Positions 1 to 64,000 of a stretch of 64,000 nt of DNA are shown one piece after another. Made by a program: the position numbers and the translations under genes. Position 1 is the first letter of the stretch; every line of letters begins with the position of its first letter. A model generated the notes under the pieces. It was not told the origin of the DNA and made no database searches. It worked only from the letters and a program-made list of their open reading frames with translations. This stretch comes from Candidatus Cloacimonadales bacterium (GTDB lineage Bacteria; Cloacimonadota; Cloacimonadia; Cloacimonadales; JAIOQZ01): assembly GCA_963665815.1 (NCBI GenBank), contig OY762463.1, forward strand, positions 3,168,001 through 3,232,000, in the 5' to 3' direction.

Positions 1-5
1 GGACA

Positions 6-458
6 GTGGATGATGAGTCTTATGTCGATAATTCCCTTAATGAAGTCAATATTGGACAGGAGCTATTCTACTATATTGAAATAGTTGATGAACACAGACA
101 GTTTTCGATATCAGATACAGTATCTTATAAACTTGTTGGTAAAGCCTTGTTGAACAGCCCTGAAAATCAGGTCACGATAAATGGGAGTGACGTAATCAAT
201 TTTGTATGGACAAGAATACCAAGTGGTTTAGTTGTAAAGTACAGGCTTTTGATTTTTAACGAGAATGATGAAATAGTATGGTCCTACGATGAGTATGATA
301 TAGATCCGAGTGAATATGACCTGGAAGTGTTGTATAACATTCCTGACGATCTGGAAACAGGTACTTATTACTGGAGAGTTGATGCGTTTGGGAATGATAT
401 TCTTGTAAACTCAGGATCTGAATCAGCTCTGAATATGTTCTATTATATAAAAAACTGA
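6..458 (+). CDS. Hypothetical exported beta-rich (Fn3-like) protein, probably 5'-truncated by the window edge
   Basis: Frame is open to the window start; GTYYWRVDAF motif is typical of Fn3-like domains. Confidence 0.6.
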   Translation: MDDESYVDNSLNEVNIGQELFYYIEIVDEHRQFSISDTVSYKLVGKALLNSPENQVTINGSDVINFVWTRIPSGLVVKYRLLIFNENDEIVWSYDEYDIDPSEYDLEVLYNIPDDLETGTYYWRVDAFGNDILVNSGSESALNMFYYIKN

Positions 459-499
459 TTTAACTAATAAAATAAAAAAAATGACATAAAGGGGAGAAA

Positions 500-982
500 G
501 TGAAGAAAATAATATTAGCTTTATTGATTCTAAGTTTTTGCTTAAGTATTATTGCAGAAGAATCCGTCAGTTTTCAATCTGCAAGCAATACATCCGCTTA
601 TTTTTATTCAGGATCAATATCAGACTCCGAAAGGCTTAAGATATACACTTACGTCTGGGGTCAGGTAGAGAAAACAGGACTGTATATCGTTCCAGATAAC
701 ACCGATCTGCTGGCATTAATATCTCTTGCCGGTGGTCCGACTGAAAATGCAAAGCTGGCAAACGTAAGAATAGTAAGACCTACTGCTGATGGAAGTAAGG
801 TTATTTTTGTTGATTTAAAAAAGTACATTGAATCCGGGGATGAAGATCTTATTCCTGTATTGAAACCAGGAGATACGGTTATTGTTGCGGGTTCAATATA
901 TTACGCATTCTTCCGGGTTGCAGATTTCATGTCAAAAGTAGCAATTGTTGTAAGTGTTATAGCAGCAATAAATAACATGTAA
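500..982 (+). CDS. SLBB-domain polysaccharide export protein (Wza-like)
   Basis: Signal peptide; VWGQVEKTGLY..LLALISLAGG and LKPGDTVIV SLBB motifs; directly upstream of wzc. Confidence 0.8.
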   Translation: MKKIILALLILSFCLSIIAEESVSFQSASNTSAYFYSGSISDSERLKIYTYVWGQVEKTGLYIVPDNTDLLALISLAGGPTENAKLANVRIVRPTADGSKVIFVDLKKYIESGDEDLIPVLKPGDTVIVAGSIYYAFFRVADFMSKVAIVVSVIAAINNM

Positions 983-993
983 CAGAGGAAAGT

Positions 994-3270
994 ATGGATA
1001 ATTTTGAAAAACATAATAATGATACTGAATTAAATCTCTCCGAATATATACGAATTATACTGCAATTCAAGTGGATTGTAATTCTGATATTTCTGACTAT
1101 TGTTTCAGGTGCTCTGATTTATACAATCAGATCACCTAAAGTATATCAAGCACATGCAAAAATTCTTCTCGAAGATAGGAAGGATATTGAGCTGTTCATG
1201 CCAACAGCAGGTATATCAGAGAATACATTGAATAATCAAATTGAAATCCTGAGAAGTAGACCTGTAATGGAGCTGGCTTATATTATTTTAAAAAAAGATG
1301 TTGAGTTTGATTCTTATCCGATAGCAGCATCAGCTAATCCTGTATCAAGAATACAAAGGATGATCGGTGTTGATAACAAAAATAGGACTGATATTCTGAT
1401 TGTTTCTTGTGAATCAACTGATCCCAGAGAGGCAACAAGTATAGCAAATGCTGCTGCTCAATCTCTCATACAATTGAACACATCATATGCCAGAACAGAA
1501 TTAACTGCTACGAGAAGATTTCTTGAGGACACTGTTGCATCAATGAATAGAAGACTGCGTAACTCAGAAGAGGATCTGAGGAACTATAAGCTTCTTCATG
1601 GGATCTCTCTTCTCTCAGAAGAAACAAAGAAACTTATTGAACAGGCATCTGATCTTGAGGCACTGCTAAAATCAGCCGAAACTGAGCTTGCTATTGCTGA
1701 TGAGAGATTAGATTATCTTGAATCTGAACTTGGTAAACAGGATTCTCTTTTACTTAATGTAAGTTCTGTACTATCATCTCCTCTGATGGAGCAAATGAGG
1801 ATGAGTTTAGTTGAATCACAAAGTCGCTATGCAAGACTGTTAGCAAAGAACGCTTACTCTGAAGATCATCCAGAGCTTATAGAGCTTCATGGTGAAATTG
1901 AAAATACCAAGCAAAAGCTTAATGAGGAAATTAAAAGAGCTGTAGCAATCAGAGCAGGATCCTCAGACCCTCTTAAATATAGATCAACAATTATTGAAAA
2001 TATTGCCTTGGCGAGGATTGATCAGAATGTTGCTCAATCAAAAGTGTTAAGTTTAAAGAACTCAGTTGAGGATTACGAACAGAAAATGAATCTTCTTCCT
2101 GATACTGAGCTCGAACTGGCAAGATTAGAGCGTAATTATCAAATGAATGCAAAGATATATGAAATGCATGTTGAACAATATGAATCTGCAAAGATAGCTG
2201 AACAAGGTAAAATGGGTAATATTCGTATGATTGAAGAAGCATCCAGACCTTTTTCTCCTATTAAACCACGAAAAACTATCAATATGATTGTTGGTGTTTT
2301 ACTTGGTTTGTTTGCAGGAATAAGTGTTGCATTTGTAATTCATTCACTTGATACTAAACTCAGAACACTCGATGATATGGAAAACTATGTAAAAATACCA
2401 ATTATCGGAACAATTCCATTCATACACGTATCAGAAACCGATATTGACGATTTGGATAAAATGATAGAAAAAGCAGAAGGTGAAGAGCGAAAACAGTTGA
2501 TGAGTTCACAATACAATATGATTGCTCGTCTTATTACGCATTATGCTCCGAAATCACCTGTTGCTGAAGCATACAGAACTCTTAGAACAAACATTGTTAC
2601 TAAGAAGAACGTTGGTGGTGGTCTGACAATACTTATTACAAGTTCCGGACCCAAGGAAGGTAAGTCTACAACTAATGCAAATCTTTCCATAACATTGGCA
2701 CAAATGGACTCTAAAGTAGTAATCATTGATTTTGACTTGAGACGCCCAATGATTCATAATCTTTTCAATTGTGATAAGGAAAGAGGATCAAGTGATTTCC
2801 TCAGTAACGCAGATACTAAAGTTGAAGATATCGTAAAACCAACACAGGTTAAGAATCTTGACATTATTACAAGTGGTTTTGTACCACCGAACCCATCTGA
2901 GATTATCTCATCATACAGACTGGATGAGATGCTTAACCAGTTAAGAAGGATTTATGACTTCATTATCATTGACTCTCCTCCAATAATTGCTGTGACAGAT
3001 GCATTGATAATTGCTAACAAGGTTGACCTTATGGCACTTGTTGTAAGAATTGGTGTAACTGACAGGGAGATTATCAAACGAACAAAAGAAATTCTCTCCA
3101 ATGTGAATGTAGAAATTACCGGAGTCATAGTTAATGGTATAGAAGTTCAGAAATACTATAGTGGTTATGGTTATTATTATTATTACTACTATTATTATTA
3201 CTACTATGGAGATAGAAATCAAAAAGAATTGCCAAGTAAAGGCGTACGCAAAAATAAACAGCTTTCTTAA
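994..3270 (+). CDS. wzc: Polysaccharide co-polymerase / BY-kinase (Wzc family)
   Basis: Two TM segments around a coiled coil; Walker A GPKEGKST, DFDLRRP, IIIDSPP; C-terminal Tyr cluster. Confidence 0.93.
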   Translation: MDNFEKHNNDTELNLSEYIRIILQFKWIVILIFLTIVSGALIYTIRSPKVYQAHAKILLEDRKDIELFMPTAGISENTLNNQIEILRSRPVMELAYIILKKDVEFDSYPIAASANPVSRIQRMIGVDNKNRTDILIVSCESTDPREATSIANAAAQSLIQLNTSYARTELTATRRFLEDTVASMNRRLRNSEEDLRNYKLLHGISLLSEETKKLIEQASDLEALLKSAETELAIADERLDYLESELGKQDSLLLNVSSVLSSPLMEQMRMSLVESQSRYARLLAKNAYSEDHPELIELHGEIENTKQKLNEEIKRAVAIRAGSSDPLKYRSTIIENIALARIDQNVAQSKVLSLKNSVEDYEQKMNLLPDTELELARLERNYQMNAKIYEMHVEQYESAKIAEQGKMGNIRMIEEASRPFSPIKPRKTINMIVGVLLGLFAGISVAFVIHSLDTKLRTLDDMENYVKIPIIGTIPFIHVSETDIDDLDKMIEKAEGEERKQLMSSQYNMIARLITHYAPKSPVAEAYRTLRTNIVTKKNVGGGLTILITSSGPKEGKSTTNANLSITLAQMDSKVVIIDFDLRRPMIHNLFNCDKERGSSDFLSNADTKVEDIVKPTQVKNLDIITSGFVPPNPSEIISSYRLDEMLNQLRRIYDFIIIDSPPIIAVTDALIIANKVDLMALVVRIGVTDREIIKRTKEILSNVNVEITGVIVNGIEVQKYYSGYGYYYYYYYYYYYYGDRNQKELPSKGVRKNKQLS

Positions 3271-4051
3271 AGTCAAAGGCAGGCGAAATGATGGATTTCA
3301 CGAAATTGAAACAGTATTTCATGAGATTGATCTGCACGATAAATTAAATTTTGCTTTGACAAAGAATTGCAATATAAGGATTTTGTCCAACATAGAAAAC
3401 TTGGAAAGCAAGGATAACCTTGTTTTCCGAGTTTCGTTCTTTATGCAAAAAAAGTATAGAGTGGAAAGCGGATTAGAAATATATCTGGAAAAAAAAATAC
3501 CCATCGCAGCCGGTCTCGGAGGTGGAAGTAGTGATGCTGCTTCTACTATTATTACTTTGTCGCAATTATGGGACTTGAACCTTTGTGATGAAGAAATGAA
3601 CGAAATTGCGGCTGAATTCGGTAGTGATGTGAATTTCTTTCTTAAGGGAAATACAGCTGTCGGAACAGGTCGTGGAGAGAACATAAGCGAAATTCCTTAT
3701 TGGGATATAGATAACATTCTGCTGATTAATCCAAACTTTCACGTATCGAGCGGGGAAGCGTACAAGGGTTTTAAGCAAACCGTAATGGATTATACTGCAG
3801 ATGAATATGTAAACAGAAAAGATGTGTCACTGGCTTGTAATGATCTTGAACCGTTTATTGCCGGGAAGTTCCCGAAAGTAAAATCAATAATTGATTATTG
3901 CAGGAATAATGGTGCATTTTCAATACTATCTGGAAGTGGTCCGACTGTTATCTGCTTTTGCAGAAATGCAGGACAGGCTATGGAATTTATTGACTACTTT
4001 AAAAGCTCAGGTTATTGGACATACCTTACAAAAACTATAAAACGGATGTAA
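3206..4051 (+). CDS. ispE: 4-diphosphocytidyl-2-C-methyl-D-erythritol kinase
   Basis: AKIN, GFHEIETVF, KKIPIAAGLGGGSSDAA, LSGSGPT motifs; start moved to ATG 3206, overlapping wzc by 65 nt. Confidence 0.93.
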   Translation: MEIEIKKNCQVKAYAKINSFLKVKGRRNDGFHEIETVFHEIDLHDKLNFALTKNCNIRILSNIENLESKDNLVFRVSFFMQKKYRVESGLEIYLEKKIPIAAGLGGGSSDAASTIITLSQLWDLNLCDEEMNEIAAEFGSDVNFFLKGNTAVGTGRGENISEIPYWDIDNILLINPNFHVSSGEAYKGFKQTVMDYTADEYVNRKDVSLACNDLEPFIAGKFPKVKSIIDYCRNNGAFSILSGSGPTVICFCRNAGQAMEFIDYFKSSGYWTYLTKTIKRM

Positions 4052-4052
4052 A

Positions 4053-4994
4053 ATGTTTTCAAGAATGAAAATTTTTTCAGGAAACTCAAACATAGAGTTA
4101 GCGAAAGAAGTAGCTAACTTCGCCGGTATTCCTCTTGGGGATGCGGATGTATTTAAATTTTCCAATGATGACAGTTTTGTGAAGATAAATGAGAATGTTC
4201 GTGGAGCAGATATTTTCATAATTCAGTCAACATGTATGCCTACAAATGATAATTTAATGGAGCTCCTTATCATGATTGATGCTTTTAAAAGGGCATCAGC
4301 TCAACGCATTAACTGTATAATTCCTTATTATGGTTATGCAAGATCGGATAAGAAAGATCAGCCAAGAGTGCCTATTACAGCTAAACTCGTTGCCGATCTG
4401 CTTGAAACTGCCGGAGCAGACAGAGTAATATCTGTAGATCTTCATGCAGAGCAGATTCAGGGTTTCTTTAATATTCCTGTAGATCATCTGATTTCGACTC
4501 CAATATTTGCCCGTCATATTAAGTCAAACATAGACAATGACGATGTTGTTGTTGTATCTCCTGATTCCGGAGGCGCAAACAGAGCACGTGAGTTGGCAAA
4601 GAGATTGAGGACAGGTTTAGCAATAGGTGATAAAAGACGTGTTGACAATAATGATAACGCTGAGATTCTTAATATCATCGGTGAAGTTGAAGGAAAAGTA
4701 GCGATTTTGTTCGATGATATTATTGATACAGGTGGTTCTCTCACTAAAATTGCTCAGGGATTGAAAGATCATGGAGCAAAGAAAGTATATGCTGCCTGTG
4801 TTCATGGTGTATTATCCGGAAACGCAGTGGAAAAGATAGATAATTCACCTATAGAAAAATTATTTATAACAAACACAGTTCCGCTTGGAGAGAAAAAAAG
4901 TGACAAGATTGTCCAGCTTTCCATTGCAGAACTGTTGGCTATTGCCGTTAAAAAGATTCATATCGAAGAGTCGATTAGTATATTATTCAGGTAG
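4053..4994 (+). CDS. prs: Ribose-phosphate pyrophosphokinase
   Basis: IPYYGYARSDKK, DLHAEQIQGFF, DDIIDTGGS. Confidence 0.97.
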   Translation: MFSRMKIFSGNSNIELAKEVANFAGIPLGDADVFKFSNDDSFVKINENVRGADIFIIQSTCMPTNDNLMELLIMIDAFKRASAQRINCIIPYYGYARSDKKDQPRVPITAKLVADLLETAGADRVISVDLHAEQIQGFFNIPVDHLISTPIFARHIKSNIDNDDVVVVSPDSGGANRARELAKRLRTGLAIGDKRRVDNNDNAEILNIIGEVEGKVAILFDDIIDTGGSLTKIAQGLKDHGAKKVYAACVHGVLSGNAVEKIDNSPIEKLFITNTVPLGEKKSDKIVQLSIAELLAIAVKKIHIEESISILFR

Positions 4995-5038
4995 AGCTTA
5001 TATAGCTCAAAGACAAAGTTAATTTAGTGGAGGAATGA

Positions 5039-5647
5039 ATGAATTTGAATTTGAATGCTGAAGTACGTGAACTTGGTACTAAAGCTGAAATGAACACTGC
5101 ACGTAAAGAGGGAAGAATCCCTGCGGTAATATATGGACAGGGAAATCCTGGTAAAAAAGTATTTATCGCTGAAAACGAATTTACGAAGCAGTTCAAAAAG
5201 AGCTTTGGACATGTTACGTTCTTTAATATTACTGTAGATGGTAAAGAGATTAAGACCATCATTAAGGATAAGCAAATTCATCCTGTATCAAGAAAAGTTC
5301 TTCATGTTGATTTTATGGAACTTCATGAAGGAACTGAAATCAGTCTTGATATACCAATTGTTCTTAATGGATCACCTGTAGGCGTAAAAGCAGGTGGAGT
5401 CATGGAAAATGGTATAAGAAGACTTCATGTATATAGTTTACCAATGCATATCAAAGAAGATATTCAGGTAGATATGTCACATTTGAAAATTGGTGACAGT
5501 ATTCATGTTGAAGATCTTGATCTTGGTGAAATGAAAACAAGAACAGCCGGTAGAGTTCTGGTTGTATCAGTACACGCTGTCAGAGGTGCTAAGTCTGCTG
5601 ACGAAGAAGATGAAGAAGAAGAAGAAGCTGTAGCTTCCGAAGAATAA
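5039..5647 (+). CDS. rplY: 50S ribosomal protein L25/Ctc
   Basis: GRIPAVIYG, QIHPVSRKVLHVDF; prs-rplY-pth synteny. Confidence 0.95.
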   Translation: MNLNLNAEVRELGTKAEMNTARKEGRIPAVIYGQGNPGKKVFIAENEFTKQFKKSFGHVTFFNITVDGKEIKTIIKDKQIHPVSRKVLHVDFMELHEGTEISLDIPIVLNGSPVGVKAGGVMENGIRRLHVYSLPMHIKEDIQVDMSHLKIGDSIHVEDLDLGEMKTRTAGRVLVVSVHAVRGAKSADEEDEEEEEAVASEE

Positions 5648-6276
5648 TGAAACTAATCGCAGGTCTGGGAAATCCGGGAAAGCACTATATCAGAAGCAGA
5701 CATAATATTGGTTTTATGCTGCTTGACAAAATTGCTGAAAGCAATGATAAAAGCTATACAGTTGCTGATGGTTATTCATACTTTATCTTAAATGATAATT
5801 ATTATGTAAAGCCTGAACTGTATATGAATAGAAGTGGAATTGTCATCCGTGAATTGATTGATAATATTGAATTTGATGATTTATTTATTATCGTGGATGA
5901 TATAAACCTGGATGTCGGAAAACTCAGATTCAGGCTCAAAGGCGGTGATGGCGGACATAACGGATTAAAATCCATTATTGAAAATGTCGGTCACAAAAAC
6001 TGGAAGAGACTGAGAATCGGAGTTGGCATGCCTGCAAAAGAAAACTTAAGTGATTTTGTTCTCGCTGATTTTTCCGAGGAAGAATTTAAGATTCTCGAAG
6101 AATTACTTGAACTATCGCAAAAATTTATTGAAATATACTGTAAAGACTCTTTTCAAAAAGCGCTGGATTTTGTAAGTAAAATTAAAAGTAAAACTGAAAA
6201 AGAAACTCAAAATCCTACTATTCTGGGAGAACCAGAATCATTAAGTCCAAAGGAGGAACCACTTGAAAAAGTATGA
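5647..6276 (+). CDS. pth: Peptidyl-tRNA hydrolase
   Basis: GLGNPG..RHNIGF, YMNRSG, GGHNGLKS, RLRIGVG. Confidence 0.95.
   Translation: MKLIAGLGNPGKHYIRSRHNIGFMLLDKIAESNDKSYTVADGYSYFILNDNYYVKPELYMNRSGIVIRELIDNIEFDDLFIIVDDINLDVGKLRFRLKGGDGGHNGLKSIIENVGHKNWKRLRIGVGMPAKENLSDFVLADFSEEEFKILEELLELSQKFIEIYCKDSFQKALDFVSKIKSKTEKETQNPTILGEPESLSPKEEPLEKV
6211..6262 (+). ncRNA. Putative S6:S18 ribosomal protein leader (cis-regulatory RNA)
   Basis: TCCT (anti-SD), hairpin ATTCTGG-gagaa-CCAGAAT, then CCAA-AGGAGG immediately before the rpsF TTG start. Confidence 0.6.
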
Positions 6277-6544
6277 AAGCATGATCATAATTGATCCAGA
6301 TTTAACTGAAGAAGATGCAGTTAAAGAAAACCAGATTGTTCTCGATCTGATCACAAGCGAAGACGGTGAAATAACTGAAACAGAAAAATGGGGAAAACGT
6401 CGTTTAGCTTACGAAATTCAAAAGAAAAGAGAAGGATATTATTTCCTTAACTACTTCACTGTAAAAGCTGAAGGTTTACCTGAATTAGAAAGACATTATC
6501 GATTAAATGAAAAAATATTACGTTACAATATTTTGTCCATCTAA
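6263..6544 (+). CDS. rpsF: 30S ribosomal protein S6
   Basis: KYESMIIIDP, WGKRRLAYEI, EGYYFL; TTG start with AGGAGG SD. Confidence 0.96.
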   Translation: MKKYESMIIIDPDLTEEDAVKENQIVLDLITSEDGEITETEKWGKRRLAYEIQKKREGYYFLNYFTVKAEGLPELERHYRLNEKILRYNILSI

Positions 6545-6561
6545 CTAAGCACGGAGGAGAA

Positions 6562-7002
6562 ATGGCAAAGAATTTAAGATTCCCTAGAGTTAACACAGTA
6601 ACAATAACCGGAAGACTGACAAGAGATATTGAATTAAGATATACTGCAGGCGGCACACCAGTTGCCTCTTTGCCAATAGCTTTTGAAAGGGTGTACAAGG
6701 ATAATTCCGGAGAGTTTCAAAAATCATCATCCTATATGGATGTAGTTGTTTGGAGTAAAAGAGCAGAGGAATGCGCTGAATACCTTGCAAAAGGCAGTGC
6801 AGTTCTGGTTGAAGGTTATCTTCAGACAAGATCCTATGAAACCAAAGAAGGACAAAAAAGAAAACTTACTGAAATTGTAGCTAATAAAGTTCATTTTCTG
6901 GAATGGAATGATAATGACGGTTCAAGTTCAAGCAAAGACTCAAATTTTGATAGTCTTTCTAACATGGAACCGGAAGTTACTGATGATGATGTACCATTCT
7001 AG
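6562..7002 (+). CDS. ssb: Single-stranded DNA-binding protein
   Basis: GRLTRDIELRYT, VEGYLQTRSY, acidic DDDVPF tail. Confidence 0.97.
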   Translation: MAKNLRFPRVNTVTITGRLTRDIELRYTAGGTPVASLPIAFERVYKDNSGEFQKSSSYMDVVVWSKRAEECAEYLAKGSAVLVEGYLQTRSYETKEGQKRKLTEIVANKVHFLEWNDNDGSSSSKDSNFDSLSNMEPEVTDDDVPF

Positions 7003-7031
7003 AATGTATTAAGTCATAACAGGAGATAAAA

Positions 7032-7271
7032 ATGGCTAGATTTGATATGAAAAGAAAAAAAACATTTAAAAAGAAATTTTGCAAATTCTGTGCAAAAAAA
7101 GATTTAGAAATAAATTACAAAAATGTTGATCTGCTTCAGAAGTTTACTGCTGAATCAGGAAAAATTGAACCAACCAGAATCACTGGTACTTGCGCTAAGC
7201 ACCAGAGACAACTTGCCGGAGAAATTAAGAAAGCAAGACAAATGGCTTTACTGCCATACAAAGTTGATTAA
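7032..7271 (+). CDS. rpsR: 30S ribosomal protein S18 (Zn-binding C+ form)
   Basis: [33 protein letters not shown]. Confidence 0.97.
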
Positions 7272-7274
7272 TTA

Positions 7275-8138
7275 GTGTTTGCAAATATACACCCGATACT
7301 AGGTGCTCTACTGGGTACCAAAATCCCTGTACTGGGAACGATCTTTACAATAATCATAAGTGGTAAGTATCTGAAAGAAAATAAAGCAGATATACGAATC
7401 CTTACAATCGTAAGTGTTGTTACTCTCGCTGTTGCATACTTCACTGGTATTGCAACCCGACTTGATGCACTTACGGGTTTACTGAGCGTTACGTTGCTCT
7501 ATCCCGTTTATTTTACGATAATGAATCGGAAAGACTTCAAGTATGCAATGTATTCACAATATGGGATCACGATAATTATTCTGCTTGTTTTTCACAGTTA
7601 TATCAGAACAACAATACTTAATGGAATTAACGAACTTGTTGACGTACTGATGCAGACGGATCCGGAAGCATTACCGGATAATTTCGAGGATACACATAAA
7701 CTGATGGTCAGTCTGGTGCAGAATTACATTGTACCCGTACTTGGAGTAAATATTCTTTTTATGATGTATCTCGGATCAAGAATAGCGGTTAGGATGGGAA
7801 TTATCAGATGGGATCATCTGAATTTTCGAAATGCCTATAGTTTGATTTATCTTTTGATAGCTTCAATAGTGTTATTCTTGATGCAGCCGACCAGAATAAT
7901 TGGTTCGAATTTTGCAATAATTGTACTTGCTCTGTATTTTATTCAGGGTATATCAGTTCTTGAGTTCCGGTGGCAGAATCTGCTTAGAAGCAATGTTCTG
8001 GCAAAAGTATTTTTTGTACTGATTTTATTCAGTCCTTACACATGGATTATTATCTCGTTGATCGGGGTATTTGATACATGGTTAAATTCTAGAAAACTCG
8101 TAACTCGGAGGAAAAATGGAAATAATCTTAATGAATGA
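7275..8138 (+). CDS. YybS/DUF2232-family membrane protein
   Basis: Multi-TM; YFIQGISV and IGVFDTWLN motifs; located between rpsR and rplI. Confidence 0.75.
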   Translation: MFANIHPILGALLGTKIPVLGTIFTIIISGKYLKENKADIRILTIVSVVTLAVAYFTGIATRLDALTGLLSVTLLYPVYFTIMNRKDFKYAMYSQYGITIIILLVFHSYIRTTILNGINELVDVLMQTDPEALPDNFEDTHKLMVSLVQNYIVPVLGVNILFMMYLGSRIAVRMGIIRWDHLNFRNAYSLIYLLIASIVLFLMQPTRIIGSNFAIIVLALYFIQGISVLEFRWQNLLRSNVLAKVFFVLILFSPYTWIIISLIGVFDTWLNSRKLVTRRKNGNNLNE

Positions 8139-8667
8139 TATAAAAAAGCTCGGGCAGGCTGGTGATATAGTCAAAGTTGCTAATGGATTTGCTCGTAACT
8201 ATCTGCTTCCTCAAGGGCAGGCAATAATGGCTTCTGCTTCTAATAAGAAGAAGATAGAAGGTATTAAAACCGCAGCTGCTGCAGAAAGAGAAAAAGAACT
8301 TGCAGCAATGAAAGAAATTGCGGCTAAAATTAACAATATGGAAATCATTTTTGAAAGAAAAACAGATGAGAAAGGTCACCTTTTCGGTTCAGTTTCTGAA
8401 AATGATATTGTTGCAAAACTTGCTGAAGCTGATGTAACTGTACATAAATCTGCAATTGCTCTTGAAAAACACATTAAAGAAGTTGGCAATACAGATGTGA
8501 CAGTCAACTTTGCTGCAGATGTAACTGCTACTTTAAAAATTACAGTTAAAAGTGATTCTTTTGACGTAATCAAGAAAGAAGAAGTTGCTGAGGAACCTGT
8601 TCAGGAAGAAAACGTACAGGAAGAAGTTGAAGAAAAAGAAGAAATTATAGAAGAAGTAACCGAATAA
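8116..8667 (+). CDS. rplI: 50S ribosomal protein L9 with acidic C-terminal extension
   Basis: LGQAGDIVKVANGFARNYLLP, GHLFGSV. Confidence 0.97.
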   Translation: MEIILMNDIKKLGQAGDIVKVANGFARNYLLPQGQAIMASASNKKKIEGIKTAAAAEREKELAAMKEIAAKINNMEIIFERKTDEKGHLFGSVSENDIVAKLAEADVTVHKSAIALEKHIKEVGNTDVTVNFAADVTATLKITVKSDSFDVIKKEEVAEEPVQEENVQEEVEEKEEIIEEVTE

Positions 8668-8697
8668 ACAGCAGATTTCTGCTGTTTATTCCTTTTT
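8662..8697 (+). terminator. Rho-independent terminator after rplI
   Basis: 13-bp stem GAATAAACAGCAG/CTGCTGTTTATTC followed by CTTTTT. Confidence 0.75.
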
Positions 8698-8712
8698 AAT
8701 CAGGAGGTTATC

Positions 8713-9297
8713 TTGACAGCTGTAAAAAAAATAATTAATGTAATAGGCTGGTTAGTATTATTGTTCTGTTTTGCTGCAATCGGATTTGGAACAGCTAACC
8801 CTAAATTGATGGTACCCGTATATTTTGTTGTATTTGCAGTAATTTTTGGGCTTGTTCTGCTTTATGTGAAAAACCATAAAACACTTGCTCAGGAGAATCC
8901 TGTAAGAGCATTGATTTATAGAAGAGTTCTAGGTGGAATACTGTTGCTTATAAGTATTCTGGCTCCTCGAAAAGTTATCAGTATGATTGATACCGAATAC
9001 TTCGCAGGAACTTTTGACCTGATGGGAATTCTATTCATAATCGGAGCTGCTGTTGTGATAGCTGCCGGTGCTTTTGCTGTTAAAATGATCAACAAAATGT
9101 ATGAAGGTAATCTTGTTTCAGGAATTATCGGTTATCTGATTGTTATAGCCTTATCAACTGTACCTGCATTAGTAATGGTTAACTTTGATACAAGTTATGA
9201 ATCACTTGGACTTGCTTACTATACAGCTATTATTATGGCTGGTGTCTCCTGGTGGGGATTAAGCATTATCTTCAAGGATGAACATACATTAGGTTAA
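8713..9297 (+). CDS. Hypothetical integral membrane protein (about 6 TM)
   Basis: Hydrophobic segments; AGGAGG SD before TTG start. Confidence 0.75.
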   Translation: MTAVKKIINVIGWLVLLFCFAAIGFGTANPKLMVPVYFVVFAVIFGLVLLYVKNHKTLAQENPVRALIYRRVLGGILLLISILAPRKVISMIDTEYFAGTFDLMGILFIIGAAVVIAAGAFAVKMINKMYEGNLVSGIIGYLIVIALSTVPALVMVNFDTSYESLGLAYYTAIIMAGVSWWGLSIIFKDEHTLG

Positions 9298-9298
9298 A

Positions 9299-9595
9299 AT
9301 GCTGAAAAAAACATCTTCTTCGGCAATTGCAGATTTGATAATCAGGATTTGCGGAGAAGAAAACCGAGACCTTATTCAGCTTAATATGAACTGGAAGAAA
9401 ATAGTTGGTAAAATTATTGCTGAAAAGTCTTATGTACATAAATACGAGAATGAACGTGTTCTTGTTGCTGTGCAGAACAGTGTCTGGCTTAACGAATTAA
9501 TGTTAAAAAAGACATTCCTGATTAATGAAATCAAAGAAAAACTGCATATGAATGTTAAGGATATGTATTTTTTCATAAAAGCAGAAAAAATATGA
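9299..9595 (+). CDS. dciA: DUF721/DciA-family helicase loader
   Basis: WKKIVG..IA, VLVAVQNSVWLNELML pattern; about 100 aa. Confidence 0.7.
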   Translation: MLKKTSSSAIADLIIRICGEENRDLIQLNMNWKKIVGKIIAEKSYVHKYENERVLVAVQNSVWLNELMLKKTFLINEIKEKLHMNVKDMYFFIKAEKI

Positions 9596-10239
9596 TTAAA
9601 GTAGCACCATCATTGTTGTCATGTGATTTTATGCACATGCATGATGAGATAAAAAAAATAGAAGATGCAGGAGCGGATATTCTGCATCTTGATGTTATGG
9701 ATGGACATTTTGTGCCAAATCTTACGTTTGGCTTACCCGTTATTGAAAAAATCAGGAAATCTTCTGATATTCCTCTTGATGTTCATCTTATGATAACAAA
9801 TCCGGATGTTTATGCTGACCGTTATTGCGACCTTGGTATTGATTATCTGTCATTTCATCTCGAAACAGTGTTTCACTCACACAGATTGATTAAGCAGATA
9901 AAAGACAAGGGAGTGAAAGCCGGTGTTGTACTTAATCCGGGAACACCTGTGCAATCCATTGAAGCTGTTGCAGGTGATATGGATTTTATTCTTTTGATGA
10001 GTGTTAATCCTGGTTTTGGAGGACAATCATTTTTACCGATTGTCTATGATAAACTCAATTGGCTTATGAAGCTTAAAGAAGAAAAAAATCTGGATTTTGA
10101 AATTGAAATTGATGGTGGAATAACAAATGCAAATTGTAAGGAACTCACAGAGTGTGGTGCTGATATTCTGGTTGCAGGTTCTTATGTATTTAGCGGTGAA
10201 GATTATAGTCAAAGAATACGGAGTTTGAAGAATGTTTAA
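9592..10239 (+). CDS. rpe: Ribulose-phosphate 3-epimerase
   Basis: HLDVMDGHFVPN, DVHLM, MSVNPGFGGQ, IDGG. Confidence 0.97.
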   Translation: MIKVAPSLLSCDFMHMHDEIKKIEDAGADILHLDVMDGHFVPNLTFGLPVIEKIRKSSDIPLDVHLMITNPDVYADRYCDLGIDYLSFHLETVFHSHRLIKQIKDKGVKAGVVLNPGTPVQSIEAVAGDMDFILLMSVNPGFGGQSFLPIVYDKLNWLMKLKEEKNLDFEIEIDGGITNANCKELTECGADILVAGSYVFSGEDYSQRIRSLKNV

Positions 10240-11554
10240 TGATTTAACTGATCGGTTGGATGGGATATTTAAAAAACTTAAAGGTCATGGAAAACTTACT
10301 GAAAAGAACATAAAAGAATCACTCAGAGAAGTCAGAAGAGCTTTGCTTGAAGCTGATGTGAACTTCAAGATTGTTAAGAAATTTGTTGCTTCTGTACAGG
10401 AAAGAGCTGTAGGGCAGGATGTTCTGAAAAGTCTGGCTCCAGGTCAACAGGTAGTTAAGATTGTTCATGAAGAACTGATTAAGTTAATGGGTGAGAAACC
10501 TGAAAAACTAATTCTACATACTAACAGACTGAATAAAATCATGCTGGTTGGTCTTCAGGGATCAGGAAAAACAACAGCCTGCTCCAAATTAGCAAGCTAT
10601 TTCAGGAAAAAGGGTAATAAACCTGTTCTGACTGCTTGTGATATTTACAGACCTGCTGCGATTAAACAGCTTCAGGTGCTTGGTAAGCAGCTTGATGTTC
10701 CGGTAATTTCAGAAGATACAAAAGATGTTGTAAAAATTGCAAAAAAGGCAGTAGATTACGCTGACGAACACTTGCACAATCTGATAATTTTCGATACGGC
10801 TGGACGACTGCATATTGACGAAAGAATGATGATTGAGCTGCAGGAACTGAAAAGTTTTCTGAAACCTGATTATATATTCTTTGTTGCAGATGCAATGACA
10901 GGGCAGGATGCTGTGACTGTCGCAAGAGAGTTTAATGATAAACTTGCATTCGATGGTGTAATTCTTACAAAACTTGATGGTGATGCTCGTGGTGGTGCGG
11001 CGTTGTCAATTAAAGCCGTAACTGATAAATCGGTTGTATTTGTCGGTACCGGTGAGAAACCAAGTGATCTGGAAGAGTTCTATCCGGACAGGATGGCCTC
11101 AAGAATTCTTGGAATGGGAGATGTTCTCAGCTTGATTGAAAAAGCTGAATCTGCAGTCGATGAAGAAAAAGCCTTGAAAATGGCAAAGAGACTTAAGAAG
11201 AATCAGTTTACATTTAATGACTACCTTGATCAGCTTGATCAGGTTCGAAAAATGGGTCCGTTGGATCAGGTACTGAAAATGCTTCCCGGAATGAACAGCA
11301 AAATGCTGAAGAATGTGAAAGTTGATGATAATGAATTAAGGCATACAGAAGCTATAATTTATTCGATGACACCGAAAGAGCGTGAGATACCATCAATAAT
11401 CAGTGGAAGCAGAAGAAAAAGAATTGCAATAGGAAGTGGAACATCTGTCCAAAAGGTGAATCAGCTTCTTAAGCAATACGAACAGATGAAGAAGATGATC
11501 AAGGCATTTAACAATCCGAAATTCGGACGTGGTAAGATGCGAATGCCATTTTAG
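10232..11554 (+). CDS. ffh: Signal recognition particle protein
   Basis: GLQGSGKTT, DTAGR, TKLDGDARGG, RILGMGD, Met-rich M domain. Confidence 0.98.
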   Translation: MFNDLTDRLDGIFKKLKGHGKLTEKNIKESLREVRRALLEADVNFKIVKKFVASVQERAVGQDVLKSLAPGQQVVKIVHEELIKLMGEKPEKLILHTNRLNKIMLVGLQGSGKTTACSKLASYFRKKGNKPVLTACDIYRPAAIKQLQVLGKQLDVPVISEDTKDVVKIAKKAVDYADEHLHNLIIFDTAGRLHIDERMMIELQELKSFLKPDYIFFVADAMTGQDAVTVAREFNDKLAFDGVILTKLDGDARGGAALSIKAVTDKSVVFVGTGEKPSDLEEFYPDRMASRILGMGDVLSLIEKAESAVDEEKALKMAKRLKKNQFTFNDYLDQLDQVRKMGPLDQVLKMLPGMNSKMLKNVKVDDNELRHTEAIIYSMTPKEREIPSIISGSRRKRIAIGSGTSVQKVNQLLKQYEQMKKMIKAFNNPKFGRGKMRMPF

Positions 11555-11635
11555 TTAAAAAATGTTCTTGACGATAAATGGGAATGAAAAAAAATAAAAT
11601 TTTATAAATCTAAGTATTAAGTTAAAGAGGAAAAA

Positions 11636-11941
11636 ATGGTTAAATTAAGACTAAGACGGATGGGAGCAAAGGATAAGCCATTCTATAGAATAGTGGCGGT
11701 TGATTCTAGACTGAAGCGAGACGGAAAATATATTGAGAGTGTTGGATACTATGATCCTAAAACGGATCCTTTAACTTTAAAGATTGATAGTGACAAGGCT
11801 ATAAAATGGTTAGAAGTCGGAGCTCAGCCAACAGATACTGTACGTTCATTATTAAGACGTGCCGGAGTACTGGAAAAACTTCATAACATGCGTAAAGCGA
11901 AAAACGATAAAGAAACTGAAGCTGTCGAAAATAATAATTAG
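11636..11941 (+). CDS. rpsP: 30S ribosomal protein S16
   Basis: [32 protein letters not shown]. Confidence 0.98.
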
Positions 11942-11951
11942 GAGAATGAGA

Positions 11952-12182
11952 ATGAAAGAACTTATTGAATTCATCGTGAAAGCTCTTGTTGATGATCCTG
12001 GTGAAGTTAACATTACAGAAATTGCTGGCGACAAAATTACTCTTTATGAATTAAGAGTAGCTAAAGGTGATATTGGTAAAGTTATTGGTAAAAGAGGAAG
12101 AACTGCTGGTGCAATTCGCACTATCCTGAACGCTGTATCTACAAAACAGGGTAAACGTGCTGAACTTGAAATTATCGAGTAG
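11952..12182 (+). CDS. khpA: KH-domain RNA-binding protein KhpA
   Basis: [31 protein letters not shown] 7 nt upstream of ATG 11952. Confidence 0.93.
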
Positions 12183-12213
12183 TTGCTGATTCTTTTCTGC
12201 GTTTTCATTCAAA

Positions 12214-12726
12214 ATGCAAATTAAAGATCTTATTAGAATAGGCAGGTTGGGAAGCTATGCGGATAAAGACGGATTATTTCGTCTGATCTCAGAAGATGGT
12301 TTTCAACCTGACTATTGGGATTTAAAAGATATATTTTTGGTCTTTCCAGATAATAGAGTGTATTACGTAACTGTGAACAACTGGATACGTAAAAACGGGA
12401 AATTATTCCTCGACTTTGTTGAAAAGGAGATTCCCGATTTTGTGGAAGACAGTAAGAAAACTGATGTAATGGTTGATCCTCAGACTTTTCATCTGGCAAC
12501 GGGTGAAGAAACTGAAAAACTCTTTTATGGTGCTGAAGTTGTTTTTAATGATGCAGTAATAGGCATTGTTGATGATTCATTCAATAATAGCCAATATGAG
12601 ATTTTTCAGATAATTTTAAAGGATAACGGGAAGGAAGTTATGATTCCTGATGTTGATCAGTTTGTTGTCTCCAAAACAGATTCAGTTGTTGTAGTTCAGA
12701 ATGTGGAAGATTTGCTGGAATTATGA
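12214..12726 (+). CDS. rimM: Ribosome maturation factor RimM (divergent)
   Basis: Position between khpA and trmD; IG N-terminal motif and KEVMIPDVDQFV PRC-barrel-like end. Confidence 0.8.
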   Translation: MQIKDLIRIGRLGSYADKDGLFRLISEDGFQPDYWDLKDIFLVFPDNRVYYVTVNNWIRKNGKLFLDFVEKEIPDFVEDSKKTDVMVDPQTFHLATGEETEKLFYGAEVVFNDAVIGIVDDSFNNSQYEIFQIILKDNGKEVMIPDVDQFVVSKTDSVVVVQNVEDLLEL

Positions 12727-13397
12727 TATTTGATGTATTAACGCTTTTCCCCGGAATGTTTACTTCTTTTCTTAAAGAAAGTATAGTGGGAAACGCTGTT
12801 GAATCTGAGGCAATTGAAGTCTATCTGACTGATATTCGAGATTTCTCAGGAAATAAACACAGAAAGGTTGATGACTATCCTTTTGGTGGCGGTGCCGGTA
12901 TGGTTATGAAACCGGAGCCCATTTACGGAGCTTTACAAAATCTTGAAGCTGACAGGGAAACACCTGTGATTTACTTCACACCTCAAGGTAGATTGCTGAA
13001 TCAGCAAATCATTAACGAATATTCCACAAAAGAAAGAATTGTGATAATCTGTGGTCATTATAAAGATATTGACCAAAGAATAAGAGATAATTGTGTTACA
13101 GATGAGATTTCCATAGGGGATTACGTGATTTCAGGCGGTGAACTTCCTGCAATGATTTTTATTGATGCTATTGCAAGACTTCAGGAAGGCGTGTTGAATG
13201 ACATTGATTCTGCTAAAGGAGATTCTCACTGGAACGGACTTCTCGGTACACCTCAGTATACCAGACCGCTTGAATTCAACGGTTGGAAAGTACCTGATGT
13301 TCTGCTTTCGGGGCATCATAAAAATATTGAGAAGTGGAGAAGTGAAAAATCTCTTGAATTAACCAGAAAAATAAGACCGGATTTACTAAATGAATAA
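12723..13397 (+). CDS. trmD: tRNA (guanine37-N1)-methyltransferase
   Basis: VDDYPFGGGAGMVM, SIGDYVISGGE, QYTRP, LLSGHH. Confidence 0.97.
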   Translation: MIFDVLTLFPGMFTSFLKESIVGNAVESEAIEVYLTDIRDFSGNKHRKVDDYPFGGGAGMVMKPEPIYGALQNLEADRETPVIYFTPQGRLLNQQIINEYSTKERIVIICGHYKDIDQRIRDNCVTDEISIGDYVISGGELPAMIFIDAIARLQEGVLNDIDSAKGDSHWNGLLGTPQYTRPLEFNGWKVPDVLLSGHHKNIEKWRSEKSLELTRKIRPDLLNE

Positions 13398-13944
13398 ATT
13401 ATATGTCGGACTCGTACACTATCCTGTAGTTAATAAATTCGGTGATGTAGTTACTACATCTATAACAAACTTGGATATTCACGATATTGCACGATCCTGT
13501 ATGACTTTTGGAGTGAAAAAACTCTTTATAATAAACAGGCTTGAGTCTCAAAAAGAGCTTTTTACGAGAATTAAAAAGTTCTGGGATTCTGATATTGCCA
13601 GAAAATACAATCAGGACAGGGTTACTGCATTTTCTGTGCTGAACTACGAATTTACAATAGATGATGCCGTGAAAACGATAATTACTCAGGAAGGAGTTGA
13701 TCCCGTAATCGTTACTACAACTGCTGCTCGAAGAGAAGATCAGATCTCTATCAAACAACTTAATGATCTGGTCGAAAATAAACCAATTTTATTATTGTTC
13801 GGAACCGCTAATGGATTAACCGAAGATTCACATAATAATGCTGATTATATTTTACTCCCGATAGATGGTGCTTCTAAATATAACCATTTGTCTGTGAGGA
13901 GTGCGGCGGCAATTGTATTGGATAGGATTTCTTCCGAAAAATAA
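13390..13944 (+). CDS. SPOUT-type RNA methyltransferase (trmD-associated family)
   Basis: [32 protein letters not shown]. Confidence 0.85.
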
Positions 13945-13955
13945 AGGAGGAACTG

Positions 13956-14303
13956 ATGGATATTGTTCAAGTAATTGGTAAAAACCAAATGCGTAAAGAC
14001 TTACCTGAATTCAGAGTCGGTGACACTGCTAAGGTTCACTACAAAATTAAAGAAGGTGCTAAGCAGAGAATTCAAGTATTTCAAGGTATTGTTATACAAA
14101 GAAGAGGTGCAGGAATCTCCAAAACCTTTACTGTAAGAAAAATCAGTAATGGTATTGCAGTTGAAAGAATTTTCCCGCTCCACTCACCAAACATTGATAA
14201 AATTGAAGTAGTTCGTTATGGACACGTACGTCGTGCAAAACTTTTCTATCTCAGAAGAGTAAAAGGAAAAGCTGCACGTGTAAAAGAAAAGAAACGTTAT
14301 TAA
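13956..14303 (+). CDS. rplS: 50S ribosomal protein L19
   Basis: [33 protein letters not shown]. Confidence 0.98.
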
Positions 14304-14310
14304 TTATAGA

Positions 14311-14340
14311 AAGGGAGTATATTTTATACTCCCTTTTTTT
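14311..14340 (+). terminator. Rho-independent terminator after rplS
   Basis: AAGGGAGTATA-ttt-TATACTCCCTT plus T-tract. Confidence 0.85.
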
Positions 14341-14475
14341 CTCATTAAAAAGCTCTGAACTATTGCAGGAACAATCACATTAACGCGCATTTTCAGCAAA
14401 TTTTAAGAGAATGTTATTGCGATCATGCAAAGATATTGATCAAGATGAAGGTAGGTTCAAAAACTGGAGGTACAA

Positions 14476-15834
14476 ATGGAAAAAAAATTGGCAGAATTCA
14501 GATCTCTTATGGAGAAGGAAAATCTCCATCAAATAGTTATTGATACATTCTCGGAGTACTACAAAGCTCTTGTTGGAGGGGAAACAGGAAAACTGAGCAA
14601 ATCAGTGATAAAGGCACCTTCCGAAGGAAATGTTACTGAATATGATTTTCTGTCTAAGGGAAATCCGGGTGATCTGGAAAAGCTTGCAGTTGTAAAGCTG
14701 AACGGAGGACTGGGAACAAGTATGGGATTGAAGAAAGCCAAATCTCTGCTTCCAGTGAAGGGAGAGCTGAATTTTCTTGATATAATTGCTAACCAGATTC
14801 TTGTTCAACGAAAGAAATACAACAAAAAAATACCATTGTTATTCATGAACAGCTTTAACACCAGTGAAGATACTCTGAACTATATCAGTAAGTATTCCGA
14901 ACTGAAAGTTGATGACTGTCCTCTTGATTTTGTGCAGAATAAATTCCCTAAAATCAAAGCTGACAATTACGATGTGTTTGAAGACGAAATAAATGGATGG
15001 AATCCTCCGGGACATGGGGATATTTACATGTCTTTTGCCTTAACGGGAATTATTGATAAGCTTCTGGAACAAGGATATGAGTATGCATTTGTTTCAAACT
15101 CAGATAACCTTGGTGCTGTGATAGATGTCAGTATTCTTTCTTATATGAAGGAAAACGGAGTTCCCTTCCTTATGGAAGTTTGTAAAAGAACGGAAATGGA
15201 CAAAAAAGGCGGTCACCTCGCAGAGGATAAAGAAGGTAAGCTGATTCTTCGAGAAGTTGCACAATGCCCTGAAGATGAGACTGAAGAGTTTCAGGATATC
15301 AAACTCTACAGATACTTTAATACAAACAATATTTGGATTGATCTGAAAGCTCTGAAGGCAAAATTCATCGAAACAAATAATGTTATGCTGCTGCCATTGA
15401 TTGTTAATCCAAAAAAAGTAGGGGAGACAGACGTAATACAGCTTGAAACAGCTATGGGGGCTGCAATAAATCTTTTTAGAGGAGCACAGGCTCTGGTTGT
15501 ACCAAGAACAAGGTTCGCTCCGGTTAAAAAGACAAATGACCTGCTAACTGTCTGGTCAGATTTTTATGCTCTCACAGAAGACTATACATTTATACCGTTT
15601 TCAGGAAAAGCACCTATTGTAAATCTGGATTCCAGATACTACAAGACCGTTGAGCAACTTGAAGAGCACTTTCCGTCAAAAACTGTATCTCTAAAGGATT
15701 GCACCAGGCTGCATGTCAACGGTGAAGTAAGCTTTGCTAATCCTGTAGTATTTACCGGCAATGTAGATATAAAAGCACTCGGTAAAGTTATCGTTCATGA
15801 TGAGGAAATGACTGACGGTAAATACGAGTTGTAA
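14476..15834 (+). CDS. UTP--glucose-1-phosphate uridylyltransferase, eukaryotic UGP1/UgpA type
   Basis: KLNGGLGTSMG, FMNSFNT, WNPPGHGD, SNSDNLGA, KGGH, FNTNN, QLETAMGAA, RFAPVK. Confidence 0.92.
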   Translation: MEKKLAEFRSLMEKENLHQIVIDTFSEYYKALVGGETGKLSKSVIKAPSEGNVTEYDFLSKGNPGDLEKLAVVKLNGGLGTSMGLKKAKSLLPVKGELNFLDIIANQILVQRKKYNKKIPLLFMNSFNTSEDTLNYISKYSELKVDDCPLDFVQNKFPKIKADNYDVFEDEINGWNPPGHGDIYMSFALTGIIDKLLEQGYEYAFVSNSDNLGAVIDVSILSYMKENGVPFLMEVCKRTEMDKKGGHLAEDKEGKLILREVAQCPEDETEEFQDIKLYRYFNTNNIWIDLKALKAKFIETNNVMLLPLIVNPKKVGETDVIQLETAMGAAINLFRGAQALVVPRTRFAPVKKTNDLLTVWSDFYALTEDYTFIPFSGKAPIVNLDSRYYKTVEQLEEHFPSKTVSLKDCTRLHVNGEVSFANPVVFTGNVDIKALGKVIVHDEEMTDGKYEL

Positions 15835-15851
15835 TAATTTTTTTTCATGGA

Positions 15852-15886
15852 AGCCTGTCTCGTGTGAGATGGGCTATTCTTTTTTT
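15852..15886 (+). terminator. Rho-independent terminator after the UGPase gene
   Basis: AGCCTGTCTC-gtgt-GAGATGGGCT plus T-rich tail. Confidence 0.75.
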
Positions 15887-15932
15887 AAGGGCACGTCCGT
15901 TTGGGTAACCTATCGCTCAGAGTTAGCTGTAC

Positions 15933-16133
15933 GCAGGCATTGCTGCCTGTAGAGACATTGCATGCAACGTCTACTTTGTACACAAACACCCGTTTGTCTC
16001 AATGTATTTGACAGAACAACACAGGCCCATGCCTGTATGTAAATTCCGTAAGGAATTTGTAGAACGACTTTGTAAGTCGTTTAAGGACTATTGACATAGT
16101 CAACGTACTCCTAAAGTGGCGGATAGAGTGTGC
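15933..16133. repeat. Hairpin-rich intergenic repeat with GTAG-type REP palindromes (copy A; homologous to 28502-28611)
   Basis: GTAGAGACATTGCATGCAACGTCTAC, GTAGAACGACTT-tgt-AAGTCGTT and other hairpins; 71/87 nt identical to 28524-28610 outside a 33-nt insert. Confidence 0.7.
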
Positions 16134-16275
16134 TGAGACATAATCTCCCTAAGAACAAAGAAGTTACATTTCCTGAACTCGTTACGATATAGAGCTCTTC
16201 AAAATTAATAAACTCACAATATCTTGTGGCTAATTGTGGAAATCCCGGTCTTTCCGAGATTACTTCCCAATCTTG

Positions 16276-16503
16276 CTACTCATAATTAATACGTTTTCTC
16301 TTTAAAATGAGATTTACAAGCAATATAGCAATAAATATATAAAAAAGCTTTGGCATATCGGAAAGAAGCAAGTAGTCAGCAAATGCCAGAGAAACAGGCA
16401 ACAACACATAAGGGAACGCCTTTTTACCTCGTTTCAATATACATAAAACAACAGCCAGTACACTAAAGACGACTAATACAATCAGGGACAAATTATGGGT
16501 CAT
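16276..16503 (-). CDS. Small hypothetical membrane protein (about 3 TM)
   Basis: GGAGG SD upstream on the minus strand, TTGACA further upstream, hydrophobic sequence. Confidence 0.65.
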   Translation of the reverse strand: MTHNLSLIVLVVFSVLAVVLCILKRGKKAFPYVLLPVSLAFADYLLLSDMPKLFYIFIAILLVNLILKRKRINYE

Positions 16504-16720
16504 AATACCTCCATTTTGAAATTGCTTGTATGACGAATGGTGTCAACAAAATTTTGCTGAACAGCTTTTAAGATAAACATTTTGGTACTACTCAGTTCAG
16601 AGTGTAACTGAAACTATATAACCAATTGTGAAACCGTGTCTAAAAAGTCAGGGAAAACCTTGACGATTTAAAGGAGAAGGAAATTTGTTAAAGAGAGAAG
16701 AAAATTTCCGGAGGAAAAAA

Positions 16721-17941
16721 ATGGAAAAACCTGAATGTACAGAAAGCACAAAGATACTCGTTATTAATTGTGGATCATCTTCACTGAAGTATGAGATCAT
16801 TGACATGCCGTCAAATGACAGTCTTGGAAAGGGTTTGATTGAGCGTATCGGAGCTCCGATTGGGCACATCAGTCAAAGAACCAATAAGAATGTCATCAAT
16901 CTGGATACGGAGATTAAAGATCATGATGCTGCCGTGAAGTTGATGGTAAAAACAATCACAGATCCTCAGAAAGGTATCCTGAAAGATATTAATGAGATAA
17001 ATGGTGTCGGGCACAGAGTTGTACATGGTGGTGAGAGATATTCTTCATCCGTCAGAATTACTGATGATGTAATTGATGCAATAGAAGAAAACGTTGAACT
17101 TGCCCCTCTGCATAATCCTGCAAATCTTACAGGTATCAGAAATGCGATGAGTCTTCTTGCTGATATTCCTCATGTTGCGGTTTTTGATACAGCATTTCAT
17201 CAGACAATGCCACCTTCGGCATATCTGTATGGACTTCCAAGAGAAATGTATGATAAATACAAAATCCGTCGATATGGTTTTCATGGAACCAGTCATAGAT
17301 ACGTAGCAAACAGAGCACTTGAGCTCATGAAAAGATCAAAGGACAACACAAACGTAATCTGCTGTCACCTTGGAAACGGTGCTTCAATTACAGCTATAGA
17401 AAAAGGTATGTCCGTAGATACATCCATGGGATTCACTCCTCTTGAAGGTCTTATAATGGGAACTCGATGTGGTGATATTGATCCGTCAATAGTCTTTTAT
17501 CTTCTTGAAAGAGGATACACAAACGATGACTTATATAAACTGTTTAATAAAAAAAGCGGCCTTCTTGGAATTTCAGGAATCTCCAACGATCTGAGAGACT
17601 TGGAGGCAGAAGCAGAAACAGGAAATGAGCATGCAATTGAAGCTTTGGATGCCTATGCTTACAGAATCAGAAAATATATTGGTGCTTATGCTGCTAATCT
17701 TGTAAAAGTTGATGCTTTGATATTTACTGGCGGGATTGGTCAGAATGGTGTTCAGATGCGTAAAAGAATCTGTAATCGTCTGGAAAATCTGGGTATTGTA
17801 ATAGATTATAACAAAAACGTTGCAAACGGATCAAATGAAGGAGAGATTTCAAAGGATTACTCCAGAATTACAATCCTTGTGATTCCTACAAATGAGGAAC
17901 TGCAGATTGCAACAGATACATACGAGATTATTTGTAAATAA
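16721..17941 (+). CDS. ackA: Acetate kinase
   Basis: ILVINCGSSSLKY, GHRVVHGG, APLHNP, YGFHGTSH, CHLGNGAS, IPTNEE; start at ATG after GGAGG. Confidence 0.96.
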   Translation: MEKPECTESTKILVINCGSSSLKYEIIDMPSNDSLGKGLIERIGAPIGHISQRTNKNVINLDTEIKDHDAAVKLMVKTITDPQKGILKDINEINGVGHRVVHGGERYSSSVRITDDVIDAIEENVELAPLHNPANLTGIRNAMSLLADIPHVAVFDTAFHQTMPPSAYLYGLPREMYDKYKIRRYGFHGTSHRYVANRALELMKRSKDNTNVICCHLGNGASITAIEKGMSVDTSMGFTPLEGLIMGTRCGDIDPSIVFYLLERGYTNDDLYKLFNKKSGLLGISGISNDLRDLEAEAETGNEHAIEALDAYAYRIRKYIGAYAANLVKVDALIFTGGIGQNGVQMRKRICNRLENLGIVIDYNKNVANGSNEGEISKDYSRITILVIPTNEELQIATDTYEIICK

Positions 17942-17975
17942 AATAAATACCTGATAAGAAAAATAGTTTTTCAAT

Positions 17976-18008
17976 GAGTCTGCTGGCAGTGTCAACAGAC
18001 TCTGTTTT
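17976..18008 (+). terminator. Probable terminator after ackA
   Basis: GAGTCTG..CAGACTC stem followed by TGTTTT. Confidence 0.55.
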
Positions 18009-18035
18009 GATGGTATAACACGAAAAGAGAAAACA

Positions 18036-19751
18036 ATGTTGAAAAGATTTCTGAAATACTATAAGCCACACATGAATTTGTTTATTCTGGATTTAACAGT
18101 TGCCGCTTTATCATCTGTTTTATCAATATTTATTCCTATACTTTCCCGAAAGGTTTTAAAAGTATATGTACCTGAACAGCTCATGAAACCTTTGTTTATT
18201 ACTCTGGGAATAATGGTCGCAATTATACTTGTTAAAATGATTTTGCAATATGTACGTATGTATTGGGGACATATCCTTGGAGTTAGAATGGAGTACGATA
18301 TGCGTTCAGATATATTTACACACATCCAGAAGCTTTCTTTCACATATTTTGATAATGTCAAAACCGGTCATATTATGTCCAGAATATCCAATGATCTTAA
18401 TACGATTGCAGAAGTTGCCCATCATGCCCCTGAAGATATTATCATTTCCGGTCTAACAGTTATCGGTGCTTACGCTGTAATGATTTCCTTTAATGTGAAA
18501 CTTGGGCTTATTGCTATTGTTCCTCTTCCATTAATGCTTTTCTGGGGATTGACCTATGGACTCAAAATGCGGGAAGGTTTCCGGAATGTAAGAAAAAGAA
18601 TTGCTGATATCAACAGTAATGTAGAGAACTCGGTTCAGGGAATCAGGGAAGTCAAATCATATACAAATGAAAACCTTGAAATAGAGAAATTCAATGATGT
18701 GAATACTTCTTTCAAAGTTGCCAAAGAAAAGATGTACAAGATCATGGCAACTTTCTTTTCCGGCATGTTTTTTCTTACAGATATGTTCTATGTCTGGGTA
18801 ATTGGTTCAGGAAGCTGGCTTATATATAAAGGTGAAATAGATATTGCTGATTTACTGGCATTTACTTTATATGTCAGTTTCATTATGAAACCTGTTCAAC
18901 GGGTTGTAAATTTTGTTGAACAGTTTCAACAGGGAGCAGCTTCTTTTGAAAGATTTGTAGAAATTATGGATATTGAACCGGATATCAAAGATAAAAAGAA
19001 TGCTGTAAGTATCAAAAATGTTAAGGGTGAAATAGATATTGAAAACATCTGGTTTAAGTATAATTCTTCACCTGACTGGATACTGAGAGATGTCTCCATG
19101 AAGATAGAAGCCGGGAAAACAATTGCTCTGGTTGGTGAATCCGGTGCAGGTAAATCTACACTTGTTTCTCTTATTCCGAGATTTTACGAAATTGCAAAAG
19201 GTAAGATAAAAGTGGACAGCACAGATATTCTTGATCTGAAACACAAAATTCTGAGAGAGAGTATAGGTATTGTTCAGCAGAACGTATTTCTGTTTGATAC
19301 TACTATCAGAGACAATATCTCTTATGGTAATCCATATGCAACAGAAGAACAGATTATAGAAGCTTCTCAGAAAGCTAATATATACAAGTTCATCATGTCA
19401 CTACCCGAAGGCTTTGATACTCAGGTTGGTGAAAGAGGGATAAAACTTTCCGGTGGACAGAAACAAAGAATATCCATTGCCCGAGTATTTCTCAAAAATC
19501 CGTCAATCCTGATTTTTGATGAAGCTACATCTTCTCTTGATTCTGAATCTGAAGCATACATCCAGTCAGCCATGGAAGAACTCAGTATAAACAGGACAAC
19601 CATTATTATTGCACACAGGCTTTCTACCGTGAAGAATGCAGACTATATATTCGTAATGGAACAGGGTCAGGTTGCTGAGCAGGGAACCCATGATGAGTTG
19701 ATTCAGACAGAAAAAATTTACTATAATCTATATACGAAAAATATGTTCTGA
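18036..19751 (+). CDS. ABC exporter, fused permease/ATPase (MsbA/MdlB-like)
   Basis: TM domain plus GESGAGKST, LSGGQKQR, DEATSSLD, IAHRLST. Confidence 0.93.
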   Translation: MLKRFLKYYKPHMNLFILDLTVAALSSVLSIFIPILSRKVLKVYVPEQLMKPLFITLGIMVAIILVKMILQYVRMYWGHILGVRMEYDMRSDIFTHIQKLSFTYFDNVKTGHIMSRISNDLNTIAEVAHHAPEDIIISGLTVIGAYAVMISFNVKLGLIAIVPLPLMLFWGLTYGLKMREGFRNVRKRIADINSNVENSVQGIREVKSYTNENLEIEKFNDVNTSFKVAKEKMYKIMATFFSGMFFLTDMFYVWVIGSGSWLIYKGEIDIADLLAFTLYVSFIMKPVQRVVNFVEQFQQGAASFERFVEIMDIEPDIKDKKNAVSIKNVKGEIDIENIWFKYNSSPDWILRDVSMKIEAGKTIALVGESGAGKSTLVSLIPRFYEIAKGKIKVDSTDILDLKHKILRESIGIVQQNVFLFDTTIRDNISYGNPYATEEQIIEASQKANIYKFIMSLPEGFDTQVGERGIKLSGGQKQRISIARVFLKNPSILIFDEATSSLDSESEAYIQSAMEELSINRTTIIIAHRLSTVKNADYIFVMEQGQVAEQGTHDELIQTEKIYYNLYTKNMF

Positions 19752-19777
19752 TTTCTATACACAGGAGAAAAATCTTT

Positions 19778-21892
19778 ATGAAAAAAGCATTTATATTTAT
19801 TGGTGTGATTATTATACTGACTTCTTGCAGTATTATTCGATTCGGTAGACAGACTGAACCACCGAAGCTGAAAAAAGAAATATCCTATATTGTAAACCAT
19901 GGTGATACTCTTTTTGATGAATATGCCTGGGTAAAGGATAAACTCAGACAAAATTCAGTAGTTAAAAAACACTTGCAGCAGGAGAACAGTTATACCGAAT
20001 ATATGCTGAAAGATACTGAGAAACTTCAAAAAACTCTGTTCAAAGAGTATCTTTCCAGAATACCAAAGAATGATACATCGCTTCCAACCTTAGTTGACAG
20101 TTTTTTTTACTATTGGAAGATTGATAAAAAATCTCAGTATGATACATATTACAGACGCTTGAACAGAAATGGAGCTGAAGAAGAGCTTATTCTTGATGAA
20201 AATAAACTTGCAAAAGGCTCTGAGTTTTTCACATTGGGATTCCTTTCCAAAAGTCCTGATCATAATCTGCTTGCAATGGGTATAGACAGATATGGGTATG
20301 AGAGATATCAATTGTATATAAAGGATTTATCAAAAGATGAGTTTCTTGATATAGGTGAAATTTACGCAGATGATGTTTCCTGGTTTACAGATAACAAAAC
20401 TTTCTACTATACTCTGGTAGATTCCACAGGAAGGACATTCAGAACGTTCCGCCATACACTCGGGCAGGAACTGAAAGAAGATCAAGTTGTTTTTGAGGAA
20501 AATGACAAAGCTTTCTACGTCTGGACTCACAGATCTTCTGACGATAAGTACATGCTTATCAGCTCAGGGAGCAAAACAACGACTGAAACCTGGTACCTAC
20601 CCGCAGATAAGCCATTTTCCGAACCAAAACTACTTCAATCCAGAATTCAGGATATGGAATACTATGTTGATCACAGGAATGGAAAGTTCATAATTACAAC
20701 TAATGCAGACGGTGCTTTTGATTATAAGATTGTAACCGTTGATGTTGATAATCCGAAGAAAGAGAACTGGAAAGATCTGATTCCGCATCGACCGGGAATT
20801 GTCACAGGTTGTGATGTTTTCAGGGATAATCTCATTGTGACAGAAACAGAAGATGGACTGACAAAACTAAGGATTATCAAATGGGAAGATATGTCGGAAT
20901 ACTATGTTGAAGTCAGTCAGGATGTTTATAATTTATCTTATGGTGGAAGCGCAAATTATGTGACTGACAGTATCAGGTATGGATATTCATCTTACAATAT
21001 ATTACCTAAGACATATTCACTGAATCTGAAAACCGGAGAGAAAACTCTCCTTAAAGAAAGAAAATTAAATGTTCCTTATAATGGTGATGATTATGCAACA
21101 AAGAAAGTTCTGGTAACAGCGGATGATGGTGAAAAGGTTCCTATGTTTATGGTTTATAGAAGAGATAAGATTGATTTTAAGTCTCCGGTTCCGGTTTATC
21201 TTGATGTATACGGTGCATACGGAGACAATAACACTCCCTATTTTTCATCTGCACTGATTTCTCTACTTGATAGAGGAGTTTTGTTTGCAACAGCTTCCAT
21301 ACGTGGGGGGGGAGACAAAGGAAAGCAGTGGCATATTGACGGAAGAATGCTGAAAAAGAAAAATACTTTTACAGATTTTATAAATTGTGCCGAATATTTA
21401 ATAGAAGAAGGATATACAACAAAAGATATGCTTGTTGCTACTGGTGGTTCAGCAGGAGGACTTACTGTTGGTGCTGCGCTGAATATGAAATCTGATATTT
21501 TCGGGGCTGTAATACTGGATGTTCCTTTTGTTGACCTGATGAATACAATGTTTGATCCTGAATTGTCTGCAACGGTATCTGAATATGAAGAATGGGGTAA
21601 CCCGAATATTGATGAGTATTATCAATATATGAAGAGTTATTGCCCATACACTAACATAAAAAAGAAGATTTATCCGGATATGCTGGTGTTATGTGGTTAC
21701 CACGACACGAGAGTGAATTACTGGGAACCTATGAAATATGTTGCGAGACTGAGAGATAATAAGATTGACAATAATGTTATATTATTGCATACTGATTTTA
21801 CCTCGGGACACTCTGGTGCTTCCGGGAAATATGATTATTTAAAGAGAATTGCACTTGTTCATGCATATGTGCTGACAAAAACCCTTAACTAA
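19778..21892 (+). CDS. ptrB: Oligopeptidase B (S9A), probable lipoprotein
   Basis: LTSC lipobox; YGAYG, RGGG, GGSAGG nucleophile motif, EWGNP, DTRV, GH. Confidence 0.9.
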   Translation: MKKAFIFIGVIIILTSCSIIRFGRQTEPPKLKKEISYIVNHGDTLFDEYAWVKDKLRQNSVVKKHLQQENSYTEYMLKDTEKLQKTLFKEYLSRIPKNDTSLPTLVDSFFYYWKIDKKSQYDTYYRRLNRNGAEEELILDENKLAKGSEFFTLGFLSKSPDHNLLAMGIDRYGYERYQLYIKDLSKDEFLDIGEIYADDVSWFTDNKTFYYTLVDSTGRTFRTFRHTLGQELKEDQVVFEENDKAFYVWTHRSSDDKYMLISSGSKTTTETWYLPADKPFSEPKLLQSRIQDMEYYVDHRNGKFIITTNADGAFDYKIVTVDVDNPKKENWKDLIPHRPGIVTGCDVFRDNLIVTETEDGLTKLRIIKWEDMSEYYVEVSQDVYNLSYGGSANYVTDSIRYGYSSYNILPKTYSLNLKTGEKTLLKERKLNVPYNGDDYATKKVLVTADDGEKVPMFMVYRRDKIDFKSPVPVYLDVYGAYGDNNTPYFSSALISLLDRGVLFATASIRGGGDKGKQWHIDGRMLKKKNTFTDFINCAEYLIEEGYTTKDMLVATGGSAGGLTVGAALNMKSDIFGAVILDVPFVDLMNTMFDPELSATVSEYEEWGNPNIDEYYQYMKSYCPYTNIKKKIYPDMLVLCGYHDTRVNYWEPMKYVARLRDNKIDNNVILLHTDFTSGHSGASGKYDYLKRIALVHAYVLTKTLN

Positions 21893-21902
21893 GAAGGTCA
21901 AA

Positions 21903-22943
21903 ATGGCAATGGATAACGTTAAAGATTCCCATATGGATTATGAAAGAGTATTAAAAAGATATTCTGGTGCTGAGCGCGCAGCAATTATGCTGATTTCTCT
22001 CGGTAAAGAGGCTTCATCTCTGGTTTTTCAGAACATGCAGCCGGAAGATGTCGAATTGCTGTCGGCAAAAGTTGCTACAATACAGACAGTTGATCCTGAA
22101 GTTACTGATGCTGTGTTTGTGGAATTCTATGAACTGATAAAAGCTCAGCAGTATATTTCACTCGGTGGTGTTGAATATGCTCGCGAAGTATTGCAGGAAG
22201 CTCTTGGAGATGCCAGAGCAAATGAGATTATCAAGAAAATCCAGAGAATGATGCAGATTAAAGGTTTCAATGTTCTTAAACAGGTGGAAGCTTCTCAGCT
22301 TCTTACATTCATCCAGAAAGAACACCCTCAGACCATTGCACTTATTCTTACTCAGCTTGAACCTTCTCAAGCTGCCAGTGTTGTTGCAGAACTTCCTGAA
22401 GAACAGAGAAATGACGTTATCATGCGTTTTGCTTCCATGGAAAGTGTATCTGAAGCAATGATTAATACTGTAGAAAAAGTACTTGAAGATCGTATTGATT
22501 TCTCACAACAGGGATCGAAATTCGGTGGTGTTACAGCTGCGGCAGAAATTATAAATATGGTTGGTTCAACAATTGAAAGATCTATTCTGGAAGCTCTTGC
22601 AGCTAAAGACCCTAAACTGGCAACGGAAATTAAAAATCTTATGTTTGTATTTGAAGATCTTATCTATCTTGATGACAGAACTATTCAGAAAGTACTTCGT
22701 GATATTGATCAGAAGGATCTTGCTCTTGCTCTTAAAGGTGCTAACGACGAAGTTAAAGATAAAATATTTAATAACATGTCAGAACGTGCTGCAAATATTA
22801 TTTCCGAAGAAATGGAATATACAGGTCCTGTAAGACTCCGAGATGTTGAGAATGCTCGTCAGAATATTCTCGATGTAATCAGGAAGCTTGAGGAACTTGG
22901 TGAAATACAGATTTCCAAGGGCGGAGAAGACTTTATAGAATAG
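21903..22943 (+). CDS. fliG: Flagellar motor switch protein FliG homolog (orphan in this window)
   Basis: GGVEYAREVL, EHPQTIAL, GG, MFVFEDL, NMSERAA..GPVRLRDVE. Confidence 0.92.
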   Translation: MAMDNVKDSHMDYERVLKRYSGAERAAIMLISLGKEASSLVFQNMQPEDVELLSAKVATIQTVDPEVTDAVFVEFYELIKAQQYISLGGVEYAREVLQEALGDARANEIIKKIQRMMQIKGFNVLKQVEASQLLTFIQKEHPQTIALILTQLEPSQAASVVAELPEEQRNDVIMRFASMESVSEAMINTVEKVLEDRIDFSQQGSKFGGVTAAAEIINMVGSTIERSILEALAAKDPKLATEIKNLMFVFEDLIYLDDRTIQKVLRDIDQKDLALALKGANDEVKDKIFNNMSERAANIISEEMEYTGPVRLRDVENARQNILDVIRKLEELGEIQISKGGEDFIE

Positions 22944-22956
22944 GAGAGTTTTCATA

Positions 22957-23463
22957 ATGAATATTGAAAAGAAAGAACTTGGATTTGATAATATCGTTAA
23001 TTTTACTGATATATCAATACAGAAAATTTTGAAAGGCATAAATCAAACTGATCTTACAATGGCTTTGCAGGGTGCAGACAAATATCTGATAAAAAGGATA
23101 TTCAACAACATGTCTGTGAGAGCAGCGTCTATAATATCAGAATCTGTGGAGAATTTTGAAACTGCAGAACCATCAGATATTCAAAATGCCAGAAATACAA
23201 TTGAGAAACAGATTCATAATCTTGCCGAGACTAACGAAATAGATCTTTTACAGGGAAATGAAATGCAACTTGAACGTGTTAAAGTATTGAAAGATGTCGA
23301 TGACTCACAACTTCTATCTTACCTTAATAAAGAAAATCCTGAGACAATAGCACTTGTACTGAATCAAATGGATAAAGACAGAACGGCAAATATTCTTAGT
23401 ACATTACCGGAATATTTAAGAAACGAAGTTAACAGCAAGCTTGAAGAACCTGAACAAGCCTGA
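22957..23463 (+). CDS. FliG-derived protein with C-domain followed by M-domain (permuted order)
   Basis: Residues ~9-97 align with the FliG C-domain (SIQKILK, IFNNMSVRAA, NAR); ~106-163 with the M-domain (QLLSYLNKENPETIALVL). Confidence 0.8.
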   Translation: MNIEKKELGFDNIVNFTDISIQKILKGINQTDLTMALQGADKYLIKRIFNNMSVRAASIISESVENFETAEPSDIQNARNTIEKQIHNLAETNEIDLLQGNEMQLERVKVLKDVDDSQLLSYLNKENPETIALVLNQMDKDRTANILSTLPEYLRNEVNSKLEEPEQA

Positions 23464-23481
23464 CTCACATAGGAGATAATT

Positions 23482-23826
23482 ATGACAAAACCTGCATATT
23501 GCGGATTAATCTGTGAAAACTGTGATGCCTTTATTGCATATAAAAATAATGATCAGGAGCTAAGAATTAAAACAGCAGAATTCTGGTCAGTAGAATATGG
23601 TGCAGAGATAAACCCAGATGATATCAATTGTGTTGGCTGCCATACTGCTGAAGGTGTTCATATCTCTCATTGTGCCGAGTGTAAAATTAAAGCATGTGCA
23701 GAAGGTAAGGGGTTGGATAACTGTGGTCTTTGCAAAGATTATCCCTGTGATGAAGTAAATCACGTGGTAAACTTTGTTCCTGAAGCAAAAGAGGTTCTAA
23801 ACAAGATTCACTCAGAAGCTTTCTGA
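23482..23826 (+). CDS. DUF3795-family Cys-rich protein
   Basis: AYCGLICENC, CVGC, CAECKIKACA, CGLCKDYPC. Confidence 0.85.
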   Translation: MTKPAYCGLICENCDAFIAYKNNDQELRIKTAEFWSVEYGAEINPDDINCVGCHTAEGVHISHCAECKIKACAEGKGLDNCGLCKDYPCDEVNHVVNFVPEAKEVLNKIHSEAF

Positions 23827-23839
23827 TTTATGATTGATT

Positions 23840-24298
23840 TTAATAGAAATTGACCTGGAAATCTTTCAGGTCTTTTTCTTTATATATGAGCTTTGCAGAA
23901 AAATGCTTATCCTCAAAAAGCCATGGGATGAATGTTTTATCACCTTCCCATAGATTCAGATCAAGCAGTTTATCTTTATCAATCCATTCCAGACTGCCTT
24001 CCGGTGAATCAATAATTTCCCCTGCAAACTCAAAAGCTCTGAACAGAAATACATACCAGTCATTCTTACCATCAAACATAGGGAATGTGATCATGCCTTT
24101 AAGAAACGGATTTTCAATTGCCAGCCCGGTTTCTTCTTTCATCTCTCGTATAACGCATTCCTCAGGAGATTCACCAGTTTCAAGCTTACCACCGGGAGCA
24201 TTCCATTTCCCTTCATGATAGTCATTTTCTTTTTTGTTTCTATACAGCATCAGAACTTTACCGTTTTTCTCAAGATAGCATAATGTTGCCAGTATCAT
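23840..24298 (-). CDS. NUDIX hydrolase (8-oxo-dGTP diphosphatase-like)
   Basis: Nudix box GGKLETGESPEECVIREMKEETGL; EGSLEW, LWEGD. Confidence 0.9.
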   Translation of the reverse strand: MILATLCYLEKNGKVLMLYRNKKENDYHEGKWNAPGGKLETGESPEECVIREMKEETGLAIENPFLKGMITFPMFDGKNDWYVFLFRAFEFAGEIIDSPEGSLEWIDKDKLLDLNLWEGDKTFIPWLFEDKHFSAKLIYKEKDLKDFQVNFY

Positions 24299-24356
24299 AA
24301 TTATTCCTTATTGGTTTTGAGCTAAATTAGAATTGAAGATTTATGTGTCAATAAAC

Positions 24357-24385
24357 AAAAAAAGCCCATCAGTTGGTTGATGGGC
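24357..24385 (-). terminator. Minus-strand terminator for the 24444-24746 gene
   Basis: GCCCATCA/TGATGGGC stem with A7 on the left, i.e. a U-tract on the minus strand. Confidence 0.75.
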
Positions 24386-24443
24386 AGAAAGTCAGAAGTC
24401 AGATACTTCTTTTTTTAATTTATATTATTGTACACCTGCGAAA

Positions 24444-24746
24444 TTATAAATACACTACTTCTTTGATAAAAAACATTGATGGTAACTCTCCAATAAAAGA
24501 ACTGGAAGTATCGACAAAAAATCTTTTTTTACTGGCAGATTCATTCAAAGATACTGATTCCGGATGATAGAGTATATCAAACCATAAATCATTTTTTTCA
24601 CTTTTGTTATTTCTCACAATATCTGGAGGTAATGTAGAGATATTATTTAATCCAAGTGAGTCGATAAAATGAATATTATTGGCAGAATTACCATCGTAAA
24701 ATTTTATCTTCCTGTTTTTAGTACTTATAATCTTGGGTTTCTTCAT
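24444..24746 (-). CDS. Hypothetical 100-aa protein
   Basis: AAGGA SD, upstream sigma54-like promoter and downstream terminator frame the ORF. Confidence 0.6.
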   Translation of the reverse strand: MKKPKIISTKNRKIKFYDGNSANNIHFIDSLGLNNISTLPPDIVRNNKSEKNDLWFDILYHPESVSLNESASKKRFFVDTSSSFIGELPSMFFIKEVVYL

Positions 24747-24770
24747 ACGTTCGTCCTTCGCAAGTCAATT

Positions 24771-24788
24771 ATGCATTTTTTATGCCAA
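24771..24788 (-). promoter_or_regulatory. Putative sigma54 (-24/-12) promoter
   Basis: Minus strand TTGGCATAAAAAATGCAT has exact GG-N10-GC spacing; predicted +1 near 24761, just above the SD. Confidence 0.55.
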
Positions 24789-24912
24789 AAAGAATTATTT
24801 AATTTTCTATGATAGAATTTCGGATAATTTCCGTTTAATGTTTGACTTTTACTTTTTTATTAAATGATTTGTCTTTGTTACCTGATTTTAAAATAAGGAA
24901 TTCAATATATAA

Positions 24913-26412
24913 ATGAAAATTGTAAACAATGTAAAGTATGTTAGTATGGTGTTAATCTTATTTACACTTACTTCATATTCATATGCTTTTTCTCCCCAGA
25001 AAGAGCATTTCAAGAGCGAAAAGCTTTATGATCAGTATCTTTCCTGGCGTGCCAGAGGTAATTTCGCAAGTGGATCCGGAACATACATTGCCAAGAATTT
25101 TATCAGGATGAACGTTATGGATAAGGATAAACGCCTTGTTTCACTAACATTGGATTCCGATAACTGGATTGTTTACAATATGAGAGAAAGCATCAGTATA
25201 CTGGGAGATTCATACAATCCTGTTGATTCTCTTCACAAATTCATGCTGGAATCTTTCTTTTTCAAATTCAACACTCGGGATTTCGAATATGTCAGGCAAT
25301 TTGTAACAGAGAATAACATTTCAATTAGAGATTCACGAAATAACAGTTTTCAAAGTCTGTGGAAAATTCTCAGTGATGGCAGATTTGTTCCGATTGTAAT
25401 AGAAAGAGACAATACTCCAGGCGTTTTTCTTGTTTACTACAGATCAGATGCACATTTCAAGATTGTTTTTCCTCAGGATATGCCTGAAATGAAAGTTCCT
25501 GAAGAAATTGTGGTGAAGAAGAAGAAATATTATGAGGAATTACCTCCCGAAAAGAGTAAAAGCAAAGTTATCCCCAAAAAGAGAGTTAAAACTGAAATGG
25601 AAAAACAGGAAGAAACGGATAAGCTTGACAATCTAGTGAGGAAAAGACGTAAACCACTTCCTTCAACTTACAAGGAATTCTACAATTTCTATGATGACAC
25701 TGTACCTGTAAGTCCGTCTACAACGCTAAAACAGTTTATAGATAAAAATCAGGACAAAACATTCAAGAAGAAACTACTGAATAACAAAGTAAACAATGTA
25801 ACCGATTTTCTTGCTGAACAATTTCCCGGACATCGACTGAAATCTCACGGAGGAATTCATGAACTCACTGTAGACTCATTCAGGAATATGATTTCTGGAG
25901 ATATTACTGTTGCATCTGTTGCAGATGATGATGGTGTGAATATTGTTCCGGTAAACAACTTTGATGTTAATGGAAATAGCATAGAGTTTGATAATGGTGA
26001 AAAACTTCTGATAAAAGAACTGAATAATTACGAAATAGACATGATTGCTGAAAAATTGAATTATCTGATTATGGAACATAGAATAATCGGTACAGAACTG
26101 ACAAACTTCATTGTTACCAGTAATGATGTTCCCGTGACATTATCGTTATATGAAAAAGACGAAAGAACGCTCTATGAATTTAACTCCTACTCTAACATGC
26201 TGCTTATGCTTAATACATACTGGAAAACGGAAGGCTCGTATTTCAGCTTAACGGACATCAAAAAAATAAACAACTACATTGAGCTTCACGGTACACTTGT
26301 TGTTAAAAGAGATAATGGAAAAGTTGATTTTGCCGAGTGTAAATTCCATCTTAACAAAAAATTCCAGATTGATCTGGCGATTATGGTATTGAAAACAAAC
26401 ATTGATTTTTAA
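24913..26412 (+). CDS. Hypothetical exported protein with Lys/Glu-rich linker
   Basis: Signal peptide ending SYA; 499 aa; no recognised family. Confidence 0.75.
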   Translation: MKIVNNVKYVSMVLILFTLTSYSYAFSPQKEHFKSEKLYDQYLSWRARGNFASGSGTYIAKNFIRMNVMDKDKRLVSLTLDSDNWIVYNMRESISILGDSYNPVDSLHKFMLESFFFKFNTRDFEYVRQFVTENNISIRDSRNNSFQSLWKILSDGRFVPIVIERDNTPGVFLVYYRSDAHFKIVFPQDMPEMKVPEEIVVKKKKYYEELPPEKSKSKVIPKKRVKTEMEKQEETDKLDNLVRKRRKPLPSTYKEFYNFYDDTVPVSPSTTLKQFIDKNQDKTFKKKLLNNKVNNVTDFLAEQFPGHRLKSHGGIHELTVDSFRNMISGDITVASVADDDGVNIVPVNNFDVNGNSIEFDNGEKLLIKELNNYEIDMIAEKLNYLIMEHRIIGTELTNFIVTSNDVPVTLSLYEKDERTLYEFNSYSNMLLMLNTYWKTEGSYFSLTDIKKINNYIELHGTLVVKRDNGKVDFAECKFHLNKKFQIDLAIMVLKTNIDF

Positions 26413-26422
26413 GGATAAACTT

Positions 26423-27172
26423 ATGAAATATTTTGAGACACATGCACATCTTAATTTTGAAAACTACAATCAGGATAGAGAAAAAGTAATACAAGACTCC
26501 TTCAAAGCAGGAGTAGATGGAATCATAAATATTGGTTTGAACAAAGAGACATCTCTTGAGTGTCTTGATATAGCAAAGCAATATGACAATATGTGGGTAG
26601 CAATCGGATTTCACCCATCCGAAGCCCATCTGCTGGATATGGAGTTTCTGAAAAAGCATGCTTCTAAGAAGAAAGTTGTGGCAATAGGGGAGATAGGTCT
26701 GGATTTCTACAGAATGTATCAACCTGAGAAAATACAGGTAGAAGCTTTCGAGAAACAGCTCGAGTTAGCAGTTGAACTTGATATGCCAGTGGTGATTCAT
26801 GATCGCAATGCTCACGAGAAGTGCTACGATGTTATGAAAGCGTCTGGAATTAAGAAGGCTGTATTCCACTGTTTTTCAGGAGATCTTGCTTTTTCAGAGA
26901 AAGTTATTTCACAGGGATGGTACATTTCGTTTACAGGTGCAATCACATACAAGAACAGTAAAATGGACTCGGTGATTGCAAATGTACCCAAAAATATGTT
27001 TATGATTGAAACAGATTGTCCTTTTTTGACTCCGGTACCATTCAGGGGAAAACGTAACAGTCCTCAATATTTACGGTATATAGTGGAAAAGATTGCTGAA
27101 GTTAAACAAGTTCCACCCAAAATAGTTGCTGAAACTTCCTATGATAATGCAGTGAGGTTTTTTAATCTGTAA
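26423..27172 (+). CDS. tatD: TatD-family deoxyribonuclease
   Basis: THAHL, GFHP, AIGEIGLD, VIHDR, FHCF, ETDCPFL; start at MKYF. Confidence 0.93.
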   Translation: MKYFETHAHLNFENYNQDREKVIQDSFKAGVDGIINIGLNKETSLECLDIAKQYDNMWVAIGFHPSEAHLLDMEFLKKHASKKKVVAIGEIGLDFYRMYQPEKIQVEAFEKQLELAVELDMPVVIHDRNAHEKCYDVMKASGIKKAVFHCFSGDLAFSEKVISQGWYISFTGAITYKNSKMDSVIANVPKNMFMIETDCPFLTPVPFRGKRNSPQYLRYIVEKIAEVKQVPPKIVAETSYDNAVRFFNL

Positions 27173-27232
27173 GTAACGGAATAGAATTTGCTCGTTATTA
27201 TTAAAAAAAACACTATTAGTAAGGAGTAGATT

Positions 27233-27916
27233 ATGTTTTTCTTCGGAGATATGACTTTTGTACTGCTTATACCGGTTATGATATTGGCTTTCTGGACTCA
27301 GTCCAATGTTCAGTCGGTTTACCAGAAATTTAAAAGAGTACGTCACAGTTCCGGAATGAGCGGGGCACAGACTGCAGAATATATATTAAGACGAAACGGC
27401 ATAAATGATGTTTCCGTACGGGAAGTTAAGGGTACTTTAACAGATCATTACAATCCCAGAACAAAAGAAGTCTGTCTTTCCTCAGACATTTATCATGGAG
27501 CATCAATATCTTCTGTGACAATTGCGGCTCATGAAGTTGGGCATGCCATGCAGCATGCAAACGGTTATGTTCCGTTAAGCTTGAGAGCTTCAATTCTTCC
27601 TTTTGCACAATTGGGTTCAGGTGCGGCTATACCATTATTCTTTATTGGATTCCTTTTCAGTTTTCCATTTCTGATGGATTTAGGAATTATATTCTTTGCA
27701 GGAGCATTCCTGTTTCAGGTTGTGACTTTACCTGTAGAATTCAATGCTTCAGCCAGAGCAGTTAATCAGCTTTCCAATGGTATAAACATGCAAAATGAGG
27801 AAACAGTGTATTCCAGAAGAGTCTTAAGAGCAGCAGCTTTGACTTATGTTGCATCTACTCTGGTTGCTCTTGTTCATCTTATCAGGTTGATCATTCTGAG
27901 AGGTGGAAGAGACTGA
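27233..27916 (+). CDS. Membrane neutral zinc metallopeptidase (YugP-like)
   Basis: LTDHYNP, AAHEVGHAMQ, TLPVEFNAS, AAALTYVA. Confidence 0.9.
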   Translation: MFFFGDMTFVLLIPVMILAFWTQSNVQSVYQKFKRVRHSSGMSGAQTAEYILRRNGINDVSVREVKGTLTDHYNPRTKEVCLSSDIYHGASISSVTIAAHEVGHAMQHANGYVPLSLRASILPFAQLGSGAAIPLFFIGFLFSFPFLMDLGIIFFAGAFLFQVVTLPVEFNASARAVNQLSNGINMQNEETVYSRRVLRAAALTYVASTLVALVHLIRLIILRGGRD

Positions 27917-27917
27917 C

Positions 27918-28370
27918 ATGCATAAGTTTATTCTGGAACAGAATCTTTCTCAGCTTGCAAAATGGCTCAGATTTCTCGGATATGATACTGCTGTATACAA
28001 GAATATATCATTCCAGAATCTGTATCGTATTGCCCAGCAGGAACACCGTATTATTCTGACCAGAGCAAAAGGGCATGTAAGAAAAGATATCAGGTGGCCA
28101 ATAAGGTACATTGAAAAGGATACACGACTGGAGCAGCTACGGGAAATCAAGTCCATGCTGTTTTACAGCAATGACAGAATCATGACGAGATGCAGCGCTT
28201 GTAACAGGGTTTTACGAGATGTAAACAAGGCATATATCAGAGATCTGGTTCCGGCGTACGTATACGAAGAACACGACGACTTCCGTTTGTGTACAAATTG
28301 CGGAAACGTCTACTGGAAAGGCTCACACTATAATGATATTGTAACTACTCTAAGAGGAATTGTGTTGTAG
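27918..28370 (+). CDS. Mut7-C RNase (PIN-like) domain protein
   Basis: LAKWLRFLGYDT, RIILTR, RCSACN, CTNCGNVYWKGSHY. Confidence 0.88.
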   Translation: MHKFILEQNLSQLAKWLRFLGYDTAVYKNISFQNLYRIAQQEHRIILTRAKGHVRKDIRWPIRYIEKDTRLEQLREIKSMLFYSNDRIMTRCSACNRVLRDVNKAYIRDLVPAYVYEEHDDFRLCTNCGNVYWKGSHYNDIVTTLRGIVL

Positions 28371-28611
28371 GGGGGTAGAACAATGATTATTGTTCCCTAC
28401 ACAGAACGCTCTGGGGCGTCTTATGGAATGCCCTTCGCAATGGTTCGCTAGCGATCCTTGCGAATGGTGGACTTGGTGCACCAAAACAATATAAATATGG
28501 TCGTTTGTATCTACACGGATGATAAACAACACAATCCGATGACTGTCAGTAAATTTCGTAAAGAATATTGCCACAGTCACCGCACTCCTAAAATAGCTGA
28601 TAGAGTGTGCT
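28367..28611. repeat. Hairpin-rich intergenic repeat with GTAG REP (copy B; homologous to 15991-16133)
   Basis: GTAGGG..GAACAAT-gatt-ATTGTTCCCTAC, TTCGCAA..TTGCGAA hairpins, then the block shared with copy A. Confidence 0.7.
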
Positions 28612-28856
28612 TGGGTTGCTTGGTTAATTTTGACTTGATAATCAGGTAAGCAGGTTTTCCCTGATCCGAGAATCCTTCGTTTTCACATTCCCAACACTGA
28701 ATATACAGGCAAAATATGCTTTTTACTTGACAGTTTGCAAATAGTTAAAGAAACAGAAGGAAATCAATGGGAGAATTGTATAGTAACTTTATCGCAAGTT
28801 TTTAGTTGTATTTTCAGCAGCTCAGGATATGCAAGACTCTCAAACTTATGAAGGTA

Positions 28857-29717
28857 ATGATGTTTAAAAAGAAAGATAAACCTGTAAAACGTAAAAAAAA
28901 TATTGTTCAGGACTATATAGAAGCAATTCTCTTCGCATTCGTGGTAGCAATGATAATCCGGAATTTTACTTTCCAGAACTTTAAGATTCCTTCTTCATCC
29001 ATGGAATCAACCTTGCTCATAGGTGATTATCTGGTGGCAAACAAACTTGCTTTCGCTTTTTCCGATCCGGAAAGAGAAGATATTGTTACTTTCCGATATC
29101 CTGCAGATCCTGACGAACCTCAGCCTCGCGAGAACTTCATAAAACTTCTGGGACCTGTTTACTGGGACAAAGACAACATGTTCTTTAAATATCATGCCAG
29201 AAAAAACGTTGTGAAACGTGTAATTGGTGTTGCCGGAGATAAAGTCGAAATCAAAAACGGTGTGGTTTATCTTAACGATGAAATTATGCAGGAAGACTAT
29301 TCTCAACGTGTTGACAGTGAATTTCTGCTTTCCAGATACTCTCCCAATGCCGGAAAGATTACCTGGAACAGCAAAAGCAAAGAATATATGCATACTCATG
29401 TCAATTATGGTAATTTCTCAGAAGATGATATGAATCGCTATGATAATAAGGTCATGGGTGACAGGGATAATTTCGGTCCTGTTGTTGTTCCTCCGGGCAG
29501 TTATTTCGTACTCGGTGATAACCGTGATATGAGTAAGGACAGCCGTTACTGGGGATTCCTCAACAGAGAAGATATTACCGGATCACCTGCGATCATCTTT
29601 TTTTCATCAGGTCAACCGCCTGTTAAGTCAATCAGGGAATACATCCGTCGTCAGAATGGCATGGAAAACCCCGGACACAGCATACGCTGGAACAGAATTC
29701 TCAGACTGATAAAGTGA
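28857..29717 (+). CDS. lepB: Signal peptidase I
   Basis: IPSSSMESTLLIGD, VKRVIGVAGD, GDNRDMSKDSRYWG; start uncertain (28857 or 28860). Confidence 0.93.
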   Translation: MMFKKKDKPVKRKKNIVQDYIEAILFAFVVAMIIRNFTFQNFKIPSSSMESTLLIGDYLVANKLAFAFSDPEREDIVTFRYPADPDEPQPRENFIKLLGPVYWDKDNMFFKYHARKNVVKRVIGVAGDKVEIKNGVVYLNDEIMQEDYSQRVDSEFLLSRYSPNAGKITWNSKSKEYMHTHVNYGNFSEDDMNRYDNKVMGDRDNFGPVVVPPGSYFVLGDNRDMSKDSRYWGFLNREDITGSPAIIFFSSGQPPVKSIREYIRRQNGMENPGHSIRWNRILRLIK

Positions 29718-30829
29718 TTAATCACGTATACATACATATACCATTCTGCATAAAGAAATGCGGATATTGCTCTTTCTATTCAGAAACATTTACACAAGAA
29801 CTCTGTTTAATCTACATAAAAGCTCTCAAAAAAGAGATTAAGCAATTTCTTCAGAATAATTCTGTTAAAGCGGACACAATCTATTTTGGTGGTGGGACTC
29901 CATCTTTGCTGAGTGTTGATCTGATTTCGGATATTCTATCACTCTTTGAAAGACAGGACAACTGCGAAATCACACTGGAAACTAACCCGGGAACTGTAGA
30001 CAGCAACTACTTCAATCAGCTCAAGGAAAAGACTCCGGTAAACAGAATCAGTCTTGGGGTGCAGTCACTCGATGAAAAGGAACTTAAGTACCTGCAGAGA
30101 ATTCATAGTGCTGAACAGGTTTACAAGACTGTCAAAGACATCAAAGCTGTCGGTTTCGATAATTTTTCATTAGATCTTATTTACGGATTGCCTGATCAGA
30201 GTATTGAGCAGGTATTGGCAAGCCTCAGGAAAATGGTTGAGCTGAATCCTGCCCATATATCTATCTACAATCTGAGTCTTGAAAAGGACGCTCCACTTTA
30301 TGGTGACCTGGAATGGCTTCCTAATGATGATTTGTGCAACAGGATGTATTACAGTATTTTGGAATATCTTGACAGCGAATCATACAATATTTATGAATTA
30401 TCTAACTTTGCTGAAACAGGTAAAGAGTCCAGACATAATCTTTCATACTGGAACTACAAAAACTATGCGGGATTTGGTGCAGGAGCGTCGGGTTTTGTGA
30501 ATAATATCCGATACAAGAATCCTGAAGATTTGCAGGAGTACTACCGTATTGTGAATGATAACCACATGCCGGACGATGTTGTGGAGCTTACCGAAAGTGA
30601 TATGATTTCCGAATATGCTTTCCTTAATCTACGCAAGACAGAAGGGTTGAATAGGAAGGATTTTAAAAGTCGATTCAACAGAGATTTTTCAGATGTCTAC
30701 GGTGCTGTAACTGCAAAGCTCATGAAGCAAGAACTCCTGGAAGAAGCAGGAGATTATATCAGATTGACACCTGAAGCATATTTTGTTTCTAACTCAGTTT
30801 TTATGGAATTTCTCATTGAGGAGATATAG
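29714..30829 (+). CDS. hemW: Radical SAM heme chaperone HemW
   Basis: YIHIPFCIKKCGYCSF, GGGTPS, RISLGVQS, YELSNF, HNLSYW. Confidence 0.9.
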   Translation: MINHVYIHIPFCIKKCGYCSFYSETFTQELCLIYIKALKKEIKQFLQNNSVKADTIYFGGGTPSLLSVDLISDILSLFERQDNCEITLETNPGTVDSNYFNQLKEKTPVNRISLGVQSLDEKELKYLQRIHSAEQVYKTVKDIKAVGFDNFSLDLIYGLPDQSIEQVLASLRKMVELNPAHISIYNLSLEKDAPLYGDLEWLPNDDLCNRMYYSILEYLDSESYNIYELSNFAETGKESRHNLSYWNYKNYAGFGAGASGFVNNIRYKNPEDLQEYYRIVNDNHMPDDVVELTESDMISEYAFLNLRKTEGLNRKDFKSRFNRDFSDVYGAVTAKLMKQELLEEAGDYIRLTPEAYFVSNSVFMEFLIEEI

Positions 30830-31939
30830 ATGAATTTATACGACTTACGCAAAAGAATACATAAGATTCCGGAAAGAGGTTTTTCCGAATTCAAAACACA
30901 AGAGCTTATTCTTGAGATATTGAGTAACTATCCGGAACTTACAATAAAGACTTTCGATTTCACTGGGATTATTGCCAGCTATAAAGGCAGTGATTCGGAT
31001 GAATACATTTTATTTCGCTCTGATATGGACGCTCTGCCTATCAGGGAAGAGACTGACTGTGATTTCCGGTCTGAGCATGTAGGCTTTATGCATGCCTGTG
31101 GACATGATATTCACATGACGATCCTCCTGGGACTTATCGACAGGCTGATGGCAGACAAGCCCAAAGCAAACTATCTGTTTGTATTCCAACCCGCAGAGGA
31201 AGGACTGGGAGGAGCTGAGAAGCTTTTAGGCTCGGGATATCTCGATCAGTTTTGCATAAAGGAAGCGTATGCCCTGCATGTGTCAGGTGATTATCCTGTA
31301 GGCACTGTGGCAACCAACGATAAGATCCTGTTCGGTATTCCTCAGGAATTTAAAGTCAACTTCCATGGTAGAAGCTCCCATATAGCCTTTCCAAACAGAG
31401 GAAAGGACGCACTGGCTGCAGGTGTGCAGTTTTACCAGACAATGCAGACTCTGATGAATCTGGAATTTCCGGCAACAGAACCTGTGATTTTCTACATTGG
31501 AACCTGCCACGCAGGCAATGTGATGAATGCAGTCCCGGATAACTGCGAGTTTGAAGGAACTACCCGAAGCCTGACTAAGGATAATCACGATAAAATCAAT
31601 ATGCTGATTGAGCGAACTGCTGATAGTATCGCCCGGGCTTATGGATTGGAAAGCGAAGTTGAGTTTCTCAATACCTATGATCCGGTAGTTAACAGCCCTG
31701 AACTCTACAGAAAACTCGAAGAGCTGTTACCGAAGAACGTTAACTTAAGATATGTTGAACCACTGATGACAGGTGAGGACTTTGGATTCTTCACAACGAA
31801 GTATAAGGGATTGCTTTTCTGGCTTGGAGCCGGGGAGAAGAGCGGAGATCTGCATTCGGAAAAGTTTCTTCCGAATGAGAAGTGTATTGATGTAGGAATA
31901 AACGTTTTACATGCTTTGGCAGTAAAAAATATTGACTGA
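30830..31939 (+). CDS. M20 amidohydrolase (N-acetyldiaminopimelate deacetylase-like)
   Basis: RSDMDALP, MHACGHD, FQPAEEG, GEDFG. Confidence 0.85.
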   Translation: MNLYDLRKRIHKIPERGFSEFKTQELILEILSNYPELTIKTFDFTGIIASYKGSDSDEYILFRSDMDALPIREETDCDFRSEHVGFMHACGHDIHMTILLGLIDRLMADKPKANYLFVFQPAEEGLGGAEKLLGSGYLDQFCIKEAYALHVSGDYPVGTVATNDKILFGIPQEFKVNFHGRSSHIAFPNRGKDALAAGVQFYQTMQTLMNLEFPATEPVIFYIGTCHAGNVMNAVPDNCEFEGTTRSLTKDNHDKINMLIERTADSIARAYGLESEVEFLNTYDPVVNSPELYRKLEELLPKNVNLRYVEPLMTGEDFGFFTTKYKGLLFWLGAGEKSGDLHSEKFLPNEKCIDVGINVLHALAVKNID

Positions 31940-31990
31940 TATTCAGACAAAAACTTGTTTTGTATAAACATAAAAAATATTGGAGGATAA

Positions 31991-33082
31991 ATGAGTTACC
32001 GTGTTTTGGCTATTAATCCGGGATCTACTTCAACAAAAATAGCAGTATTTGAAGACAAAGAAAATCTTTTTACAAAAGTTCTGAGACATGACCCTGCTGA
32101 ACTGGAAAATTTTGGTGGAATCATCGAACAGTATGAATTTCGTAAAAACCTTGTTGTAGAAGCTGTAAAAGAAAATGATATCACAATTGAATCGCTTAAT
32201 GCTGTAGTTGGTAGAGGCGGACTGGTTCGCGCACTTGAAGGTGGAACATACGAAATTAACGATACAATGCTGGCAGATCTGAAAGATCCTACAAAATGGG
32301 GAAGAATTCATGCCTCTAATCTTGGTGCTTTCATCGCAAAATCTATTGCTGACGAAATCGGTGTAAGATCATTCATCGTTGACCCTGTAACAGTTGACGA
32401 GTTTGAAGAACTTGCAAGAGTATCAGGTATTCCTGAAATTAAAAGACAATCACTCTTCCACGCTCTTAACATTCGTTATACAGCAAGACTGCTTGCTGAT
32501 CAGCTTGGAAAAGACTTTGATAAAATGAATATGGTTGCTGTTCACATGGGCGGCGGAATCTCCATTTGCGCTATCAAACAAGGTAAAGTTGTTGATACTA
32601 ACAACGCACTTCTCGGAATGGGACCTTTCTCTCCACAGAGAGCCGGTGCACTCCCAATAGGTGACCTTCTTGATATGGCTTACTCAGGCGACTGGACTAA
32701 GAAACAGCTTACAGGTTACCTTGCTAAAAAAGCAGGTCTGATGGCTTATCTTGGAACAGATGACGGTCTGTATATTGAAAAAGAAATTGAAAAACTTAAA
32801 AACGGTGAAGACGGCAACAAAGATGCTAAATTCTACCACGATGCAATGTGTTACCAGATTGCTAAAGAAATCGGTGGATACGCAACTGTAGTTGACGGTA
32901 AAGTTGATGCTATTTTCCTTACAGGCGGACTTTGCTACAATCCGTTCCTCGTGGAAGAACTTACAAGAAGAACAGGATTTATTGCTCCAGTACATGTATT
33001 CCCGGGAGAAAAAGAAATGGAAGCCCTTACTCAGGGTGCTGTCCGTGTTCTTAACGGTACAGAAGCGGCAAGAGAATATTAA
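31991..33082 (+). CDS. buk: Butyrate kinase
   Basis: INPGSTSTK, GRGG, HASNLG, VDPV, HALN, HMGGGIS. Confidence 0.95.
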   Translation: MSYRVLAINPGSTSTKIAVFEDKENLFTKVLRHDPAELENFGGIIEQYEFRKNLVVEAVKENDITIESLNAVVGRGGLVRALEGGTYEINDTMLADLKDPTKWGRIHASNLGAFIAKSIADEIGVRSFIVDPVTVDEFEELARVSGIPEIKRQSLFHALNIRYTARLLADQLGKDFDKMNMVAVHMGGGISICAIKQGKVVDTNNALLGMGPFSPQRAGALPIGDLLDMAYSGDWTKKQLTGYLAKKAGLMAYLGTDDGLYIEKEIEKLKNGEDGNKDAKFYHDAMCYQIAKEIGGYATVVDGKVDAIFLTGGLCYNPFLVEELTRRTGFIAPVHVFPGEKEMEALTQGAVRVLNGTEAAREY

Positions 33083-33104
33083 GAAAACTATTAGAAATAT
33101 ATAT

Positions 33105-33137
33105 GCACCATCGGGGAGACTCGGTGGTGTTTTTTTT
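33105..33137 (+). terminator. Terminator after buk (duplicated near 36052-36081)
   Basis: GCACCATCGGG-gaga-CTCGGTGGTGT plus T-run. Confidence 0.8.
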
Positions 33138-33157
33138 GTGTTTTTGGGGATAGTGTG

Positions 33158-33489
33158 TATGTGTCGCAGATTTTCCCGATTATTCGGGACTCAATCAACT
33201 TAACCTACTGATAAACTCAAAGTTGAAAGCTCCCTGACAGACTGTGTAATAACGCAAGTTATCTAATAGTTAATAGTAATTTATGTCGCAGGTTTTCCCG
33301 ATTACTCGGGACTCAACCAGCTTAACATATTGATATATAATGACAAGATCGCTCCCTGACAGCCTGTGTAAAAACGCGAAATATCTTGAAATTTGCAATA
33401 ATTTATGTCGCGATTTCGACTCCGCTCAATCAGCGTAACTTACTGAAAAAGTAAGAGTTGTAAGCACCCAGAGCGGAGTCGAAGGGAAG
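33158..33489. repeat. Three degenerate tandem units with 122-bp period (REP/MITE-like array)
   Basis: TGTCGC at 33162, 33284, 33406; GCTCCCTGACAG at 33229 and 33351; third unit has inverted pair TTCGACTCCGCTC / GAGCGGAGTCGAA. Confidence 0.8.
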
Positions 33490-33757
33490 GTGTTTTAACT
33501 GATTTAATCAACAAAAATCCATAGAAAAAAACTTCCTTGACATCGAATGGAACACAAGTTTGATTTTGTTGTAATTTGGATAAAAGAATTACACAGGGAA
33601 TTATCTGGGGTTGAGAATACAATAATACGTGAATAGCATTTTTTCAACCTTTTATGATTTTCCTTTCTTATTAACACATTGGAGGTTACTATGATAAAGT
33701 ATTACAGAATTGAATAGAAGTAATGTACTGTGTGATTTTGAATTATTGGAGGAAAGT

Positions 33758-34855
33758 ATGAACAGAACGCAAACATGGATTTTAGTTTTGCTGTTAATTG
33801 CAATACTGGAATGTTCCTGTACAAATCCAAATGAAGCAACTGACCCAAATGTGACAGTATGGAGAAAGAAAGACTCTCCTATTATAGTTGACTCTCTTGT
33901 TCATGTGAAAGCAGGTGAGACCCTGCGAATTGAAAAAGGAGTTACTGTGCTGCTTAAGAGTAGTGTATTGCCTTTAGGTGTTTTTAGTGATTCATTGTCT
34001 TATATCTTCAACTTTGATGAGCCTAAGGTTGGTATGATTCGGGTTGATGGAAGACTTGAAGCAATTGGTTCCGAAGAAGAACCAATTACAATGACAAGGA
34101 GTGGAGAAGGTTATTGGGGAGCGATATATGCTGATACAAGTTCAGTGTTAAATTTGATATATTGTAATATAAGTTATTCCTCGGGGATAGAAAGTGAAAA
34201 CTTAGGATATTTTACTTCAGCTAGTATCTGGTTCAAAAACAGTTCAGGTTCAATAGTGAGATGCTCTTTTGAGAATAATGAGTTCAGGAGCATTTTATGT
34301 GAGAATGCCAGTCCAATTATAAGACGAAATTTATTCGAATTTGGTGGTGTAATTACTCTCAAAGACTCATCCCCCGTCATTGATAATAATATAATGATAG
34401 GTGGTTTTATGGCTTTTTCTATTAGAGGGCATTCAAGTCCTTATATCATTAATAATACTATTTCAAATTATATTGAAGGTTTAGCAACCTATACTTACGA
34501 TGATGAAGTATTTCCAGTCATAAAGAACAATATTTTCTGGAGAATTGAATCATTTTTTATAACACGCCCTGCAAACAGTTATTGCACTTTTAAGTTCAAC
34601 TTACTTAGCAGAGATGGAATTGATTATAAAACAGATTATGACAGTAACTTAGTATGGCTTAATCCTCTATTGACAGATGAAGAAAATTGTAATTACAATT
34701 TGTCAGAAGATTCTCCGATGATTGATGTTGGCTGCACGGAAATTGAAGGATATGAGTTCCCTGAATACGATTTTTATGGCAATAAGCGTATTTCCGGAGG
34801 TAAGGTGGATATAGGAGCTGCAGAGTTTATTAATGTAGAAGCTAACGAGGGATAA
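33758..34855 (+). CDS. Parallel beta-helix lipoprotein, paralog 1
   Basis: Signal peptide with Cys; SSPxIxNN repeats; C-terminal DSPMIDVG..DFYGNKR..VDIGAAE. Confidence 0.8.
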   Translation: MNRTQTWILVLLLIAILECSCTNPNEATDPNVTVWRKKDSPIIVDSLVHVKAGETLRIEKGVTVLLKSSVLPLGVFSDSLSYIFNFDEPKVGMIRVDGRLEAIGSEEEPITMTRSGEGYWGAIYADTSSVLNLIYCNISYSSGIESENLGYFTSASIWFKNSSGSIVRCSFENNEFRSILCENASPIIRRNLFEFGGVITLKDSSPVIDNNIMIGGFMAFSIRGHSSPYIINNTISNYIEGLATYTYDDEVFPVIKNNIFWRIESFFITRPANSYCTFKFNLLSRDGIDYKTDYDSNLVWLNPLLTDEENCNYNLSEDSPMIDVGCTEIEGYEFPEYDFYGNKRISGGKVDIGAAEFINVEANEG

Positions 34856-34875
34856 GACAGATGATGGAGGAAAGT

Positions 34876-35982
34876 ATGAACAGAACGCAAACATGGATTT
34901 TAGTTTTGCTGTTAATTGCAATACTGGAATGTTCCTGTACAAACCCGAATGAAGCAACTGACCCGAATGTAACAGTTTGGACAAAGAAAGATTCTCCCAT
35001 AATAGTTGACTCTCTTGTTCATGTGAAAGCAGGTGAAACCCTGCGAATTGAAAAAGGTGTTACTGTGCTGCTTAAGAGTAGTGTATTGCCATTGTATTAT
35101 ACTAATGAATCAGAAAATAAATCTGATATAGACTCTTTGAAATTTCTTTTTAGTATAAATGATCCTCATGTGGGGCTTATTAGGATAGATGGTAATTTTG
35201 AAGCATGTGGAACTGATTCAGAACCTATAGTTTTTACAAGAAATGGTAATGGATACAGCGGTGGGATATACGCAGATACATGTTCAGTGATAAGTCTGAA
35301 TTACTGCCATATTAGTTATATGGGAGGGATGATTAAAGAGTCTGCAGATTATTTTATTGAAACAACTTTCTTCCTGAATGGTAGTTCTGGGGCGATCACT
35401 GGTTGTGTTATTGATAAAAATTTAGGAAGAGCAATAACCTTATATAACTCAGATCACACAATTAGAGGTAACAGATTTGAAACTGATACAGGATTTACTA
35501 TAAAGAATTCATCCCCTGTTATTGATAACAATGTTTTTATAGATGGTTTTATGGCTTTTTTCTGTAGTGAAAACTCAAATCCATATATTATAAATAATAC
35601 AATAGCAAACTATGTTGAAGGAATTACCGTATTTACTTTCAAGCAGTTCGGAGGTAATCCAATCATAATGAATAACATATTCTGGGAGCTAGATTCACAT
35701 TACCTAACAAAAGGTGCTAATAGTGTTTACACTTTTGAATATAATCTTATTGTTCAAAAAGGTATTACAAGTACTACGATTAAAGGTCATAACTGGGCAA
35801 GCGAAAATCCTCATTTTGCAGATGAAGATAATGAAAATTACATGTTATTAGCGGATTCTCCGATGATTGATGTAGGCTGTACGGAAATTGAAGGATATGA
35901 GTTCCCTGAATACGATTTCTATGGCAATAAACGTATTTTCGGTGGAAAGGTGGATGTAGGAGCATCTGAGTTTATTAGATAA
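34876..35982 (+). CDS. Parallel beta-helix lipoprotein, paralog 2
   Basis: Near-identical SD, N-terminus and C-terminus to paralog 1 with a divergent middle. Confidence 0.8.
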   Translation: MNRTQTWILVLLLIAILECSCTNPNEATDPNVTVWTKKDSPIIVDSLVHVKAGETLRIEKGVTVLLKSSVLPLYYTNESENKSDIDSLKFLFSINDPHVGLIRIDGNFEACGTDSEPIVFTRNGNGYSGGIYADTCSVISLNYCHISYMGGMIKESADYFIETTFFLNGSSGAITGCVIDKNLGRAITLYNSDHTIRGNRFETDTGFTIKNSSPVIDNNVFIDGFMAFFCSENSNPYIINNTIANYVEGITVFTFKQFGGNPIIMNNIFWELDSHYLTKGANSVYTFEYNLIVQKGITSTTIKGHNWASENPHFADEDNENYMLLADSPMIDVGCTEIEGYEFPEYDFYGNKRIFGGKVDVGASEFIR

Positions 35983-36049
35983 AAAGACTCTTTTCTTCAA
36001 TAACTTAGAAAGTTTAAATTGGAAAAGATCTCAAATAAAATTATGATAG

Positions 36050-36198
36050 ATGCACCATCGGGGAGACTCGGTGTTTTTTTTGTGTTTTTGGGGATAGTGT
36101 GTATGTGTCGCAGATTTTCCCGATTACTCGGGACTCAACCAGCTTAACATATTGATATATAATGACAAGATCGCTCCCTGAGCGGAGTCGAAGGGAAG
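36050..36198. repeat. Direct-repeat copy of the buk terminator plus one composite REP/MITE unit
   Basis: Near-identical to 33103-33180, then 33295-33359, then 33471-33489. Confidence 0.85.
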
Positions 36199-36294
36199 AT
36201 GCTTTTAAAGAGAGTTACTAGTATCTTATAAGGATATGGATGCAGTTGAAATTATTGCCTGGAGTGTATAATAATCACATTGAAAAAAGTTACT

Positions 36295-37128
36295 CTATAA
36301 AATTCTGTCCTCAGGTTCATATCTTAGAGTGGGTTTTTTAAGAAGATAATCTGCTAAGTCTTTGTCAGTAGGAATTATAATATCAGTAAATATATTCTCA
36401 ACAAATGGCGCCATCAAGTGAAGATCTTCTGACTCTGGCTCGATGCCACATTCTAGACAATCAACATAGTCTGAAGCTCTAAAGTAAGATTATCTTATAA
36501 CATATAAATATGAAAAATTCTCAATAAATATCAAGGATATATCGCTGAAAAAATGATTAAGAAATGATGTATCAAAATAGGTAGGTATTTCATTATTCAA
36601 AAACGTGTAAATCATATTGTTGTAATGAGTATGATCGTTGCACCTATCTCTTATCCTTTTATATTTTTCATTTGTTTCTATGTCAAATTTCTCATATATT
36701 TCAGATAAGGCAGGAAATTTTTTTATCTCTTCCGCAATTTTAGAGATACTAAGTGATTTGTGGTTTGATTTGCACCATTCAATAATTTTTGCAGGTCTCA
36801 ACAAAGAATCTAATGGATCTGTAAAAATATCTATACTCTCAGCATGTTTTTCAGATTCAATTATAAAATATACACACATATATCCAGCATCAATAACTTT
36901 TCTCAATAAAGCATAAACATCATTAAAATGACCTTTCTTCATCAGTACTTCAATTGACTTATATGTATTTGATATTGCCTGTAAAAAATGGGCATCAACA
37001 TTATGGATAGTACCAAACATGTGGTGAATATGGTCAAATGCAGTAAAAGATAGTGAATCATAGAATCCTATAATGTGTTTTAGCTTCTTGAATCCAGGAT
37101 GCTCATGGATTTTGTTGGTCATGTGCAT
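36295..37128 (-). pseudogene. Hypothetical protein gene interrupted by an in-frame TAA at 36490-36492
   Basis: 212-aa ORF continues in frame for 64 more codons past the stop (SYFRASDYVDCLECGIEP..APFVENIF..); AT-rich, opposite strand to neighbours. Confidence 0.6.
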
Positions 37129-37427
37129 ATACTAATCCTAATTGTTTTTATGAAAACTTCATAGTATGTCTTAGTAACCAATAAAACAATTTTACCATTG
37201 TTATTCCTATTAGTATAGTATTTATATAAAAATTTCTGCTCATAAGTTATAAATCAAGTAAAACTATTTGATGTTGCATTTACTGATTTAACATTCATTT
37301 AAAATCTACACATTAATCGTTAAAAATGAACATTCCTACCTCTCCCAATTTATTTTCTAAAACCCTTTGACATTTATCACGAAAAAAGAGAACATGCATT
37401 TTTAGAATAAAACTCACGGAGTACTCA

Positions 37428-40400
37428 ATGGCATTCGTGCATCTGCATAACCACACACAATACAGCTTACTCGACGGCGCATGCCGTGTCGATAAAATGG
37501 TCAACCTCGCTAAAGAATATGATATGCCGGCTGTCGCAATGACTGACCACGGTAACATGTTCGGTACAATAGATTTTTACAATAAAGCAAATAAAGCCGG
37601 AATCAAACCTATCATCGGGATGGAAGCATATATAGTTAACGATGATCTGGAAGATCCGAAATCAAAGACAAACCCCAGACATCACCTGGTTCTGCTCGTA
37701 AAAAACCTGCAGGGCTACAAAAACCTCATGAAACTCAGCTCCATAGCTTATACAAAAGGTTTTTACTATAGACCACGTATCAGCAAAAAGGTTCTGGAAG
37801 AACATCATGAGGGGCTGATCTGTCTGTCGGCGTGTCTCGCAGGGGAAATCCCCAGTCTGCTTCTCAAAAAGAAATACGATGAAGCCGAAGAAGTCATTGC
37901 CTGGTACAAGAAACTGTTCCCTGATGCTTATTATATTGAGCTGATGAATCACGGTTTGGAAGAAGAAGTTGCCGTTCTGCCGGAGCTGGTTAAAATTGCG
38001 GAAAAAACAAATACTCCCATGGTGGTCACCAATGACTGTCACTACCTCAAGCGTGCCGATGCCAAGGCACATGAAGTGTTATTGTGTATCCAGACCGGTA
38101 AATCACTGGCTGATCCGGACAGAATGACATTCGAGTCTCACGAGCTTTACTTCAAGACTGAGCAGGAAATGCGCGATTTGTTCCCAAATATGGATTCCGC
38201 TTTTGAAAATACTGTTAAAATTGCCGAACAGGTCGAATTCGATCTGCCATATAAAGACTTCCTATTCCCGAAAACCGACTTGCCCGAAGGATTTACAGAT
38301 CCGTATCTCTACTTGCGTCACCTCTGTGATGAAGGAATCAAACAGAAATACGGTGAGGAGACCAAGGAAATACGTGATCGACTGGACTTTGAGCTGGATG
38401 TAATCCACCAGATGGGCTATGTGGGATATTTCCTTATTGTGAAAGACTTTATTGATGCTGCAAGAGACAGGGAGATTCCTGTGGGACCCGGACGGGGTTC
38501 TGCTGCAGGTAGTATTGTTGCTTACCTGTTGGATATAACGCGGCTTGATCCGCTTAAATACGGCTTGCTTTTTGAGAGATTCCTCGATTTGAAACGGGTT
38601 GGAATGCCGGATATCGATATTGATTTCTGCGCTGAAGGTCGGGGAGAGGTAATTGACTATGTGGTCGAGAAGTATGGACGACAGAGTGTGTCTCAGATTG
38701 TTACTTTCGGTACTCTTGGGGCGAAATCTGTAATTAAGGATGTTGCCCGTGTGCTGGATGTTGCTCCTGCGGAAGCAAACAGAATAACTAAGCTGATGCC
38801 TTCCGGACCAAAAGTTACGCTTGCAAAAGCCTTGAAAGAAGCTCCGGAATTTGCCGAATACATGGCAGGTAACGAAATATATAAATCAATCCTGGAATAC
38901 AGTATGGTGCTGGAAGGTCTGATCCGTCAGATTGGTATCCATGCCGCCGGAGTTGTGATAGGTCCCGGTGACCTTAGTGATTACGCTCCTGTGGCAATCA
39001 GCAGTCAGAAAGACGGTCCACCTGCAGTACTCGTGCAGTACGAGGGGAAATGGCTCGATGATCTTAAAATGTTGAAGATGGACTTTCTTGGATTAAAGAC
39101 TCTTACAGTAATAAAAAGAGCAATTCAGTTAGTGAAAGACGGGAAGAATATTGATATTGATATAGATAATGTAGATCTGACAGACCAAAAAGCATACGAA
39201 CTGCTTTCCATGGGAATGACCGACGGGATTTTCCAGTTTGAGTCTGCAGGTATGAAAAAATATCTGAAAGAGCTGAAACCTACCTGTTTTGATGATATTA
39301 TTGCGATGGTAGCTCTTTACAGACCGGGTCCAATTCAGTTTATTCCGAATTATATTAACCGTAAACACGGTATCGAACCTATAGAGTATGATCACGAGCT
39401 GACAAAAGCAGCTCTGGAAGAAACGTATGGAGTGACTGTCTATCAGGAACAGGTGATGAGGATATCCAAAGAGATGTCCGGATTTACCAGTGCGGAAGCT
39501 GGACAGCTCAGAAAAGCGATTTCCAAGAAAAAAGAAGACCTGATGAATAAGATGCACATAAAGTTTGCTGATGGTGCGGTTAAAAACGGTGTAACGAGAG
39601 AAACAGCCGATAAGATCTGGAAGGACTGGGAGGGTTTTGCGAACTACGCATTCAATAAAAGTCATGCGGCTTGCTATGCCTTTATTGCATTTCAGACAGC
39701 TTATCTTAAGGCTCATTATCCCGTTGAGTTCATGGCAGCTCTTCTTACAATGGAAAATGATCCTGCAAAAATTCCGTATTTCCTCGATGAATGTAAAAAC
39801 ATGGGAATCAGGGTTATTCCACCTAATGTGAATGAAAGTTTCAGAGAATTTTCCGTAAAAGACGGAGCAATACTATTTGGACTGCGCGGCATTAAGAATG
39901 TCGGTAGTGCTGCTATTGCTGAAATTATACGTGAACGTGATGCTGATGGTAAGTTTACCAGCATATTCCAGTTTTGTGAGCGTTTAGACACAATGATTGT
40001 TAACAAAACGGTTGTGGAAAGTTTGATTTTCGCAGGTGCAACAGATGAACTTGAAGGAAACAGGGCTCAGCAGTACGCAAGTATTGAGGATGCTCAGAAT
40101 AATGCAAGTGTTGTACAGGCTGAGAAAAACAGTGATCAGATAAATCTGTTTGATGCATTCCATTCAGATAACAAAGAAGAAAAATCTTATGACTATAAAC
40201 TCCCGGATGTGAACAACTGGACAATCAGGGAGAAGTTGGAGCATGAGAGGAGTGTGCTTGGGTTTTATATTTCGGGGCACCCTCTACAGCAGCATAAGCA
40301 TATTATGGATTATTATTGCAATTGTAATTCAGTCGATTTTAAAGAGAAAAATGTTAGATTAATAAAAATACTGGGACTTGTTTCAGAAGTTAAAACAAAA

Positions 40401-40889
40401 ACAGACAGAAGAGGAAATCCCATGGCTTTTATAACCCTTGAAGACACTGCAGGTAAATTCGAAGTATCTTTGTTTAAGAGCGATTATGAGAGGTTCTTTC
40501 ATGTAATGCAGGAAGGGGCTGAACTGTTTATAGTAGGAGCGAAATCCACTTATGGTAATGGTGATGATTCATTCCTGAGAGTGTTGCCGTCCACAGTTGT
40601 TACGGGTCAGAATGTCGAACATTTATCCGGAAGCATGGATATTGAACTGAGTAAAGAATATTGTATTGACAATGTCAATAAAAACTTAGCACTGGATTTT
40701 GAAAGGACTATGAAGGAGAGTCCCGGAAAAATAAAGCTGAATTTGATTATAAATACTGATAAATACGGTAAGTTGAAGCTCTGCAAGGGAAAATACTCTA
40801 TCTTTCCTTCTCACAAAGTGTTCAGCAATCTCAATCTAAGTATTGTTAACAGTCCTAAAATACAACTGACAATAGAAGAATCCGAGTAA
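37428..40889 (+). CDS. dnaE: DNA polymerase III alpha subunit
   Basis: HLHNHTQYSLLDG, TDHGN, GRGSAAGS, PDIDIDF, FNKSHAACY. Confidence 0.98.
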   Translation: MAFVHLHNHTQYSLLDGACRVDKMVNLAKEYDMPAVAMTDHGNMFGTIDFYNKANKAGIKPIIGMEAYIVNDDLEDPKSKTNPRHHLVLLVKNLQGYKNLMKLSSIAYTKGFYYRPRISKKVLEEHHEGLICLSACLAGEIPSLLLKKKYDEAEEVIAWYKKLFPDAYYIELMNHGLEEEVAVLPELVKIAEKTNTPMVVTNDCHYLKRADAKAHEVLLCIQTGKSLADPDRMTFESHELYFKTEQEMRDLFPNMDSAFENTVKIAEQVEFDLPYKDFLFPKTDLPEGFTDPYLYLRHLCDEGIKQKYGEETKEIRDRLDFELDVIHQMGYVGYFLIVKDFIDAARDREIPVGPGRGSAAGSIVAYLLDITRLDPLKYGLLFERFLDLKRVGMPDIDIDFCAEGRGEVIDYVVEKYGRQSVSQIVTFGTLGAKSVIKDVARVLDVAPAEANRITKLMPSGPKVTLAKALKEAPEFAEYMAGNEIYKSILEYSMVLEGLIRQIGIHAAGVVIGPGDLSDYAPVAISSQKDGPPAVLVQYEGKWLDDLKMLKMDFLGLKTLTVIKRAIQLVKDGKNIDIDIDNVDLTDQKAYELLSMGMTDGIFQFESAGMKKYLKELKPTCFDDIIAMVALYRPGPIQFIPNYINRKHGIEPIEYDHELTKAALEETYGVTVYQEQVMRISKEMSGFTSAEAGQLRKAISKKKEDLMNKMHIKFADGAVKNGVTRETADKIWKDWEGFANYAFNKSHAACYAFIAFQTAYLKAHYPVEFMAALLTMENDPAKIPYFLDECKNMGIRVIPPNVNESFREFSVKDGAILFGLRGIKNVGSAAIAEIIRERDADGKFTSIFQFCERLDTMIVNKTVVESLIFAGATDELEGNRAQQYASIEDAQNNASVVQAEKNSDQINLFDAFHSDNKEEKSYDYKLPDVNNWTIREKLEHERSVLGFYISGHPLQQHKHIMDYYCNCNSVDFKEKNVRLIKILGLVSEVKTKTDRRGNPMAFITLEDTAGKFEVSLFKSDYERFFHVMQEGAELFIVGAKSTYGNGDDSFLRVLPSTVVTGQNVEHLSGSMDIELSKEYCIDNVNKNLALDFERTMKESPGKIKLNLIINTDKYGKLKLCKGKYSIFPSHKVFSNLNLSIVNSPKIQLTIEESE

Positions 40890-42046
40890 TGAAAATATTG
40901 ATGTTGCTGGTTATACTGTTAGTTAGTATATCTCTATGGTCGGCAGTTGATTACATGGTAGAAACAGTAGGAGAGGAATCGCTTGTATATTTGAGTATAC
41001 CATACTCATTTTTCAATTTCAGACACAAAAGCGGAAAGTTTATGACAGACTCAAGCGTTGAAATCAGTATATATGATAAAAAGAAAAAACTGAAATTTAC
41101 TGAAACTTTACAGGTACGGTTGCATTTAAATAACAGGCTGGAAATTAATAAGAAGAAGTATCCATATTTATGTATAACAGATCTTAAGAAAGGTCAGTAT
41201 TTGATAAAATTGAAAGTAATATCAGTAAATTATGATAAGGAGATAAGGATTCATATCCGCAACAGTAAAGACAGTCATGATTCAAGTTCTCTTTATGTGT
41301 TCTGTTATTCGGGTGATTCCATATATGAGCCTGTAGATGGCATTCAGGACGCAGATTCTGTTATCGTCAGGCATTACAGCTCTATCAGAGATGCTTCTTT
41401 AAGCATTATCAATACTGATCAAAAAAGTAAATATATGAAAGAAAAAAAGTATTTTCTTTACAAAACCGGAATGAAAACAGAAGAAAAGGATTTAAAGAAC
41501 GGTTTTATATATAGCGTGAAGAAACAAGAAGATAAGACTTTGCATTACAAGGTGAATACTGTTGCTTACAGGTTTAGAAGATCTCATACGGAAACTGAAC
41601 AGATAGAGCAGTTAATGATTATCGAACGAGGTGCATTGATTCGCAGGATGAATAAACTGAAATCAGAGGAACTTGAAGCGGCACTGGACAGTTACTGGAT
41701 TCAGACTGACAGAACTATTGGAGACAATGTAAATGAGTATCAACTAGCCTTTTATAATGCTGTTAAGTTATGTAACGAGAAATTTTCAGTTTTCGGTTAT
41801 AAAATGGGTTGGGATTCAGATATGGGAAGAGTTTTTCTTGAGTATGGCCAGCCGGATGAGATTGTAGAAGAAGCATACCCGAGATATGAGGATTATAAGG
41901 ATTTTTTTACGGATAGTGTTCTGGATTCTTTTTACAGGGCTGTAAAAGACTTCAGCAGCATACAGATATGGTTTTATTATCAAAAAAATAAAGTGTTTTT
42001 ATTTATAGAAAAATATGGAGCGAATAATTATGAATTACAAAATTAA
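40889..42046 (+). CDS. GWxTD-domain exported protein 1
   Basis: Signal peptide; GWDSDMGRVFLEYGQPD, IWFY. Confidence 0.8.
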   Translation: MKILMLLVILLVSISLWSAVDYMVETVGEESLVYLSIPYSFFNFRHKSGKFMTDSSVEISIYDKKKKLKFTETLQVRLHLNNRLEINKKKYPYLCITDLKKGQYLIKLKVISVNYDKEIRIHIRNSKDSHDSSSLYVFCYSGDSIYEPVDGIQDADSVIVRHYSSIRDASLSIINTDQKSKYMKEKKYFLYKTGMKTEEKDLKNGFIYSVKKQEDKTLHYKVNTVAYRFRRSHTETEQIEQLMIIERGALIRRMNKLKSEELEAALDSYWIQTDRTIGDNVNEYQLAFYNAVKLCNEKFSVFGYKMGWDSDMGRVFLEYGQPDEIVEEAYPRYEDYKDFFTDSVLDSFYRAVKDFSSIQIWFYYQKNKVFLFIEKYGANNYELQN

Positions 42047-43442
42047 AATTGTGCTGCAGATTCTGTCTGCTGTAATTCTGCTTAATGTATGTGGGCTTGT
42101 GCATGCAGAGCAGATGAACGCAATTGTTGAGGAAAATGTGTTTCTCAATGAAAATGGTATTACAAAATACGAATTAGCGTATTCTGTACCTTATAATCAA
42201 ATGATGTTCTTCAAAAATACTGTTGAAGGCGGTGGAAGTATTTATACAGCTAATCTTGTTGTGTCATTGACTCTTGTATTGAATGGTCAGGAGCATCTTA
42301 TAGAATCAACAGAAAAAGTCGTGAATACCAGATTTGAGGAAAACACAAAGAAAAAAGACTATTATTACACTGACAAAGTGTCCCTTGACGTAAAAGCTGA
42401 TGGGTTGAACATAAGACTTACAATAGCTGATTTTGCAATAGGGAATGAATACAATTGGGAAGGCACTACAAAGTTGTTTGCTCTGACTGAAGATAATTTT
42501 TTAAGTGATCTTGAATTTTCTGATAATGTAATGCCTTATAAAATTGGAATGCCGGAAAAACTCGGAAGAGGTGATACTGTATATGTAGTTAATCCTACTC
42601 ACATGTTTACTGAAGATTATAAAGTTCATTTGTATTATGAGTATTATGGTGAGTCTAATGGTGGTGATTTTGAGGAAGAGATTACTGTAACGAGAAACGG
42701 TCAGGAAGAAGTTCTGGCAACATTTGAAAATCACTCGGATAAAATGGTAAACATCAGGCATTTTCCTATGATCATTGAAGCTGGACAGTTTGAAGATGGT
42801 GTTGCAAACTATGATGTTAAAGTAAAAGTTACTAATAAGAAGACCGGAAAAGTATCCGAAAAGATGGAAAAAATTGTAATTGCTAAAATGATTGTAAATT
42901 CTATCAGATTCTTCCAGAATATAGATGATGAGATAAAGCTGATAAACTATTTCGCAGACAGAAAGGATACAGCTAAATGGGAAAATCTCACTAAAGAAGG
43001 TAAGCTGAAGCAGATAGAGTTATTCTGGAGAAAGTTTGATAAAACTTTCATTGATGAGCTTAAGAAAAGAATCAATACTGCTAATCTGAGATTCAGGAAT
43101 TTTCAGGATGGCTGGAAGACTGATCAGGGAAGGATTTACATAAAATTCGGTGAGCCTGATCAACAGGAAAGGGGAGATACAATAAAAGCCCTGAACAGTG
43201 GAAATACTGATTCGGGAGACCTTGACGCTTATTCAGATATACTTATTACAAACAGAACATATGAAAGGTGGGTATACATGCAGGGCGGAGTCAATGCTGT
43301 ATATCTTTTTATTGAAACGAACTCAAATGGTGTATTTAAGCTGATGTATGGTAATAACGAAAAGGATACATCTGAAAATATTGAGAGAAATTGGAGAAAA
43401 TATTTTGGTGATAATTTTGATGAAGCAGAACTGAGATATTAA
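42030..43442 (+). CDS. GWxTD-domain exported protein 2
   Basis: Signal peptide; GWKTDQGRIYIKFGEPD, RWVY; start may be 42015. Confidence 0.82.
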   Translation: MNYKIKIVLQILSAVILLNVCGLVHAEQMNAIVEENVFLNENGITKYELAYSVPYNQMMFFKNTVEGGGSIYTANLVVSLTLVLNGQEHLIESTEKVVNTRFEENTKKKDYYYTDKVSLDVKADGLNIRLTIADFAIGNEYNWEGTTKLFALTEDNFLSDLEFSDNVMPYKIGMPEKLGRGDTVYVVNPTHMFTEDYKVHLYYEYYGESNGGDFEEEITVTRNGQEEVLATFENHSDKMVNIRHFPMIIEAGQFEDGVANYDVKVKVTNKKTGKVSEKMEKIVIAKMIVNSIRFFQNIDDEIKLINYFADRKDTAKWENLTKEGKLKQIELFWRKFDKTFIDELKKRINTANLRFRNFQDGWKTDQGRIYIKFGEPDQQERGDTIKALNSGNTDSGDLDAYSDILITNRTYERWVYMQGGVNAVYLFIETNSNGVFKLMYGNNEKDTSENIERNWRKYFGDNFDEAELRY

Positions 43443-43464
43443 TTAATATTCATTGAAAACATTG

Positions 43465-43842
43465 TTAATAGAAATCAACTAATTCAGTAACTGGTGAAAA
43501 GGCATTTTCTATATGCTTAATTTCCCAGTTACATTTCCTTTTTGCAATTGCAATAACATCAAATCTCATTAGTTTTTCATTAAGATCTTGATTCTTGTTA
43601 ACGTAGTTCAAGGCTGTTCTGGAAATTTTTTTCTGTTTTTTCACAGAAATACTTGACAACGCATTATTAACAGAGCTATTTCTTGTTTTTACTTCAAAAA
43701 AAATTATAGTATTTTCGTAAGAAGCAATGATATCTACTTCTCCAAATTTAGAGAAATAGTTATGCTCTAATATCTGGTAACCCTTATTAATTAAATAAGT
43801 AAGAGCCAGTTTTTCTCCGGCTTGTCCGATTTTTTTGACCAT
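43465..43842 (-). CDS. yraN: YraN/UPF0102 family protein
   Basis: GEKLALTYL..GY, GEVDII, EVKTR, RFDVI; ATG start at 43842. Confidence 0.9.
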   Translation of the reverse strand: MVKKIGQAGEKLALTYLINKGYQILEHNYFSKFGEVDIIASYENTIIFFEVKTRNSSVNNALSSISVKKQKKISRTALNYVNKNQDLNEKLMRFDVIAIAKRKCNWEIKHIENAFSPVTELVDFY

Positions 43843-43935
43843 ACTCAAAAAAAATAACTTGACTTAACAGTGTCAAATCATAAAACTTAGATTAGATTAA
43901 ATTGAATTTTTATAACCTTTGGAGGTAATATAATT

Positions 43936-45066
43936 ATGAAAAAAACGCTCTTGATTTTTGTTGTCTTGCTTTTGCTGGCGACGTTAAATGGCGTCCCATT
44001 TACTTCTATGGGGGGATTTAACATTCCTTCAGCAAGAGTATTACCACATAAAATGATGGAAGTATCCGTCATTGGCTCAGGTGGTCAGGGAATTAATGGA
44101 ATCGAAAGAGACAGTACTGCTTCTGGTCAAATAGTTTTTGATGCAGAACAGTATGACTTCACTTATGCAAGCATGATTAATTTTGGTTTGTTTGACAGGG
44201 CTGAAGTCGCATTAATATATGATGCAAACCAGGAAATACTGGGTAACTTCAAAATTCAGCTTTTCAATGAGACAGAAGCCCGACCAGCAATTGCATTCGG
44301 TATCAATAATCTTTTTTCTCCAATCAAGGATTTCAGGGATTGGAATGACGAAGAAATGATTGATGAAGAGTACTGGGTAGTTGATCCTTCCGGGAAATAT
44401 TCATACACTCATCCTGGCGATACCCTTGCAACTCATTATTCAATCAATGATGACTATCAGTATCAGGATATTGATGATTACATTGAGAATTCATGGTATT
44501 TTGTAATCAGTAAATCTGTTGTATGGGCAGATGTACCATTTTTACAAAACTTTGGTATTGATTACCTTGAATCAGTAATGCACCTTGGACTTGGTCAGGG
44601 AAAATTTGTTGGGAACGTTGATTTCTCCAAAAAATTTAACGGACTGTTCGGTGGTATTGAAGCAAAAGTATCAGATCTTGCATCTGTTTTTGCTGAAATT
44701 GATGGTCACAATATCAATGTTGGTGGAAGCCTTTCCATTAAGAAGTGGACTGTTAGTGCAGGTATGTACAGACTTGAGGAGATTTTCAATGATGTTGAAA
44801 GCGATCCGAAATTTGCATTAAGTGTGAAATATGCAATCGATGCATGGTCTGAATTAAAGTACAATGAAAGAAATGCTGTTGAAAGTACTCCAGGTACATC
44901 ATCAGTTCCTTCTGGAAGACGTACAGTAAGACAAGGTAAAAAGGAAGTTCAGGAACAATCCGGAGATAATCCGCTTTTACAGGAACTTGAAGCTATCAGA
45001 GCTAAACGTAAAGAAGCAGAAAAAGAATTGGAAGCAATTAAGAGTTTATTAGAAGAAGAAGAATAG
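43936..45066 (+). CDS. Probable outer-membrane beta-barrel protein (YjbH-like) with coiled-coil tail
   Basis: Signal peptide; GGFNIPSARVL, FGLFDRAEVA, PAIAFG, LFGGIE, AEIDG alternating-strand pattern. Confidence 0.65.
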   Translation: MKKTLLIFVVLLLLATLNGVPFTSMGGFNIPSARVLPHKMMEVSVIGSGGQGINGIERDSTASGQIVFDAEQYDFTYASMINFGLFDRAEVALIYDANQEILGNFKIQLFNETEARPAIAFGINNLFSPIKDFRDWNDEEMIDEEYWVVDPSGKYSYTHPGDTLATHYSINDDYQYQDIDDYIENSWYFVISKSVVWADVPFLQNFGIDYLESVMHLGLGQGKFVGNVDFSKKFNGLFGGIEAKVSDLASVFAEIDGHNINVGGSLSIKKWTVSAGMYRLEEIFNDVESDPKFALSVKYAIDAWSELKYNERNAVESTPGTSSVPSGRRTVRQGKKEVQEQSGDNPLLQELEAIRAKRKEAEKELEAIKSLLEEEE

Positions 45067-45067
45067 T

Positions 45068-47095
45068 ATGAAAATTAAATCAGTTTTCTTGTGTCTTTTT
45101 ATATTATTATCTGCAATGAATATGGCAGCTCAACAGGAGCAGTCTTTTGAAGCAGGTATCGTGAATGAGCTCAGCGGGGAGATTGATGAACTCGGTCGAC
45201 TTGCTGAAAAGAAAGAGGTTGTAAAAAAACTTGCTGATAAAGGTGATCAGGCAACAATCTTGAGATTATTTAATTCAGATGCTGCTGTAGTTGATGAGGT
45301 GCTTGCACTTAAACAACTGAAACCAGTGCAGGATGAGTTGAATAGTATGGAAATTGTATATAGTGATGTTGATTTCCTCAAAGGATATCTAAATTACTAT
45401 GAAGCTAGAACTCAAATCCTGGAAGGCAGACTAACTCGAGCTCAATATTCACTTGAAGAATTTGTTGGAAATGCTTCAAATACAGATAAAAGAAAAGATG
45501 CAATTTACTGGCTGGAATATGTGTATTTCATGTCAGGTAATGACAGAGAACTGATTGCGCTGCATAAAAATCATTATAACTGGGCAGAAGATGAAAGTCA
45601 GAAATTCTGGCTCGGTAATGCTTATTACAATATATCCGATATTACAACCGCAGAGACAATATTTACATCATTGAAATCATCTCCTATTTATGGAGAAAAA
45701 GCTGATTTGATGTTGACTCTTATAGGTTACTCGGAATATGGATTGGAATATGCAATAGAAAAATTCCTGGAATATGTAAATGATAAAGGTGAAAGCGGAG
45801 CAAATATAGATTTTGTTTATTTATCACTTGGTCGTCTATATCAGGAACGTAATGATTTTGAAAAAGCAATATATTGCTACGATAAATACAGTGAATTAAC
45901 TAAAGATGAACCTTCAAATGAATTCTGGTATGAGCTTTTCCTTCTTGCTGTTAAAAACAAAAGATTTGATGAAGCTAAAAGATACCTTAAATATATAATT
46001 GATGGTCCAAGTACCGGAGATTATTTTAATTCTGCAAGTTATCTCTACGCCGTGATGTACCAGTTGATGGGTAATCTGGATAATGCTGATCAGGAAATTC
46101 AGACCGCTATAAAAGATGCTGAAAATATTTCAGAAATTTTAATAACCAAAGAGCGTTTAATGGATAAAATTAAAGTTCTGAAAGATAAGCATGCCCAGAC
46201 TGAAGACATGAATGAACGTAAAGAAATTGCAGAAAAACTTGAAAAATTCAATCAGGCTGCCAGAGGCTCTAGTGATATGCTGATAGATATCACTATGGGC
46301 ATTTCTGATGATGATATATTGAAACTTGCAATTCTTGAAGAAGAATATTTCAGTTACAACAGTACTATTAATGAAATGGAAAATATGATTCATGTATTGG
46401 AAACTACATCAAATAAGAAAATTCCGAAAGCCATGGATACATTGATAGATAATCTTGATGAAGATATTGTCAGATTTAAGACTATAAGAAGTCTTGCTAA
46501 TCTTGATAATTTTACTGTTGATGATTATCAGCTTTCATATGCAATTAATAGTGAAATTTACTATATGGAAAAGGTCGTTGATACATACAAGAGCCTTGAG
46601 AAATATGGTAAAAGAAAGAACAAAACAAGGCTTGTTACTTCAGCAAAGAAAAATCAGGAGTTACTCAATGATCTTAAAATATCGCTGGATGCAATACTTG
46701 TAAGTTCATTCGGAGATGTAGATTCTTCTGCATTGATTCAGCAGGTAATTACTGAGGAAATCAAAAGTGCAGAAGTATTGAAGGAAAACTATGCTTTAAC
46801 AAGAAAACTTGTTATTAAGAACTTCAATAAAGTACTCGCCAGAAGAGTTAAAAAAGAGAAGAATCTTCTTGATTCTGAAAATACAAAGATTTATGCGAAT
46901 TACTCAGATCGTATAAAGGCTTTCCAGAAAAGACTGAAAGAAATAGACCAAAGATACAATTTTACAAAATTAGATATTCTTTATGCAAGAGCTAAAGAAT
47001 ACGATGATGAGTTTAAGTTAATGCAGGAAGATTACAGAAATGCATCATCGGTTAATGAAAACATAGAAAATCCTGAATCAAAATCAGGCGAATAA
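45068..47095 (+). CDS. Exported TPR/coiled-coil protein (GltC/GltE-like by architecture)
   Basis: Signal peptide; TPR motifs (YLSLGRLYQERNDFEKAIYCY); helical C-terminal half. Confidence 0.75.
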   Translation: MKIKSVFLCLFILLSAMNMAAQQEQSFEAGIVNELSGEIDELGRLAEKKEVVKKLADKGDQATILRLFNSDAAVVDEVLALKQLKPVQDELNSMEIVYSDVDFLKGYLNYYEARTQILEGRLTRAQYSLEEFVGNASNTDKRKDAIYWLEYVYFMSGNDRELIALHKNHYNWAEDESQKFWLGNAYYNISDITTAETIFTSLKSSPIYGEKADLMLTLIGYSEYGLEYAIEKFLEYVNDKGESGANIDFVYLSLGRLYQERNDFEKAIYCYDKYSELTKDEPSNEFWYELFLLAVKNKRFDEAKRYLKYIIDGPSTGDYFNSASYLYAVMYQLMGNLDNADQEIQTAIKDAENISEILITKERLMDKIKVLKDKHAQTEDMNERKEIAEKLEKFNQAARGSSDMLIDITMGISDDDILKLAILEEEYFSYNSTINEMENMIHVLETTSNKKIPKAMDTLIDNLDEDIVRFKTIRSLANLDNFTVDDYQLSYAINSEIYYMEKVVDTYKSLEKYGKRKNKTRLVTSAKKNQELLNDLKISLDAILVSSFGDVDSSALIQQVITEEIKSAEVLKENYALTRKLVIKNFNKVLARRVKKEKNLLDSENTKIYANYSDRIKAFQKRLKEIDQRYNFTKLDILYARAKEYDDEFKLMQEDYRNASSVNENIENPESKSGE

Positions 47096-47115
47096 TTAAA
47101 CTAAAAGGCACATCA

Positions 47116-50100
47116 ATGGGAAAGAAAGTTAGTTATCTAATATTGTTCCTTTTCATCAGTAGTATTATACTGTCTTCAGTGACATCATATGAAGAATTAG
47201 CAAAGAGAAAAGAAAAAAATGATGCTTATAAGCGAGAGCTGTTCAGAAAAACCGAAAGTTTTATTAAAGACAACCCAGACTCTCCTGATCTCGCGTTTCT
47301 TTATTTTCAACTTGCAGAAATCAGTGCTCAGGTTGATGGGATAGATAACCCGTTAAAACCTGCAAAGCTTTACAGCAAAGTTCTTGAGATTGATCCTGAT
47401 TTTACTGATAAAGATGTTGTTTTATATCAAAAAGCTTTCTATCTGTTTCAAGCTGAATCACAAAGAGTTGATGAAGGTAGAACAAGAAATCTTTATACCG
47501 AGGGAATTGATGTTGAAAGCTGGCCTGATTCATTAAGATTAATAAAAGATAACGCAAGAATCAGTGAGGCAGTTGATGCTTATAATGAAGTATTCAAAAT
47601 GCCTAATTCTGATTTAAGAGATGATGCGATTTATCGACTTGGGAACATATATTACAACCTTGCACTGGATGCAAGATCTCCCTTGAAATATTATAAAACA
47701 GCTATATCGTATTTTGATTATCTTGCTCAAAAATCTGAAGACGAAAAGTACAAAGATTACGGATTGGCTTACAGAGCATGGGCTAAATTTGCCAGTGGTT
47801 TTTACGAAGAATCCATTGCTGATTTCACTCTAATCCTTGATAAGATTAGAAAAGAAGGAAACGAAAGGCTGAAGACTTACTTTGAAGTAGATGCTGTAGA
47901 AAATCTGGCATATTCATTTGTGGAATTTGATGGTGGAAATTATGAACAATATTCTATTGCTGCGGCAAAAGCCATTGAATTGTTCAATCAGATTGTAGAT
48001 GAAAAATATGGTAAGCAAATTTTGAACAAAGCTATTGAATACAAAAGGGATTTGAATTCACCTATGCAGGCAATGGATTTATATAATGCATACATTTCAA
48101 TTTATCCAATGTCGCCTGAGAATCCATCTATTATTGATTCTATCAGATTACTGTTGACCAGGAATCCTTCAAATTCGAGAGCTACCAGTGATAATGAGCT
48201 GGAAGAATTTATTATTAAAGAAAAAGTACGTCTGGTTGAGAATTACAATACAGATTCAGACTGGTATAAAACAAATGTAGATTCTGCAGGGGCAGATGTT
48301 ACTGCAGAACTGAAAATAATAAGAGAAGCTTACGAGTTTTTATTTAACAGGTATTACAATAATTTTTCTCAGGATCCTGAGTATGTAAAACTTGAAAAAT
48401 ATAAGGATCTCACAGATTCTTATGAAAAATTTCATCAGTTTAAAGATGAGAAATATGATAAGCATATTTATGATAATTATGTGAATTATGTTGAAGCTCT
48501 TTATATAATGGCGGGAATGAATAAGACTCCTGAAGAATTCCTTAAGGCTCGTGAAGCATTTATAAATCTTAATGAGAGATACCCTGAGAATGAGAATTAT
48601 TATGACAATGAATTCAGAATTTTCCTTTGTATTGATGAAATAAGAAATCAGGTAAAAGATTTGGATGAAACGGATGTTTCTGCTAACGAAGGTACTGATT
48701 CCACTGTAACCACAGGTATTTCAAGAAAAGATGCAGATTCAATGTATGTTGATGCTACTCTCAAATTCGAAAAGATCTTGAGAAACCCAAAATATGCAGA
48801 AATGGATAAAGAAAATCTGCTTCCTAAGTTAGTATATAACAGAGCAGAGATAAGATTCAAAAATGCTATTTTTGACTCTGCCTATGTTGACTATGAAAAA
48901 CTACTTGAACTTGAAATAAAAGATAATGTTAAGAAACGAGCTTATCTTCAACTCGCTGTTCTGAATGAAAAGAGAAACGATTTTGTTCTCTCCAGAGAGT
49001 ATTTTGAAAAAGCATTAGCACTTGCCGATAATGAAGATCAGGAAATGATCAGAACAAATATTGATGCATCAATTCAGAGTAATGCAAAGAAACTGAAAAC
49101 CGGTGGTGATCTGGTTCAATCTGCTGAAGGCTATCTTGAACTTGCTGACAGATATAAGGATAAGGACAAGAAAAAGAGCCGTGGATTTGTTGTTGAAGCA
49201 ATTAACACATACAAGCAAGTACCCGACTATCAAAAGGCTATTGATTTGTGGCTGAGTTTGACAGATGACCTTATTACTCCGAAACCTGTTGAAGAGAACA
49301 AAGTTGAAGTTCTTACATATTATAAAAATGCCTGGGATATTGCTGATTCTCTTATGACTGACCTTGAACAAGGTAAGGATTTGAGATATAGATTCATCGG
49401 ATTATATCCAAACAGTAATGAAGCTTATCAACTTCATATTGAGATTATTAAAATGTACGAAGAAGGCGCCTTTAAAAATATAGAAACTGCTGCAGAAATG
49501 TATATGGATTTATATGAGAAGTCTCGATCAATGGACTTAGGTACTGAGAAGAGAGAAGATTTGTATCTTCAATCTTTCAAGCTGTATAAAGAACTTGGTA
49601 ATGAGGATAAAGTCGTTGAGTTGAGCCTTGATTTTGAGAAGAAATATCCTGATCACCCTGCAGCAATGTCAATGCTTATCGAAGTTGCTAAAAAGTACAA
49701 AAATCAGAATAAAGAAGAGGAATTCAAGAGTCTGGCAAAATATATTCATAAGAAAGACCCGAATAACAATCTGCTAAGCAATATTGCAGCTTCTGAATTG
49801 AGAGAAATATACATGGAAGCTGACAGTTTATTCAAAACGAAAGATTTCGGTGCAATGAATGAAAAGATTTTCGAATACAAGAGGCTGGAAAGCAAGTATG
49901 AGAAAGAAAATCTTGATATTAAAGTTGATATTGTTCATGAAGATTTTGCTTACTGGAAAGATTACGTAAAATATTATGATAATTTTGACAAAACCTTTGA
50001 AAAAGTGAACAGTACATTCCTTGATCGAACTCCACAACAGTTATTGAAAGTGAATAACCTTACAAGATTCGGTAGGAACTTTAAAGGTCGTATAAAGAAA

Positions 50101-51462
50101 CTTAAGGAAAGTGCAGATAAAGCTTCTGAGGAATTGGCAAAGCTATTCGTAGACGGACGTAGTTATGAGATGAAACTTGAACAGGAAACTAAAATATTAT
50201 ACACAATTGGATATTGTTATGAGTATGCTTCTGAAGTTCTTGTAGGGCAGACACAAAAGTTTGCTGATGTTTCAATGGATGCAAATGAAGCAAAAAATAC
50301 CGGTGTCGGTCACTATAATGAGTTTAAGAAACTGCTTTTCGGTTATGTTAATCCATATAGACAGGAACTTTTGACTACTGCTGCCGGTCGTTATATGGAA
50401 TTATACGAGAATTACTATATGAACAAAGATTATAGAGATGACAACTATCAACACCCATATGACAAACTTGTTGAGTGGGGTGTAATGACTGATAAAGTTT
50501 ATGTTGATACTGATATAACTTCATGGAAGTCCAATGCAATTGATATGGGAGCTGATTTCGCAGTTTCTGCATTGAATTCTGATTGGTCAAATTCAGTTGT
50601 GACTGATACTGTTGATTCCAGAGGAACAAAATATCCACTTTGGACGCTTGAACCGGGATTTGTAAACTATTACAAGAATACACTGAACATTGAAATGATT
50701 CCTGAAATTGTTACATTTACCTATGTTGCAGCAAACAAGGCAGAAATATCAATTAACAATAATATTTTGAATGCTGAGCATGTTAAAAGTGATTCCATGA
50801 AAATTGATGGTGAAAACTATTATGTTTATCATGTTAAGACGCTAGATAACATTGCAACAGGTAATAATGCCTTTGTATTCAAGGCAGATCCAGCAAACAC
50901 GAATAAGTTTTCTGCAAAAGTGACAGCACAATATGATGCTGATAAACTTGAGTACTTCAGAACTACAGAAAAAAGATCTCTTGTCTCAGATTACACTTGG
51001 ATGACTAAAGAAGCTGACGAGATTGACCCGAATATTACTGAGATAGACTCAACTTGGTCTTTTGCAGGTCAGGATTTGTCAGTATTCTATAAAGTTAGTA
51101 TTGATGGCATGCAGGAAGGCGAATCTGATGCTATTGGTATCTGGGCTCCGAATCCTGATTCAACCAGAGTGTACTCAGTATATTTCTGGAAGAAAATCAA
51201 TATAGAAAGCGAATTTCTTGATGGGGAAATTAAGGTAGTTGGACATGAGTTTACTTCAATCTGGATAAATGGTCAGGAAATGTTATATGAATTCCCAATT
51301 GATCTTGATCCAATTATTAATAAAGTATACCCAAGCCCTGTGCTGCTTGATAGTTCTAACTTCGTTCAAGGTGAGAATATCATTCTTGTAAAAGTTACTA
51401 GTAATAGAAACTGGAAGACGCTTTACTTTGATATGCAGTATACAGTTAAAAAACCGGAGTAA
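47116..51462 (+). CDS. Very large exported TPR protein with C-terminal beta domains (GltD/AgmU-like by architecture)
   Basis: Signal peptide; many TPRs (AIYRLGNIYY, YISIYP, FEKKYP); 1448 aa. Confidence 0.75.
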   Translation: MGKKVSYLILFLFISSIILSSVTSYEELAKRKEKNDAYKRELFRKTESFIKDNPDSPDLAFLYFQLAEISAQVDGIDNPLKPAKLYSKVLEIDPDFTDKDVVLYQKAFYLFQAESQRVDEGRTRNLYTEGIDVESWPDSLRLIKDNARISEAVDAYNEVFKMPNSDLRDDAIYRLGNIYYNLALDARSPLKYYKTAISYFDYLAQKSEDEKYKDYGLAYRAWAKFASGFYEESIADFTLILDKIRKEGNERLKTYFEVDAVENLAYSFVEFDGGNYEQYSIAAAKAIELFNQIVDEKYGKQILNKAIEYKRDLNSPMQAMDLYNAYISIYPMSPENPSIIDSIRLLLTRNPSNSRATSDNELEEFIIKEKVRLVENYNTDSDWYKTNVDSAGADVTAELKIIREAYEFLFNRYYNNFSQDPEYVKLEKYKDLTDSYEKFHQFKDEKYDKHIYDNYVNYVEALYIMAGMNKTPEEFLKAREAFINLNERYPENENYYDNEFRIFLCIDEIRNQVKDLDETDVSANEGTDSTVTTGISRKDADSMYVDATLKFEKILRNPKYAEMDKENLLPKLVYNRAEIRFKNAIFDSAYVDYEKLLELEIKDNVKKRAYLQLAVLNEKRNDFVLSREYFEKALALADNEDQEMIRTNIDASIQSNAKKLKTGGDLVQSAEGYLELADRYKDKDKKKSRGFVVEAINTYKQVPDYQKAIDLWLSLTDDLITPKPVEENKVEVLTYYKNAWDIADSLMTDLEQGKDLRYRFIGLYPNSNEAYQLHIEIIKMYEEGAFKNIETAAEMYMDLYEKSRSMDLGTEKREDLYLQSFKLYKELGNEDKVVELSLDFEKKYPDHPAAMSMLIEVAKKYKNQNKEEEFKSLAKYIHKKDPNNNLLSNIAASELREIYMEADSLFKTKDFGAMNEKIFEYKRLESKYEKENLDIKVDIVHEDFAYWKDYVKYYDNFDKTFEKVNSTFLDRTPQQLLKVNNLTRFGRNFKGRIKKLKESADKASEELAKLFVDGRSYEMKLEQETKILYTIGYCYEYASEVLVGQTQKFADVSMDANEAKNTGVGHYNEFKKLLFGYVNPYRQELLTTAAGRYMELYENYYMNKDYRDDNYQHPYDKLVEWGVMTDKVYVDTDITSWKSNAIDMGADFAVSALNSDWSNSVVTDTVDSRGTKYPLWTLEPGFVNYYKNTLNIEMIPEIVTFTYVAANKAEISINNNILNAEHVKSDSMKIDGENYYVYHVKTLDNIATGNNAFVFKADPANTNKFSAKVTAQYDADKLEYFRTTEKRSLVSDYTWMTKEADEIDPNITEIDSTWSFAGQDLSVFYKVSIDGMQEGESDAIGIWAPNPDSTRVYSVYFWKKINIESEFLDGEIKVVGHEFTSIWINGQEMLYEFPIDLDPIINKVYPSPVLLDSSNFVQGENIILVKVTSNRNWKTLYFDMQYTVKKPE

Positions 51463-51467
51463 GATAA

Positions 51468-51719
51468 ATGAAAAGAATCACAATATTTATATTAATGATG
51501 TTTATGCTTGGCTTATATGCTCAGGAAAACAAGAAGAGCATCAAGGATAAATACAAAAACGTAGCAACTTTAAAGAGTAAGGAAGTCAAAGAAGTAAAAG
51601 TTGAAGATCTTAAACCGGATAATTCCGCATTACTAGGCAAAAAAGATTCTCCGAAAAAAGCTGGACTTAAAAGACATGCTATAGAGAATTTTAAGAAATC
51701 TAATAAATTATTATATTAA
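51468..51719 (+). CDS. Small exported Lys-rich protein (GltF-like position and size)
   Basis: Signal peptide ending LYA; 83 aa; tightly packed in the operon. Confidence 0.65.
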   Translation: MKRITIFILMMFMLGLYAQENKKSIKDKYKNVATLKSKEVKEVKVEDLKPDNSALLGKKDSPKKAGLKRHAIENFKKSNKLLY

Positions 51720-51737
51720 TAAAAACAGGAGGTCGAA

Positions 51738-52490
51738 ATGACACCTAAAGTCAAAAAGACTTTTTTCACCATTTTATTCATGGTTACCGGAGTATTAATG
51801 TTCGCTCAAAACGTTAAGGTTGATACAGATGAGTTTAGTCCAATTGCGTTGTTTATGGGCGCTATTGAGTGGATGGCTCCAATTGCTTTTCTCGGAGTAG
51901 TATCACTGGTTCTGTTTTTTGTGAAGTTTGGTATTCTTTATTTTAAAGAAAAACTTGATGCCGGAAAATTCTACCTTAAACTTAAAGGATTCATTAAAAA
52001 TGGTCAATACGATGAAGCGGTAAAAACATGTCAGCCACACAAAGACAAGATTCTTGGCTTCGTATTCTGGAATGGACTTCTTGCATTTAACGATGCTAAA
52101 AAAGCCGGAAAACAAGGTGTTGAACTTGAAGAATCACTCGCAAACGCTCTTAATGAAGCCGGTATGCAGAAAGCTCCACAAGTAACTGCAGGATTACACT
52201 GGTTTGACATTGTTGGACAGGTTGCTACACTTCTTGGACTTCTTGGTACAATCGCCGGTCTTATTGACGCGTTCTCAGCTCTTGCATCACTTGGTGAATC
52301 CGAACAGGGTGCAGCACTTACAGGTGGTATTGCTAAAGCGATGGGTACAACTGGTTTCGGACTTCTTGTTGCAATTCCAACTATGTTCTTCAAAGGTATC
52401 CTTGAAGGTCGAGCTACAACTATCGTCAGCAAAATTGATGAGTATAGTGTAAAAATAGTTAATGAGATTAGTAACTCAATTAAGAAATAA
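51738..52490 (+). CDS. MotA/TolQ/ExbB proton-channel protein (AglR-like)
   Basis: ATLLGLLGTIAGLIDAF, GIAKAMGTTGFGLLVAIP. Confidence 0.9.
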   Translation: MTPKVKKTFFTILFMVTGVLMFAQNVKVDTDEFSPIALFMGAIEWMAPIAFLGVVSLVLFFVKFGILYFKEKLDAGKFYLKLKGFIKNGQYDEAVKTCQPHKDKILGFVFWNGLLAFNDAKKAGKQGVELEESLANALNEAGMQKAPQVTAGLHWFDIVGQVATLLGLLGTIAGLIDAFSALASLGESEQGAALTGGIAKAMGTTGFGLLVAIPTMFFKGILEGRATTIVSKIDEYSVKIVNEISNSIKK

Positions 52491-52500
52491 GGAGCAATAG

Positions 52501-53028
52501 ATGTATCAGGGACCATCAAGTTCAAGGAAGATTGTTCGGGCTACAAGTAAAGACCTGAACCTGATTCCTATTATGAACTTGTTTATTACTATTATCCCAA
52601 TGCTGCTTGTTATAACGGTTACTGTAAAAATGGCTATGGTTGAGATACAAATGTCTGCAAATAATGCTCCACAAGGAAATGAAGAGCAAAAAGAAGAAGA
52701 TGATGAAGATAAAATTCAAACACTGAAACTGGCAATATTTGAAGACAGATTTGAGATAATTTACAATGACGATAACTCAAAGGTAAAGAAAATACCTGTT
52801 ATTGATCCTTCTGCGACCATTGTAACTCAACGTTATAATATGTTTGAACTGGATAAAGAGCTTGCAGAGTTTAAAAAGGATAATAAAGATCAGAATGAGA
52901 TCACTATTCTTGCTGCGGGAAATGTTAACTTTGATGCACTTATGGCATCTGTTGATGTCTGCAAAGTTAATGAGTTTCCTTCTATAAACTATGAATCTGC
53001 GGTTGAACTATTCATTCAAAAACAGTAA
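52501..53028 (+). CDS. ExbD/TolR-family protein 1 (AglQ-like position; Asn at the channel Asp site)
   Basis: DLNLIPIMNLFITIIPMLL TM; ITILAAGNVNFDALMASVD. Confidence 0.85.
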   Translation: MYQGPSSSRKIVRATSKDLNLIPIMNLFITIIPMLLVITVTVKMAMVEIQMSANNAPQGNEEQKEEDDEDKIQTLKLAIFEDRFEIIYNDDNSKVKKIPVIDPSATIVTQRYNMFELDKELAEFKKDNKDQNEITILAAGNVNFDALMASVDVCKVNEFPSINYESAVELFIQKQ

Positions 53029-53046
53029 GCAGCAAAGGAGAATGAA

Positions 53047-53568
53047 ATGAAAGCGGATAAATTTAAATCATCAAAAAGGCAGAGAATAAAAAGAAAAGAT
53101 TTGAATATCACATCTTTGATTGATATTCTTACTATCCTACTTGTTTTCCTGCTTAAAAATGTATCTATGGATGCAGCAAAAAACAAACCGCCCAAAAGTA
53201 TGCTTCTTCCTCCTACTGCAACAAATGAACAACTTATAGAAGATGGTCGAACAGTTGTTATTAAAGTATATCCTGATCAGATTCTGTATGGTATGGATGC
53301 TGTTTATGTTGGTTCTCTTGATGATCTTATGAATAATCCTTCTACAAGAAAAGCATTGGAAGGTCATTTACTTCTTGATAAAGAAAGTATTATTGACAAT
53401 GACAATAACGCTGTACCATGTATTCTACTACAGGTTGATAAAAGCGTTCAATGCTCTTACGTAACTGAATTATTTAAGGTCAGCGGGAAAGCTGGATACG
53501 TAAACATATATTTCTCAACACTCTATGAGTCAAATTTGGCTGATAAGTATAGAGGAAGTTCTTCGTAG
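53047..53568 (+). CDS. ExbD/TolR-family protein 2 (AglS-like)
   Basis: DLNITSLIDILTILLVFLLK TM with conserved Asp; ILLQVDKSV. Confidence 0.88.
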   Translation: MKADKFKSSKRQRIKRKDLNITSLIDILTILLVFLLKNVSMDAAKNKPPKSMLLPPTATNEQLIEDGRTVVIKVYPDQILYGMDAVYVGSLDDLMNNPSTRKALEGHLLLDKESIIDNDNNAVPCILLQVDKSVQCSYVTELFKVSGKAGYVNIYFSTLYESNLADKYRGSSS

Positions 53569-53576
53569 GTGAAATT

Positions 53577-55016
53577 ATGAGTGATAAAATATTATGGCTT
53601 GAGTTGGTTTATAAAGGAAAGATTCACAGTTATGTGAATTCAGGCAGGGACTTTAAGAATAATTTCTTAATTGGTTCCAGTGAGTACCTGTTTTGGCAAA
53701 TACTTGACAGGTCTTTTCCAAGTAAATTCAAACTTATAGAAAAGAAAGGTTCATCCTTTGTAATGAATCTTAGAAAAGGTATGGAACTCACCGTTATGAA
53801 AGGTGATGTGACATTGTCTCCTCAGGATCTCAAAGGTAAAAAGATGCTTCAGGGAAATTCTCTGATACTCAATGACACGGCTACAACGGGGATAATTAAA
53901 TTTTCCGGTGACTGGGAAATCCATTACTTTTTCAAGAAACCTTATACTGTTGTTTATACTCATACTGAAAAGCTGCTTATACGTCAGTACTCTAAACATG
54001 AAGGTCTCAGTGCAGAAAACAAAGTAACATTTGCATTCATGACCATTGCGTTCCTGATGTTAGGTGTTGTCACATTTGTAATGCATAAAAATTACGAACC
54101 ACCACAAGTAGCTAACACTTTCAGGGAGAAACTGGCACAAAAGCAAGCACACCTCATGAAGATGCAGCCTGAGATAAAAGAACAGAAAGTTGAGGAACCG
54201 GAAGAAGTTGCCAGCACAAGTGGATTTAAGAAAAAAGCTGAAACAGAAGAAGAAGCTGCAAAACAGGTTGAAGAAGGCGAAAAAAGTCTAGAAAAAGGTA
54301 TGCAGAATATTTTCGGTTCGGCAATGGACGATATAAAGGAAGATGCAGGTAATCTGGAAGATAATTCTGTAGATATGTCTCAGATGTTCAAGGTTACAAC
54401 ATCATCAGGTATTGTTACAACCGCTAAAGGTGCTAACTTGAGAAAAACCAAAAGCAGAGTTGATATTGCAAAGCAATTTGATGAGAAAGGTGGAGATTCC
54501 GGTTTAGACGGATCTACTGGACTTGATGAAATTCTTGCAGGACAATCTGTTTCCGGTGGAGATGGCTATAAAGTACTTAGCAGTGATGAAGTTGGCGAAG
54601 GTGCTGAAGAAATTGGATACGTTTCAATTAAAAGTACTGCCGAACTTGCAAGCATAAAAGGACGTTTTGCCGGTCTTAAAACTCTTGGAGTTGAAGGCGT
54701 AGGAATACAGGAAATGTCTGCTGAAGAAAAAACTGCGTCAGCTCGTATCGAAAAAGTTGTTGATGCATACAAGAGAAGACTTAACAGACTGTACAGAAAC
54801 GAAAGCAGAATTGCTGAAATGTACGGTACAATCAGGTTTGTGCTCTATATTAATAAAGATTCAGATATGGTGGAGATGGTTGAAATCTTCCCGGAATCTG
54901 GAAGCTTCTTTACACCTGAGTTCCTACAGAAAGCTGAAAAGCAGATTCTGACATGGAGAATAAGGGTTGAGCAGAATCGTAGATATGAAACAAGAATGAA
55001 ATTCTTGAAACAATAA
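53577..55016 (+). CDS. Bitopic energy transducer with TonB-C / AgmX-PglI-like C-terminus (GltG-like)
   Basis: About 150-aa N-domain, one TM, helical and Gly-rich linker, C-terminal IEKVVDAYKRRLNRLY..YGTIRFVLYI..ILTWRI. Confidence 0.7.
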   Translation: MSDKILWLELVYKGKIHSYVNSGRDFKNNFLIGSSEYLFWQILDRSFPSKFKLIEKKGSSFVMNLRKGMELTVMKGDVTLSPQDLKGKKMLQGNSLILNDTATTGIIKFSGDWEIHYFFKKPYTVVYTHTEKLLIRQYSKHEGLSAENKVTFAFMTIAFLMLGVVTFVMHKNYEPPQVANTFREKLAQKQAHLMKMQPEIKEQKVEEPEEVASTSGFKKKAETEEEAAKQVEEGEKSLEKGMQNIFGSAMDDIKEDAGNLEDNSVDMSQMFKVTTSSGIVTTAKGANLRKTKSRVDIAKQFDEKGGDSGLDGSTGLDEILAGQSVSGGDGYKVLSSDEVGEGAEEIGYVSIKSTAELASIKGRFAGLKTLGVEGVGIQEMSAEEKTASARIEKVVDAYKRRLNRLYRNESRIAEMYGTIRFVLYINKDSDMVEMVEIFPESGSFFTPEFLQKAEKQILTWRIRVEQNRRYETRMKFLKQ

Positions 55017-55026
55017 AACATTTATC

Positions 55027-55048
55027 AGCCCCGTAAGGGGCTTTTTTT
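55027..55048 (+). terminator. Terminator closing the TPR-TolQR operon
   Basis: AGCCCC-gtaa-GGGGCT followed by T6. Confidence 0.85.
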
Positions 55049-57439
55049 ATGAAATACTATTATAATGCAGCCCTTCCGGTCAATGTCGCTAAACTATACA
55101 CATACACTGCAAGTGAAGAAATAGAACCAGGATGCAGGATTATTGTGACGTTTAACAATAGACTCTCCTCAGCTATTGTGTGGTCAAGAATTGATAAACC
55201 AGAAGAAAAAAAAAAGACAATCAAGTATTTACCGATCATAGAGATAATTGATAATGAACCTGTCGTATCTGAAGAAGGTATCAAGATAGCAGAATGGATG
55301 AGCAAGTATTATCATGCTCCTCCGGGTATGGCATTATTCTCAATGATACCTGCCGGGATGCAGATAACATATAACAGAAAAATTACCCTTAAGTCTACTG
55401 ACAATTCGATGTTTGAATCTGAAGATGACAAACTGATATATCATGAATTAAGAGAACATCCGGGAATGAATATAAAAGAGTTGAAAGCAAAAACATCTCT
55501 TAAAAAAATTATCTCTGCTGTAGAAATACTTGAAGAGAAAAATCTCGTTGAAATTGAGAATGTCAGGGATAAGAAAGTAAAGGACAAGTTCAGAAATTAC
55601 ATAAAAATGATTGATAATACTCCCGGAAATTTGCCATTACGTCAAAAAGAACTTTTCGATGCTCTTGTATCATCAACTAACAGAGATACTGCAGTTTCAA
55701 AAATTGCCCAGGATTTCAGCTATTCCGTAATCAAAGCACTGCGAAACAAAGGGATAATAGAAGTCTACAGCAAGAAGGTGCAAATAGAACAGAATCTTTG
55801 GAGTGATATAAGATCATATTCCTCTGTAAAGCTGACAAAGCCGCAGCAAAGTATTTTCGAACAGATCAGAGATAGTATAAAATCAGAAAAATTTGTCCCA
55901 TATCTGTTGTATGGAGTAACCGGTAGCGGTAAGACGGACATTTATGCCCATTGCGTACAGGAAGTACTCAAAAGTGATAAATCAGCGATTGTTCTGCTTC
56001 CCGAAATATCACTTACTCCTCAATTCATTGGTCGGTTCTATGCATATTTTGGTGATAATATTGCAATAATACACAGTGCTCTTACGTTAAGAGAGCGTGT
56101 TGTAGAATGGAAAAAGGTTCGGAATGGAAAAGCTCGAATTGTAATTGGAGCTCGAAGTGCGCTATTTGCTCCTGTTAAGGATTTGGGAATTATCATCGTA
56201 GATGAAGAACATGAAAACACGTACAAACAGGAGAATACTCCGCGGTACAATGCAAGAGACCTTGCAGTGCTTCTTGCAAAGATGAAAGAATCTGTTTGTG
56301 TTCTCGGAAGTGCAACTCCATCTCTGGAAAGTTGGAAGAATGCAGTTGATAACAAGTATAAATTGTTATCTCTGACAGAAAAGCCATTTAACTCAGGGGT
56401 TCCGGAGTTAATAGTATCAGATTTGAAAGATTCTGATGATGAGCTTCTGACACAGGTTTTACGAGACGAAATTGATAATACTTTAAGGTCAGGTAAGCAA
56501 GTATTACTGTTTCAGAACAGGCGTGGATATGCGAATTTTGTTCAATGCACCCAATGCGGGTTTATTGTGAAATGTTCTGATTGTGACGTAAGCATGAAGT
56601 ACCACAGGCACGATGAGTCTATTCAATGCCATTATTGTGGAAAACATGAGAAAGCTCCCACATTGTGTCCGGAGTGTGAGTCCCGTATTCTAAAATATGG
56701 TTCAGCCGGTATACAACAGGTTGAATCTCGGGTTCAGGCATATTTTCCTGAAGCCAGAATTTTAAGGATTGATTCCGACACTGTGACAACTAGAAAGGCA
56801 TATGAGAGTTTTATACAGAGAATGGAAGATTCTTCTGTAGATATACTTATAGGTACTCAGATGGTTGCTAAAGGACTCCATTTCCCAAATCTGTCATTAC
56901 TTGGTGTTATAAATGTTGACAATCTGACAAATATACCTGATTTTCGTGCTGAGGAGAAAGCATTTCAGCTATTGACTCAAGTTGCAGGACGAGTTGGCAG
57001 AGGAGAAGATAGAGGAAAGATCGTTTTGCAGACTTATAATCCGGACAGTTTTATAATAAAAATGGTGAGGAACAATGATTTTATCACGTTTATTGAGCAT
57101 GAATTGTCTAATAGAAGTGCTTTGCATTATCCTCCGTACAGTAAACTGGTAAGAATAATTTTCACTTGTGAAATAAATGATCTGTTGTTGCAGGAGATGA
57201 AGAAAGTAGATAAGTTTGTTAAGGAGTTCAGAAAGATTTATAGCGATAGTCAGTTGATTTTCCTGGGACCGGTGCAAGCTCCAATAACGAAATTGCATAA
57301 CAGATACAGGTTTCATTTATTGGTTAAGTCAAAATCAGTCAGTCAGATATCAATATTTATCAATGTTTTGAAAGAAAATTTGAAATTACATGCAGGAATA
57401 AAGGTTAATATAGATGTAGATCCTGCAAATCTTATATGA
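55049..57439 (+). CDS. priA: Primosomal protein N'
   Basis: GVTGSGKT, PEISLTPQ, DEEH, GSATPSLES, NRRGY, four CxxC, IDVDP. Confidence 0.97.
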   Translation: MKYYYNAALPVNVAKLYTYTASEEIEPGCRIIVTFNNRLSSAIVWSRIDKPEEKKKTIKYLPIIEIIDNEPVVSEEGIKIAEWMSKYYHAPPGMALFSMIPAGMQITYNRKITLKSTDNSMFESEDDKLIYHELREHPGMNIKELKAKTSLKKIISAVEILEEKNLVEIENVRDKKVKDKFRNYIKMIDNTPGNLPLRQKELFDALVSSTNRDTAVSKIAQDFSYSVIKALRNKGIIEVYSKKVQIEQNLWSDIRSYSSVKLTKPQQSIFEQIRDSIKSEKFVPYLLYGVTGSGKTDIYAHCVQEVLKSDKSAIVLLPEISLTPQFIGRFYAYFGDNIAIIHSALTLRERVVEWKKVRNGKARIVIGARSALFAPVKDLGIIIVDEEHENTYKQENTPRYNARDLAVLLAKMKESVCVLGSATPSLESWKNAVDNKYKLLSLTEKPFNSGVPELIVSDLKDSDDELLTQVLRDEIDNTLRSGKQVLLFQNRRGYANFVQCTQCGFIVKCSDCDVSMKYHRHDESIQCHYCGKHEKAPTLCPECESRILKYGSAGIQQVESRVQAYFPEARILRIDSDTVTTRKAYESFIQRMEDSSVDILIGTQMVAKGLHFPNLSLLGVINVDNLTNIPDFRAEEKAFQLLTQVAGRVGRGEDRGKIVLQTYNPDSFIIKMVRNNDFITFIEHELSNRSALHYPPYSKLVRIIFTCEINDLLLQEMKKVDKFVKEFRKIYSDSQLIFLGPVQAPITKLHNRYRFHLLVKSKSVSQISIFINVLKENLKLHAGIKVNIDVDPANLI

Positions 57440-57624
57440 TGAGATATTTGCATTAAGATAAAATCAATCAGTTTAGTTTGAGTCTGTAGAAGATTTACAA
57501 GAAATATTCAATGTGGTGTTTTGATTACTCAAAATGTGCCAGGGCTCATGATGTTTATATCTTGACAAAAGAAGAAAGTTAAAAATTAATTACTAAAGAA
57601 TAATATTATTTAAAGGAGATTCGA

Positions 57625-57885
57625 ATGAAAAAGACAACTGCGTTACTTGTAATTCTGGTTTTTGTTGTATCATTTGTACTTTCCGCTTGTACACCAAAGC
57701 CACCTCCTGTGTCTGAAGCTGATTTAAATCAGGCGATACAGGCAACAGAAACTGCTGAGAGTGAAGCGGATAAGCTTTTAGAAGAAAAAACAATGAAAGA
57801 ACAGGAATTAAGGAAGAAACAGGAAGAACTTAAGAGTCTTAAAGATTATAAAGATGAGTTAATCAGAACCGGAGGTGGAAAATGA
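57625..57885 (+). CDS. Small coiled-coil lipoprotein
   Basis: LSAC lipobox, Pro linker, heptad-rich helix; AAGGAG SD. Confidence 0.8.
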   Translation: MKKTTALLVILVFVVSFVLSACTPKPPPVSEADLNQAIQATETAESEADKLLEEKTMKEQELRKKQEELKSLKDYKDELIRTGGGK

Positions 57886-58769
57886 GAAAAATCACCTTAA
57901 TGCTTTTGGTTACTATCATGGTTTTACCATTATTGCTTAATGCTGAAGTTAATTATCTCAGCGAAGAAGACTACAAAAGTCTTGATAAGAAAGAGAGACT
58001 CAGTTACTGGGAACGTCTTGAAAATGAAATGGTAGATCTGCAGCAAAGAAAAGCAGATGCAATTGCCAATAAAGAAAAATATCAAAAAGATATTGATGAA
58101 CTTGATAAGCAGCTTGCTGAAACAGGAACCGATTACGATAACGAATACAATGAAATTATCGAAATTCTTGGAGTCAGTAAATCTGATATCCCTGGAGTAA
58201 GACGTAAACTTGATGAGTATAACAGAAAAATTGATAACTGGAATAATTTATCAGACTCAGAAATCTGGAACTACAAAAAAGCAATTACCGAACTTATTGA
58301 AGAATACGAAACATACAAAAATACAAACGTTGCGAAGATACCTGATTTCAGAGGTACATTCTCTGATCTTGATAACAAAATCAGAGGTCTTAAAACTAAT
58401 CTTCAGAATGCAAGACCAAAATACTACTTCGACAACTATACTGTAGAAACTGGTGATTTCCTTTCAAAAATTTCAGGATACAGCTTTATTTATAATGATC
58501 CTGAAAAATGGGGAATTATTTACAGAGCAAATAGAGACCAGATTAAAGATCCTAACGTACTTAACGTTGGAATGGTATTGAACATTCCTCGCGGATTACC
58601 ATATTCATGGAAAGTATACAGAGGCGAAAGTTTATGGCGCATCGCATCTTATCCAGAAGTTTATGGAAGTGGTGCTCAATGGCCAAAGATCTATCGTGAA
58701 AACAAAGATCAGATAAAAGATCCAAACCTTATTTATCCAAATCAAGTTTTCAGAATTCCGAGAGATTAA
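57882..58769 (+). CDS. Exported coiled-coil protein with two C-terminal LysM domains
   Basis: YTVETGDFLSKI..WGIIYRANRDQIKDPN and VYRGESLWRIA..WPKIYRENKDQIKDPNLIYP. Confidence 0.88.
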   Translation: MRKITLMLLVTIMVLPLLLNAEVNYLSEEDYKSLDKKERLSYWERLENEMVDLQQRKADAIANKEKYQKDIDELDKQLAETGTDYDNEYNEIIEILGVSKSDIPGVRRKLDEYNRKIDNWNNLSDSEIWNYKKAITELIEEYETYKNTNVAKIPDFRGTFSDLDNKIRGLKTNLQNARPKYYFDNYTVETGDFLSKISGYSFIYNDPEKWGIIYRANRDQIKDPNVLNVGMVLNIPRGLPYSWKVYRGESLWRIASYPEVYGSGAQWPKIYRENKDQIKDPNLIYPNQVFRIPRD

Positions 58770-58786
58770 TCAATCAGGAATAAATT

Positions 58787-58809
58787 GAAGCCTCTCTTTG
58801 AGAGGCTTC
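58787..58809 (+). terminator. Stem-loop after the LysM gene (weak terminator or stabiliser)
   Basis: GAAGCCTCTC-ttt-GAGAGGCTTC with a poor U-tract. Confidence 0.45.
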
Positions 58810-58818
58810 TCATATTAT

Positions 58819-60921
58819 ATGAATACGAAAAATTTCAGACTGTATGCTTTGCTGATATCAGCATTTACTATTACCGGTACTTTTTTCCTTTTCAGTCCTT
58901 TTAAAGGCAGTTACCGGTCTGGCGTATACGAAATCGGACAGATATCAGAGAAGACAATCATTGCTCCATTTACATTCTCAGTTTACAAATCCAAAGAAGA
59001 GATTGAAGAAGAACGTGATAGAGTAAGGGAATCACTGAATATTGTATATAAAATTGATGATGATGTTAATTATAATATTATCAATAATCTGAACTACTTG
59101 TTCAATCAAATTCTCGAATTGAATGCTTCCGGGGAAAACACAGCCGGGATGAAATCCAAATTGCAGAAGATAGGATTCCGACTAACTGATGATGCTGTTG
59201 AATATCTCAGAGATGATGAAACCAGAAGGAAAATGTATAATTTTCTTCTTGAGGAGACTCGGAAGATACTGGAGATAGGAATCTATTCTGACAGTTATTC
59301 TGAAGAAGAAATTTATTTGAATAGAGACAGTAATATAAAGCAGTATCAACTGAGACAATTGTATTCGCTGCAGGAAGCTATTGAGAAAGTATCTGAAAAA
59401 GGTTCGAGGAGCTTTAAACATATTGATCAGGTTTTAACTTTGATTCTGATACATAATATATCAGAGGATGTTGAAGCCAATCAGCTTGAAGAAGAAGAAG
59501 CTCTAAGGAACATTAGTACAGTATCCGGTAGGGTACTCAAAGATGAACAGATAATCAGCAAGAATCAAAGAATAGACGAAGAACAGTATCGTAAGCTTGT
59601 AGCATTAAGAGATGCTCAAGCTGCAAAGAAACAGACAAACAATAAGCCTAACAGAGTATTTGCTCTGCTTGGAATATTTTGCTATGTCTTTCTGTTACTT
59701 GCGGTATTCAGTGAATTATTTAAGAAATATTTCAACTCTCTTTATATTGATAAAGCAAGATGGTTGCTAGTTCAGGTAGTTCTGACAATTTCTCTTGCAG
59801 CAACTATTATCTTCCATATTTTCTTTAATTCTGCAGTAATTACAATACCTTTTGTGTTCTCTCCAATTCTTGTAAGTATAATACTTACCCCACTTCTTGG
59901 ATTAACTTTTTCATTCATTCATCTCCTTATTTCAATACCTTTTATCGGGTGGAATTGCTCGTCAGTTTATCCTATGTTTGTTGCAGTAATGGTAACGATA
60001 TTAATGAAAAATTCTACCAGAGGCAGATACTCATTTGCAAATGAATTTTTGAAGATTATATTCCTGTTTATATGCCTGCAGATATTCATGGCATTGATAA
60101 ATTTCTCAGGAATGAAAGCTACCTTAGACTCTATTCTGTATGGAATTGTATCAATATTGATATCCCTTTTCGTAATATATCTACTTGTTCCTCATCTCGA
60201 AAAGAAACTGTTGATCGCATCTCGTCAGGCATTGCTTGACTTGCTTGATCTGAATAATCCGTTAATGCGTCAGATGGCTGAATATGCACCCGGAACTTAT
60301 TCGCATTCGCTTATTGTAGGTAATCTTGCAGAAAGTGCTGCAGATGCCATAAAAGCCGATTCTCTTCTGGCAAGGATAGGGTCTTACTATCATGATATTG
60401 GAAAAATTGATGAAGCCGGAATATTTATTGAGAATAATTCTCAGGCATCACAGATACATGAGAAGCTGGAACCGGAAGAAAGTGCTGTCAGAATAAGAGA
60501 GCATGTTACAAGAGGTATTGCAAAGGCCAAAAGAGATATGCTTCCTCAGGCAGTAATAGACATTGTTGCTCAGCATCATGGAACAGCCGACATAAAATAT
60601 TTCCTCGATAAAGCCGAGAAATCCGGGAAGTCATTCAACGCTGACAAGTTCAGATATTTTGGACCGAAACCCCGTTCCAAGGAAGCTGCACTTGTTATGA
60701 TTGCAGACATTGTGGAGTCTACTGCAAAATCAATGAAAGACCATACGGAAGCACTGCTTTCAGAAATGATTGATCAGACAATAATCCGTCTCATTAAGGA
60801 AAAACAGTTGTCAGAAGCTCCTATCACTCTTAGAGATCTTGAAGTAGCGAAGAGTTACATGCTGCCTATTCTCAAAGGTGTTTACAACAAAAGGATTGAA
60901 TATCCCGGGCAGGAACTATAA
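58819..60921 (+). CDS. 7TM-HDIG phosphohydrolase (PgpH-like cyclic-di-AMP phosphodiesterase family)
   Basis: APGTYSHS, YYHDIGK, FIEN, QHHGT, RYFGPKP, MIADIVE; adjacent to ybeY. Confidence 0.87.
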   Translation: MNTKNFRLYALLISAFTITGTFFLFSPFKGSYRSGVYEIGQISEKTIIAPFTFSVYKSKEEIEEERDRVRESLNIVYKIDDDVNYNIINNLNYLFNQILELNASGENTAGMKSKLQKIGFRLTDDAVEYLRDDETRRKMYNFLLEETRKILEIGIYSDSYSEEEIYLNRDSNIKQYQLRQLYSLQEAIEKVSEKGSRSFKHIDQVLTLILIHNISEDVEANQLEEEEALRNISTVSGRVLKDEQIISKNQRIDEEQYRKLVALRDAQAAKKQTNNKPNRVFALLGIFCYVFLLLAVFSELFKKYFNSLYIDKARWLLVQVVLTISLAATIIFHIFFNSAVITIPFVFSPILVSIILTPLLGLTFSFIHLLISIPFIGWNCSSVYPMFVAVMVTILMKNSTRGRYSFANEFLKIIFLFICLQIFMALINFSGMKATLDSILYGIVSILISLFVIYLLVPHLEKKLLIASRQALLDLLDLNNPLMRQMAEYAPGTYSHSLIVGNLAESAADAIKADSLLARIGSYYHDIGKIDEAGIFIENNSQASQIHEKLEPEESAVRIREHVTRGIAKAKRDMLPQAVIDIVAQHHGTADIKYFLDKAEKSGKSFNADKFRYFGPKPRSKEAALVMIADIVESTAKSMKDHTEALLSEMIDQTIIRLIKEKQLSEAPITLRDLEVAKSYMLPILKGVYNKRIEYPGQEL

Positions 60922-61349
60922 TGCTTCAGATGACATTCGAAAACGTTGACACTATTCCGGGAATAGAGATTTTCAAGGATATAACAAATATTCTGTTTGC
61001 ATCAGAGAAAATTGATGAAGATAGAATACTGAATCTTACATTCACTGAAAGCAATTATATGAAATCTGTTAATAAGATGTATAGAGGGGTAGATAGAACA
61101 ACTGATGTATTATCCTTTAACAGTGATTTTGAATTGCTTCTTGGAGATATTCTGATTGACATTTTTGTGGCAGACAAGCAAAAAGGGAATGAATCGCTTT
61201 TATATGAATTAGTTATACTGTATATACACGGATTTCTTCATCTTGCCGGATATGATCATATTCATTGTCGAGATATTGAATTAATGCGGAGAAAAGAAAA
61301 GCGGTTAAGAGATAAAATACTAAAAAAATACAATAAGGAGTTAAGTTAG
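60921..61349 (+). CDS. ybeY: rRNA maturation endoribonuclease YbeY
   Basis: TDVLSF, LGDILI, HGFLHLAGYDH. Confidence 0.93.
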   Translation: MLQMTFENVDTIPGIEIFKDITNILFASEKIDEDRILNLTFTESNYMKSVNKMYRGVDRTTDVLSFNSDFELLLGDILIDIFVADKQKGNESLLYELVILYIHGFLHLAGYDHIHCRDIELMRRKEKRLRDKILKKYNKELS

Positions 61350-61353
61350 TCTC

Positions 61354-62619
61354 GTGGAAGATGGCATACATTATTTGTGGATAATATTTCTGTTAATATT
61401 ATCTGCGTTTTTCTCAGGTTCGGAAACAGCCTTTTTTTCGTTGAATAAGATACATCTTAAGAAATTTGAAAAAGAAGATACTAAATCGGCTAAACGTGTA
61501 AAAAAACTAATTGAAAAACCTCGTAAACTGCTTATTACTATTTTACTTGGTAATACAGTTGTAAATGTTTTTGCTTCAACAATAGCAACAATTATTGCTC
61601 TTAACATAAAAGACAGATATTTTCCTGATTCTACAGAGCTTGTAGTTACAGTGGAAATCGTGATAATGACGATTGCATTATTAATTTTCGGAGAGTTCAC
61701 ACCAAAGTTGTTTGCTTACACGGATCCCGAGAGATTTTCACGTTTTGGTTCTCCAATAATATCTGTTATTCAGTTTATACTTTATCCGATAATAATGATT
61801 CTTGAGTTTATCAATAACTTCTTTGCAAGAGAAAAGAAGAGTCATGGCTCAAATGATGTTATGACTACTGAGGATATACGAAATCTCATTCAGTCAAAAA
61901 ATACTGACAACACTCTTGAAGAAGATGAGAAGCAGATTATTGATAATATATTCAGACTTCCCGGAACAGAAGCAAGCGAGATAATGATTCCTCGAGTGGA
62001 TATTGTTGCTGTGGATATTGCTGACGGAATGGATAATTTGATAAAAACTATTAATGAGTCCGGTCATTCAAGAATACCGATTTATAAGAAAAACATTGAT
62101 GATATTATCGGTTTTGTTTATGCGAAAGACATTATTCTTCAGGATGAGAAGCAGAAAATAGGAACATTGTTGCGAAAACCTCTGATCGTCACTGAAAATA
62201 TGGGAGTTGATAAACTTTTAAACTTTTTTAAGAAGACCAAAGTGCATATTGCAGTTGTTGTAGATGAATATGGTGGAACTTCGGGATTGATATCCATGGA
62301 AGATATTCTGGAAGAGTTGTTCGGTGAGATTATGGATGAGCACGACAATGAAGATCCGATAATAACTCAATTGGCTGAATCAGAATATATTATAAACGGA
62401 ATGATTCCGGTATCTGAGATTAACGAGAAATTCCATCTGAGTATTGATGATGAATTCGATAATATTGCATCCTTTTTGTACTCCTCTTTCAATAAAGTAC
62501 CAGGCAAGAATGAAGTTTTCACAATAAAGGATTCCGTTGAATTTACCATACAGGATGTGGAAGATAACAGAATCAACTCAATAAAGATGAGACTTCTGTC
62601 TGATGACACAGCAGATTAA
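61354..62619 (+). CDS. HlyC/CorC (CNNM) family CBS-domain membrane protein
   Basis: SAFFSGSETA, ILLGNTVVN, GEFTPK, MIPR, HSRIP, VVDEYGGTSG. Confidence 0.9.
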   Translation: MEDGIHYLWIIFLLILSAFFSGSETAFFSLNKIHLKKFEKEDTKSAKRVKKLIEKPRKLLITILLGNTVVNVFASTIATIIALNIKDRYFPDSTELVVTVEIVIMTIALLIFGEFTPKLFAYTDPERFSRFGSPIISVIQFILYPIIMILEFINNFFAREKKSHGSNDVMTTEDIRNLIQSKNTDNTLEEDEKQIIDNIFRLPGTEASEIMIPRVDIVAVDIADGMDNLIKTINESGHSRIPIYKKNIDDIIGFVYAKDIILQDEKQKIGTLLRKPLIVTENMGVDKLLNFFKKTKVHIAVVVDEYGGTSGLISMEDILEELFGEIMDEHDNEDPIITQLAESEYIINGMIPVSEINEKFHLSIDDEFDNIASFLYSSFNKVPGKNEVFTIKDSVEFTIQDVEDNRINSIKMRLLSDDTAD

Positions 62620-63337
62620 AAATATAAGAATATTTGTTTTTTCACTGCTGATTCTGAGCTGTAATTTTCTATGGTGTGAGAAACTTAATTTCAAGATTAA
62701 ATACCTTGGCTTAAGTATAATAGATATTTCGTTCAACAATGAAGTTAAAGATTCATTGATTTCTATCAGAGCGAAATCGACAGGGATAGCCGGAGCTTTA
62801 TATGATGTTGATAACAAATACGATATTTATTATAAAGGGAATTTGTTACCTGTAACTTATCGCAAATCTATCAGTGAAAATGGATACAGGGAAGATCGAC
62901 TTATCAAATATGATAGAAACTCAAATCTTGCTGTAAGAGAAAACCTTCAGGATAATACTGAAAAATCTTACTGCATCGCTGATGAAAGCCGAGATTTTTT
63001 CTCATCTTTGATGCTGCTTAGAAAAACGACCTCTGACAGTGGAATGTTTATGATTGATGCCGCAGGTAAGAACTGGCAGGTCAGCTACAAAAATGCCGGT
63101 AGTGAAAAAGTGAAAAGTTGTCTTGGTAAAAAGAAAACATGCAAATATGAGTTGTCTTTTAAACCTGTGGATGACAAAAAAAAGGAAAAATCTGATTTAT
63201 TAACAAGCAATATTGTAAACCATAAAAGATATTTATATTTCTGGTTTACAGATGATAAGAACCGAATACCCGTGAAAGCAAAGTTCACATCTGAGCCATT
63301 TGCAGTATCCTGGATTCTTAAAGATTATAAGAAATGA
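62603..63337 (+). CDS. DUF3108-like exported protein
   Basis: Signal peptide; KYLGL, DFFSSL, YFWFTDDKNRIPVK. Confidence 0.7.
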   Translation: MTQQIKNIRIFVFSLLILSCNFLWCEKLNFKIKYLGLSIIDISFNNEVKDSLISIRAKSTGIAGALYDVDNKYDIYYKGNLLPVTYRKSISENGYREDRLIKYDRNSNLAVRENLQDNTEKSYCIADESRDFFSSLMLLRKTTSDSGMFMIDAAGKNWQVSYKNAGSEKVKSCLGKKKTCKYELSFKPVDDKKKEKSDLLTSNIVNHKRYLYFWFTDDKNRIPVKAKFTSEPFAVSWILKDYKK

Positions 63338-63349
63338 AATGGAGTAAAT

Positions 63350-64000
63350 ATGGAACATGATAATTTGTTGCATAACATTTTGCCTGAGGAAGTAACAAAA
63401 TGGAAGTATATTGAGAATGTAATTCATGGTGTGGCAGAACTGTTTTGCTTTGATGAAATCAGGACTTCAATACTTCAGGATAAAAGCCTGATAAGAAAAT
63501 CATATTTCGATGAGGAAGAGGACAACAATAAGTTTGATTCTATGTTTTACTCTCTGGCAGATCAGGATAATATCTGTCTCAGACCTGAATCAACTACAAC
63601 AATTTTGAAATCCAGTATCATTGAAGTAGCAGAAAAAGAAATTCAGAAGCTCTATTATCATGGTCCGGTGTTCAGGAAACACTCGCATTCAAGATACAAG
63701 CAGCTCCATCAATTCGGCTTTGAAATTATTGGTCATGATTCCCCAATGACAACTGTTCAATTGATTCAGATAGGTGAACTTATTGCAAAACGCCTAAGAC
63801 TCCCAAATGTATCAATAGAGATTTCGACCTATGGATGTGGAGATTGTCGAAAAATTTTTGTAAATGAGATTAAAAAATATTCCACAGAAAAGCATCTGGA
63901 AGAATGTAATGAAAACATCTGTGAGGAGCTTCCGAGTGATTCTCCTGATTTTGATGGAATGCTGTGTAAAGATTGCATGGAAATCTACAATTATACAAGA
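63350..64000 (+). CDS. Divergent histidyl-tRNA synthetase-like protein (HisS paralog / HisZ-like), 3'-truncated
   Basis: Not in the ORF track; my translation gives ILPEE..WKYIE, FDEIRT, CLRPESTT, KLYYHGPVFR, QLHQFGFEIIG; GGAG SD. Confidence 0.75.
   Translation, partial: MEHDNLLHNILPEEVTKWKYIENVIHGVAELFCFDEIRTSILQDKSLIRKSYFDEEEDNNKFDSMFYSLADQDNICLRPESTTTILKSSIIEVAEKEIQKLYYHGPVFRKHSHSRYKQLHQFGFEIIGHDSPMTTVQLIQIGELIAKRLRLPNVSIEISTYGCGDCRKIFVNEIKKYSTEKHLEECNENICEELPSDSPDFDGMLCKDCMEIYNYTR

Follow-up and report, generated by a model that had tools for sequence, protein, structure and literature searches.

What kind of machine do eight tightly packed genes in this Cloacimonadota genome encode, and what might it do for the cell envelope? 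The genes, P1 to P8, are co-directional ORFs on the + strand at 43936-55016 of the window (the whole stretch of DNA analysed, 64,000 nucleotides), separated from one another by 1 to 20 nt. A GGAGG motif lies 10 nt upstream of the P1 ATG, and the operon ends in an intrinsic-terminator-like stem-loop with a T run (55027-55048, +; detected at 55027-55042, with 6 pairs, 5 of them G-C). The TTGACT hexamer at 43859-43864 (+), read directly from the sequence, is a candidate -35 element, but the promoter scan found 48 promoter-like sites in the region against 45.5 expected by chance, so it is unproven as a promoter. An earlier sequence-only reading had described just such a unit, with TTGACT upstream and a terminator downstream, and ORFs, hexamer and stem-loop all bear it out. 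The upstream flank holds dnaE, two GWxTD genes and yraN (- strand), and priA starts downstream at 55049. HMMs of the GWxTD proteins matched 0/80 related loci from outside the phylum at E<=1e-3, so these two genes are phylum-level neighbours that stand outside the conserved system.

We conclude that the operon very probably encodes the Agl-Glt 'core complex' in its Cloacimonadota form, an envelope-spanning proton-driven machine, and that it is related to the core complex out of which the gliding machine of Myxococcus arose. The Glt-like reading first made from the letters is supported by the clade of P5, hhalign links, NCBIfam matches of outside proteins, the predicted folds of P8 and P1, and synteny. 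Family annotation of the operon itself was sparse. Pfam assigned MotA_ExbB (PF01618, 82 bits) to P5, ExbD (PF02472) to P6 (33 bits) and P7 (40 bits) and TPR repeats to P2 and P3, whilst P1, P4 and P8 returned nothing meaningful from Pfam or NCBIfam at E<=10. The NCBIfam Glt models did not directly match any of the operon's own proteins; the link to them passes through intermediate sequences from outside loci.

The TolQ-like protein P5 (51738-52490, +, 250 aa) bears directly on whether the operon is instead a divergent Tol-Pal system, in which TolQ, a TolR pair, a TolA-like protein and TPR proteins of the CpoB/YbgF type would serve outer-membrane attachment and help division. The best NCBIfam match of P5 is indeed tolQ, though its 66 bits are far under the 221-bit cut-off. 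In a 113-row tree ('quick' search, SH-aLRT support only, outside rows chosen by likeness to P5, M. xanthus AglR left out), P5 fell into an 88-row clade with SH-aLRT 100. Every Cloacimonadota row (19) and every row from an outside locus (67; Myxococcota, Bdellovibrionota, Fibrobacterota, KSB1, Gammaproteobacteria and others) lies in this clade. It excludes E. coli TolQ, E. coli ExbB and the ExbB of this genome, and of the 22 paralogues drawn from five outside genomes it excludes 20. The P5 family HMM showed a matching gap in scores. Outside relatives reached 115-173 bits, against 78 for the genome's own ExbB, 66 for E. coli TolQ and 50 for E. coli ExbB; in the five outside genomes only paralogues flanked by P6/P7-like genes reached 118-159 bits, the remainder scoring 37-87. 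Both tree and score gap put P5 among the Agl-type genes and separate it from E. coli TolQ, from TolQ-like paralogues and from the canonical Tol and Exb clades. In a word-indexed search the closest homologues carried the source names Candidatus Cloacimonetes or Cloacimonadota, in agreement with the probable Cloacimonadota origin guessed from the letters. With the P5 alignment, the best 120 matches were all Cloacimonadota-type proteins, making that search uninformative on outside relatives.

P5 is followed immediately by two different TolR/ExbD-like genes, P6 (52501-53028, +, 175 aa) and P7 (53047-53568, +, 173 aa), distinct families that both recur in 71/80 outside loci. Judged by homology, P5 is an AglR-type TolQ-like proton channel subunit and P6 and P7 are its two TolR-like partners. 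The P6 motif PIMNLF aligns with TolR D23 and ExbD D25, Asn replacing Asp at the membrane site in 19/19 Cloacimonadota sequences; P7 keeps the membrane Asp, as do 19/19 Cloacimonadota and 72/72 outside sequences. Lone motor triads, which come mostly from Bdellovibrionota plus Anaeromyxobacter, both gliding lineages, carry 25 Asp and 7 Asn at the P6-equivalent site.

The MotA_ExbB and ExbD matches would also suit a second TonB-ExbBD system, one powering TonB-dependent receptors for nutrient uptake, and at least six such receptor genes lie elsewhere in the genome. A canonical ExbB-ExbD-ExbD-TonB cluster is however already present at 1.908 Mb (TonB_C 66.5 bits), and its ExbB lies outside the P5 clade. 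Neither in the window nor in 18 loci from the phylum does a receptor gene lie within the cluster or next to it. The earlier claim that the cluster contains no TonB-dependent receptor, TolB or Pal agreed with its Pfam/NCBIfam annotation, in which none of the three appeared. The transducer P8 has a TonB-C-like fold, as this alternative would require, but no PF03544 match at E<=10. We consider a second TonB system extremely improbable.

P8 (53577-55016, +, 479 aa) was resolved by structure prediction. Its AlphaFold model comprises an FHA-like domain (residues 1-123), a membrane helix (about 146-172), a disordered linker and a TonB-C-like domain (about 380-479). In structure comparisons of this model the N-domain matched FHA domains at Z 6.5-8.1 and the C-domain matched TonB/TolA C-domains at Z 5.5-6.5 over about 80-97 residues. 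The TonB-C-like end proposed from the sequence is thus invisible to Pfam and NCBIfam but evident in the predicted fold, which adds the FHA-like N-domain. In the alignment the residue after the invariant Gly of the FHA-like domain is Ser, Lys or Thr; canonical FHA domains have Arg there. Searching PDB sequences with P8 brought up antibody matches only, at chance level, and P8 alone in the word-indexed search gave only 3 matches, its low-complexity words having probably swamped the search. Against outside GltG-like proteins hhalign returned 99.75% (E 2.6e-27, 405 columns), and 15/16 tested outside P8-like proteins matched NF033760 GltG (E 1e-16 to 4e-62) and likewise 15/16 passed the cut-off of NF033768 (AgmX/PglI C-domain). 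The Cloacimonadota P8 HMM reached a cut-off-passing GltG at E 3e-3 only. Similarity of the C-domain to TolA C-domains (4g7x, Z 6.1; 2x9a, Z 5.9) is what a Tol-Pal system would predict, but the homology of P8 to GltG-like proteins covers its full length, and its FHA-like domain has no equivalent in TolA. GltG itself has FHA beside a membrane helix, then a disordered periplasmic stretch and a TonB-C domain, according to the available text of PMC11761067. P8 follows that plan of cytoplasmic FHA, membrane helix and periplasmic TonB-C, with one FHA-like domain rather than two, and is GltG-like by homology and predicted fold.

Ahead of the motor genes lie two TPR proteins, P2 (45068-47095, +, 675 aa; exported, with a long helical C-terminal half) and P3 (47116-51462, +, 1448 aa). 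The sequence-only reading had listed GltC/D/E as the TPR proteins of the Myxococcus core; GltC-like and GltD-like members are present here. P3 aligned with the proteins in the same position of outside loci at hhalign 100% (E 2e-47, 882 columns), and P2 with an alignment led by Anaeromyxobacter terrae GltC (730 bits on NF033756, above cut-off) at 99.5% (E 4.7e-23, 277 columns), these profile scores for P2 and P3 being inflated by TPR repeats. Residues 41-1116 of P3 form the GltD-like stretch, which corresponds to the TPR scaffold of about 1000-1300 aa expected ahead of the motor genes, and a lineage-specific beta-rich part follows (about 1117-1448). The Cloacimonadota-only P3 HMM matched, at 3e-12, the A. 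terrae 1273-aa gene between GltC and GltG. No sequence examined was matched by an NCBIfam GltD model, so the name 'GltD' rests on position and size. An ESM Atlas search with P3 returned large TPR clusters, given without taxa. P2, encoded before the gltD-like gene as GltC is, reached A. terrae GltC with its Cloacimonadota HMM at 1e-3 only. Pfam found no TPR or other family above chance in the last 349 residues of P3, nor any family above chance in the last 305 of P2. A weak YbgF-like match in P2 (NCBIfam/Pfam) would fit Tol-Pal, against which P3 and P2 match the GltD- and GltC-position proteins. By homology and predicted fold we regard P3 and P2 as TPR scaffolds of the periplasm, GltD-like and GltC-like respectively. 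GltE has no counterpart here, with only the 83-aa P4 encoded between P3 and P5 and no third, smaller TPR gene there; P2 aligned with GltE-like proteins at only 87.5% (hhalign, E 3.6e-6). A KSB1 locus (L082) likewise has no GltE.

The first gene, P1 (43936-45066, +, 376 aa), is an exported protein with a predicted 12-strand outer-membrane beta-barrel, a disordered linker (305-344) and a conserved charged C-terminal helix (346-375). Its AlphaFold model (pLDDT 67.5) gave Z 16.6 to 4rl8, 16.0 to KdgM and 15.9 to FapF, and Foldseek returned 59 matches at E<=0.001, those among the matches listed being mostly outer-membrane barrels or porins. The barrel-like first gene suspected from the letters, unseen by Pfam and NCBIfam, is thereby confirmed at the level of predicted fold, and we take P1 to be a barrel in the outer membrane whose tail is periplasmic. 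It is present in 16/18 Cloacimonadota loci and aligned with same-position genes of Gemmatimonadaceae, KSB1, Fibrobacter and another MAG (hhalign 97.8%, E 8e-13); NCBIfam models of myxobacterial barrels gave no match to it. Equating P1 with the roughly 270-aa gene before the GltC-like gene of Myxococcota and gammaproteobacterial loci was rejected (hhalign 0.6%). A complex prediction of mature P2 with the P1 tail (residues 300-376) scored 0.00, 'no answer', which counts neither for nor against contact between them.

P4 (51468-51719, +, 83 aa) is basic, with a signal-like N-terminus indicating export. It occupies the position held by GltF/CglF in myxobacterial clusters, and the likeness is one of position. 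Phmmer matches to it were found in 8/18 Cloacimonadota loci, and an ORF of 60-150 aa lies directly before the motor gene in 56/80 outside loci. The initial reading had counted GltF as a member of the Agl/Glt core, which is contradicted by the main text of Luciano et al. 2011 (PMC3169522), where gltF is restricted to Myxococcales and Bdellovibrionales and placed outside the core.

Conservation of the operon was then considered across the phylum and beyond. P8 was found in 169/232 Cloacimonadota genomes and P3 in 168/232, each being present in 116 of the 151 high-quality genomes; 63/232 genomes had no P8 match, and families f13 (0/9) and f14 (0/6) had none. Gene order was kept in 18/18 sampled Cloacimonadota loci, in line with the expectation that the set is conserved together in relatives. 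In the 80 outside loci, searched with HMMs built from Cloacimonadota sequences only, the P5-P6-P7 triad was found in 71, a P8-like gene in 37 and a P3-like gene in 38, with identical order and strand. Outside proteins matched NCBIfam GltC at 3e-15 and GltE at 1e-20. The myxobacterial anchors were Anaeromyxobacter terrae and Nannocystis, M. xanthus not being among the compared sequences. The A. terrae cluster encodes a barrel, GltC (730 bits), the 1273-aa protein, CglF and GltG (854 bits), collinear with P1-P2-P3-P4-motor-P8. Three results had been named beforehand as counting against a Glt-like reading, namely a TolQ/TolR set grouping with Tol or Exb clades, a P8 that has no TonB-C fold and a gene set that is not conserved together; on each of these points the outcome favoured it.

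The same survey completes the case on Tol-Pal. The best TolB match in the genome scored 122.7 bits where the cut-off is 343, its best Pal match 71.5 where it is 125, and TolB passed the cut-off in 0/232 Cloacimonadota genomes. These absences count on both sides. Tol-Pal-like parts in a phylum with no cut-off-passing TolB mean that the operon may work like Tol-Pal, whilst the absence of TolB and Pal partners, together with a TolQ outside the Tol clade, argues against a Tol-Pal system proper. We therefore regard the Tol-Pal explanation as highly unlikely: membership of the family is unlikely, but a Tol-like role is possible and forms part of our guess at the output.

ExbBD-TonB, TolQRA and the model for Agl-Glt suggest, as analogues, how this core complex would work. 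Protons flowing through a pentamer of P5 that encloses the P6/P7 pair would drive P8 via its membrane helix. The P8 linker would cross the peptidoglycan and its TonB-C domain would dock on the P3/P2 scaffold, itself tied to P1. Inner-membrane energy would in this way do mechanical work at the outer membrane.

Would that work be gliding? Six components are homologous to Agl/Glt proteins, and the operon is collinear with a glt cluster from a myxobacterium in which GltC and GltG score above their NCBIfam cut-offs, as a working motor like the Myxococcus Agl-Glt machine would predict. The core genes are however insufficient for motility and are found where gliding is undocumented, according to the main text of PMC3169522. 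The cluster itself encodes none of the GltA/B/H/K barrels and lipoprotein, GltI, GltJ or CglB, and no Group A add-ons, TIGR04565-type barrels included, were found in the eight ORFs or their flanks. Flagellar genes, MotAB among them, coexist with the operon in this genome, as does the separate ExbB-ExbD-ExbD-TonB cluster. One TolR-like subunit moreover carries Asn where the lone motor triads mostly have Asp. A gliding motor is thus very improbable. Our guess at the output is instead a housekeeping envelope task, perhaps keeping an outer-membrane complex in place, moving or gating it, or dealing with a surface polymer, because most of the phylum holds the operon, among replication genes, because the myxobacterial motility add-ons are absent and because the phylum has no recognisable TolB.

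A wider reading is also conceivable, although we regard it as rather doubtful. Forms similar to this barrel-headed, GltE-less one occur in KSB1, Fibrobacterota, Gemmatimonadota and Calditrichota, and it could be an old housekeeping machine rather than something invented in Proteobacteria of which an offshoot was gained by horizontal transfer. In phyla lacking Tol-Pal, such as Cloacimonadota, it might be the main carrier of proton-motive energy to the outer membrane, with an asymmetric stator that has one proton-binding TolR-like subunit. Nfs is the spore-coat paralogue of the M. xanthus Agl-Glt gliding machine; if this reading were true, the gliding and spore-coat machines of Myxococcus would be late elaborations of an envelope-maintenance system.

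Among known systems, the closest is the core complex itself, Group B genes aglR, aglQ, aglS, gltC, gltD, gltE and gltG plus one extra gene (main text of Luciano et al. 2011, PLoS Genet 7:e1002268, PMC3169522). Like it, the operon has a TolQ-like gene followed by two TolR-like genes with a GltG-like gene right after, preceded by GltD-like and GltC-like TPR genes, all on one strand, and the P5 clade covers the taxa given in that text, Delta- and Gammaproteobacteria and Fibrobacter. Unlike the seven-gene core, it has no separate GltE-like gene; P8 has a single FHA-like domain against two in GltG; P3 carries about 330 extra C-terminal residues compared with core GltD; P6 has Asn at the proton-binding Asp site; and the Cloacimonadota operon is headed by an outer-membrane barrel whose C-terminal helix is charged. 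Cloacimonas is unmentioned in the text of Luciano et al. 2011, supplementary tables and figures aside. Literature searches found no paper joining Cloacimonas with AglR, none among the matches listed that paired Agl-Glt with phylum names, and none on Cloacimonadota in the taxonomic distribution of AglRQS/GltD/GltG.

The M. xanthus Agl-Glt machine shares the motor type, the transducer plan (as given in the available text of PMC11761067), the GltD/GltC TPR scaffolds and a small protein between the scaffold genes and gltG. The Myxococcus machines add GltA/B/H barrels, GltK, CglB, GltI, GltJ and cytoplasmic MglA/AglZ/MreB links, none of which is in the operon, and in them aglRQS is encoded away from the glt genes. 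With Tol-Pal (E. coli ybgC-tolQRA-tolB-pal-cpoB) the operon shares a PMF-driven TolQ/TolR-type motor, a bitopic TolA/TonB-like transducer and a TPR protein, but it differs in having two unlike TolR-like subunits, an FHA-like domain and giant TPR scaffolds, and an outer-membrane barrel where Tol-Pal has TolB and Pal.

Published work has recognised the core complex since 2011 as the conserved starting point of two Myxococcus machines. Systems of this kind are already described; the operon adds a modest variant, an incremental gain. What is new is that roughly three quarters of an anaerobic digester phylum with no recognisable TolB hold it. Loci related to it occur in at least eight named phyla, which argues for a system much older and more widely distributed than one invented in Proteobacteria and handed on to Fibrobacter. 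For work on energy coupling, the barrel partner and the TolR-like subunit that bears Asn offer concrete handles.

The eight genes proposed on the + strand at 43936-55016 were all present, separated by gaps of 1 to 20 nt. In order, they encode a barrel protein (P1), a 675-aa GltC-like protein (P2), a 1448-aa GltD-like protein (P3), a short, basic protein of 83 aa that is predicted to be exported (P4), a TolQ-like protein (P5), two TolR/ExbD-like subunits (P6 and P7) and a 479-aa GltG-like transducer (P8). Family profiles identified TPR repeats in P2 and P3 and a YbgF-like stretch in P2; P1, P4 and P8 had no Pfam or NCBIfam match even at E<=10. Direct reading of the window places a GGAGG upstream of the first ATG, and the operon ends at the predicted terminator, in which a G+C-rich stem-loop precedes a run of T (55027-55042). 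The TTGACT hexamer noted upstream does lie at 43859-43864, but a promoter scan of the region returned sites at chance level (48 observed against 45.5 expected), so its role as a promoter is unproven. The upstream flank holds dnaE, two GWxTD-domain genes (40889-43442) and yraN, the last on the opposite strand, and priA starts downstream at 55049. The nearest homologues of P8 and P5 carry Candidatus Cloacimonetes or Cloacimonadota source names, bearing out the guess of a Cloacimonadota origin.

Conservation was then assessed within the phylum. P8 was found in 169 of 232 genomes (116 of the 151 high-quality ones) and the first 1100 residues of P3 in 168 (again 116 of 151). Both searches missed the same families: f13 (0/9 genomes), f14 (0/6) and f17 (1 or 2 of 21). 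All 18 loci compared, from 18 genomes chosen by P8 match and hence unable to reveal absence, held P5, P6, P7, P8 and P3 in the window's order, so the gene set is kept together in relatives. P1 was present in 16, with one miss at a contig end and the other in a locus where 4.9 kb of sequence upstream gave no match, and P4 was detected in eight. GWxTD genes lay upstream in 12 loci and priA downstream in 10. P2 was a separate gene in eight loci and one locus was cut off; in the other nine (L047, L050, L051 and L057-L062) the P3 homologue was 1739-2149 aa long. The additional residues directly followed the signal peptide in the four long homologues checked, and one of these four also matched P2 (9e-27), so the GltC-like and GltD-like proteins are likely fused in these loci.

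P5 belongs to the MotA/TolQ/ExbB family (PF01618, 82 bits) and P6 and P7 to the ExbD/TolR family (33 and 40 bits). The best NCBIfam model for P5 was tolQ, at 66 bits far below the 221-bit cut-off. A full HMMER search with the P5 profile returned 18,634 proteins at E<=0.001, 111 of them at E<=1e-30. About ten were of Cloacimonadota type (192-363 bits), followed by a group at 115-173 bits, mostly of 200-240 aa, whose named members came from one Myxococcales MAG and Deltaproteobacteria MAGs. On this profile, the scores were 66 bits for E. coli TolQ, 50 for E. coli ExbB and 78 for the ExbB of the window's own genome.

A 30-protein alignment of the P5-like group was used to retrieve 80 loci from named genomes outside Cloacimonadota (L066-L145). 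They span Myxococcota (including Nannocystis bainbridge and Anaeromyxobacter terrae), Bdellovibrionota, Fibrobacterota, KSB1, Caldithrix, Nitrospirota, Gemmatimonadaceae, Gammaproteobacteria and Thermodesulfobacteriota. The P5-P6-P7 triad was found in 71/80, preceded by a P3-like gene in 38 and directly followed by a P8-like gene in 37, counts obtained with HMMs built from Cloacimonadota sequences alone and on loci many of which end at contig ends. Order and strand of these genes were constant. The triad stood alone in Bdellovibrionota (P8-like gene in 0/19) and Anaeromyxobacter loci, and GWxTD HMMs matched none of the 80 loci.

A tree of 113 TolQ/ExbB/MotA-family rows was built with 19 Cloacimonadota sequences and 67 from the outside loci. 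Five genomes outside the phylum contributed 22 paralogues, and the remaining rows were TolQ and ExbB of E. coli and the ExbB, MotA and MotA-like proteins of the window's genome. In this 'quick' search without bootstraps, with outside rows selected for similarity to P5 and M. xanthus AglR not among the rows, P5 fell in an 88-row clade (SH-aLRT 100) that excluded both E. coli proteins and the genome's own ExbB. P5 is thus apart from canonical Tol and Exb, as the sequence-only reading had anticipated. The clade comprised all Cloacimonadota and outside-locus rows plus two Fibrobacter paralogues flanked by P6/P7-like genes; the other 20 paralogues fell outside it. The 19 Cloacimonadota rows grouped together as a clade of their own (100), with a long stem of 1.56. 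The motor genes of two loci labelled Enterobacteriaceae (L088) and Sulfitobacter (L097) nested in Myxococcota-type and Bdellovibrionota clades, and the taxon labels or binning of these MAGs may be wrong. A second Agl-type Fibrobacter locus (L169/L172) has two tandem TolQ-like genes; the product of one, 426 aa long, matches the profiles of both P5 and P6 and may be a TolQ-TolR fusion.

At the proton site (TolR D23 / ExbD D25), the P7-type subunit carried Asp in 19/19 Cloacimonadota and 72/72 outside sequences. The P6-type subunit carried Asn in 19/19 Cloacimonadota sequences; outside the phylum, 37 had Asn, 31 had Asp and 7 had some other residue. Outside loci with P3- or P8-like genes had 30 Asn and 6 Asp, and lone triads, mainly of Bdellovibrionota, 25 Asp and 7 Asn; as these sequences are related and not independent, the counts describe a pattern and are no statistical test. 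In Bdellovibrionota alone, 17/18 P6-type subunits had Asp.

The sequence-only reading had also given the protein at 53577-55016 (P8) a TonB-C-like end. An AlphaFold model (20-sequence input, mean pLDDT 66.5) resolved residues 1-170 and 380-479 at pLDDT of about 75-92, with 196-353 disordered. The top Foldseek rows were FHA domains and TonB C-domains, with weak whole-chain E-values. VIA-align matched residues 1-123 to FHA domains (Z 6.5-8.1; e.g. 2aff, 90 residues, rmsd 2.9) and residues ~380-479 to TonB/TolA C-domains (Z 5.5-6.5; including 6sly, 9ddz over 83/83 residues, 1u07 and 4g7x), supporting the claim. These Z values are middling on VIA-align's own scale; each match set is coherent and spans the whole domain. 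In the ESM Atlas, Myxococcota and Bdellovibrionota FHA/TonB_C clusters ranked next after that of P8, which is a lead only. According to PMC11761067, GltG has two FHA domains, one adjoining the membrane helix, followed by a long disordered region in the periplasm and a TonB-C-like domain.

Profile comparisons connected P8 with GltG through the outside loci. Fifteen of 16 outside P8-like proteins matched NF033760 (gliding_GltG; E 1e-16 to 4e-62, all below the 650-bit equivalog cut-off), with matches starting at HMM positions ~180 to 555 and at ~180-270 in 11/15. Likewise, 15/16 were above cut-off for the NF033768 AgmX/PglI C-domain and 5/10 for Pfam TonB_C. In turn, the P8 family aligned end to end with these GltG-like proteins (hhalign 99.75%, E 2.6e-27, 405 columns). 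In a Myxococcales locus the gene preceding the P3-like gene matched NF033756 GltC (3e-15), and the TPR gene following a P3-like gene matched NF033758 GltE (1e-20). With the usual caveat for TPR repeats, P3 residues 41-1116 aligned with outside P3-like proteins (100%, E 2e-47, 882 columns) and P2 with GltC-like (99.5%, E 4.7e-23, 277 columns) and GltE-like proteins (87.5%, E 3.6e-6).

We also checked the genome for other systems of this type. The window is part of one 3.96-Mb contig with a completeness rating of 98.7%. Of its four PF01618 loci, one is the P5 cluster and another is flagellar motAB, which lies amid fli genes. The third, at 1.908 Mb, is a canonical exbB-exbD-exbD-tonB cluster (TonB_C 66.5 bits), and the fourth is a MotA-like/OmpA-like pair adjoining a FliG_C-domain protein. 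This last, non-flagellar set (contig 1265001-1279000) consists of a 461-aa FliG_C-domain protein followed by the MotA-like and OmpA-domain genes. Next to this set lie genes for a TPR-containing PorP/SprF-like barrel and for a protein of 1576 aa that bears a type IX secretion sorting domain. Elsewhere, the genome has at least six genes for TonB-dependent receptors. That P5-P8 form a second TonB system is extremely improbable, given the canonical cluster, the lack of a PF03544 match in P8 and of an adjoining receptor gene. A divergent Tol-Pal system is very unlikely, since the tree places P5 apart from E. coli TolQ, P8 is homologous to GltG, and neither TolB (best 122.7 against 343 bits) nor Pal (71.5 against 125 bits) scored above cut-off in the genome. 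The operon may have a Tol-like role, which is distinct from membership of the Tol-Pal family. TolB was over cut-off in 0/232 phylum genomes, with any match at E<=1e-30 in only six. A tandem pair of ~400-aa genes at contig 3890203-3892118 has TolB-like beta-propeller repeats (114-123 bits, well under the TolB cut-off).

P1, claimed to be an outer-membrane barrel-like protein, was modelled (pLDDT 67.5) as a 12-strand barrel at residues ~41-301, with residues 305-344 disordered and a charged helix of 30 residues after them. Among 48,161 chains, its best VIA-align partners were outer-membrane channels and porins (Z 16.6, COG4313 channel; 16.0, KdgM; 15.9, FapF), in line with the claim. Foldseek returned 59 matches at E<=0.001, those listed being mostly outer-membrane barrels or porins. 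Relatives of P1 that also have the helix occupy this operon position in Gemmatimonadaceae, KSB1, Fibrobacter and one further MAG (hhalign 97.8%, E 8e-13). The ~270-aa gene at this position in Myxococcota and gammaproteobacterial loci was rejected as a relative (hhalign 0.6%). An ORF of 60-150 aa preceded the motor gene in 56/80 outside loci, a count by size and position.

By analogy with the ExbBD-TonB and TolQRA systems and with the published Agl-Glt model (PMC11761067), a P5 pentamer around the P6/P7 pair would turn proton flow into movement. P8 would be driven via its membrane helix and have its FHA-like domain beneath the motor. The disordered stretch of P8 would span the wall and its TonB-C domain bind the GltD-like scaffold P3, which, with GltC-like P2 and perhaps P4, would be tied to barrel P1 via periplasmic tails.

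A true gliding motor is most unlikely, as the core is insufficient for motility according to Luciano et al. 2011 (PMC3169522) and the motility add-on genes are absent from the cluster examined. We suggest, with low confidence, that the output is instead a housekeeping envelope task, because the operon is widespread in the phylum, neighbours dnaE and priA, lacks those add-ons, shares its genome with flagellar genes and belongs to a phylum without TolB over cut-off. As candidate tasks, it could tether, move or gate a complex in the outer membrane, or handle a surface polymer. In an uncultured Fibrobacter sp. (L096), a Wza-like gene (Poly_export and SLBB domains; 12989-13984) directly follows the GltG-like gene and overlaps its end. 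The adjoining exporter gene would fit a polymer-related role in that locus, which also has a STAS-domain gene (11118-11492) between two TolR-like genes.

Luciano et al. 2011 (PMC3169522) defined a core of seven genes (aglR, Q, S and gltC, D, E, G), together with an extra gene. They reported it as a gene set of unknown function from Deltaproteobacteria, Gammaproteobacteria, a single betaproteobacterium and Fibrobacter. A 2020 preprint restates this and proposes a possible secretion role. No literature link of the core to Cloacimonadota was found, and supplementary carrier lists may hold more. The operon is a variant of the core complex, since six of the seven features are present and GltE is not, and it very probably works like it.

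The myxobacterial comparison draws on A. terrae and other outside loci. On one strand, A. terrae has a TIGR04565 outer-membrane barrel, GltC (730 bits, over cut-off), a 1273-aa TPR protein (3e-169 with the outside P3 profile, 3e-12 with the Cloacimonadota-only HMM), CglF (91 aa), GltG (854 bits, above the equivalog cut-off) and CglE. The window's order of barrel, GltC-like, GltD-like, small protein, motor and GltG-like genes is collinear with this cluster, the motor genes being an insertion ahead of the GltG-like gene. In M. xanthus, aglRQS lie apart from the glt genes. Compared to the core complex, the window operon is headed by an outer-membrane barrel, its P8 has a single FHA-like domain and its P3 an extra C-terminal part. 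It also has an Asn-bearing TolR-like subunit, a trait common to many core-type loci elsewhere.
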